A stretch of DNA of 37,948 nt from Planctomycetaceae bacterium (lineage in GTDB: Bacteria; Planctomycetota; Phycisphaerae; Phycisphaerales; SM1A02), in assembly GCA_027488415.1 (NCBI GenBank), contig JAIYBS010000210.1, forward strand, positions 1-37,948, written 5' to 3'. Position 1 is the first letter of the stretch. Every line of letters starts with the position of its first letter. Positions 1 to 37,948 of this stretch are shown here, piece by piece. The position numbers and the translations under genes were made by a program. Below the pieces are notes generated by a model. That model saw only the letters and a program-made list of their open reading frames with translations. It did no database searches and was not told the origin of the DNA.

Positions 1-999
1 GCCGACCGTCGCGGGGCGCGCACCCGCGTCGACGCCGGCGATGTCCACCATGTTGTGGTAGTTGCCGAGCGGCAGGCAGATGCACGTGCTCGCGTAGCCG
101 TAGCAGGCGAACGCGCTGGCCTCGCAGCCGCCTCCGGGCATCAGCTTGCGCTGCCAGCGGAACGCGGGATTCCGCTTCGACTCCGCGCTGAAGAGGTGCG
201 CGAGGTGGTTGGTCAGCTCGGGCGTGAACACGCTGATGCGGTCGCCCACGCGCAGGATCGCGCCCCCGCCGATCGGCGAGTCGTGCGGGAAGCTCCGCGA
301 GTTCTCCAGGCAGACGAGCCGCGCGTCCCTCGGGATCCAGCCGTTTCGGGCGGCGTGGATGGTGCCCACGAAGCCGACCTCCTCGGCCACGGTGAGGAGC
401 AGCCCGACGTGCGGCGACCCGCCCGTCTCCAGCATCTCGCCGAACGCGCACAGCGCGGCCGCGGCCGCGGCGAGGTCGTCGCAGGCATCGGTGTGGATGC
501 AGCCGTCGATGATCTCCGCGCGCGGGAAACGCCAGCGCGCGATGCAGCCGGGCGCCACGCCGGCCGACGGCCCCGCGAGCGTCGCCGTGACGGTCTTGAA
601 CGGCTTCGCCGCCGCGTCGAGCGAGGTGATCGTCGCCGGCACCGTGCCGCCGTCGTCGAGGACGACCTCGAGCTCCGCGCCGACGAAGTACGGGTCGTTC
701 ACGCCGCCGCGGAACTCGGCGCGGATCGACGCACCGTCCACCGCGGTCACCACGAACGCCGGGTGGTCGAGGTGCGCGGTGATGAGCATCAGCGGCACCT
801 GCGCGTCGCGCCGCCGCTGGGTGACCAGGTAGTTGCCCGCGTCGTCGCGGATGACCTCGAGCGACGCCGAGCGCGCCGCGAGCCAGCGGTCGAGGTAGGC
901 CATCACGCGGTGCTCGAGGCCGGCGGCCGTCGGGATCTGGGTGAGCTCGAGGAGCACCGCCTCGCGGGCGGCGCGCAGTTCGGGTGTCGGCGTGACCAT
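1..999 (-). CDS. M42/M20-type metallo-aminopeptidase-like protein (partial; C-terminus lies beyond window start)
   Basis: Absent from the ORF track because it has no stop inside the window. The reverse frame ending at nt 1 is open from ATG 999..997 (no tta/cta/tca in the forward triplets). It reads MVTPTPELRAAREAVLLELTQIPTAAGLEHRVMAYLDRW... Blocks ITAHLDHPAF, TDACDDLAAA, LTVAEEVGFVG and LGNYHN resemble the metal-ligand blocks of co-catalytic M42/M20 peptidases. GC3 is very high in this frame. Confidence 0.6.
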   Translation of the reverse strand, partial: MVTPTPELRAAREAVLLELTQIPTAAGLEHRVMAYLDRWLAARSASLEVIRDDAGNYLVTQRRRDAQVPLMLITAHLDHPAFVVTAVDGASIRAEFRGGVNDPYFVGAELEVVLDDGGTVPATITSLDAAAKPFKTVTATLAGPSAGVAPGCIARWRFPRAEIIDGCIHTDACDDLAAAAAALCAFGEMLETGGSPHVGLLLTVAEEVGFVGTIHAARNGWIPRDARLVCLENSRSFPHDSPIGGGAILRVGDRISVFTPELTNHLAHLFSAESKRNPAFRWQRKLMPGGGCEASAFACYGYASTCICLPLGNYHNMVDIAGVDAGARPATVG

Positions 1000-1092
1000 G
1001 CGCGCAGGGTATCGGCGAAAACGCGGCGAAATCGACGCCTTCCCGGCGGGCGGCGGCCGCCTCCCGGCGCCTCGCCTAACCTGCTCCGTTCC

Positions 1093-2292
1093 ATGCCGCT
1101 CAGCCCGATCCCCGAGATCCTCGCAGACCTCCGCGCCGGCAAGGCGATCGTGCTCGTCGACGACGAGAACCGCGAGAACGAGGGCGACTTCGTCGTCGCG
1201 GCGGAGTTCGTGACGCCGGAGATGGTGAACTTCCTGACGCGCGTCGGCGGCGGCTACCTCTGCGTGAGCCTCGACGGCGCCACCTGCGACCGGCTCGACC
1301 TGCACGCGCAGGTCGCGAGCAACACGAGCGTCCGGGGCACGCCGTTCACGGTGAGCGTCGACGGCCATCCGCGTCACGGCGTGGGAACCGGCATCAGCGC
1401 GAAGGACCGCTCGAAGACGATCCAGATGCTCATCGACCCGTCGATCCGCGCGGACGACTTCGTGCGGCCGGGGCACATCAACCCGCTGCGCGCGCGCGAC
1501 GGCGGCGTCCTGGTGCGCACCGGGCAGACCGAGGGAAGCGTCGACCTCTGCCGGCTCGCGGGACTGCGGCCCGCGGCCGCGATCATCGAGATCGTTCGTG
1601 AGGACGGTGAGATGGCGCGGGTGCCGGATCTCGAGGTGATCTGCGCACAGCACGGGCTGCGGATGTGCAGCGTCGAGCAGATCATCCGGCATCGCCTCGC
1701 GCACGAGGGGATGGTGCGGCGCATCGAGCCCGTCGCGGGCACGCCGTTCGAGACCCCGGAGGGCCGCTTCCGTCTCTTCGCGTGGGAGAGCGAGATCGAC
1801 GCGCTGCCGCACGTGGCGCTCTGCTTCGGCGGCGTCGGTGACCTCGGCGACGACGGTCGCCCGCGCCAGCGCACCGGCCCCGTGCTCGTGCGCATGCACC
1901 GGCGCGAGATGCTGTCCGACATCTTCGGTGTCCGCTGGGGCACCGAGGACGCGTCCGGCCAGGACGTGATCCGCGCGAGCCTCCGCGCCATCGCGCGGGC
2001 GGGCGAGGGCGCGCTCGTCTACCTGCGCACCGAGGGCGTCGGCGCGGACCTCGCCGGCCGGCTCGCGCGCATCCGCCGCCCGGCCGCCGACGACGTGAAC
2101 GCACCCGACCTGACCCGCCTCGATGGCCTCGGCGGGCAGCCGATGGACGAGCGGCTCTTCGGCGTGGGCGGGCAGATCCTGCGCGACCTCGGGCTCTCGG
2201 AGCTGCGCATCCTCTCGAACCACCCCAAGCCGATGCCGGGCCTTCACGGATTCGGCCTCGACATCGTCGAGCACGTGCCGATCCGGGGCTGA
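1093..2292 (+). CDS. ribB: 3,4-dihydroxy-2-butanone-4-phosphate synthase fused to a degenerate GTP cyclohydrolase II-like domain (RibBA/RibBX type)
   Basis: In-frame ATG 1093 inside track ORF 55..2292; the upstream 346 codons are antisense to the peptidase gene. The N-domain MPLSPIPEILADLRAGKAIVLVDDENRENEGDFVVAAEF...GQTEGSVDL is a canonical RibB. The C-domain aligns with RibA (VLVRMH..., LRILSNHPKP...IVEHVPI) but lacks the zinc cysteines. Confidence 0.9.
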   Translation: MPLSPIPEILADLRAGKAIVLVDDENRENEGDFVVAAEFVTPEMVNFLTRVGGGYLCVSLDGATCDRLDLHAQVASNTSVRGTPFTVSVDGHPRHGVGTGISAKDRSKTIQMLIDPSIRADDFVRPGHINPLRARDGGVLVRTGQTEGSVDLCRLAGLRPAAAIIEIVREDGEMARVPDLEVICAQHGLRMCSVEQIIRHRLAHEGMVRRIEPVAGTPFETPEGRFRLFAWESEIDALPHVALCFGGVGDLGDDGRPRQRTGPVLVRMHRREMLSDIFGVRWGTEDASGQDVIRASLRAIARAGEGALVYLRTEGVGADLAGRLARIRRPAADDVNAPDLTRLDGLGGQPMDERLFGVGGQILRDLGLSELRILSNHPKPMPGLHGFGLDIVEHVPIRG

Positions 2293-2314
2293 TCGGCGCG
2301 CGTATCGTTGGGGC

Positions 2315-3220
2315 ATGGTCCGGCTGCCTCGGTCGCTCGCGTGCTGTTCGGTGCTCGCCCTCGCCGCGGCCTCGTGCCGCGCAGGCGATCCGCCCGCGTC
2401 GCTCCCGCCCGCGGCCCCGGCTCCGCAGTCGGCTCCGCAGTCGGCCCCGCAGTCGGAGAGCGTCGCGCCCCGGTACGCCGATGCGGATGCGCTCCTCGCC
2501 GCCGTCGAGCGCGTCTCCGAGACGCTCCGTGACTTCAGCGCGAACGTCACGCTCGAGACCACCGACGACGTGACCGGCGACACGGAGCGGCGCCTCGGAC
2601 GGCTCGTGTTCGTGCAGGACGAGGGCAAGCCGACCACGCGTCGCTTCGCGGTGGTGTTCGACAAGTTCATCGACGGCAGCGGCCGCATGGACGAGCGCGC
2701 CATGCGCTACCTCTACGCCGACGGATGGCTCACCGAGGCGGATTTCACGCAGCGGACGCTGGTGCGCCGCCAGCTGGCGCGCCCGGGCGAGCAGTACGAC
2801 CCGCTGAAGCCCGGCGAGGGTCCCGTGCCGCTTCCCATCGGCCAGCGCAAGGCGGACGTGCTGGCGCGGTTCGAGGCAACGCTTGCCGAGGCGCCGCAGT
2901 CCGCGCTTCTCCTCAAGAGCGCGCGGCCGGTGGTGGGCGTGCGCCTGAGGCCGAAGGCCGGCGCCGCGGAGCGCGACCTGACCGAGGCGTTCGTCTGGTA
3001 CGACCTGCAGACGCTCGCGCCCGTTGGCGTCGAGGCGAACCGCGCGAACGGACGGACCGTCGTGAGCCTGCGCGGCGCGCAGCTGAACGCGGGCCTCGAC
3101 GATGCCCAGCGCGCGCTGCTCTCGCTCGCGACCGGCACGACCGACGGATGGCGCGTCGACGAGCGACCGCTGCCGGCCGCGGCATCCGGCGGCGCAGCCC
3201 CGGGCGGTGCGGCCCCGTGA
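2315..3220 (+). CDS. Secreted lipoprotein, possibly LolA-like / outer-membrane lipoprotein-sorting fold
   Basis: In-frame ATG 2315 within track ORF 2123..3220, 22 nt after the ribB stop. MVRLPRSLACCSVLALAAASC is a signal peptide plus lipobox (AASC). A Pro/Ala/Ser linker follows, then a beta-rich body (FSANVTLETTDD...RLVFVQ...YLYADGWL...VWYDL). The family call is tentative. Confidence 0.6.
   Translation: MVRLPRSLACCSVLALAAASCRAGDPPASLPPAAPAPQSAPQSAPQSESVAPRYADADALLAAVERVSETLRDFSANVTLETTDDVTGDTERRLGRLVFVQDEGKPTTRRFAVVFDKFIDGSGRMDERAMRYLYADGWLTEADFTQRTLVRRQLARPGEQYDPLKPGEGPVPLPIGQRKADVLARFEATLAEAPQSALLLKSARPVVGVRLRPKAGAAERDLTEAFVWYDLQTLAPVGVEANRANGRTVVSLRGAQLNAGLDDAQRALLSLATGTTDGWRVDERPLPAAASGGAAPGGAAP
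2420..2455 (+). repeat. Three tandem 12-bp units (gctccgcagtcg x2, gccccgcagtcg) encoding (APQS)3 in the lipoprotein linker
   Basis: Read directly from the sequence. The units are in frame and lie in the low-complexity linker after the lipobox. Confidence 0.9.
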
Positions 3221-5814
3221 TGCTCCGCGCCCAGTGGATCGGTGGGATCGGCGCGATCCGCGCGATCGGGGCGATCGCCGCGGCCGTGGCCATCGCCGTG
3301 CCGGCCTCGGGGCAGGCGGTGCCCGCGAAGGCCGAGCTCGCCCCGAGCGTGCGCATGGCGCTGCAGAGCACCGCGGTGTCGGACACCGAACGCGCCGCGC
3401 TCCGCCTTCGGCACGGCACCTGGGACGACGGCGACCTCCTCACGCCCGCCGACCGGGCGCGTGCCGCGCTCGCCACCTGGGACCTCGACGCTGACGCGCT
3501 CGGCGACCCGGCCGCGCCGGCTGCGCTGCGCGCGGAGGCGCTCGTCCGGGCGGGGCGGCCCGCGGACGCGCTGCCGCTCCTCGACGGTGCCTCGGATGCG
3601 CGCGGGCTCCTCGTGCGCGCGCTCGCGCTCGACGCGCTCGGCCGCAACGCGGAGGCCGTGGAAGCCGCGCGCCGCGCGAAGGCCGCCGGAGAGCAAGACG
3701 ACGCCGCGCGCGACGCGCGCATGGACGCGATCGAGGCGACGGCGCTCCTCGCACGTCTCGAAGGTCGCCCCGCGCGCGACTGGCAGGCGATGCTCGACGC
3801 GCTCGCGAAGCTGCGCGACGCGGACCAGCTCGACCCGCGGCCGCGGCTCCTCGAGGGCCGGCTCCTCGTCGAGAAGGACCGGTTCGAGGACGGCGTCGCC
3901 GCGCTCCGCGAGGCGCTCGCCCGCGACCTGCGCTGCGGTGAGGCGATCTACCTGCTCGGCCGCGTCGCCGTGCAGACCTTCGACTTCGACGGCGCGCGGC
4001 AGGCATCGGCGCTGCTGCTCGCGATCGACCGCGACCACCCGCTCGCGCCGCTCCTCGACGCGGAGGCGTCGCTGCAGTCGCGCGACGCCGAGACCGCCAC
4101 GAAGGTGCTCGACGTGCTGCTCGCCCGGTTCCCGGGCCACCGGCAGGCCATGGCGCTGCGGTCCGCGGCCGACGGCATGACCTTCGACATGGAGACGATG
4201 CGCAGCCGCCTCGGCGACCTCGATGCGCTGATGCCCGGCTCCCCGGTCGGGCCGTTCGAGGCGGGCCGCTTCCTCGCGCTCGGCCGGCAGTACGACGAGG
4301 CGGCCGAGCTGCTCGGCGAGGCCGCGCGCCGCGCGCCGGGATGGAGCGCGCCGGTCGCCGAGCTCGGGCTCCTCGAGATGCAGTCGGGCCGCGACGGCGA
4401 GGCGATGACCGCGCTCCGCCGCGCGGTCGAGCTCGACCCGTACGACCAGCGCGCACGCCACAGCCTGACGCTCGTCGAGATGCTCGCCGACTGGAAGCGC
4501 TTCGAGGGAACGCACTTCGTCGTGCGCTGCAAGCCCGGCATCGACGAGGCGCTCGCCGCGTGGATGCCGCAGGCCCTCGACGCCATGCAGGGCGACGTCA
4601 CCGTGTGGCTCGGGCACCTCCCGGCGCGCAAGACGGTGATCGAGCTGCACCCCGACCACAAGAGCCTCGCGGTGCGCATCACCGGCATGCCGTGGATCCA
4701 CACGATCGCCGCGAGCACCGGCCCGCTGATCGCGCTCGAGGCCCCGCGCGAGGGCGCGCCGCAGCTGCACCTCGGCACGTTCGACTGGCTCGAGGTGCTT
4801 CGCCACGAGTTCGTGCACACCGTGACGCTCGAGCAGACGCGCAACCGGATCCCGCACTGGTTCACCGAGGCGCTTGCGACGCGCCTCGAGACCAAGCCGC
4901 GCTCGTGGGAGACGGTGCAGATGCTCGCGCAGGCCTTCGAGTCCGACTCGCTGTTCGACCTCGATGCGATCAACTGGGCGTTCGTCCGCCCGAAGAAGAA
5001 GACCGACCGCGCGCAGGCCTACGCGCAGGGCGCGTGGATGGCGGAGTTCATCGAGAAGGAATGGGGCCGCGACGCGGTGCTGCGGCTCCTCGCGGAGTAC
5101 CGCGAGGGGCGTCCCGAGGCGCGCGCGTTCGCGGAGGTGCTCGGCGTCGACCGGGCTGCGTTCATGTCGCGGTTCCGCGCGCATGCGGAGCGCGACCTGA
5201 AGTCGTGGGGAATGCTCGCGGAGCCGTCGATGGCCTCGATCGTCGACGCGATCCGCGCGGAGACGGGCGCGGCCGAGGGAACCGTCGAGATCGACGACGC
5301 GCGGCTCGATGCGCTGCTCGCGAAGCACCCGGCGCACCCGGACCTGCTCGAGCTGTGGCTTCGTCGTCGGCTGAAGGGCGACGCGACGCCCGACGCGGCC
5401 GTCGCCGCGCGGCTCGCCGCGTACTCCGAGGCGCGGCCCGCGGACCCGTGGCCGCACCGCGTGCTCGCGAAGGCGCGGCTTGCGGACGGCGACCAGGCGG
5501 GCGCGGTGCCGCACCTCGAGGCGCTTGACGCGCGCGCCGATAATGACGCGAACTTTGCCCTGGAACTGGCCCGGATCGAGCGCGCCCGGAAGAATCTGCC
5601 GCGCGCGCTTGAACACGCGACCAAGGCGGCGAGAATCATGGCGTACGACCCGGCGACCAGGGAGTTCGTCGCCGCGATCGCGGTGGAGGCGGGCGACCTC
5701 GACGCGGCCCGCATGCACATCCAGGCGCTCGTGCGCCTGGAGCCTTCCGTGGCCAAGCACGCGCAGCGGCTGGCCAGGATCGACGAGATGATCGCGAAGC
5801 GACCGAAGCCCTGA
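3220..5814 (+). CDS. TPR-repeat protein with central HExxH (Peptidase_MA-like gluzincin) domain, secreted or membrane-anchored
   Basis: ATG 3220 shares one nt with the upstream TGA (GTGATG). There is an N-terminal hydrophobic signal/anchor (GAIAAAVAIAVPASGQA) and Ala/Leu-rich TPR-like repeats on both sides. HEFVH lies at 4804..4818, with a downstream Glu in WFTEALA at 4867..4869. The 1015-aa antisense ORF 2713..5760 is judged spurious. Confidence 0.8.
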   Translation: MLRAQWIGGIGAIRAIGAIAAAVAIAVPASGQAVPAKAELAPSVRMALQSTAVSDTERAALRLRHGTWDDGDLLTPADRARAALATWDLDADALGDPAAPAALRAEALVRAGRPADALPLLDGASDARGLLVRALALDALGRNAEAVEAARRAKAAGEQDDAARDARMDAIEATALLARLEGRPARDWQAMLDALAKLRDADQLDPRPRLLEGRLLVEKDRFEDGVAALREALARDLRCGEAIYLLGRVAVQTFDFDGARQASALLLAIDRDHPLAPLLDAEASLQSRDAETATKVLDVLLARFPGHRQAMALRSAADGMTFDMETMRSRLGDLDALMPGSPVGPFEAGRFLALGRQYDEAAELLGEAARRAPGWSAPVAELGLLEMQSGRDGEAMTALRRAVELDPYDQRARHSLTLVEMLADWKRFEGTHFVVRCKPGIDEALAAWMPQALDAMQGDVTVWLGHLPARKTVIELHPDHKSLAVRITGMPWIHTIAASTGPLIALEAPREGAPQLHLGTFDWLEVLRHEFVHTVTLEQTRNRIPHWFTEALATRLETKPRSWETVQMLAQAFESDSLFDLDAINWAFVRPKKKTDRAQAYAQGAWMAEFIEKEWGRDAVLRLLAEYREGRPEARAFAEVLGVDRAAFMSRFRAHAERDLKSWGMLAEPSMASIVDAIRAETGAAEGTVEIDDARLDALLAKHPAHPDLLELWLRRRLKGDATPDAAVAARLAAYSEARPADPWPHRVLAKARLADGDQAGAVPHLEALDARADNDANFALELARIERARKNLPRALEHATKAARIMAYDPATREFVAAIAVEAGDLDAARMHIQALVRLEPSVAKHAQRLARIDEMIAKRPKP

Positions 5815-5816
5815 CC

Positions 5817-8162
5817 ATGCGCCCTCGCATCGCCGCCATCCTCGCCGCGCTCGCCGGCTCGATGACCGGCGCCGATGCGGTCGCGCAGCTGCCGTTCGCG
5901 GCCAAGCCGACCTTCGCGGAGTGCACGCCGCTCCACTACCCGACGCGCGCGCGGCTCTTCGACATGGACGGCGACGGTGGCGACGACCTCGTCCTTCCCG
6001 GTCGCGACCGCGAGAAGATCCTCAATTGGTGCACGCTGCTTCCCGACGGCTCGTTCGGACCGATGCAGGTGCTGCCGATCGCGGGTCAGTGCGACGATGC
6101 GGTCGCCGCCGACGTGGACGGCGACGGCGCGCAGGAGCTGGTGCTCGTCATCCGCGCGTTTGCCGGAAAGGTGCAGGTGCTGCGGCGGACGAAGGCCGGC
6201 ACGCTTGCCGCGGACGCGCCCGTGACGCTCGACCGTGAGCCCCGGAGCGCCGTCGCCGGCGACTTCGACGGCGACGGCGACGTCGACCTCGCGGTGAGCT
6301 TCTACGGCAGCGAGCACCTCGCGGTGCTGCGCAACGACGGCACCGGCGCGTTCGCCGCGGCACAGCGGATCCGCGTGGATCCGTGGTCGGGCGGGACGCC
6401 CGGCCCGCAGGACGTGATGTCCGCGGACCTCGACGGCGACGGCCGGAGCGACCTCGTCGTCGGCTGCATCGGGACGCGCCGCTTCGACGTGTTCATCGGC
6501 CGCGCCGACGGATCGTTCGCGCCGCCCGTGTCGTGGCTCGCGCCGGACTTCCCCGGCGTGACGCGGCCCGCGGTCGTCGGCTTCGACCTCGGCGACATCG
6601 ACGGTGACGGCGACGTCGACATCCTGGCGCCGCTCCTCTCGTCGACGAGCGGCCAGCCGCTCGTGGGCTTCCTCAACGACGGCGCGGGCGGCTTCGGGGA
6701 GCGCACGCTCCTTGCCTCCACGGCGAGCGGTGCGGGGTACCACTGGGGCGCGCGGCTCTGCGACTTCGACGGCGACGGCCGGCTCGACGCGCTCACCAGC
6801 ACCGCGCTTCCCGGGAACGTCTTCGTGTGGCGGAACGTCGGGACGCCGGGTTCGCCCGCGTTCGCGGCGGCAGGCCGTCTCGACTACTCGAGCTTCGCGC
6901 GCGACATGCTCTGCACGAACATGGACGGCGACTGCGACCCGGACGTGGTGATCGCGGACATCGCGGGCCACTACGTGCTCGGCTACCTGAACCTGCGCGA
7001 CTGCGCCTCGTTCGCGCCGCCGGGCGGCGGTTCGGGCGGCGGCGGCGCGGAGGCGTCGTACTCGTTCGGTTCCTCCGAGGCGGTCGAGATCGCGCTCCGT
7101 CTCGCGGCGGCCGGGCCGTCACCGGAGCTGGCGGGGACGGCCTTCGCCGATCCTCCCGCGGCGTGCGGCCCCGCCGGCGCGGGCGGCCGGTGCGACGAAC
7201 CGCACGCGACCCCCGGCTGCTTCACGACGCCCTGCTGCGAGGTGGTCTGCGGCATCGCGCCCGATTGCTGCGTGATCGCGTGGGACCAGCTGTGCGTCGA
7301 CATCGCCGACACCGAGTGCAACGGGCTCGTCTGCCCGTCCTACGGCGCGTGCGATGAGGTGCACGAGGACCCGGGCTGCGAGGACCCGGACTGCTGCGCG
7401 CGCATCACGCGGCTCGACGGCTACTGCGACGGCGCCACGTGGGACCGGGTGTGCGTGGAACGGGCGGTTGCGCTGTGCGGGCTTCCGCCGTGCACGATCG
7501 ACATCCCGCCGGATGCGCAGCCCGACGCCGAACCCTGCTACGACCGCCTCGACGACGGCGCGACGACGGACGGCGCGGTGCGTTCCCTCTCGCTCGGCCA
7601 GCGGGTCGCCGGCAGCTGCACGACCGGCGCGCCGCGTGACGCCGACTGGCATGCCATCGTCGTGCCCGCCGGCGCGCTGCGCGTGGTCCGCCTGCGCATC
7701 GACGCGGAGTTCCCCGCGGAGGTGCACGTGCTGCAGGGCGCGATGGCGGGCCCGCTACGGATGAGGACGAGCTCGTTCGGGGGCCGGTGCGGGCAGTTCA
7801 CCGTCGATGTCCTCGCCGGCGGCCCGGAGCCCACCTACGCGGTGGTGACGATGGGCATGGAAGCGGGCCCGATCCGCGGCGGCCAGCCGTGCACGACGCC
7901 CGATCCGGACAACCCGCCGCCGCCCGACGAGCCGCCGCCGGTGCCCGGCTTCGACGGCGCGCGATACGTGCTGGCGGCCGTGTGCCTCGACTGCGGGATC
8001 GTGGGCGACCTCGACGGCGACGGCGACGTGGACGGCGCGGACCTCGGCCTGCTGCTCGGGGAATTCGGGATTTCCGGCCCCTCGGTCGCGGATCTCAACC
8101 GCGACGGGCGCGTCACCGGCGCCGACCTCGGCATCCTGCTCGGGGCGTGGTCGGCGGGCTGA
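5817..8162 (+). CDS. Secreted FG-GAP/VCBS seven-blade propeller protein with duplicated Cys-rich module, PPC-like domain and C-terminal twin dockerin-like repeat
   Basis: ATG 5817 is 2 nt after the upstream stop, with signal peptide AALAGSMTGADAVAQ. Seven DxDGDG loops are present: DMDGDGGDD, DVDGDGAQE, DFDGDGDVD, DLDGDGRSD, DIDGDGDVD, DFDGDGRLD and NMDGDCDPD. The Cys-rich repeats span 7164..7478, followed by a DADWH pre-peptidase-C-terminal-like segment. The C-terminus is GDLDGDGDVDGADLGLLLGEFG...ADLNRDGRVTGADLGILLGAWSAG (8004..8159). Confidence 0.85.
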   Translation: MRPRIAAILAALAGSMTGADAVAQLPFAAKPTFAECTPLHYPTRARLFDMDGDGGDDLVLPGRDREKILNWCTLLPDGSFGPMQVLPIAGQCDDAVAADVDGDGAQELVLVIRAFAGKVQVLRRTKAGTLAADAPVTLDREPRSAVAGDFDGDGDVDLAVSFYGSEHLAVLRNDGTGAFAAAQRIRVDPWSGGTPGPQDVMSADLDGDGRSDLVVGCIGTRRFDVFIGRADGSFAPPVSWLAPDFPGVTRPAVVGFDLGDIDGDGDVDILAPLLSSTSGQPLVGFLNDGAGGFGERTLLASTASGAGYHWGARLCDFDGDGRLDALTSTALPGNVFVWRNVGTPGSPAFAAAGRLDYSSFARDMLCTNMDGDCDPDVVIADIAGHYVLGYLNLRDCASFAPPGGGSGGGGAEASYSFGSSEAVEIALRLAAAGPSPELAGTAFADPPAACGPAGAGGRCDEPHATPGCFTTPCCEVVCGIAPDCCVIAWDQLCVDIADTECNGLVCPSYGACDEVHEDPGCEDPDCCARITRLDGYCDGATWDRVCVERAVALCGLPPCTIDIPPDAQPDAEPCYDRLDDGATTDGAVRSLSLGQRVAGSCTTGAPRDADWHAIVVPAGALRVVRLRIDAEFPAEVHVLQGAMAGPLRMRTSSFGGRCGQFTVDVLAGGPEPTYAVVTMGMEAGPIRGGQPCTTPDPDNPPPPDEPPPVPGFDGARYVLAAVCLDCGIVGDLDGDGDVDGADLGLLLGEFGISGPSVADLNRDGRVTGADLGILLGAWSAG

Positions 8163-8211
8163 GCGGGGCGTTTTTCCTCGCATTTCGCGCGGACTGGGCT
8201 ATGTTTCCCCG

Positions 8212-9255
8212 ATGCCCGTATCGCTGCCGCGCTCCCCGCTCCTCGGCCTCCTTGCCGGTCTCGCGTTCGCGCACGGCGCCTCCGCGGCATCGCAGCGATG
8301 GGCGTGCACGGTGGCGCCGACGAGCTCGTTCCAGCAGACGACGCAGATCCAGCTCCCGCTCGCGGGGACCTGGATCGGCAACTACGACGCCGTCACGAAC
8401 CCGACCGGTACGCAGACGAGGCCCGGGTTCTTCGGCGGCTCGGGCAACGTCGCGATCCCGTTCAGCGCGACGGTGAAGCCGACCGCGGAGATTCCCTCGA
8501 CCAACCCGACCGGGAGCTTCGAGCTCTCGCTCGACGCCGCGACGGGCGCGGTGCAGGTGTTCGGCTACGCCGTGAACTCGCTCGGCGCGCAGCAGGGCAC
8601 CGTGACGACGCGCATGGCGGTGACCTACCAGACGTTCCGGTCGTTCGCGCCGAACTCGACGTTCATCGGGCTGACGAACGTCGAGATCCCCGTCGATTCC
8701 GGCGCGCTCACCCGCGCCGATGCGCTGCAGTCCGGCCCGGCGATCGGGGCGGGAACGTTGAATCCGGACGGCACGTGGTCGTTCGTGGTCTCCGTGCCGG
8801 TGAACGTGACCGTGGAGGGAACGGCGCTTGCCGCGCCCTTCGCGTCGACCACGCCCGCACTGGTCGCGATGACCGGGACGATTGCGATCACGAAGACGGG
8901 CGTCACGGTCACCTCGCAGGGATCGGTGAACGAGACCGTCCCGGTGCTCGCACCGCCGCCGCTCGTCAACCAGCCGTTCGACCTGCCGACCGTCCTGCCG
9001 GCGGGCTCGGTCGCCCGCCTTCTGATCAACGGAACGTTCTCCGACGGCACGACCACCACGACGGCGTCGTCGACGATCGTCGCGCTGGGCACGCCCGTCG
9101 CGCGGTTCGGCGACCTGAACGGCGACGGCGTCGTGAACGGCGCGGACCTGGGTCTTCTGCTCGGCGCGTGGGGCAGCACGGGCCCCGGCGACCTGAACGG
9201 CGACGGCACGGTGAACGGCGCGGACCTCGGGCTTCTGCTCGGCGCCTGGGGCTGA
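8212..9255 (+). CDS. Secreted protein of unknown function with C-terminal twin dockerin-like repeat
   Basis: Track ORF with signal peptide MPVSLPRSPLLGLLAGLAFAHGASA. The Thr/Val/Gly-rich body matches no family I recognise. It ends GDLNGDGVVNGADLGLLLGAWG-STGP-GDLNGDGTVNGADLGLLLGAWG-stop. Confidence 0.8.
   Translation: MPVSLPRSPLLGLLAGLAFAHGASAASQRWACTVAPTSSFQQTTQIQLPLAGTWIGNYDAVTNPTGTQTRPGFFGGSGNVAIPFSATVKPTAEIPSTNPTGSFELSLDAATGAVQVFGYAVNSLGAQQGTVTTRMAVTYQTFRSFAPNSTFIGLTNVEIPVDSGALTRADALQSGPAIGAGTLNPDGTWSFVVSVPVNVTVEGTALAAPFASTTPALVAMTGTIAITKTGVTVTSQGSVNETVPVLAPPPLVNQPFDLPTVLPAGSVARLLINGTFSDGTTTTTASSTIVALGTPVARFGDLNGDGVVNGADLGLLLGAWGSTGPGDLNGDGTVNGADLGLLLGAWG
9112..9252 (+). repeat. Two 63-bp direct repeats (9112..9174 and 9190..9252, 78-bp period) encoding the two dockerin-like loops
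   Basis: Hand alignment gives 57/63 identical nucleotides. The differences are one codon (gtc/acg) and three synonymous third positions. Confidence 0.85.
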
Positions 9256-9259
9256 CGCC

Positions 9260-10237
9260 TCAGCCGGCGGTCAGCCACGGCAGCCGCGCGAGGTCGGCGT
9301 TCCCGCCGCAGAGGACGCACACCGTGGGCCGATCGAGCGGACCACCGACGCGGCCGGCGAGGATCGCAGCCACGCCCACCGCCGCGCTCGGCTCGATGAC
9401 GAGCCGCTCCTGCAGGAACACGAGGCGCATGGCCGCGATGATCTCGTCCTCCGAGACGAGCGCGATCGAGTCGACGAGGTCGCGCACCACGGGGAAGGTG
9501 AGCTCGCCGAGCGCGGTGCGCAGGCCGTCCGCGATCGTGACCGGCGGCCGCTGCGGCGAGATCCGGCCGGTGCGCTTGGACTCCTCGGCATCGCCGGCGA
9601 GCTCGGGTTCCGCGCCGACGATCCGGATGTCCGGGCGGACGCCGCGCGCGGCGATCGCGATCCCCGAGATCATGCCGCCGCCGCCGACCGGCACGACGAG
9701 CGTGGCTGCCTCGGGCAGCTGCTCGAGCAGCTCGAGGGCGATCGTTCCCTGGCCGGCGATGACCCACGGATGGTCGAAGGGCGGGACCATGGTCGCGCCG
9801 GTCCGCGCCTGGACCTCGGCCGCCGCGGCCTCGCGCTCCGCGCCCGAGTTGCCGCTGGTGACGACCGCGGCGCCGGCGCGCTCGACCGCGGCGCGCTTCG
9901 TGGGCGATGCATTCGCCGGCATCACGACGTGCGCCGGCATGCCGCGCTCCGCGGCCGCCGTCGCGAGCGCGAGCGCGTGGTTCCCCGAGCTGTGCGTGAC
10001 GACGCCGCGCGTCGCGTCGCGGTCGGCGATCGAGCGGACGGCATTCGTCGCGCCGCGGATCTTGAAGCTCCCCGTGCGCTGCATCGACTCGCACTTGAAC
10101 GCCACCTCGCGGCCCGCGAGCCCGGAGACCGCGTGCGCGGGAATCACGGGCGTTCGCAGCACGTGCGGCGCGATGCGGGCCGCCGCGGCCGCGATGTCCG
10201 CATGCGTCACGGCGTACGTGCGCTGCGGGTCGCTCAC
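9260..10237 (-). CDS. PLP-dependent threonine/serine dehydratase (serine-racemase-like, no ACT domain)
   Basis: Track ORF with the TGSFKIRGA PLP-lysine motif, SSGNHA and the VPVGGGGMISG glycine loop. At about 325 aa it is a fold-type II PLP enzyme. Confidence 0.85.
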   Translation of the reverse strand: MSDPQRTYAVTHADIAAAAARIAPHVLRTPVIPAHAVSGLAGREVAFKCESMQRTGSFKIRGATNAVRSIADRDATRGVVTHSSGNHALALATAAAERGMPAHVVMPANASPTKRAAVERAGAAVVTSGNSGAEREAAAAEVQARTGATMVPPFDHPWVIAGQGTIALELLEQLPEAATLVVPVGGGGMISGIAIAARGVRPDIRIVGAEPELAGDAEESKRTGRISPQRPPVTIADGLRTALGELTFPVVRDLVDSIALVSEDEIIAAMRLVFLQERLVIEPSAAVGVAAILAGRVGGPLDRPTVCVLCGGNADLARLPWLTAG

Positions 10238-10743
10238 GGCGCCGCCTGCGCGAGGCGCTCGCGTCCCCAGAGGATCCAGCTCGAGTCGGGCAGCGAGTGA
10301 CCCATGCTGCGGAACATGAAGGACAGCTGCGCGTTGTGGTAGAGGGCGTGCGTCGGCACCTGCATGCAGGCGTCGGCGACCGACTGCCTGTACTGCCTGC
10401 CGTCGCGCTCGCGGACGACGATCCGTCCGAGCTCGCGCTCGTCGAGGCGCGCGAGGTAGCCGTCCCAGCGGGTACGCACGTCCGCGAAGGCGGCGCGGAT
10501 CGCCGCGACGTCCGGCAGCTCGGCGGGATTCGGCATCGAGAGCGCCGCGTCGCCCTCGAGGACGCCGATCCAGATGCGCTCCGCGCCCACGAGGTGCGCG
10601 AAGGTCTTGTGCACGCTGCCGATGCCGATCGGGAACTCGCGCCGGAAGCCCTCGTCGCCGAGTGCTGCCGCGGCGTCGAGGGATCGGCCGGTCATCCAGC
10701 GCAGCCAGGCGTGCGCGTCACGGACGGTGTCGAGGCTCTGCAT
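10234..10743 (-). CDS. DinB-family (DUF664-like) four-helix-bundle protein
   Basis: Track ORF. Its TGA overlaps the dehydratase ATG (ATGA at 10234..10237). It has His-containing DinB-type blocks HKTFAHLVGAE and YHNAQLSFMFRSMGH. Confidence 0.7.
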   Translation of the reverse strand: MQSLDTVRDAHAWLRWMTGRSLDAAAALGDEGFRREFPIGIGSVHKTFAHLVGAERIWIGVLEGDAALSMPNPAELPDVAAIRAAFADVRTRWDGYLARLDERELGRIVVRERDGRQYRQSVADACMQVPTHALYHNAQLSFMFRSMGHSLPDSSWILWGRERLAQAAP

Positions 10744-10768
10744 TGCTCGACACGATATCCGCGCCGGG

Positions 10769-11713
10769 TCACTCGGCCGGGATCGCGCCCCACTCGAAGG
10801 ACTGGCGGTAGATCCGGCGGAGGATGTTGACCCCGACGTAGTCCACGCCGCTGACGGCGAGCAGCTTGCCCCGCAGCTCGTCGAAGTGCGCCTCGTCGCG
10901 AACGTTGAACTCGCACTGCACCGAGACGCGACCGGTGCAGGCGCTGAGGAACGCGAGCTCCGTGAACGCCGCGAGCTTCGGCAGCACCGCGGAGATGGGC
11001 TGGCTCAGGTGGAACTGCATCAGGCCCGACAGGTTCAGGTCGACGCGGGGCGGATCCGGAAGCGTGAGGATGCGCACCGTGCCGTCGCTGAGGAGCCTTC
11101 GGAAGCGGTCGGCCGCGCTCGTGGCGGAGATGCCGGTCCGCTGCGCGATGTCGGTGAACGAGATGCGCCCGTCGCGCTGCACCTCGCGGATGATCAGCCG
11201 GTCGGTCCGGTCGATCGTGCGCGGGAGCGGGGCCGAGCCCGTGGCGCGCTCGGGGCCGGCGAAGGCGAGCACCGTCTCGGACCGCACCCGGTACAGCAGC
11301 GGGTTGCCGCGGACCGAGCGGTCGAGGAGGTTGTTGAGCGCGACGCCGTTCTCCGCCACGCCGTAGGCGACCAGGTCGTCCTCGCCGAAGCAGCCGACCA
11401 CGTAGGAGAACTCCGGATGCTTCAGCAGCGACTCCGCGGCGGCGTCGACGCTTCCGCGGACGCGCATGTGCACCGCGAACTGCACCTCGAGGCCGAGCAC
11501 CTCCGGCGGCACGAAGCCGACGATCCGGACGGAGCGCTCCTCGATCAGCCGCGCCAACCGCCGACTGACGTTCGCCTCCGAGATGCCGGTCTGCTGCGCC
11601 AGGTCACGCCCCGACGCGCGACCGTCGGACGCAAGCATGGTGATGAGCTTCCTGTCCGCTTCGTCGAGCGGCGGGAGCGAGGGATCTGAGTATCGTGGCG
11701 GGCTACGGAGCAT
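10769..11713 (-). CDS. Lrp/AsnC-family transcriptional regulator with two tandem HTH+RAM modules
   Basis: Track ORF. Module 1 is DEADRKLITMLASDGRASGRDLAQQTGISEANVSRRLARLIEERSV. Module 2 is DRTDRLIIREVQRDGRISFTDIAQRTGISATSAADRFRRLLSDGTV. Confidence 0.85.
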   Translation of the reverse strand: MLRSPPRYSDPSLPPLDEADRKLITMLASDGRASGRDLAQQTGISEANVSRRLARLIEERSVRIVGFVPPEVLGLEVQFAVHMRVRGSVDAAAESLLKHPEFSYVVGCFGEDDLVAYGVAENGVALNNLLDRSVRGNPLLYRVRSETVLAFAGPERATGSAPLPRTIDRTDRLIIREVQRDGRISFTDIAQRTGISATSAADRFRRLLSDGTVRILTLPDPPRVDLNLSGLMQFHLSQPISAVLPKLAAFTELAFLSACTGRVSVQCEFNVRDEAHFDELRGKLLAVSGVDYVGVNILRRIYRQSFEWGAIPAE

Positions 11714-11942
11714 GTTTTTTGCCCCGGAAACGAAGCCCGGATCAGGATTTCGCGATCTGAATCGGCGTCAGGCCATTGCCTGCCCGTGTGCGTTGCTTGC
11801 CAACGCGGTGCGAGTCTATCGGCACTCCTACCGCCCCGGCTTGCGCACGTTGCGTGGGTTGTAGAAGCGCCGGATTTCATGGTGCATTCCCGGGGAATCT
11901 TGCGCTGTCGGGACTCATTCGCGTGACGGGCTACACTTCGCT

Positions 11943-12032
11943 CGTTCGCTCGGGGCGCGGCCGCATCGTGCGGTCCGCTGAGAAGCACCCGCGGAACCTG
12001 ATCCGGCTCGCACCGGCGTAGGGAAGCGAACG
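11943..12032 (+). promoter_or_regulatory. TPP (THI-box) riboswitch aptamer upstream of thiC
   Basis: CGGGGCGC...GCTGAGAAGCACCCGCGGAACCTGATCCGGCTCGCACCGGCGTAGGGAAGCG matches the conserved THI-box core (CUGAGA; ACCUGAUCYGG...ACCRGCGUAGGGA). P1 forms between CGTTCGCT (11943..11950) and AGCGAACG (12025..12032). The aptamer ends 81 nt before the thiC ATG. Confidence 0.9.
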
Positions 12033-12113
12033 GCCATCGGACCTCGCGGTCCGGCTGTTCGTCCTGCGACCGTCGAGCCCCGGCTGCGCGCGATGCGCGC
12101 AAGGTGTTGACCG

Positions 12114-14012
<1,899 letters not shown>

Positions 14013-14022
14013 TCGCCTCTGC

Positions 14023-15234
14023 TTACGCCGCGGACATGCCGAGCAGCAGGTCGGCACAGGCGGCGGGCCGACGGAGCAGCGCCTCGCCGGCGCGCGCCGC
14101 GACCTCGAAGGCCGCCCGCGGCCTTCCCATGCCTGCCGACGCGCGGCGCATCTCGGCGAGCCGCGCACGGTCCGCGACGAGCGCGGCGACGTGGGATGCG
14201 GCGGCCTGCGCGGACTCCGCGCGCACCGCCGCTCCGGCGGCGACGAGCGCCCTGGCGTTTCGCTCCTCCTGGCCCGGGATCGGGCGCAGCAGGACCATCG
14301 GGAGCCCGAGCGCGCGCGCCTCGGTGGTCGTCAGTCCGCCCGGCTTTCCGACGAGGATGTCGGCCGCGGACATCAGCTCGTGCATCACCTTCGTGTAGCC
14401 GATCACCGTGAGTGCGTTTCCGCGATCGGAGCCGGGCGAGCGCGCGGCCATCGCGACCAGCTGCCGCTCGAGCGGCTCGTTCCGTCCGCAGACGACGGTG
14501 ACGTCGCAGTCGCGGAGCGCCGCGAGCAGCTCGGTCACGGTGGACTCCACGTCGCCGATGCCGAAGCCGCCGCCGCTCACGAGGATCGCGGGCCGATGGG
14601 CGAGCGGCTCCGCGCGCCACGCGGCCATGGGCGCGATCAGCCCGAAGCGCGGGTCCACCGGGATGCCGGTCACGGCCACGCGCGACGGGTCGAGCCCGCC
14701 CGCGATCGCGGTCGAGCGCGCCTCCGTCGACGCGACGCAGGTGACGTCGCTCCCGCGGTGCAGCCACACCGCGTGCGGGTGCTCGTCGGTGACGACGGTG
14801 ACGAGCGGAGCGCGCAGCGCGCCGGAGAGCCGCCTGCGGCCGAGGACCGCGCTCGTGAGGAAGTGCGTGGAGACGACGAGGTCGGCCTCCGTGATCGCCG
14901 GATGCGCGCGGAACCTGCGCAGCACGCCGTCCTGGAGCCGGTCGAGCAGCGAGCCGATGCGGCGTGGCCCGTGCCGCGGCGTGTCGGTCCGGTCGTAGAT
15001 GGCGCCGACCGCGGCGGGCGCGTGCCGAACCGCGCGCAGGTAGCCGTCGCGGTACATCAGCGCGAACCAGGGGTCGGCGTTCTCGAGCGCGTCGACGAAG
15101 TTCGCCTGGCCGAGCTGCCCGCGCACGCGCATGGCGTCGCGGACCGCGAGCGCGGCGCGGCCGTGGCCGCAGCCGACCGCGGCACCGCAGAAGGCGACCG
15201 AGAGCGAACGGGATGCGGGGCGCTCAGGCTGCAT
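14023..15234 (-). CDS. MGDG-synthase-like diacylglycerol glycosyltransferase (GT28 family)
   Basis: Track ORF with the N-terminal G-loop LSVAFCGAAVGCGHGRAA and the C-terminal GT28 block VGKPGGLTTTEARALGLPMVLLRPIPGQEERNA. Confidence 0.75.
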   Translation of the reverse strand: MQPERPASRSLSVAFCGAAVGCGHGRAALAVRDAMRVRGQLGQANFVDALENADPWFALMYRDGYLRAVRHAPAAVGAIYDRTDTPRHGPRRIGSLLDRLQDGVLRRFRAHPAITEADLVVSTHFLTSAVLGRRRLSGALRAPLVTVVTDEHPHAVWLHRGSDVTCVASTEARSTAIAGGLDPSRVAVTGIPVDPRFGLIAPMAAWRAEPLAHRPAILVSGGGFGIGDVESTVTELLAALRDCDVTVVCGRNEPLERQLVAMAARSPGSDRGNALTVIGYTKVMHELMSAADILVGKPGGLTTTEARALGLPMVLLRPIPGQEERNARALVAAGAAVRAESAQAAASHVAALVADRARLAEMRRASAGMGRPRAAFEVAARAGEALLRRPAACADLLLGMSAA

Positions 15235-16042
15235 GGTCGACCGCCTCCTCCGTCGCGATCTGCTCGGGCTCCTCGGAGGGCTCGGGCGTCCATCCCGCGT
15301 CGCGCAGGAGCGCCTCGACGTCGATGATCTCGAGCGTCCCGTCGGCGTGCTCGACGAGCGCGCTCGCGCGCTCGATCCAGTCGCCGCAGTTCGCGTAGGT
15401 GATCCCGTCCTCGCGGACGTGGATCCGGGGCTCGTGGATGTGCCCGCAGACCACGCCGTCGAGCGAGCGCCGTCGTGCCTCCTCGGCCAGCATCCCCTCG
15501 AAGTTCGACACGAAGGTGCAGGCTCCCTTCACCTTCTTCTTGATCGTCTGCGAGAAGGACCAGCGCGGCAGGCCGACCAGCGCACGAGCGCCGTTGACGA
15601 TCCGGTTGAGCTCGACGAGCCAGTCGTACCCGAGCGTCCCGAGCTTCGAGAGGAGCTTCGAGTTCTGGACGACGAGGTCGAACTCGTCGCCGTGGCAGAT
15701 CAGGAACTGGCGGCCGTCGGCGAGGCGGTGGACCGCCTGCTTTGCGATGCGGATGCCGGCAAGGTCGAGGCCCGCGTAGGGGCGCAGCGACTCGTCGTGG
15801 TTGCCCGGGACGTAGGTGATCGCCACGCCGCGCTTGGCGAGCTTCAGGATGCGGCGAAGCACCTGGTTGTGCGTCGCCGGCCACGTCCAGCGCTGCCGCA
15901 GCGCCCACATGTCGACGATGTCGCCGACGAGGTACAGCCGCTCGCAGCGCACGCGCTTCAGGAACGCGGCAAACTCCTCGGCGCGCGCGCCGCGGAACCC
16001 GAGGTGGACATCGCTGACGAAGACTGTTCGGTACTGGAACAC
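15224..16042 (-). CDS. LpxH/PlcP-like calcineurin-type metallophosphoesterase (annotatable as UDP-2,3-diacylglucosamine diphosphatase)
   Basis: Track ORF. The start codon is GTG (forward cac at 16040..16042). Motifs SDVHLG, GDIVD, GNHD, CHGDEFD and CGHIH are present. The 3' end overlaps the GT28 gene by 11 nt. Confidence 0.75.
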   Translation of the reverse strand: MFQYRTVFVSDVHLGFRGARAEEFAAFLKRVRCERLYLVGDIVDMWALRQRWTWPATHNQVLRRILKLAKRGVAITYVPGNHDESLRPYAGLDLAGIRIAKQAVHRLADGRQFLICHGDEFDLVVQNSKLLSKLGTLGYDWLVELNRIVNGARALVGLPRWSFSQTIKKKVKGACTFVSNFEGMLAEEARRRSLDGVVCGHIHEPRIHVREDGITYANCGDWIERASALVEHADGTLEIIDVEALLRDAGWTPEPSEEPEQIATEEAVDHAA

Positions 16043-16152
16043 CGCGTGCCCTCCGAGTGCGGTCGGCCCAAGCGTCCATGCTCAGGTCCGCTCATCATGG
16101 GTCAGTCGTGTTCGGATCGGGTTCGGGACGCCCGATCTTCACGAGGAATGAA

Positions 16153-16182
16153 CACGGCCCGCCCCCGAGGGGGCGGGCCGTG
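16153..16182 (-). terminator. Strong GC hairpin, likely intrinsic terminator of the sigma-CHAT-S8-PepSY unit
   Basis: A perfect 13-bp stem CACGGCCCGCCCC / GGGGCGGGCCGTG with a 4-nt loop lies 24 nt beyond the PepSY-gene stop. On the transcribed strand it is followed by TTCATTCC, only a partial U-tract. Confidence 0.6.
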
Positions 16183-16206
16183 GCAGGCAGGCTTTCAGGT
16201 CGTCGG

Positions 16207-17337
16207 TCAGGGCTGCCACGCACCGACGAGGACGCCGAGGTCGGCTCCCGTGATCATGTTGTCGCCGGTGAGGTCGGCCGTCGGGTCGAACGCGCCCCAG
16301 AGGCCGACGAGGATCCCGAGGTCAGTGCCGGAGACCCGTCCGTCGCGGTCGAGGTCGGCGGCATGGAAGTTGACCGCGGCCTGGATCCGGAAGGCTGCGC
16401 TGTTGGTGGCGCTGACCACCACGTCGAGCTCGAATCCCTGGTCCGTGATGAGCTGCACGAGCCACGAGGAACCCGCGTCCTCGGCCTCGAACTCGATGCC
16501 GTGGAGGGCGGCGGTCGGGTGCTGCTCGAGCGCCGAGGCGAGCGCGGCCGAGGCGCTCACGGTGGCGGAGCCGAGCGCGGCGACTTCGTCCGCGAGGCGG
16601 GCCGCCTGGTCCGCGGTCGGGACCCAGCGGACGACGTCGAGGACCACCGAGTCGCCGGCGCGCGTGGTGACGAGCACGAGCTCGCCGGCCTTCGCGTCCC
16701 AGTGCAGGGACTCGAGCATCGCGCCGACGTCCTCGGCCTCCGCCTCCGCGGAGAGCGCGGGCGCGCCGGCCGCGGCGACCGCGGCATCGAGCGCGGAGAC
16801 GAAGTTCGCCCCGGGCACCGTCACCTCTTGGTCGTCGTCGGCACCGTGGTGCGGCACGACGTTGCCCGTGACCGAGTCGACGTACACGCGGGCATCGCTG
16901 CCGTCGAACGAGACCTGGTACGCGAGCATCGCGAGCTCGATGTCGAGGCTCACCTTCGAGACCGCGGCGCCCTCGGGACCATGCGGAATGGCGCGCTCGA
17001 CGGCACCGCCGAAGTCGATGGTCGCCTCCGGCAGCATCGAGAGGATCTGCTCGTAGAGGGCGACGTCTTCGGCCGGCGTCGCGGCCTGCTCGACGCCCAT
17101 GACCGCTCCGGACGTCCGGTTGACGCGGACGGACCAGTCGGTCCCGGGCGACTGGAAGAGATCGGCGTCGTACACCTGCACGCCGTTGCGGACGCGCTGC
17201 TCCACCTGCAGGAGCTTGCCGAGGGGAGCGGCGCCGCGTGCTGCCTTCGCCGCGGCGGCGAAGCCGACGTCGGCGGAGGCGGTCGCGCTGGCGAGCGTGA
17301 GCGAGGAGATGGCGAGAATGATCGTCGGGCTACGCAT
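16207..17337 (-). CDS. Secreted PepSY-repeat protein with C-terminal twin dockerin-like repeat
   Basis: Start chosen at ATG 17337 (MRSPTIILAISSLTLASATASA signal peptide) rather than the track start 17397. PepSY-like units are present (VQVYDADL...VRVNRTSGAVMGVE; YQVSFDGSDARVYVDSVTGNVV; further degenerate copies). The C-terminus is ADLDRDGRVSGTDLGILVGLWG...DLTGDNMITGADLGVLVGAWQP (16210..16359). Confidence 0.7.
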   Translation of the reverse strand: MRSPTIILAISSLTLASATASADVGFAAAAKAARGAAPLGKLLQVEQRVRNGVQVYDADLFQSPGTDWSVRVNRTSGAVMGVEQAATPAEDVALYEQILSMLPEATIDFGGAVERAIPHGPEGAAVSKVSLDIELAMLAYQVSFDGSDARVYVDSVTGNVVPHHGADDDQEVTVPGANFVSALDAAVAAAGAPALSAEAEAEDVGAMLESLHWDAKAGELVLVTTRAGDSVVLDVVRWVPTADQAARLADEVAALGSATVSASAALASALEQHPTAALHGIEFEAEDAGSSWLVQLITDQGFELDVVVSATNSAAFRIQAAVNFHAADLDRDGRVSGTDLGILVGLWGAFDPTADLTGDNMITGADLGVLVGAWQP

Positions 17338-17472
17338 GGATCTGGTTCCTGGTCTGGAAGGCGTGGAACGGGCGATGCATCCAAACGACGGATGCACCCC
17401 AATTGGTGGAGCACGCCGCTTCAGACCCAGATACCTCTTGGACTCGCGGATCTCGTCCGAGCGACCGGGAAA

Positions 17473-18951
17473 TCAGTCCCAACGCCCGAGAAGCAGGCCG
17501 AGGTCGGCGCCGGAGACCCGACCGTCCCGGTTCAGGTCGCTGCGGGATCCGAGCGGCGGCACGAGGCCGAAGTCGCCGAGGAGGATCCCGAGGTCACCCC
17601 CGCTGACGCGCCCGTCGAGGTTCAGGTCCGCGAACCGCGGGGCCGCGGGCGCGAGCGCGGTTGCCGCGGACGCATCGAGTCGGCCGCTGCCGATGAGCTT
17701 CTCGTAGCCCGGGTTGATGGAGTCGATCGGCATCGAGGCGCCCGTGATCGACTCGATGATCGCGTCGTCGATCGCCGCGAGCGGCGTCGTCGCGTCGGGC
17801 CACTCCGGGTGCTGCGCGCGCACGAGCGCGGCCACGCCGCTGGCGAAGGCCGTCGCGAAGCTGGTGCCTTGCCAGGCCGCCCAGCGGCCGCCGGGCACCG
17901 GGCCGACGACAGCCTGCGACGTGACGATCGCTCCGCCGGCGACGAGGGTCGTGCCGGGTGCGCAGAGGTCCGCCTTCGGCCCGAAGTTCGAGAAGGTCGC
18001 GACCCCGTCGACCGGGTCGGTCGCGCACACCGCGAGGACCGTGGTCAGGCCGGCGGGGTACTCCTCGGGATCGATCCGGGCCATGTTGCCCATCGCGGCC
18101 GCCACGACGATGCCCTTGAGATCGGCCTCGTGCACCACGTCCTCGAGGAGCGCGGAGCTGTAGGTGCTTCCGAGGCTGAGGTTGATCACGTCCGCCCCGC
18201 GATCGATCGCGAAGGCGATTCCCTTCCCGATGGTCCAGAGGTCGCCGACGCCGTCGCTGTTCAGCACGGTCACCGGCAGGATCCAGGCCTCCGGCGCGAC
18301 CAGGTGCACGAGGCCCGCGACGAAGGTGCCGTGGCCGACCTGCTCGTCCACGAGTCCGTCGCCGTCGTCGTCGAGTCCGTTGGGCGCGTCGGACGTTCCG
18401 GCGCCGGCAACGAAAGAGGCGCCGCCCGACTGCACCCGCCCGCCGAACGCCGGATGCTGTTCGTCGATGCCGGTATCGAGCACGGCGATGAGCGTGCCTT
18501 GCCCGAGGGACCTGCCGCGCGAGCTCGGAAGCCCGATCACGCCGCCCCCGTACTGCGATTCGAAGATCCCGGGATCGAGGTCGAACTGGCTGAGCCAGAA
18601 GCTGTCGGTGCGTCCCTCGCCGCTCTGGCCGAGGTAGTTGAGCTCTGCCCACACGGCGGCGCCGAGGGCGACCTGGGCCGCGCAGAACGCAGAAGCCGTC
18701 TCGTCGGTCTGCCCGCGCCGAAGCCGGTACGACAGCATGTGGATCGGCCGTCCCGCGATCGCGTCGATGACCTCGACCCCGTCGAAGGTCGCCCGAGCGG
18801 CCGAGACGAGCGACGCGAGCGCGGCATCGTCGGCCACTCGCACCATCATCCGCTCGGGCACCAGCGGATCGCGAAGCGCGTTGCCGGCGAGGGCATCGCG
18901 CGACGCAGCCGCGAGGAGCGCCGAGGCGAGGATGGTGAGCGATCGGTTCAT
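17473..18951 (-). CDS. Secreted S8 subtilisin-family serine protease with C-terminal twin dockerin-like repeat
   Basis: In-frame ATG 18951 within track ORF 17473..19962, with AGGA about 10 nt upstream. The signal peptide is MNRSLTILASALLAAASRDALA, followed by a propeptide-like segment. Triad contexts are AVLDTGID (D159), GHGTFVAG (H207) and GTSFATA (S363), with GN at 287-288. The tail is ADLNLDGRVSGGDLGILLGDFG...SDLNRDGRVSGADLGLLLGRWD (17476..17631). Confidence 0.85.
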   Translation of the reverse strand: MNRSLTILASALLAAASRDALAGNALRDPLVPERMMVRVADDAALASLVSAARATFDGVEVIDAIAGRPIHMLSYRLRRGQTDETASAFCAAQVALGAAVWAELNYLGQSGEGRTDSFWLSQFDLDPGIFESQYGGGVIGLPSSRGRSLGQGTLIAVLDTGIDEQHPAFGGRVQSGGASFVAGAGTSDAPNGLDDDGDGLVDEQVGHGTFVAGLVHLVAPEAWILPVTVLNSDGVGDLWTIGKGIAFAIDRGADVINLSLGSTYSSALLEDVVHEADLKGIVVAAAMGNMARIDPEEYPAGLTTVLAVCATDPVDGVATFSNFGPKADLCAPGTTLVAGGAIVTSQAVVGPVPGGRWAAWQGTSFATAFASGVAALVRAQHPEWPDATTPLAAIDDAIIESITGASMPIDSINPGYEKLIGSGRLDASAATALAPAAPRFADLNLDGRVSGGDLGILLGDFGLVPPLGSRSDLNRDGRVSGADLGLLLGRWD

Positions 18952-18977
18952 CGTCCGGTCATCCTGAAAGTAGCGGG

Positions 18978-21773
18978 TCAGGGAGCCAACGCAAAGAAAG
19001 CCGCCCAATGCACGAACGGAACGCCGCGATTGTCCGCGTCCCGCTGCAGTTCGTGGAGCAAATCGGCCATCGTCCGTTGGTTCGCGGACGTCGGCGAAAC
19101 GGACCATGCGCGGTGGAACGCGGTCATCAGCGCCGCGCCGTCCGCATCGTGCGTGGACCACATGGTCGCGATCGCCTGCGCGATGCCTGCCCCGCAGAGC
19201 GCGCGAAGCACGCCCGAAGTTTCGTGGCCAGCGCCGACGTGCACCCGGCCGGTCTCGCATCCGCTCAGCACGACGTTGGCGCCGGCCACGCCGAGGCGAG
19301 CCAGCTCCCGCGCGCCGATCCAGCGATCCGCCATCCGGATGCCTGCTGCCGCGGGGTGCGCCGAGTCGAACCGGCCGTGGGTCGCCACGTGGAGCAGCGA
19401 GGCCCGGGGTGCCGCCTCGGCGAAAGCGGCCGCGGTCGCGTGAGCGCCCCCGAGCTCGGTCACGTCGGCACCGGCCAGCCGGAGGATCGCCGCGATCTCT
19501 GCTCCCTCCGACTCGATCCGGGGCGCGAAGGAGTCCGCGACGGAGACGACGAGTGCGCTCAGCGCACCCGCTGCGCTCGCACCGGGGCGCCGTCGACGTT
19601 CGACGAAGGCGGACAGGCTCGGCGAGTACGACGTGCACGGTGCGCCGCTCCCTCGCTCGAGCGCATGGAAGGGGACGTCGCAGAGCGGGCCGTAGGGAAC
19701 CACGATGCGCACGGGCGCGCGGCGGGCGGCCTCGGGAAGCGGGTCGAGGAGCAGTTCGCGCAGCCGTGCGGCGCACTCGTCGATCTCGCGCCGCATCCGC
19801 TCCTCCCGCTGCGGCGAGCACGCCAACGCGGGGCGACGCAGGAGGAAGCCGAGGCGGTCGGCGGCCGCGCGGGCGTCCGCGGTCCTGCAGGCGACGGTCG
19901 CGTCGATCTCGCCGGAGGGATGCACGGCGAAGCAGGTGGCCGCGTCGCCGTCGGCATGCCACGCGAGGATCACCTCGCCCGGGCGCAGCGCGGCCGCCGC
20001 CGCCGACGGCGCGAGTGCGGCGCGCGGCTCCGTGACCGGGCGCCGGGACTCGAGCCTGGACTCGATGTCACGGACCGTGGACCGCCATTCGTCGAGCACG
20101 ATCCGCCGTTCGCCCTGCCTCGGCGGTCTCGTCAGTCGTGCATACGCAGCCTCGAGCTCCGCCTCGAGTGCGCGGGCCGCCGGGTCGTCGGACGCTCCGG
20201 CGGCGGCGAGCATGGAATCGAGGAGACCCCGGTCCCGGGTGCGCTCCACCGCCTCGAGCGCCGCGGCAGGGGACCCCGAACGGATGGCCGCCTTGACCGC
20301 GATCGCAGCCACGCGCGACCGCCGACCGATCGCCGCACCCCGCAGGCGCTCGGCCTGCAGCGAGCCGCGGAGCTCCTCGGTGATCCCGATCGCGGCGATC
20401 GCGTCCTCGCCGGCGCCGGCCGCGTCGCCCTCGGCAAGCCGCAGCGCGGCGCGCGTCTCGAGCGAGTCGGCGATGAGCGGTGCGATGCCGAGCCGTCGCG
20501 CATCCTCGACCGCCGCGAGCACCCGGGCGGGCGCGTCGGCGAGGGCTGCCTCGACGGCCCAGGCGGCAGCGAGCTGGTTCGCCCGCGCGCGGGCGACCTC
20601 GTCGTCGGTGGACGCCACCGCCGCATCGGCACGCTTCACCGCATCCTCCGCGCGCCCTTCCGCCGCGTCGGCCGCGGCCGCGGGCAGCAGGGCGAGCGAC
20701 GCCTGTGCGGGATTTCCGAGGCGCTGCCAGCGCTGCGAGGCGCGCTCGGCGGCGAGCGCCGCATCCGCGGATCGCCCGAGGGCGAGCAGGGATCGCGCGA
20801 TCACGTCCTCCGCCCGGGCGCATTCCCAGGCATGGCCGATGCGCTCGAGGGCGATCGAGGCGCGGCGTGCGGATTCGAGCGCATCGTCGGCGGCCCCGAT
20901 CGTCTCGAGCAGCTCGGCCTCCTCGACGTCGAGCCGGGCGGCGTGCCCTCCCGCGCCTTCCCCGGCGAGCAGGGACCGCGCCTCCGCGAACGAGGCGAGC
21001 GCGGAGGCTGCCTGGCCTGCGCGTGCGCGCAGGTCGGCGAGGTTCCCGAGGACGAGTCCCGCCGCGAAGCCCTGCCGGGCACGACCGAGGAGCTCGGAGG
21101 CGCGCGTGAACGACGCCTCGGCATCGGCGATCCGTCCGAGCGCGAGCAGCACCTCGCCGCGCGAGTTCTCGATCTGCCCCGCGACGTGCGCGTCGCCGCC
21201 GAGCACCGGCAGCGCGGCATCGAGCGAGGCAAGCGCCTCGGCATTGCGCCCGAGGAGGCGCAGGACGTTCGCGAGGTTGACGTCGGCGCGCGCCGCGAGG
21301 ACCGGCTCGCCGGCCGCCCGGAAGCTGTCCCTCGCGCGCATGCCGCGGTCCGCCGCATCGAACGGCCTCCCCGACTTTGCGAGGGGGTGCATCGACGCGA
21401 CGTCGGCGCGTGCCGCGTCGACCGCGCTTCCCGAGGCGATCGCCTCGGCGCGACTTCGGTCGGCGGCGGTCAGCGCATCCTCGAGGCGCCCGCCGTACGC
21501 GAGCGAGTGGGCGAGGATCCGCGATGCGCGCGCGGCGCGGATGCCCGCGCCCGCTGCGTGCGCGGCCGCGTGGATGGCGTCGATCGCGTCGGTCACGAGC
21601 GCGAGCTCGCGGGCCATGCGCCGCTCCGCGCTCTCGAGGAGCGCGTCGAGCGCAGCATCACGGTCTGCGTGCAGCGCCGCAAGCCACCCCGCGCGCGCCG
21701 TGGCCGGGAGCGTTGCCGCCTCGTCGAGCCAGCGGTCGGCGGCTTCCGGGCCGATCCGACCCGGCGTGCTCAT
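18978..21773 (-). CDS. TPR-repeat / CHAT-domain (caspase-fold, clan CD) protease-like protein, 931 aa
   Basis: In-frame ATG 21773 within track ORF 18978..22157, overlapping the upstream stop (ATGA). About 600 aa of Ala/Leu-rich TPR-like helices precede a C-terminal CHAT block: VVPYGPLCDVPFHALE...LLHVATHGRF (His codon 19377..19379)...NVVLSGCETG (Cys codon 19257..19259). No signal peptide is apparent. Confidence 0.85.
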   Translation of the reverse strand: MSTPGRIGPEAADRWLDEAATLPATARAGWLAALHADRDAALDALLESAERRMARELALVTDAIDAIHAAAHAAGAGIRAARASRILAHSLAYGGRLEDALTAADRSRAEAIASGSAVDAARADVASMHPLAKSGRPFDAADRGMRARDSFRAAGEPVLAARADVNLANVLRLLGRNAEALASLDAALPVLGGDAHVAGQIENSRGEVLLALGRIADAEASFTRASELLGRARQGFAAGLVLGNLADLRARAGQAASALASFAEARSLLAGEGAGGHAARLDVEEAELLETIGAADDALESARRASIALERIGHAWECARAEDVIARSLLALGRSADAALAAERASQRWQRLGNPAQASLALLPAAAADAAEGRAEDAVKRADAAVASTDDEVARARANQLAAAWAVEAALADAPARVLAAVEDARRLGIAPLIADSLETRAALRLAEGDAAGAGEDAIAAIGITEELRGSLQAERLRGAAIGRRSRVAAIAVKAAIRSGSPAAALEAVERTRDRGLLDSMLAAAGASDDPAARALEAELEAAYARLTRPPRQGERRIVLDEWRSTVRDIESRLESRRPVTEPRAALAPSAAAAALRPGEVILAWHADGDAATCFAVHPSGEIDATVACRTADARAAADRLGFLLRRPALACSPQREERMRREIDECAARLRELLLDPLPEAARRAPVRIVVPYGPLCDVPFHALERGSGAPCTSYSPSLSAFVERRRRPGASAAGALSALVVSVADSFAPRIESEGAEIAAILRLAGADVTELGGAHATAAAFAEAAPRASLLHVATHGRFDSAHPAAAGIRMADRWIGARELARLGVAGANVVLSGCETGRVHVGAGHETSGVLRALCGAGIAQAIATMWSTHDADGAALMTAFHRAWSVSPTSANQRTMADLLHELQRDADNRGVPFVHWAAFFALAP

Positions 21774-22300
21774 GGCAGCTCGAGCCCATCGACGAGGATC
21801 GTGCGGGAACCGACGGACGCGACCAGCTGCACCTCGCGCGCCCGCGAGGCGAACTCGAACCGGCCATCGTCCGTGACCGGCAGCTCGCGGCCGGACTCGT
21901 CGCCCTGCTCGCGCACGAGGAGCCGGGTTCGGCTTCCCGTCTCTGAGCCGGTCACCATCCCGCGGACGAGCACGGTCCCGTCGCCCTGCGCGTGGCTCTC
22001 GACGTCGAGCTCGACGCCCGGCGCGACGGGCGCGCCAAACACGCGCTGCCGGAGCGTCGACGAGGCGCGGAATCCGGGTGCCGCGCCGGCGAGCCGGTCG
22101 TGCAGCAGGACGGCCTGGACGGCGTCGCTGGCCGCGCCGAGCAATTCGGAGAACCACCGATGGCGCGGGACCCCGCCCCGGGCGAGCTCGGCCCGGCCGA
22201 CGGCCTTCACGCGTGCGATCGCTTCCGTCGAAGCGCCTGCCTGCGAGGGATCCCTCAGGGCTCGGGCGAGGAGGGATTCGAGGTCACGGGGTGCGGTCAT
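21770..22300 (-). CDS. Small soluble protein (176 aa): helical N-half plus carboxypeptidase-regulatory-like beta-sandwich C-half; candidate sigma-factor partner
   Basis: In-frame ATG 22300 within track ORF 21770..22891, 38 nt after the ECF sigma stop. Its stop is coupled to the CHAT ATG. There is no hydrophobic TM stretch and no HxxxCxxC motif. The C-half VLVRGMVTGSETGSRTRLLVREQGDESGRELPVTDDGRFEF resembles CarboxypepD_reg-type domains. The start codon is uncertain. Confidence 0.6.
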   Translation of the reverse strand: MTAPRDLESLLARALRDPSQAGASTEAIARVKAVGRAELARGGVPRHRWFSELLGAASDAVQAVLLHDRLAGAAPGFRASSTLRQRVFGAPVAPGVELDVESHAQGDGTVLVRGMVTGSETGSRTRLLVREQGDESGRELPVTDDGRFEFASRAREVQLVASVGSRTILVDGLELP

Positions 22301-22338
22301 GGGCTTGTTCCATCCGGTGGGAGGGCTTGGCGGGGTCC

Positions 22339-22923
22339 TCAGATACGTCCGGGTCCGGGCGATTCCGGGGATGCCTCCGGATCCGTCCCGAATCCCGCCT
22401 TCGCAAGCAGTTCCCGGAGCTTTCCGAGGCAGCGCGCGCGGGTGGGCCCGATCGACCCGACGGGCATGCCGAGCTCCGCGGAGATCCTCGGGTACGACGG
22501 CGAGTCTTCCCGGAAGAGCGCGGTGAGCAGCGATCGGCAGGGCTCGCCCAGGCGCTCGAGCGCCTCTCGCACCGCATGCATCGACTCGAGGTCGGCCGCC
22601 CGTTCCGGGCTCGGCTCGGCGAGGCTCGCGAAGTCCCCGACGAGGTCCACCGGCCGGTTCCGCGCCCGCGCCACGCGCCAGCTCTCGCGGTGCGCGCTCG
22701 TCAGGAGCCACGACGTCACCCGCTCCGGGTCGCGAAGCTCTTCGAGGTGTCGGAGCGCCGAGAGCAGCACCGTCTGCGTCACGTCGTCGCAATCCTCGGC
22801 CGGGAGGCGGCAGGAGCGCGCCACGCTCCAGACGAGCCGCTGGTAGCGGTCGACGAACTCGTCCCAGGCGCGTGCATCGCCGCGCCTGCACCGCTCCACG
22901 ATGTCCCGTGGGTCCTTCTCCAT
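22339..22923 (-). CDS. ECF-type RNA polymerase sigma-70 family factor
   Basis: Track ORF. Region 2 is RYQRLVWSVARSCRLPAEDCDDVTQTVLLSALRHL...SWLLTSAHRESWR. Region 4 is CRSLLTALFREDSPSYPRISAELGMPVGSIGPTRARCLGKLRELL. Confidence 0.9.
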   Translation of the reverse strand: MEKDPRDIVERCRRGDARAWDEFVDRYQRLVWSVARSCRLPAEDCDDVTQTVLLSALRHLEELRDPERVTSWLLTSAHRESWRVARARNRPVDLVGDFASLAEPSPERAADLESMHAVREALERLGEPCRSLLTALFREDSPSYPRISAELGMPVGSIGPTRARCLGKLRELLAKAGFGTDPEASPESPGPGRI

Positions 22924-22927
22924 GGCT

Positions 22928-24148
22928 TCAGCGCGCCATCGCGCGCTCGACCTCGTCGGCCGTGCGCGGGATCGACGGCGTGAGCACCTCGTGCCCGCCC
23001 TCGGTGACGGCCACGTCGTCCTCGATTCGGATGCCGATCGACTCCTTCGGCAGGTAGACGCCCGGCTCGATGGTGATCACCGCGCCCACCTCGAGCGGCG
23101 CGTCGGGGGATGCGTCGTGCGTCTCGAGCCCGAGGTGGTGGCCCATGCCGTGGATGAACGCGTCGCCGAGCCCGGCGTCCGCGATCACCTTGCGGCCGGC
23201 GGCGTCGACCTGCGCGAGCGTCGCGCCCGGGCGCACCGCGGCGATCGCAGCGGCCTGCGCGCGCAGGACCGTGTCGTAGAGCTCGCGCTGGCGCGCCGTG
23301 AAGCGGCCCGAGACGGGGAGCGTGCGGGTCACGTCGGCCGAGTAGCCCGCGTGCTTCGCGCCGCTGTCGAGCACCACGAGCTCACCGTCGACGAGCGGGC
23401 GGTCGTTGGCGTGGTAGTGGAGCACCGTGGCGTTGAAGCCGCCGCCCGCGATCGTCCGGAAGGCGAGCTCCCGCGCGCCGTTGGTCCGGTACGCGTGCTC
23501 GACGCACTCCTGGAGGTCGAACTCGTTCATGCCCGCGCGCATCGAGCGCATCGCGGCGGCGAAGCCGGTCGCGGTGATGCGTCCGGCCTCGCGGATGCAG
23601 GCGATCTCCGCCGCGCTCTTCGCGGCTCGCATGCGCAGCAGCAGGTCGCTGCGGTCCTGGACCTGCGTCCCGGGGACGCGCTCTGCCTGCGCGCGCAGGA
23701 TCGCGAGGTCGGCGGAGACCGGTGAGTTCCACTGCGCGAGCGGCATCAGGCACGCGAGCGTGCGGGACCGGCGCGTCCCCTCGAGGAGCAGCCGGCCGAG
23801 CATGCCGGTGCGCATCACCGTGTCGAAGCCGGTGCGCGCGCGGAGCGCGGCGCCGAGCTCCTCGCGGAAGCCGTCCCACTTCTCGACCTCGGGGTTGAGC
23901 GGGCGCAGGAGCAGCACGGCGCGCTTCGCGGCAACCGGGTTCGACGGGTCGAGCAGCAGCATGGCACCCGGCTCGTCGACGATGCCGGTCAGGTACTCGA
24001 AGTGCGCGTGCGGCTTCCACGGGTGGTGGAGCGACGGGTCCGCCTCGCCGGCGGGCACGACCGCGACCGCGCAACCGAGCTCCTGGAGCAGTCGCTCGCG
24101 TCGCGCGCGGAATTCCTCGTGGGTGATCGTCGGGGCTGCGTTTGCCAT
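22928..24148 (-). CDS. pepP: Xaa-Pro aminopeptidase (M24B, aminopeptidase P family)
   Basis: Track ORF with VLDSGAKHAGYSADVTRT, HGMGHHLGLETHD, ITIEPGVY and IRIEDDVAVTE, the five metal-ligand contexts of M24B. Confidence 0.9.
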   Translation of the reverse strand: MANAAPTITHEEFRARRERLLQELGCAVAVVPAGEADPSLHHPWKPHAHFEYLTGIVDEPGAMLLLDPSNPVAAKRAVLLLRPLNPEVEKWDGFREELGAALRARTGFDTVMRTGMLGRLLLEGTRRSRTLACLMPLAQWNSPVSADLAILRAQAERVPGTQVQDRSDLLLRMRAAKSAAEIACIREAGRITATGFAAAMRSMRAGMNEFDLQECVEHAYRTNGARELAFRTIAGGGFNATVLHYHANDRPLVDGELVVLDSGAKHAGYSADVTRTLPVSGRFTARQRELYDTVLRAQAAAIAAVRPGATLAQVDAAGRKVIADAGLGDAFIHGMGHHLGLETHDASPDAPLEVGAVITIEPGVYLPKESIGIRIEDDVAVTEGGHEVLTPSIPRTADEVERAMAR

Positions 24149-24172
24149 GGGGGCAGGGTACCGCCCCGGCCG

Positions 24173-27100
24173 TCAGTGCTTCGCGGGCTCGGCGGCGGGC
24201 GCGGCGGCATCGGCGCCCCACACGCGGTCGCGCACGATGACGAGCAGCGCGTAGAAGACCGGCACGATCACGAGCGAGAGCAGGGTCGACACCGCGAGTC
24301 CGACGAGCACCGTGACGCCGATCGAGCGCCGGGCGTTCGCGCCGGCGCCGGTCGCGATCACCAGCGGCACGACGCCGAGGATGAAGCTGAACGCGGTCAT
24401 CAGGATCGGGCGCAGGCGCAGCCGGGCCGCGTCCATCGCCGCCTCGACCGGCGACTTGCCGTGCTCGCTGCCCTCCTTCGCGAACTCGACGATCAGGATG
24501 GCGTTCTTCGCGGCGAGGCCGATCAGCATCACGAGGCCGATCTGCGCGTAGACGTCGAGCGGCATGCCCAGCACGCGCAGCCCGGCGAGCGCGCCGAGCG
24601 CCGCGAACGGCACCGCGCCGACGACGAGCACCGGGAGCGTCCAGCTCTCGTACTGCGCGGCAAGGAACAGGAACACCGCCACGATCGCCAGGGTGAACAC
24701 GATCGGCGCGGCGTTCGAGGACTTCCGTTCCTGGTAGGTGATGCCCGTCCACTCGTAGGCGAGGCCCGGCGGCAGCACGCGCTCGCAGAGCTCCTCCATG
24801 AAGGCGGTCGCGTCGCCGGAGCTCACGCCCGGCGCGCCCGCGCCGTTGATGGCGACGGTGTCGGTGACGTTGTAGTGCGTGAGGTTGTCGGGCCCCGTCG
24901 TGGTGCGCGCGTGCGCGAACGCGGAGAACGGGATCATCCTCCGCTCCTTGTTCATCACGTAGAGGCGGTCGAGGTCCTCGGGCGCCATGCGGTTCGGCGC
25001 GTCGGCCTGCACGTACACCTGGTAGACCTGGTTGAACCGGTTGAACTGGTTGACGTACGCGCTGCCGAAGTTGAGCTGCAGCACCGTGAACGCGTCGGCC
25101 ACCGTGACCCCGAGCCGCTGCATCTTCGCGCGGTCGATGTCGAGCCAGACCTGCGGTACGTCCTTCTGGAAGAAGGTCGAGACGCCCACCACGCGGTCGG
25201 GGTGCTTGGCGGCCTCGGCGATGAGCTCCTGCGCGGCGGCGAACAGGCGGTCGGTGCCCAGGCCCGCGCGGTCGACGAGCTGCAGCTGGAAGCCGCCGAC
25301 GGTGCCGAGGCCGGGGATCGAGGGCGGGTTGAACGGGAACGCCATGCCTCCCGGGAGCGTCCAGAGCAGGGGCTGGAGCCGGCGCACGATCGCGCCGGTC
25401 GTGTGCGCGGCGCCGGGGCGCTCGTCCCAGGGCTTGAGCACGGGGATCAGCACGCCCGAGTTCGACTGCGGCGCGTTCGCGAGGAAGTTGGTGCCGTTGA
25501 TCTCGATGACCGTCTCGACCTCGGGCTGCGCGGCGACGATCTCTCGCGCCTGGGCGGCGAAGGCGTTGGTCCGCTCGAGCGGCGTGCCCGCGGGCAGCTG
25601 GTAGGCGACGAAGAAGTAGCCGTTGTCCTCGTCCGGCACGAACGCGGTGGAGGCGGTCGCGACGAGCCAGAGCGCGGCGGCGATCGCGAGCGCGAAGACC
25701 GCGCCCGCCACCATCCAGCGGCGGATCAGCCAGCCGACGAGCGCCTCGTAGGCGAGCTCGGTGCGGCCGAACGCGCGGTTGAAGGCGCCGAACGGCCCGG
25801 TCTTCGCCATCTGCCGCGGACGCAGGAAGATCGCCGCGAGCGCCGGGCTGAGTGTCAGCGAGTTGATGCCCGAGAGGATCACCGAGATGGCGATCGTCAT
25901 CGCGAACTGGTTGTAGAGCTGCCCCGTGACGCCAGGCATCAGCGCGGCGGGCACGAACACCGCCGCCAGCGAGAGCGTGGTCGCGACGATCGGGCCCGCG
26001 ACCTCCTTCATCGCGGCGCTCGCCGCCCTGAACGGGTCGGTCTCGCCGTGCTCGAACTTGCGCTCCACGTTCTCGACGACGACGATCGCGTCGTCGACGA
26101 CGATGCCGATCGCGAGCACCAGCCCGAGCAGCGTCAGCGTGTTGATCGAGAAGCCGAGCCCGAGCATCACCGCGAAGGTGCCGATGATCGACACCGGGAT
26201 CGCGATCATCGGGATCAGCGTCGTCCGGAAGCTCTGCAGGAAGACGTAGATGATGACGAGGACGAGGACCGCCGCCTCCCAGAAGGTCTCCACGACCTCG
26301 GAGATGGAGGCGCGCACGAACTTCGTGGTGTCGTAGTTGATCCGGTACTCGATGTCCTGCGGGAAGTCCTTCCTGAGGGACTCCATCGCGGAGTTCACGG
26401 CCTTGGCGATCTCGAACGCGTTCGAGCCGGGGAGCTGGAAGATGCCGAGCAGCGCGCCGGTCTCGCCGTCCTGCTTGCCGACGCTCGCGTAGTTCGCGGC
26501 GCCGAGCTCGACGCGCGCGACGTCCTTCACCTGCACCGTGCCGCGGTCGTCGCTGCGGACCACGATCTCCTCGAAGTCGCGGACCTGCTGCAGGCGGCCG
26601 AGCGCGTTGACCTGCATCGTGAAGGCCGGCGCCTGCGCGTCGCCGTACGGGGCCGCGCCGGCCTGGCCGCCCACCGCCTGGCGGTTCTGCTCGGAGATGG
26701 CGAGGTAGACCTCCTGCGGCTGGATGCCCATCGACGCGAGGCGCTGCGTGTCGAGCCACACGCGCATCGAGTACTGCCGCAGGCCGAAGTTCGCGACCTG
26801 CGCGACGCCCGGGATGCGCTGCAGCGTCTGCACGATCGCGATGTCGGCGTAGTTGGAGAGGAAGTCGCCGTCGTAGGTGCCGTTCGGGCTCCGAAGGCCG
26901 ACGACCTGGACGAAGTCGGTCGACTGCTTGCGCACCGCGATGCCCTGCTGCTGCACCTCCGGGGGGAGCTGCGGGATCGCGGTCTGCGCGTAGTTCTGGA
27001 CGTCGACCGTGCCGATCGAGAGGTCGTAGCCGACGTCGAAGGTGACGGTGATGACCGCGTTGCCGCCGTTCACCGAGTTGCTCGACATGTAGATCATGCC

Positions 27101-27319
27101 GGGCACGCCGTTGATCTGCCGCTCGAGCAGGCGGGTCACGACGTCCGACGTCGTGGACGCGGACGCGCCGGGGTAGAACGCCGTGACCTGCACGGTCGGC
27201 GGTGTGATCGGCGGGAACTGCGCCACCGGCAGGATCGTCATGGACAGCCCGCCGGCGATCACCATCAGCAGGGCGATCACCGTGGCGAAGATGGGGCGCC
27301 GGATGAAGAAGTCGATCAT
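24173..27319 (-). CDS. RND efflux transporter permease (AcrB/MexB-like, HAE1 family)
   Basis: Track ORF of 1048 aa. It has the canonical N-terminus MIDFFIRRPIFATVIALLMVIAGG, two large periplasmic loops and hydrophobic TM blocks. The start overlaps the MFP stop (ATGA at 27316..27319). Confidence 0.95.
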   Translation of the reverse strand: MIDFFIRRPIFATVIALLMVIAGGLSMTILPVAQFPPITPPTVQVTAFYPGASASTTSDVVTRLLERQINGVPGMIYMSSNSVNGGNAVITVTFDVGYDLSIGTVDVQNYAQTAIPQLPPEVQQQGIAVRKQSTDFVQVVGLRSPNGTYDGDFLSNYADIAIVQTLQRIPGVAQVANFGLRQYSMRVWLDTQRLASMGIQPQEVYLAISEQNRQAVGGQAGAAPYGDAQAPAFTMQVNALGRLQQVRDFEEIVVRSDDRGTVQVKDVARVELGAANYASVGKQDGETGALLGIFQLPGSNAFEIAKAVNSAMESLRKDFPQDIEYRINYDTTKFVRASISEVVETFWEAAVLVLVIIYVFLQSFRTTLIPMIAIPVSIIGTFAVMLGLGFSINTLTLLGLVLAIGIVVDDAIVVVENVERKFEHGETDPFRAASAAMKEVAGPIVATTLSLAAVFVPAALMPGVTGQLYNQFAMTIAISVILSGINSLTLSPALAAIFLRPRQMAKTGPFGAFNRAFGRTELAYEALVGWLIRRWMVAGAVFALAIAAALWLVATASTAFVPDEDNGYFFVAYQLPAGTPLERTNAFAAQAREIVAAQPEVETVIEINGTNFLANAPQSNSGVLIPVLKPWDERPGAAHTTGAIVRRLQPLLWTLPGGMAFPFNPPSIPGLGTVGGFQLQLVDRAGLGTDRLFAAAQELIAEAAKHPDRVVGVSTFFQKDVPQVWLDIDRAKMQRLGVTVADAFTVLQLNFGSAYVNQFNRFNQVYQVYVQADAPNRMAPEDLDRLYVMNKERRMIPFSAFAHARTTTGPDNLTHYNVTDTVAINGAGAPGVSSGDATAFMEELCERVLPPGLAYEWTGITYQERKSSNAAPIVFTLAIVAVFLFLAAQYESWTLPVLVVGAVPFAALGALAGLRVLGMPLDVYAQIGLVMLIGLAAKNAILIVEFAKEGSEHGKSPVEAAMDAARLRLRPILMTAFSFILGVVPLVIATGAGANARRSIGVTVLVGLAVSTLLSLVIVPVFYALLVIVRDRVWGADAAAPAAEPAKH

Positions 27320-28464
27320 CGCGCGGCCTTGTCCATCCGCTCCTGCACCTGCGCCTCGACGGCGGCGCGCATCGCCTCGGGCGAGACGGTCTGCGCGCCG
27401 TCGTAGAGCTTCTGCATGCCCTCGACGACCACCTGGTCGGCGGCGCCGATGCCCTCGGTGATGACGATGCCGGCGCCGCCGCGGGGGCCGGTCTTGACGA
27501 CCTTCTGGCGGGCCTTGCCCTCGCCGTCGACCGTCCAGAGCGTCGCCGCCGCGGTCTGGTAGACGATCGCCTGCTCGGGCACGGTCACCGCGCCCTCGAG
27601 CCGGTCGACCTCGAGGCGCACGTTCACGTAGGCGCCCGGAGCCATCAGCCGGTCCGCGTTCGGCACCTCGAGCCGGGTGCGGATCGTCGCGGTGTCACGG
27701 TTCACGGTGTTGTCGAGGAACACGACCTTGCCGTTGCGGCTCCAGCCGCCGCCGGGGAGCGACGCGACCGTCGAGGCGTCGCCGTCCTTGAGCATGCGCC
27801 GGAGCGCGGGGATGTCCATGTCGACCGGCTGGAACTCGACCCACATCGGGTCCATCTGCCGGACGGTGACGAGCACCTGCTGCGGCGTGACGTAGGTGCC
27901 CGGGTAGATGTTGGTCGCGCTGGCCTGCCCGTCCGCCGGGCTCGCGACGCGCGTGAACGAGAGATCGAGGTTCGCCTGGTCGAGGAGCGCGCGCCTGGCC
28001 GCGAGGTTCGCAGTGGCGACGCGCTCGTTCGCGATCAGGCGGTCGAACTCCTGCTGCGAGATTGCGCTCACCTCGACGAGCGGCCGGTTGCGCGCCACCA
28101 TATCGGAGGCGTTGCGGAGCTCGGCCTGGACGATCGCCACGTCGGCCTTCGCCTTCTCGACGGCGACCTCGTAGGGCCGCGGGTCGATGACGTAGAGCAT
28201 CTGGCCGTCCGTCACGTCCTGGCCGTTGGCGAAGCCCTGCGCGTCGATCCAGCCGGCGACGCGCGGGATGACGTCGACGGTACGGACGCTCATCGTGATG
28301 CCCGGGTAGTCGCGGTGCACCGGCACGTCGGCGACCGTCGGCGTGACGGTGCGCACGGGCGCTGGCGGCGGCCCGGCGGGCGCGGCCGGCGGCTTGGAGC
28401 AGGCCGCCGCGGCGAGCGCGGCGCAGGCGAGGGTGGCTCGGAGCGTCTTCATGGTGTGGCTCAT
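27316..28464 (-). CDS. RND efflux periplasmic adaptor (membrane fusion protein), lipoprotein
   Basis: In-frame ATG 28464 (alternative 28452) within track ORF 27316..29832, 5 nt after the OMF stop. The signal plus lipobox is LACAALAAAACS. It has the coiled-coil hairpin and beta-barrel pattern of HlyD/AcrA proteins (YVIDPRPYEVAVEKAKADVA...LDLSFTRVASPADG). Confidence 0.85.
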   Translation of the reverse strand: MSHTMKTLRATLACAALAAAACSKPPAAPAGPPPAPVRTVTPTVADVPVHRDYPGITMSVRTVDVIPRVAGWIDAQGFANGQDVTDGQMLYVIDPRPYEVAVEKAKADVAIVQAELRNASDMVARNRPLVEVSAISQQEFDRLIANERVATANLAARRALLDQANLDLSFTRVASPADGQASATNIYPGTYVTPQQVLVTVRQMDPMWVEFQPVDMDIPALRRMLKDGDASTVASLPGGGWSRNGKVVFLDNTVNRDTATIRTRLEVPNADRLMAPGAYVNVRLEVDRLEGAVTVPEQAIVYQTAAATLWTVDGEGKARQKVVKTGPRGGAGIVITEGIGAADQVVVEGMQKLYDGAQTVSPEAMRAAVEAQVQERMDKAAR

Positions 28465-28469
28465 CGGGG

Positions 28470-29987
28470 TCAGCCCTCGGTCCGCCCGCCGTTCGGGGCG
28501 AGGAAGTCGTTGGCCGTCGGGGTCGGGTTGAAGCGCCGCACGTCGTCCACGGCGGGCGGCATCGGGCTCATCTCCCAGCCGCCGCCGAGCGACCGGTACA
28601 GCTCGACGCAGTTCTGCGCCATGAGGCCTTCTGCCTGCGCGAGTCCGTCGCGCGCGACGACGTACGCCTGCAGGTATTGGATGAGCCGAGTGATGTCGAT
28701 CGTGCCGGCGCGGTACTGGAGGAACGCCAGGTCGAACGCGGCCTGGATCTCGCGGGCGCTGTCCGTGTAGCTGCTGCGCACCACGCGCGCGGCGTTGAAC
28801 GACGCGATCGACGACTCCACCTGGTTCACGGCAGTGATCACGGCGAGCTGGTACCGCAGCAGCGCATCGGCCGCCCGCGCCTTCGACTGGATCACGCGCG
28901 CCTCGGCGGCCCCGGTGAGGATGTCCATGAACCGCCAGGTCACGGCCGGGGTGATCCCGTAGGTCATGTTGTTGTTCCAGTCCGCGAGGCTGTCGAAGTT
29001 CGGCGTCTGGATGATGAAGTTGCCGGTGAAGCTGAAGCGCGGCAGGTAGCCGGCCTCGGCGATGCCGATCTGCGCGGTCGCGGCTTGGAGCGCGCGCTCG
29101 GCAGCCTGCACGTCGGGCCGCCGCTCGAGGAGCGTGGCGGGAAGCCCGACGGAGATCGGCATCTCGACGTTCGGTACCGGGCGGTCCTCGGTCACGACCT
29201 TGCGCACGTGCTCCGGGGTCTCGCCGAGCAGGATCGCGAGCCCCGCAACCTGCTGCGCGATCAGGCCGTCGAAGCGGTTCGCGTCGCCGAGCGCGGATGC
29301 CTGGCGGGAGCGGACCTCCGCCAGCTCCACCTTGGAGCCGGCCTGGAATCGCACCTTCTTCTCGATGGCGTCGACCAGCTTGCCGTAGCCCGTGGCGAGG
29401 TCGCGGAACGCCGCGCGCTGCGACTGCAGCTGCCGGATGGTCACGTACGCCTGCGCGACCTCCGCACGCACGCTGACGAGCGCCGCGCGGTACTGGGCGG
29501 CACTCATCTGCACGTTCGACACGCCCGACTCGATCTGCCGTCGCACCGCGCCCCAGACGTCGAGCTCCCAGTACGCGCTCGCGACGTTCCACTGCCAGTT
29601 GTTGAACGGCTCGCGCAGCGCGTCCGGGTTCGGCACGCCGAGCTGGTTCGCGTCGATCCGGCGCCGGTCGTAGGCGATGCCCGTGTTGATGTCGGGAAAC
29701 AGCTTCGAGAAGTCCACCGTGTACTGCGCGCGGTACGTCTCGAGCGCGAGCAGCGAGCGGCGCAGGTCGATGTTCTGCAGGTCCGCGCGAGCCACGAGCT
29801 CGTCGAGCACGGGGTCGCGGAAGTTCTGCCACCAGCGCTCCGAGCGCGGCTCGGTCGCGTCGAGGCCGGGCCCGCGCGTCGCGGTGAACCGCTCGCCCGC
29901 GGCGATCTCGGGCCGCTGGTAGTCAGGGCCGATGGCGCAGCCGCCGAGCGCGAGCGCGGCGAGGATCATGGATGCGGTCGTCCGCAT
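28470..29987 (-). CDS. Efflux outer-membrane factor lipoprotein (NodT/OprM family)
   Basis: Track ORF. MRTTASMILAALALGGCAIGPDYQRPE is the lipobox plus the typical NodT start, followed by two TolC-type repeat halves. Confidence 0.9.
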   Translation of the reverse strand: MRTTASMILAALALGGCAIGPDYQRPEIAAGERFTATRGPGLDATEPRSERWWQNFRDPVLDELVARADLQNIDLRRSLLALETYRAQYTVDFSKLFPDINTGIAYDRRRIDANQLGVPNPDALREPFNNWQWNVASAYWELDVWGAVRRQIESGVSNVQMSAAQYRAALVSVRAEVAQAYVTIRQLQSQRAAFRDLATGYGKLVDAIEKKVRFQAGSKVELAEVRSRQASALGDANRFDGLIAQQVAGLAILLGETPEHVRKVVTEDRPVPNVEMPISVGLPATLLERRPDVQAAERALQAATAQIGIAEAGYLPRFSFTGNFIIQTPNFDSLADWNNNMTYGITPAVTWRFMDILTGAAEARVIQSKARAADALLRYQLAVITAVNQVESSIASFNAARVVRSSYTDSAREIQAAFDLAFLQYRAGTIDITRLIQYLQAYVVARDGLAQAEGLMAQNCVELYRSLGGGWEMSPMPPAVDDVRRFNPTPTANDFLAPNGGRTEG

Positions 29988-30068
29988 CCGGGCAAGTGTA
30001 GTGGTCGGGCCGGAGCCCTCCCCGGCGATCGCCGGATGGCCGGTTGCGTTCCCGTCGACGTGCCGCGC

Positions 30069-30932
30069 TCAGGCCGTGGCGTGCGACTTCGCGCCGTCGA
30101 GGATCCGCTGCGCGTAGGTGTTCATCGCGTCGCGCAGCTGCTCGAAGCTGTCGAGCACGTAGAGGATCGGCTGATAATGGTCGATCTCGAAGCTCGTGCT
30201 GCAGACGGTCTCGAGGTCGAACGGGCGTCGATCGACCTCGGGCGAGGTCAGCGCGTGCTTGCTCTCGCCGGGGCTGGAGATCAGGCCGCTGCCGTACAGG
30301 CGGTTGCGGCCGCCCTCGCGGATCAGGCCGAACTCGACGGTGAACCAGAAGAGCCGCGCGAGGCGCTCGGTGTGGTGCGGGTCGTCGGTGGTCAGCGCGG
30401 CCTTGCCGTAGGTCTGCAGGAAGTCGGCGAAGGTCGGGTCGGCGTGCAGCGGCACGTGGCCGAAGATGTCGTGGAAGATGTCCGGCTCGGGCAGGTAGTC
30501 GATCGACTCCTTCGGGCGGATCACGATCGTGGTCGGGAACTCGCGGCGCGCGAGGCAGGCGAAGAACGCCTTCGCGGGCAGGTAGCCGGGGACGGCCTTG
30601 CTCTGCCAGCCCGTGAGCGGCTTGAGGAAGGTGTTCACCGACCTCGGCCCCTCGAGGTAGGGGATGTAGTCGCGCACGAGCTTGATGCTCGCCGCGCCCG
30701 TGAGGTAGACGTTGCTCGCGTTGTCGGCGAGGAACGCCATCTGGCGGTCGTACAGCGTGCGCCAGGTCTCCTGGTTCTCCTCGGTGTAGCCCGCGTAGTT
30801 CTGGTCGATGTACGCCTGCGTGATGTCGGGGAAGCCCGGCTCGCCGAAGCGGTTCGCGTAGTCCTGCGCGGCGCGCCCCTTGGGGCCGTCGATCATCGCG
30901 TGGTTGAGGCTGCCCGACATCTTGTTCGCCAT
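30069..30932 (-). CDS. phhA: Phenylalanine 4-hydroxylase (biopterin-dependent aromatic amino-acid hydroxylase)
   Basis: Track ORF with LPEPDIFHDIFGHVPLH and LFWFTVEFGL (His/His/Glu iron ligands) and YGSGLISS. Confidence 0.9.
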   Translation of the reverse strand: MANKMSGSLNHAMIDGPKGRAAQDYANRFGEPGFPDITQAYIDQNYAGYTEENQETWRTLYDRQMAFLADNASNVYLTGAASIKLVRDYIPYLEGPRSVNTFLKPLTGWQSKAVPGYLPAKAFFACLARREFPTTIVIRPKESIDYLPEPDIFHDIFGHVPLHADPTFADFLQTYGKAALTTDDPHHTERLARLFWFTVEFGLIREGGRNRLYGSGLISSPGESKHALTSPEVDRRPFDLETVCSTSFEIDHYQPILYVLDSFEQLRDAMNTYAQRILDGAKSHATA

Positions 30933-30962
30933 GCCGGGATTGTAGGGGGAGCCGCCGGGAAT

Positions 30963-31586
30963 TCAGCGCGCCGACGCCGCGATGCGCTCGAGCCAGGGAC
31001 GGACCTCCGCCGGGGCCGCAAACGGCGGCTCCGCGGGAATGCGGGCGATCCCGATCTGCGCACGCGCGTCGATGCCCCAGGGGTCGACCCCGACGACCTT
31101 CGGGTCGACGAGCCGATGCCCGCCGGACGAGGCCGTGGCGGCCGCCGCGATCACCGCCGGCTGGCAGTGCGCGTTCAGCTCCTTGCAGAGCGCGGGCTCC
31201 TGCGCGGCGAACGCGTTCGGCCGCACCAGCGCCTGCCCGTCGATGAAGTAGCCCTTGAAGCGCGCGGCATCCACCTGCACCTTGGCCCAGCGCACGTCCG
31301 GCGGCTCGCCGTGATAGAAGCACCAGCGGTCGCAGAGCGCGCCGTCCGGGCCCTCCTCGGTGATCTGCTCGAGCGTCACCTGCAGCACGAGCGACTCGTC
31401 GGAGTCGTCCGGCAGCTCGATCGCGACGTCGACGGCACGGAGCATCGCCACCATCACCGGCGCGACGAGGTTCCCGTCGGGCGTCGGCGCGACGCGGATC
31501 TCGACGCGCTCCCCGTCGAATCGGATGCGCCCCGAGAGGTGCGCGCGCAGGAACCGGTATGCCTCTTCGGCGATCTCGTCGCTCAT
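30963..31586 (-). CDS. Hypothetical protein, DUF2470-like C-terminus (heme-utilisation/HugZ-related fold?)
   Basis: Track ORF 30963..31628. I prefer ATG 31586 (MSDEIAEE...) because the upstream start would overlap the divergent aroDE start. The C-terminal pattern LNAHCQPAV...VVGVDPWGIDAR...PAEVRPWLERI resembles DUF2470. The family call is weak. Confidence 0.55.
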   Translation of the reverse strand: MSDEIAEEAYRFLRAHLSGRIRFDGERVEIRVAPTPDGNLVAPVMVAMLRAVDVAIELPDDSDESLVLQVTLEQITEEGPDGALCDRWCFYHGEPPDVRWAKVQVDAARFKGYFIDGQALVRPNAFAAQEPALCKELNAHCQPAVIAAAATASSGGHRLVDPKVVGVDPWGIDARAQIGIARIPAEPPFAAPAEVRPWLERIAASAR

Positions 31587-31621
31587 CGCGCGGATCGTAT
31601 CGCGCGCCCTACGATGCCCGC

Positions 31622-33247
31622 GTGACACACCTCTGCGTCTCCATCGCGGTCGAGTCGCCGGACGAGATCGACGCGGCGCTCGCCGACGCGCGGCGCTCGG
31701 CGGAGCGCGGCGCCGACCTCGTGGAATGGCGCGTCGACGCGCTCGCGGAGCAGGAGGGCGCGCTCGCGCACGTCCGGCGGCTGGTGCGCGAGTCGCCGGT
31801 TCCCTGCATCGTGACCGTGCGCGGCGCGCGCGAGGGCGGCGACTGGAACGGGAGCGACCAGGACCGGGTCTCGTTCCTCGAGGCCCTCTGCACCGCCGAG
31901 GGCGAGCCCGCCCCCGCGTACGTCGACTTCGAGCTCGCGGACTTCCAGCGCAGCGCGAACATCCGTCAGAAGGTCGAGCTCTGCGTCTCGCACCCGGGGC
32001 AGGTGCGCGCGGTCGGCACGCGGCTCATCCTCAGCGCGCACGACTTCGACGGACGACCCGCGGACCTCTCGCGGCGCTGGGCGGCGATGGCGTCGGCCGA
32101 CTCCTGCGCGGTGGCGAAGGTCGCCTGGCGCGCCCGGAGCGTGCGCGACAACCTCGAGGCGTTCGAGCTGCTCCGCACGCGCGCGAAGCCCGCCGTCGCG
32201 ATCTGCATGGGCGAGGCGGGGCTCATGAGCCGCGTGCTCGCGCCGAAGTTCGGCGCGTTCCTCACCTTCGCGCACGCCGGAACCGCCGCCGACGCGGAGC
32301 GCGCGGCCGCGCGCGCGTCCGGCACGGCGCCGGGGCAGCCGTCGGTCGAGGAGCTCGTGGAGCGCTGGGGATTCCGGCGGATCGGGCCGGCGACCCGCGT
32401 CCTCGGCGTGATCGGATGGCCGGTCGCCCACTCCCGCAGCCCCGAGGTGCACAACGCCTGGTTCCGCGAGCGCGGCGCCGATGCCGTCTACCTGCCGATC
32501 CCGGTGCCGCCGGAGTACGAGCACTTCAAGGCGACCGTCGCCGAGCTCCTCGACTTCGCGCCGCTCGACTTCCGCGGCGCGAGCGTGACGCTGCCGCACA
32601 AGGAGCACCTCGTGCGCTTCGTGCGCGAGCGCGGCGGGCACGTGGACGCGATCGCCGCGCGGATCGGCGCCGCCAACACGCTGCTCGTGGAGCCGGGCGG
32701 CGCCGTCTCGTGCACGAACACCGACGCGCCGGCGGCGGTCGACGCGCTGTGCGAGGGGATGGGCATCGAGCGCGCCGCGCTCCGCGAGAAGCGCGTCGCC
32801 GTGCTCGGCGCGGGCGGCGTCGCGCGCGCGGTCGCGGCCGGTCTCGCCGACGAGGGCGCGCGGGTCGTCGTCTTCAACCGCAGCGAGGACCGCGCGCGCG
32901 CGATGTGCGAGGACCTGATGCGCGGGACCCACGACGATGGCAACGGCTGCGGCCCGTTCGAGGGACGCATCGTCGCCGGACGCGCCTCGGAGATCGGCTG
33001 CGGCTGCTTCCACGCGTTCGTCAACTGCACGCCGGTCGGCATGGCGGGCGGGCCCGAGCCCGACGGCATCCCGCTCCCGGACGAGGTGCCGCTCGACGGC
33101 TCGGTGACGGTGATGGACACGGTCTACGCGCCGCGTGAGACGCCGCTCCTCCGCGTGGCGAGGTCCCGCGGCGCGCGGACGGTCGACGGCTGGTCGATGT
33201 TCCTCCGGCAGGCCGAGCGCCAGTCGCGGCTCTGGCGCGTCGACTGA
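31622..33247 (+). CDS. aroDE: Bifunctional 3-dehydroquinate dehydratase (type I) / shikimate 5-dehydrogenase (AroD-AroE fusion)
   Basis: Track ORF 31559..33247. I prefer GTG 31622 (VTHLCVSIAV...), matching the short N-terminus of type I AroD (DLVEWRVDAL; AKVAW with catalytic Lys context). The C-half VLGVIGWPVAHSRSPEVHNAWF...GASVTLPHK...NTD...VLGAGGVARAV is AroE. The start codon is uncertain by 63 nt. Confidence 0.85.
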   Translation: MTHLCVSIAVESPDEIDAALADARRSAERGADLVEWRVDALAEQEGALAHVRRLVRESPVPCIVTVRGAREGGDWNGSDQDRVSFLEALCTAEGEPAPAYVDFELADFQRSANIRQKVELCVSHPGQVRAVGTRLILSAHDFDGRPADLSRRWAAMASADSCAVAKVAWRARSVRDNLEAFELLRTRAKPAVAICMGEAGLMSRVLAPKFGAFLTFAHAGTAADAERAAARASGTAPGQPSVEELVERWGFRRIGPATRVLGVIGWPVAHSRSPEVHNAWFRERGADAVYLPIPVPPEYEHFKATVAELLDFAPLDFRGASVTLPHKEHLVRFVRERGGHVDAIAARIGAANTLLVEPGGAVSCTNTDAPAAVDALCEGMGIERAALREKRVAVLGAGGVARAVAAGLADEGARVVVFNRSEDRARAMCEDLMRGTHDDGNGCGPFEGRIVAGRASEIGCGCFHAFVNCTPVGMAGGPEPDGIPLPDEVPLDGSVTVMDTVYAPRETPLLRVARSRGARTVDGWSMFLRQAERQSRLWRVD

Positions 33248-33295
33248 GCGGGCTTCGGGCAAGTTGCGCCGTCGGCACGGCTATCCTCACCCTCG

Positions 33296-34468
33296 ATGCT
33301 CAGCTACCGCACGGCCGGCGAATCGCACGGACCCACGATGCTCGCGTTCGTCGAGGGAATCCCCGCGGGCCTGCGCGTCGACACCGACTTCATCGACGCG
33401 GAGCTCGCGCGCCGCCAGGGGGGCTACGGTCGCGGCGCGCGCCAGCGGATCGAGACCGACCGCGTGCGCGTCCTCTCGGGCGTGCGCGCGGGCGTCACGC
33501 TCGGCTCGCCCGTGGTGCTCGAGGTCGCGAACAAGGACAGCCGCCTCGACGACCTCGAGCGCACCCCGCCCGTGACCCGCCCGCGCCCGGGCCACGCCGA
33601 CCTCGCCGGCAGCGTCAAGTGGCTGACCGCCGACTGCCGCGGCACGCTCGAGCGCGCGAGCGCGCGCGAGACCGCGGCGCGCGTCGCGGCGGGCGCGCTG
33701 TCTCGGCTCGTGCTCCGCGAGTTCGGCATCGAGGCGTTCGGCTTCGTGAGCGGCGCGATCGACGCGACCTGCGCGGTCGAGGTCGACGCGGCGGGGCTCG
33801 CGGGCCTGCGCGCCGCGCGCGACGCGAGCGAGGTCTACTGCCCCGACGCCGAGACGTCCGCGCGCATCGTCGATCACATCCACCGCGCGAAGACCGGGCA
33901 GGACACGGTCGGCGGCCGCGTCGAGGTGCACGTCCTCGGCGTTCCCGCCGGGCTCGGCACCTGCGTGCAGTGGGTCGACCGGCTCGACTCGCGCATCGCC
34001 GCGGCGGTGATGGGGATCCAGGCATTCAAGGCCGTCGAGATCGGCATGGGCGCCGACTGCGCATGGCATGTCGGCAGCGAGGTGCACGACCCGATCGAGT
34101 TCGACGCGTCGCGCACGGGCGAGCCGCACCTCGGGTTCGTGCGCCCCACGAACAACGCGGGCGGCCTCGAGGGCGGCATGACCAACGGCATGCCGGTCGT
34201 CGTCAAGGGCACGATGAAGCCGATCGCGACGCTCCTGCGCGGCATGCCGAGCGTCGACCTGGTGACGCACGCGGCGGAGCGGAGCCAGTACGAGCGCAGC
34301 GACGTGAGCGCGGTGGCCGCGGCGAGCGTCGTGATGGAGAACGTCGTCGCGTTCGAGGTCGCGCGCGCGTTCCTCCTGAAGTTCGGCGGCGACTCGATGG
34401 ACGAGCTGCGCTCGCACCACGACGCCACGATGCGCCTTGCTCGCGCGCTGCACGGAGGCGCGCGATGA
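33296..34468 (+). CDS. aroC: Chorismate synthase
   Basis: Track ORF with MLSYRTAGESHGP, RQGGYGRG, RPGHADL and SARETAARVAAG. Confidence 0.95.
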   Translation: MLSYRTAGESHGPTMLAFVEGIPAGLRVDTDFIDAELARRQGGYGRGARQRIETDRVRVLSGVRAGVTLGSPVVLEVANKDSRLDDLERTPPVTRPRPGHADLAGSVKWLTADCRGTLERASARETAARVAAGALSRLVLREFGIEAFGFVSGAIDATCAVEVDAAGLAGLRAARDASEVYCPDAETSARIVDHIHRAKTGQDTVGGRVEVHVLGVPAGLGTCVQWVDRLDSRIAAAVMGIQAFKAVEIGMGADCAWHVGSEVHDPIEFDASRTGEPHLGFVRPTNNAGGLEGGMTNGMPVVVKGTMKPIATLLRGMPSVDLVTHAAERSQYERSDVSAVAAASVVMENVVAFEVARAFLLKFGGDSMDELRSHHDATMRLARALHGGAR

Positions 34469-34914
34469 CCGCGGTGCCCCACGACGTGGCATCCGCGGCC
34501 GGCGCGAAGGCCGGCCTCGACGCCGTCGTCCGCGCGTTCGGCGCCGACTCGGGCACGCTTCACTTCCTGGGGTCCGACGGTCAGCTGCACCTCGCGGCGC
34601 TCCACGGGCAGCTTCCTCCGCCGGTGCTCGCGCAGGTGCAGGTGATCCCCGTGGGCAAGGGCATGGCCGGCGAGTGCGCCCGCCTCAACGAGCCGGTCAC
34701 GTGGTGCAACCTGAACCAGGACGATCGCGGCGTCGTGCGCCCCGCGGCACGCACCACCGGAATGGCCGGCTCGATCGTCGTTCCCGTGCGCGGATCGACC
34801 GGCGAGCTCGCGGGCACCCTCGGCATCGCCAATCGCTCCGACCGCACGTTCACCGAGGCGGAGACCGAGCTGCTGCTCGCGTGCGCGGCCTCGCTGGCTC
34901 GGTTTCGCGGCTGA
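34465..34914 (+). CDS. Small stand-alone GAF-domain protein (GAF_2 / fRMsr-like fold)
   Basis: In-frame ATG 34465 within track ORF 33619..34914, overlapping the aroC stop (ATGA). IPVGKGMAGECA...GSIVVPVRGSTGELAGTLGIANRSDRTFTEAETELL parallels the core of small GAF proteins such as E. coli YebR. Confidence 0.7.
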   Translation: MTAVPHDVASAAGAKAGLDAVVRAFGADSGTLHFLGSDGQLHLAALHGQLPPPVLAQVQVIPVGKGMAGECARLNEPVTWCNLNQDDRGVVRPAARTTGMAGSIVVPVRGSTGELAGTLGIANRSDRTFTEAETELLLACAASLARFRG

Positions 34915-34950
34915 GCCCCCCTCCGCCCTGAAGTGGGGTCCGCGACCTGT

Positions 34951-35535
34951 TCAGTCCGGGTGCTTGAGCTGCGACGCGAGCCACGCACGCGCCAGGGCCA
35001 CGTCCCGTTCGACGGTCGCCACCGAAACCTTGAGGAGGTCCGCGACCACCGGCACGGTGAGTCCGCCGATCACGTGGAGCGAGAGCGCCTCGGCGCGCCT
35101 CGGCTCGCGTTCCGCGAGCTCGGCGAGCTTCTCGTGGAGGAATTCGACGTCGGCCGCGAGCAGCGCGTCCTCGTCCGGCGAGCGGTCGGTCCCGGGCGTG
35201 TCGTGGGCATCGAGCGGCAGCGCCGCCTTGCCGCCGCCTCGCTTGAGCGCATGCTTGCGCCGGCGGCGGTCGGCGAGGATCCGGACGAACAGCATCGTCG
35301 CGATCGCGGCGAGGTGGTTCCGGTCGTTGATCTTCGTTTCCTGCTTGAGCAGCTTGGTGAAGGTCTCGCCGAGCAGCGACGTCGGGCTGAGCGTGGTCGC
35401 TCCGCCCTGAAGCCGTGCCGCCAGCAGCTGCCGTTCAGCCAGGGATCGCAGGTCGCCGTAGTGCTCGGCCAGCATCGCCGGAATGCCGACGAGCCCGGCG
35501 TCGCCGGCGGGGAGGTTGCTGTGCTCGTCGTTCAT
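34951..35535 (-). CDS. ECF sigma factor, TIGR02999-like (Sigma70_ECF family common in Planctomycetes/Verrucomicrobia/Acidobacteria)
   Basis: Track ORF 34951..35622. I prefer ATG 35535 (194 aa). YGDLRSLAERQLL...TLSPTSLLGETFTKLL...HLAAIATMLFVRILADRRRRKHALKRGG...EALSLHVIGGLTVPVVADLLKVSVATVERDVALARAWL fits that family. The start is uncertain. Confidence 0.8.
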   Translation of the reverse strand: MNDEHSNLPAGDAGLVGIPAMLAEHYGDLRSLAERQLLAARLQGGATTLSPTSLLGETFTKLLKQETKINDRNHLAAIATMLFVRILADRRRRKHALKRGGGKAALPLDAHDTPGTDRSPDEDALLAADVEFLHEKLAELAEREPRRAEALSLHVIGGLTVPVVADLLKVSVATVERDVALARAWLASQLKHPD

Positions 35536-35759
35536 GGAGCGTTCGGGGTGAACGCAAGCTCTCCCCGGAATCAACGCGCAATCCGCGGACGAACCCCTCA
35601 CGAGTTTTGGGGAATCAAACACGTATTTAGAGGATCGATTCGGATTGTTTTGCGCCGATTGGCCAATAGCCTGTGCCGGCCTGCTCGCATCCGATGGATC
35701 CGCCCCGGCGAACCCGTCGAGCGCTCCCGAAGGTCGCGCAACCCATACAGGAACCCCCC

Positions 35760-36359
35760 ATGTCGAAAAAGCTCATTGCCTCCGCGCTCGGCGTCGTCTC
35801 GATGGTCACCGGCTTCGGTGCCGGCCAGGCCGTCTCCCAGCCCGGTGCCGCGCCCGGCAAGACGCTCTTCTCGTTCAAGGTGCAGTCGCTCACCGGTTCG
35901 GCGGTCGACCTCGCCGAGTACCGCGGCAAGGCGGTCCTCGTGGTGAACGTCGCGAGCAAGTGCGGCTACACGCCGCAGTACGCGGACCTCGAGTCGGTGT
36001 GGAAGGAGTTCAAGGACAAGGGCCTCGTCGTGATCGGGTTCCCCTGCAACGACTTCGGCGGGCAGGAGCCCGGCAACGCGTCGGAGATCGGCGAGTTCTG
36101 CCGCAAGAACTACGGCGTCACCTTCCCGATGATGTCCAAGGTGCAGACCAAGGCCGGCGAGGGGCAGAGCGACGTCTACGCGTTCCTCTCCGCGGCGACG
36201 GGCAAGCTGCCGAGCTGGAACTTCGGCAAGTACCTCGTGGGCCGCGACGGCACGCCGATCGCGTTCTTCGGTTCGGGCGTCAAGCCGACCGGCGAGGAAC
36301 TGCGCGCCGCGATCGAGAAGGCGCTCGCGAAGGCGCCCGAATCGAAGCCCGTATCCTGA
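35760..36359 (+). CDS. Glutathione peroxidase (Cys-type) with N-terminal signal peptide
   Basis: In-frame ATG 35760 within track ORF 35673..36359, preceded by AGGA (35749..35752). The signal is MSKKLIASALGVVSMVTGFGAGQA. GPx blocks VNVASKCGYT, GFPCNDFGGQEPG and WNFGKYLV are present. Confidence 0.9.
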   Translation: MSKKLIASALGVVSMVTGFGAGQAVSQPGAAPGKTLFSFKVQSLTGSAVDLAEYRGKAVLVVNVASKCGYTPQYADLESVWKEFKDKGLVVIGFPCNDFGGQEPGNASEIGEFCRKNYGVTFPMMSKVQTKAGEGQSDVYAFLSAATGKLPSWNFGKYLVGRDGTPIAFFGSGVKPTGEELRAAIEKALAKAPESKPVS

Positions 36360-36363
36360 CCGG

Positions 36364-37948
36364 ATGCTCGTGAACTGCCGCCGGATCCTGGCTCGCGCCC
36401 CGCGCAACCTGCTTGCGGGCGCGGTCCTCCTCGCCTTGCCGTCGCTCGCCTCGCCCGCGTGCGCGGGCTCGCTCGAGGACGCGCTCCGGCTCGTCCCCGC
36501 CGACGCCGCGTCGGTGCTGGTGATCCCGAGCGTCAAGGGCGCGAGCGATGACCTGCAGCTCGCGATCGACCGGATGGGCAAGGCCGAGGCCGCGCTCGGC
36601 GGCCGCCCGATCGACCTGCTGAAGGCGCAGGCCGGCATCGGCCCAGGCTTCGACGACAAGGGACCGCTCGCGGCGTGGACCGTCGCGAACGGCACGGGCC
36701 TCGCGATCTGCGCGGCGTTCCCGGTGACCGACGCGGACGCGTTCGTCGCCTCGACCCTCGTCGACGCGCCGGAGCTCGGCGAGGGCGCGATGCGGGGCCG
36801 CAACTCCGCGAGCGCCGTGTGGATCCGCAAGGCCGGATCGCACGTGGTGCTCGCGAACCGGAAGGACGCGCTCGCGTCGTGGGAGCCGAAGGACGGCTTC
36901 GCCGCGCGGCTCGGCGAGCGGATCGGTCGGCGCGGCATGGAGATCGTCCGCACCGGCGACCTCTTCGCGTGGGCGTCCGAGCCCGTGATGCGCGAGTGGG
37001 CATCGGCCGCGCGGGCCGCTGCCGGGCTCGATTCCCAGGTCGCCTCGATGTTCCCCGCAGGCTCGAAGGAAGCGGGCGCGGCCGGGCAGATCGCCTCCAT
37101 CGGCAAGGGCCGCGAGCGGAGCGCGCAGCTCCTCGAGCAACTGACCGACGGGCTGGTCGCCGTCGACTTCGACGCGCTCGCCGTGGGCGTGCGCGCGTGG
37201 GCGCACTTCGCCGAGGGCTCGGAGTTCGCGAAGGCGATCCCGGCGTCCGGGCCGGCGCCGCGCGAGGTCGCAGCGCTGCTGTCGCGGCTCCCCGACGCGT
37301 CGATGTACGGCGCGATGGGAATCGACCTCAAGGCGATGGGCGGCCTCGCGCACCTGCGCTCCATCCTCGCGACGATGCCCGAGGGCGATCGCCTGAAGCT
37401 TCCGGAGTGGATCGACGCGGTGCAGGACAAGGTCGACGGCGTGCAGGTCGCTGCCTATCCGAGCCGGCTCGGGCTGATGGTCGGCGGGCTGCTGAACGAC
37501 GCGTCGCTCGTGGTGCTCACCTCCGATCCGGCGGCCGTGAAGGCCGGGCTCCGCGCCTGGGTCGAGTCGCAGTCGGGCGAGCGCGGCGGCGTCCGCACCG
37601 AGCCCACGTGGGAGGACGCGCGGCAGCTGAAGGACGGCAGCACCGTCGCGGCATTCGCCGTGAAGGAGACCGTCACCGGCCCGGGGCCGGACGCGATGGA
37701 GCGCCTCGCGAAGCAGCTCCTCGTCAGCAGCCGCGGGCTGCACGGCTTCGCGCGCGAGGTGCCGGGGGCGCTCGTCGTCACCTACAGCCAGCGCACCGAC
37801 GTGCTCGACCGCGCGACGAAGGCCGCCTCGGGCGGCGGGAAGTCGCTGGCGACGAACGGCATGGTGCGCTCGATGGCGCCGTGGCTCGTGCCGGACGCCG
37901 ACCTCGTCGCGTTCATCGGCGTGGGCGAGCTGCTCGGCGCCGCGCAGC
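36364..37948 (+). CDS. Secreted protein of unknown function (partial; continues past window end, at least 528 aa)
   Basis: Absent from the ORF track because it has no stop in the window. I checked every codon from ATG 36364 to 37947 and the frame is open with high GC3. The N-terminus MLVNCRRILARAPRNLLAGAVLLALPSLASPACAG is signal-peptide-like. It starts 4 nt after the GPx stop. Confidence 0.65.
   Translation, partial: MLVNCRRILARAPRNLLAGAVLLALPSLASPACAGSLEDALRLVPADAASVLVIPSVKGASDDLQLAIDRMGKAEAALGGRPIDLLKAQAGIGPGFDDKGPLAAWTVANGTGLAICAAFPVTDADAFVASTLVDAPELGEGAMRGRNSASAVWIRKAGSHVVLANRKDALASWEPKDGFAARLGERIGRRGMEIVRTGDLFAWASEPVMREWASAARAAAGLDSQVASMFPAGSKEAGAAGQIASIGKGRERSAQLLEQLTDGLVAVDFDALAVGVRAWAHFAEGSEFAKAIPASGPAPREVAALLSRLPDASMYGAMGIDLKAMGGLAHLRSILATMPEGDRLKLPEWIDAVQDKVDGVQVAAYPSRLGLMVGGLLNDASLVVLTSDPAAVKAGLRAWVESQSGERGGVRTEPTWEDARQLKDGSTVAAFAVKETVTGPGPDAMERLAKQLLVSSRGLHGFAREVPGALVVTYSQRTDVLDRATKAASGGGKSLATNGMVRSMAPWLVPDADLVAFIGVGELLGAAQ

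Follow-up and report, generated by a model that had tools for sequence, protein, structure and literature searches.

A cassette of four genes that is common among the Planctomycetota lies on the minus strand of the 37,948-nt stretch of DNA analysed here (the window). It encodes an ECF sigma factor together with a soluble, degenerate anti-sigma and two proteases, one caspase-like and cytoplasmic, the other a subtilase that is secreted. It is quite possible, if somewhat short of probable, that these genes form an ECF signalling system complete in itself, the CHAT protease cutting or engaging the anti-sigma and thereby freeing the sigma factor. Here we describe the four genes and their conservation, and weigh this mechanism against its alternatives.

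Gene content and conservation of the cassette

The first gene (22339..22923, minus strand) starts 4 nt past the stop of the gene for an M24 aminopeptidase and encodes a sigma factor of 194 aa that matches Sigma70_r2 in Pfam (2.6e-11) and TIGR02937 sigma70-ECF over residues 19-173 (1.6e-17). Its profile matches solved ECF sigmas over the full length (5e-15), the subfamily profile retrieves more than 7,000 relatives, and C129 and C165 are unchanged in six orthologues. After a gap of 38 nt follows the gene of a soluble 176-aa protein (21770..22300, minus strand), whose stop codon overlaps the start codon of the third gene (18978..21773, minus strand) in an ATGA. All three ORFs, the gap and the overlap lie where the earlier note on this DNA had placed them, and Sigma70_r2, CHAT and TPR_12 are matched in the ORFs in which it expected them.

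The third gene encodes a 931-aa protease of the caspase fold (clan CD) with TPR_12 repeats and a CHAT domain at residues 666-928 (Pfam, 8.8e-30). The predicted catalytic dyad consists of His799 in HVATHG (codon 19377..19379) and Cys839 in VLSGCETG (codon 19257..19259), contexts that had been called intact and that are indeed invariant in nine orthologues at around 30% identity. The closest solved CHAT proteins by sequence are the Craspase Csx29 structures (profile E 1e-9), and in Scalindua Csx29 (chain 8d9h_E) the dyad is aligned to the His and the Cys that, by the published numbering, we take to be the catalytic residues of that enzyme. The CHAT protein has neither a signal peptide nor a conserved TM segment, and no TM or signal segment is conserved in the sigma factor or the small protein; all three are predicted to be devoid of export signals, and the product of the fourth gene is predicted to carry an N-terminal hydrophobic segment.

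This fourth gene (17473..18951, minus strand) encodes a 492-aa secreted subtilase (Peptidase_S8, 3.5e-40) with a signal-like segment at its N-terminus and dockerin-like repeats at its C-terminus. Nine orthologues all share D159, H207 and S364; in eight of them a hydrophobic stretch lies within the first ~30 residues, and that of the L005 protein begins near residue 18. The S8 gene comes after the CHAT gene, mostly with a 4-nt overlap (L005, L007, L013, L015, L016 and L020), is linked as tightly as the other cassette genes and remains with CHAT in the rearranged L012 locus. The earlier note had described a unit of three genes; its trio is conserved, but the unit comprises four, and the S8 gene escaped it, as did the ancestry of the small protein and the DNA element at the sigma/small junction described below.

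The relatives of the window cassette stem from Planctomycetota/Phycisphaerae MAGs. Wherever the contig is long enough all four genes are present (the window, L005, L007, L009, L012-L016 and L020); the contigs of L011 and L018 stop after the small gene, and for L006 an ORF listing alone indicates the cassette order, its CHAT gene being interrupted. Five out of five sampled sigma homologues (41-49% identity) stand at the head of an identically ordered set, which for four was confirmed as far as the S8 gene. Neighbouring genes outside the cassette vary from locus to locus, and the linkage within it is kept far above chance expectation. In most loci the small and CHAT genes overlap or lie directly against each other. 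At L012 the cassette is split into sigma plus small and CHAT plus S8, a division that assigns the small protein to the sigma factor. The surroundings at all loci are housekeeping or envelope genes (RND efflux, tRNA synthetases, LPS, glycosyltransferases), synteny is common to the window, L001 and L006, and the cassette has the look of a lineage feature that is widespread and handed down vertically. No cas domain was detected in the scanned ORFs of the window and no CRISPR-like array was found in it, which upholds the absence of both reported earlier.

The conserved DNA element is a CGTATCT sequence (22341..22347, minus strand) that overlaps the sigma stop codon and lies 46 nt upstream of the small-gene ATG. 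In all 12 loci, including L020, which was examined after the motif had been defined, the pattern GTAT[CT][TAC] precedes the small gene by 46-73 nt; at the corresponding place ahead of the sigma gene it is found in one of the 12. GTATYT occurs just three times in the 38-kb window, and the second GTATCT copy (17429..17434) lies 32 nt upstream of the start of a gene encoding a PepSY-domain protein (1.7e-9) with a dockerin-like C-terminus (16207..17397, or 16207..17434 with the element; minus strand). This is possibly a clade-specific accessory gene; it is not kept in distant loci, in which S8 is often followed by, or fused to, an FG-GAP protein. L005 carries GTATCC between S8 and the next gene, and L012 a second copy (CGTATTT) in the intergenic region upstream of CHAT, ~180 nt from the CHAT start. 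No -35 partner of CGTATYT was found at a fixed, ECF-typical spacing, and the element is a candidate for an internal promoter -10 element or an operator.

The small protein and its anti-sigma ancestry

The 176-aa ORF has no match in Pfam or NCBIfam. It has a GC3 of 0.88, and against L001 most substitutions fall on third positions (50 codons differ synonymously only and 39 non-synonymously), a coding signal that bears out its treatment as a translated gene in the earlier note. An AF2 model built on a 21-sequence alignment (mean pLDDT 74) predicts a three-helix, truncated anti-sigma-type N-terminus, a low-confidence linker (residues 72-80 below 50) and a C-terminal beta-sandwich (~90) that resembles CarboxypepD_reg and transthyretin domains. 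A fold search with this model returned generic beta-sandwich matches only, none of them significant, and the family matches the TTR-like domain of NOMO in the PDB with an E of 0.01. CarboxypepD_reg, which had been suggested for an HMM search, is matched by three of 19 family members (best E 0.011) but not by the window's own protein.

On sequence comparison the small-protein family is homologous to, and evidently descended from, the zf-HC2/ZAS anti-sigma factors. The orthologue of L018 retains an HxxxCxxC motif (HLDACTRC) and matches zf-HC2 at 6.9e-7 (29.7 bits; Pfam cut-off 22.2 bits), and hhalign relates the family to this orthologue with a probability of 99.8%. The N-terminus of the long-form consensus, a query composed from the alignment consensus and not a natural sequence, matches zf-HC2 at 1.5e-7; the same region gives weak profile matches to RslA (E 0.39) and the anti-sigma domain of DdvA (E 1.7). 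The anti-sigma identity proposed in the earlier note therefore holds for the ancestry of the family, but the window's copy is without the middle portion of the anti-sigma domain: its clade has lost ~35 residues, including the part where the zinc motif would sit, which makes sigma binding by this copy less certain than for the long forms.

The strongest conserved feature of the small protein is a G-x-R motif (G76-F77-R78, GFR; codons at 22067..22075, minus strand), which the model places in the low-confidence linker ahead of the beta-sandwich. G76 and R78 are invariant in alignments of 13, 19 and 21 sequences, down to ~20% identity, and account for two of the five columns in which the family alignment shows no change; F77 is mostly kept. 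The motif is a candidate docking or cleavage site, and by analogy with other proteases cutting might occur after the arginine. Metacaspases and gingipain have Arg at P1. Separase provides another such precedent (PMC11506125).

Proposed mechanism and alternative readings

In the model that we infer, the small protein, as a soluble zinc-less descendant of ZAS-type factors, would bind the sigma factor and keep it inactive in the cytoplasm, and the TPR-CHAT protein would be the cytoplasmic sensor or switch, in which a signal received through the TPR array of ~640 residues would render the His799/Cys839 dyad active. The exposed linker of the anti-sigma would then be cut, or at least engaged, by CHAT, with G-x-R (R78) or a position beside it as the most likely site; by analogy with known systems, cleavage is plausible. 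The freed sigma would act on a promoter marked by CGTATYT ahead of the small-CHAT-S8 unit, yielding more of the exported subtilase as effector and anti-sigma made anew as negative feedback.

Much of the gene arrangement would also suit a regulator consisting of the sigma/anti-sigma pair, with CHAT and subtilase as its regulon and as effectors only. The anti-sigma would in that case be inactivated otherwise, through a ligand or partner of the beta-sandwich or by general proteolysis, TPR-CHAT would cut other cytoplasmic substrates, and S8 would work extracellularly. The translational coupling of CHAT and S8 in most loci is compatible equally well with both proteases being outputs; the element precedes the small-CHAT-S8 unit and is mostly missing before the sigma gene, and at L012 CHAT and S8 form a separate divergent unit with their own CGTATTT. 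Casas-Pastor et al. warn that conserved neighbours of an ECF group may be targets, not regulators (PMC7826278). We nevertheless consider an effector-only role doubtful, and inactivation by another route similarly so: they give no account of the invariant G-x-R linker motif or of the signal that inactivates the anti-sigma, this protein is soluble and in most members the zinc/redox motif is missing, and all characterised CHAT/sigma associations found in the literature searched have the CHAT module acting upstream of sigma.

CHAT might also act upstream by partner switching without cleavage, its TPR array or cleft binding the G-x-R linker or the beta-sandwich and titrating the small protein off sigma, and the protease targeting something else, such as the cytoplasmic S8 precursor or sigma. 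TPR arrays are protein-protein interaction modules, and the CHAT module of DdvA was caught in a resting state, its dyad mutants having no phenotype under the conditions tested (PMC11506125); the overlap or abutment of small and CHAT genes would fit co-translated stoichiometric partners. The interaction is, however, putative, and the strict invariance of His799, Cys839 and the residues around them at ~30% identity argues that catalysis matters, which renders this reading unlikely. Less likely still is an anti-phage role, with the cassette as a free-standing relative of Craspase or Borvo whose CHAT protein senses infection and whose sigma turns on defence genes. The CHAT domain weakly matches BovA in PADLOC (4.9e-6), S8 matches the PADLOC 'subtilase' model, and in Craspase, CalpL/CalpT/CalpS and DdvA alike a protease and a sigma factor are linked for defence; yet the loci are not flanked by defence islands, nuclease, NTPase and other defence domains are missing from the vicinity, and the cassette appears to be inherited vertically. 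Cleavage or engagement of the anti-sigma by CHAT is the reading that we rank first.

Comparison with known sigma-regulating systems

In type III-E Craspase (Cas7-11, Csx29 TPR-CHAT, Csx30, Csx31 and CASP-sigma/RpoE), Csx29 cleaves Csx30 and an ECF-like sigma is freed (PMC10028731). In both systems a TPR-CHAT gene has as neighbours an ECF-like sigma and an inhibitor that binds sigma, putatively so in the window. The parallel drawn by the earlier note, a CRISPR-less Craspase counterpart, is sound as regards the kinship with Csx29 and the lack of cas genes, but fails for the inhibitor, which in the cassette is a ZAS-derived protein of 176-210 aa unrelated to Csx30. Cas7-11, a CRISPR array and Csx31 are absent from the window, the TPR part has about double the length, the secreted subtilase is an obligatory fourth member, and the activating signal cannot be target RNA. 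CalpL/CalpT/CalpS, a type III CRISPR set of SAVED-Lon protease, anti-sigma and ECF-like sigma, obeys the tripartite scheme proposed here, in which a protease acts on a cleavable anti-sigma and so on a sigma. The Calp protease is of the Lon type and activated by cyclic oligoadenylate, whereas that of the cassette is a CHAT protease; the Calp system is also CRISPR-associated and includes no subtilase.

In DdvA of Myxococcus xanthus an anti-sigma domain is fused to a TPR-CHAT module (PMC11506125). DdvA/DdvS and the cassette share a zf-HC2/ZAS-type anti-sigma domain coupled to a TPR-CHAT with a canonical His-Cys dyad, controlling an ECF sigma (a control that is proposed for the cassette), although the anti-sigma domains show marginal sequence similarity (E 1.7). 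DdvA is a single transmembrane polypeptide with a periplasmic TPR-CHAT, whereas the cassette encodes separate cytoplasmic proteins without TM helices; DdvA has a CBASS/CRISPR defence island as its regulon (PMC11506125), and nothing comparable exists at the window.

The gene context itself is not new, as judged from predicted domains: it matches that of ECF54 (Huang et al. 2015), for which a review lists conserved carboxypeptidase(-regulatory-like), CHAT and subtilase neighbours (PMC8999054). The same three domain types follow the sigma gene in the window, a likeness by gene context and not a group assignment. ECF54 was defined in Actinobacteria, and the relatives of the window cassette are Planctomycetota/Phycisphaerae MAGs; its sister group ECF58 is planctomycete (Casas-Pastor et al. 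2021, PMC7826278), and two secondary sources conflict on whether an Fe-S protein neighbours ECF54 or ECF58. In the review's summary of ECF54, regulation by proteolysis was proposed and no anti-sigma recognised (PMC8999054), whereas the 'carboxypeptidase-like' protein of the window cassette carries a cryptic zf-HC2 anti-sigma domain.

A four-gene cassette and its distribution

Three minus-strand genes encoding an ECF sigma factor, a 176-aa protein and a 931-aa TPR-CHAT protein had been put forward in the earlier note as a unit; all three ORFs are present in the window, and both the 38-nt gap between the sigma and small genes and the TGA/ATG overlap of the small and 931-aa genes are confirmed. 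The linkage of the trio stands but the size of the unit does not, since a gene for an S8 subtilase is a fourth conserved member. A survey of gene neighbourhoods showed that the linkage of sigma, small and CHAT genes recurs, with no cas domains listed in the related loci. Genes for the sigma, the small protein (174-225 aa), TPR-CHAT (926-973 aa) and S8 follow one another in this order in the related loci L005, L007/L008, L009/L010, L013, L014, L015, L016/L017 and L020 from public assemblies, the CHAT and S8 genes usually overlapping by 4 nt, while L011 and L018/L019 comprise the sigma and small genes followed by the end of the contig. In L012 the cassette is split, with the sigma and small genes on one strand and the CHAT and S8 genes divergent on the other, which points to two sub-units that remain linked all the same. 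The sigma and small genes are neighbours in every locus, even in the rearranged L012, and the flanking genes are wholly different between loci (cytochromes, LPS genes, tRNA synthetases, OPT transporters and a transglutaminase).

The single locus found in a scan of the genome collection, L006, belongs to a Planctomycetota MAG and shows synteny with the window that extends to the RND efflux and M24 peptidase genes; its ORF listing gives the same cassette order with an interrupted CHAT gene. The latter is seen as two ORFs (8513..9859 and 9941..11806, region 8513..11806), so that a frameshift, a pseudogene or a misassembly is suspected. A gene for an FG-GAP protein is often located 3' of S8 (L009, 15399..16976; L015, 13069..; L020, 12969..14198) and is fused to S8 in L012 (293..2740) and L014 (11229..13730), and its product may belong to the cassette as a fifth and facultative component; the FG-GAP/dockerin protein of the window is encoded at a distance from the cassette (5817..8162). 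A tblastn search of plasmids with the CHAT protein returned only two matches, both unrelated Nostoc CHAT proteins, and no tRNA was found in the window, the G+C content of which is about 72%. Elsewhere in the window, a TPP riboswitch (11941..12041, plus strand; Rfam RF00059, 62.6 bits, E 3.9e-10) lies directly 5' of thiC (12114..14012; ThiC_Rad_SAM 5.7e-180), an ordinary arrangement.

The sigma gene (22339..22923, minus strand) encodes 194 aa with matches to Sigma70_r2 (2.6e-11) and TIGR02937 (1.6e-17 over residues 19-173). The protein consists of sigma2 and sigma4 regions only, about 190 aa, which makes it an ECF (group IV) member of the sigma-70 family, and its orthologue profile matches the solved ECF sigmas sigma-H (6in7), RpoE (1or7) and CnrH (4cxf) over its own full length. 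The subfamily is large: 7,781 of the 8,000 candidates scored in a profile search reached E<=1e-10, and the best 120 relatives all score at least 250 bits and share 40-99% identity, mostly 40-53%, with the window sigma. Its relatives come from Planctomycetota and Phycisphaerae MAGs, plus one contig labelled Chloroflexi. All five sampled matches head the same gene order, the contig of one, P0098 (L018/L019), stopping after the small gene. Two cysteines of the sigma4 region, C129 and C165 (PC..LL and RARC), do not vary among six orthologues of 44-85% identity and might have a redox or metal role. Upstream, the gene for an M24 aminopeptidase (PepP-like) ends 4 nt before the sigma start and is itself preceded by an OEP/MFP/AcrB efflux operon (22928..29987, minus strand), an arrangement shared by L001 and, judged by ORF sizes, L006, and absent from the distant loci. 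Sigma expression in the window clade may include read-through from this M24/efflux operon.

Two proteases and a putative anti-sigma factor

In HMM searches the 931-aa protein (18978..21773, minus strand) matches TPR_12 and, over residues 666-928, CHAT (8.8e-30), in line with its initial description. The CHAT dyad had been read as intact, and His799 and Cys839 are indeed invariant together with their surroundings in nine orthologues of about 30% identity; in a pairwise alignment they fall on His540 and Cys582 of the Scalindua Csx29 chain 8d9h_E. Allowing for the 45-residue offset of that construct, these residues correspond to His585/Cys627, which we take to be the published numbering of the Csx29 catalytic pair. 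When a profile of the CHAT orthologues was compared with the PDB, Csx29 itself (8d9f/7x8a, E 1.2e-9) and the Desulfonema Csx29 (2.3e-6) were the best non-TPR matches.

Directly 3' of the CHAT gene, the S8 gene (17473..18951, minus strand) encodes 492 aa with a Peptidase_S8 domain (PF00082, 3.5e-40) and a triad, D159, H207 and S364, that is invariant in nine orthologues. Neither a signal peptide nor a conserved hydrophobic segment was found in the CHAT proteins of nine loci, whereas eight of the nine S8 proteins have a signal-like hydrophobic stretch inside roughly the first 30 residues (in L005 the start lies near residue 18). On these grounds the sigma, the putative anti-sigma and CHAT are predicted to be cytoplasmic and the subtilase to be exported. 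The C-terminus of the window S8 protein is made of dockerin-like repeats. The same repeat (DLNxDGxVxGADLGxLLGxWG) ends several apparently secreted proteins of the window (17473..17700, 16207..16400, 5817..8162 and 9108..9252), its carriers being the S8 subtilase, a PepSY protein, the FG-GAP protein with its Dockerin_1 match and an ORF at 8298..10319 that contains a 78-bp tandem repeat; it may constitute a lineage-specific anchoring or sorting module.

The small protein (21770..22300, minus strand; 176 aa), which starts 38 nt after the sigma gene, has no Pfam or NCBIfam match. The earlier note had allowed for the chance that its ORF is not translated; it has a GC3 of 0.88 and differs from an orthologue of 78% identity in 50 codons by synonymous changes only and in 39 by non-synonymous ones, with the changes mostly in third positions, and it is a real gene. 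The earlier statements that it has no transmembrane segment and no HxxxCxxC motif both hold: no conserved hydrophobic segment was found across nine loci, and the motif is absent from the window copy and from all 21 aligned members. An exhaustive profile search among 1.84 billion proteins returned just 14 representatives, three of them spurious repeat proteins. By itself this result would point to a rare family, but sampling led by the sigma revealed a common cassette with a quickly diverging small protein, and the copies beside the sampled sigma homologues can still be aligned to it.

Several lines of evidence point to an anti-sigma ancestry. The family N-terminus (E-x-L-I-A-F-A-A-G-E-L ... 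V-E-A-x-L-A-x-S-P) follows the pattern of an anti-sigma N-terminus, and the L018 orthologue retains a zinc motif, HLDACTRC, and scores 29.7 bits on zf-HC2 (PF13490), where the gathering cut-off is 22.2 bits. On the same model, 31.8 bits are reached by a consensus N-terminus that we composed from the aligned long forms; the model also gives sub-threshold matches to six of 19 family members and none to the window protein. In hhalign the family profile aligns to L018 with a probability of 99.8% (E 4.9e-29). Most members measure about 205 aa, and the window clade (the window, the protein matches P0001-P0011 and L005) has lost about 35 alignment columns spanning the zinc-motif region; the window protein is thus homologous to the forms that score on zf-HC2, without about 35 columns of the domain. 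Searched against all PDB chains (E<=10), the N-terminal part of the family profile gave weak matches to RslA (E 0.39) and to the anti-sigma domain of DdvA (E 1.7), and the C-terminal part a weak one to the transthyretin-like domain of NOMO (E 0.01); CarboxypepD_reg is matched, again weakly, by three of 19 members (best E 0.011). Taken together, the zf-HC2, hhalign, PDB and CarboxypepD_reg matches suggest a soluble anti-sigma factor of ZAS descent joined to a carboxypeptidase-regulatory-like beta-sandwich.

An AF2 model built from 21 sequences consists of three helices, a linker (residues 72-80, pLDDT <50) and an eight-strand sandwich with a pLDDT of about 90. Fold searches with both AF2 models against the PDB returned generic Ig-like beta-sandwiches only, none at E<=0.001, and did not confirm an anti-sigma fold. 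In the alignment of all members no more than five columns are without variation, and two of these, G76 and R78, form a G-x-R motif within the low-pLDDT linker, at a position where the long forms read DSRxQxAxAGFRG; L018 has the variant GAR.

The CGTATYT element and a possible switch

The intergenic regions between sigma and small genes have a CGTATYT element in common, located at 22341..22347 (minus strand) in the window. Expressed as GTAT[CT][TAC] it occurs 46-73 nt upstream of the small-gene start in all 12 loci, one of which (L020) was examined only once the pattern had been fixed; when the regions 5' of the sigma genes were tested in this way, one of 12 loci was positive. The joint chance probability, calculated from each locus's own motif density, is about 1e-22, a figure that is an upper bound on significance as the motif was first spotted by eye. 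L012 has a second copy in the intergenic region upstream of its separated CHAT gene, about 180 nt from the start; a related copy is present in L005 at 5724 (plus strand). The core of the motif is similar to CGTA, the -10 element in certain ECF promoters, those of B. subtilis sigma-W among them. No -35 partner at a constant distance was detected, and 9-14 nt upstream there are only A-rich patches, which are variable; likewise no shared ECF-type promoter or motif was found upstream of the sigma genes, several loci having TATAAT-like boxes there. CGTATYT is therefore best described as a candidate internal promoter or operator of the small-CHAT-S8 unit.

The 38-kb window contains only three copies of GTATYT, one of them at the sigma/small junction. 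The second (17429..17434, minus strand) precedes the PepSY/dockerin gene located after S8 by 32 nt, and the third (35623..35628, plus strand) precedes a glutathione peroxidase gene (35673..36359) by 45 nt and directly adjoins the start of a second ECF sigma. The latter is of the Sigma70_ECF type (PF07638, 2.5e-28; 34951..35622, minus strand) and divergent from the glutathione peroxidase gene. It may be that the PepSY and glutathione peroxidase genes have the cis element in common with the cassette, or else that promoters in this GC-rich genome are simply where AT-rich hexamers concentrate.

The best-supported model, which we put forward tentatively, is that the small protein holds the sigma, TPR-CHAT acts on the linker and the freed sigma transcribes small-CHAT-S8. 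The small protein would sequester the sigma; TPR-CHAT, activated by a cue via its TPR array, would cleave or capture the exposed G-x-R linker; and transcription of the small-CHAT-S8 unit by the freed sigma would yield both feedback and a secreted protease output. This model builds on the linkage, ancestry, active sites, predicted compartments and cis element described here, and posits sigma binding, cleavage, a signal and sigma-dependence. A fully stand-alone, CRISPR-independent switch, in which a cytoplasmic TPR-CHAT senses a protein or peptide cue by means of its long TPR array and cuts a minimal, zinc-less, ZAS-derived anti-sigma at G-x-R so that the ECF sigma drives the subtilase, is a bolder reading that we regard as rather doubtful.

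Other arrangements of the same components have to be weighed. The element upstream of the small-CHAT-S8 unit could mean that CHAT and S8 simply constitute a regulon, an explanation that we think somewhat unlikely. The linker may also be captured and not cut; partner switching of this kind, with no cleavage by the CHAT dyad, appears improbable. That the cassette is a defence module seems very unlikely, as its neighbourhoods are of a housekeeping nature.

Relation to known ECF contexts, Craspase and DdvA

A single sentence of PMC8999054, citing Huang 2015 and Casas-Pastor 2021, gives a carboxypeptidase, a subtilase and CHAT as conserved neighbours of ECF54 and mentions that proteolytic control without an anti-sigma has been proposed. 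According to Casas-Pastor et al. (PMC7826278), ECF54 (Actinobacteria) and ECF58 (Planctomycetes) are sister groups with no known regulator; the relevant statements in the two papers disagree over which of the groups adjoins an Fe-S protein. The window neighbours have the same domain content (CHAT and S8 firm, CarboxypepD_reg/TTR-like weak), kept in order in every related locus examined, and since this content is exactly that reported for ECF54 in the sentence referred to, the association is already catalogued. The likeness is one of gene context. The relatives of the window sigma fit the phylum of ECF58 but the reported gene context of ECF54. The cassette adds a planctomycete member to a catalogued ECF gene context and does not define a new class of system, and no description of a stand-alone sigma/anti-sigma/TPR-CHAT/S8 cassette was found in the literature searched. 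Four things are new here: S8 as a fourth gene, the recognition of the 'carboxypeptidase-like' protein as a putative, cryptic anti-sigma, the invariant linker motif G-x-R, and CGTATYT.

PMC8999054 and PMC7826278 list ECF54/58-type sigmas without an anti-sigma, their control being unknown or merely proposed as proteolytic. For these sigmas our analysis nominates an anti-sigma (the 'carboxypeptidase-like' protein with its cryptic zf-HC2), a candidate recognition site (G-x-R) and a cis element (CGTATYT), which makes what was a catalogue entry accessible to simple experiments; the stand-alone switch, if true, would supply the missing anti-sigma and regulatory mechanism of both groups. With regard to class I anti-sigmas (zf-HC2/ZAS), the small protein of the window is homologous to family members that score on zf-HC2 and is encoded next to the sigma, and is itself devoid of HxxxCxxC and of a zf-HC2 match.

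The earlier note had proposed a CRISPR-less counterpart of Craspase sigma control; its observation is confirmed and its interpretation partly supported. As it had noted, cas genes and arrays are missing: the window ORFs scanned contain no cas domains and there is no CRISPR-like array, and neither Cas7-11 nor an array was found in the related loci, judged from their listed Pfam families. The likeness to Craspase lies in the homology of CHAT to Csx29 and in a scheme made up of protease, inhibitor and sigma (PMC10028731), whereas Craspase has no subtilase and needs Cas7-11 and Csx30, both absent from the window. From all PDB chains (E<=10) the small-protein profile retrieved NOMO, RslA and DdvA alone and no Csx30 chain, and length and architecture differ as well. 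A Craspase remnant or degraded type III-E locus was rejected, given the lack of cas relics and the many different housekeeping contexts in which the cassette occurs. DdvA is a single membrane protein that combines an anti-sigma domain with a periplasmic TPR-CHAT (PMC11506125), whereas the parts in the window are separate and predicted to be cytoplasmic; with separate proteins and no TM helix, a DdvA orthologue was likewise rejected.

Little is known of non-CRISPR bacterial CHAT proteases according to the DdvA paper (PMC11506125), and if CHAT cleaves the anti-sigma, the cassette would provide a tractable model for them; caspase-like control of transcription would then not be specific to CRISPR but a form of common housekeeping signalling in Planctomycetota. 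The stand-alone switch, if true, would be the free-living counterpart of the Craspase Csx29/Csx30/sigma circuit and of the fused DdvA anti-sigma, and possibly related to the source from which both evolved.
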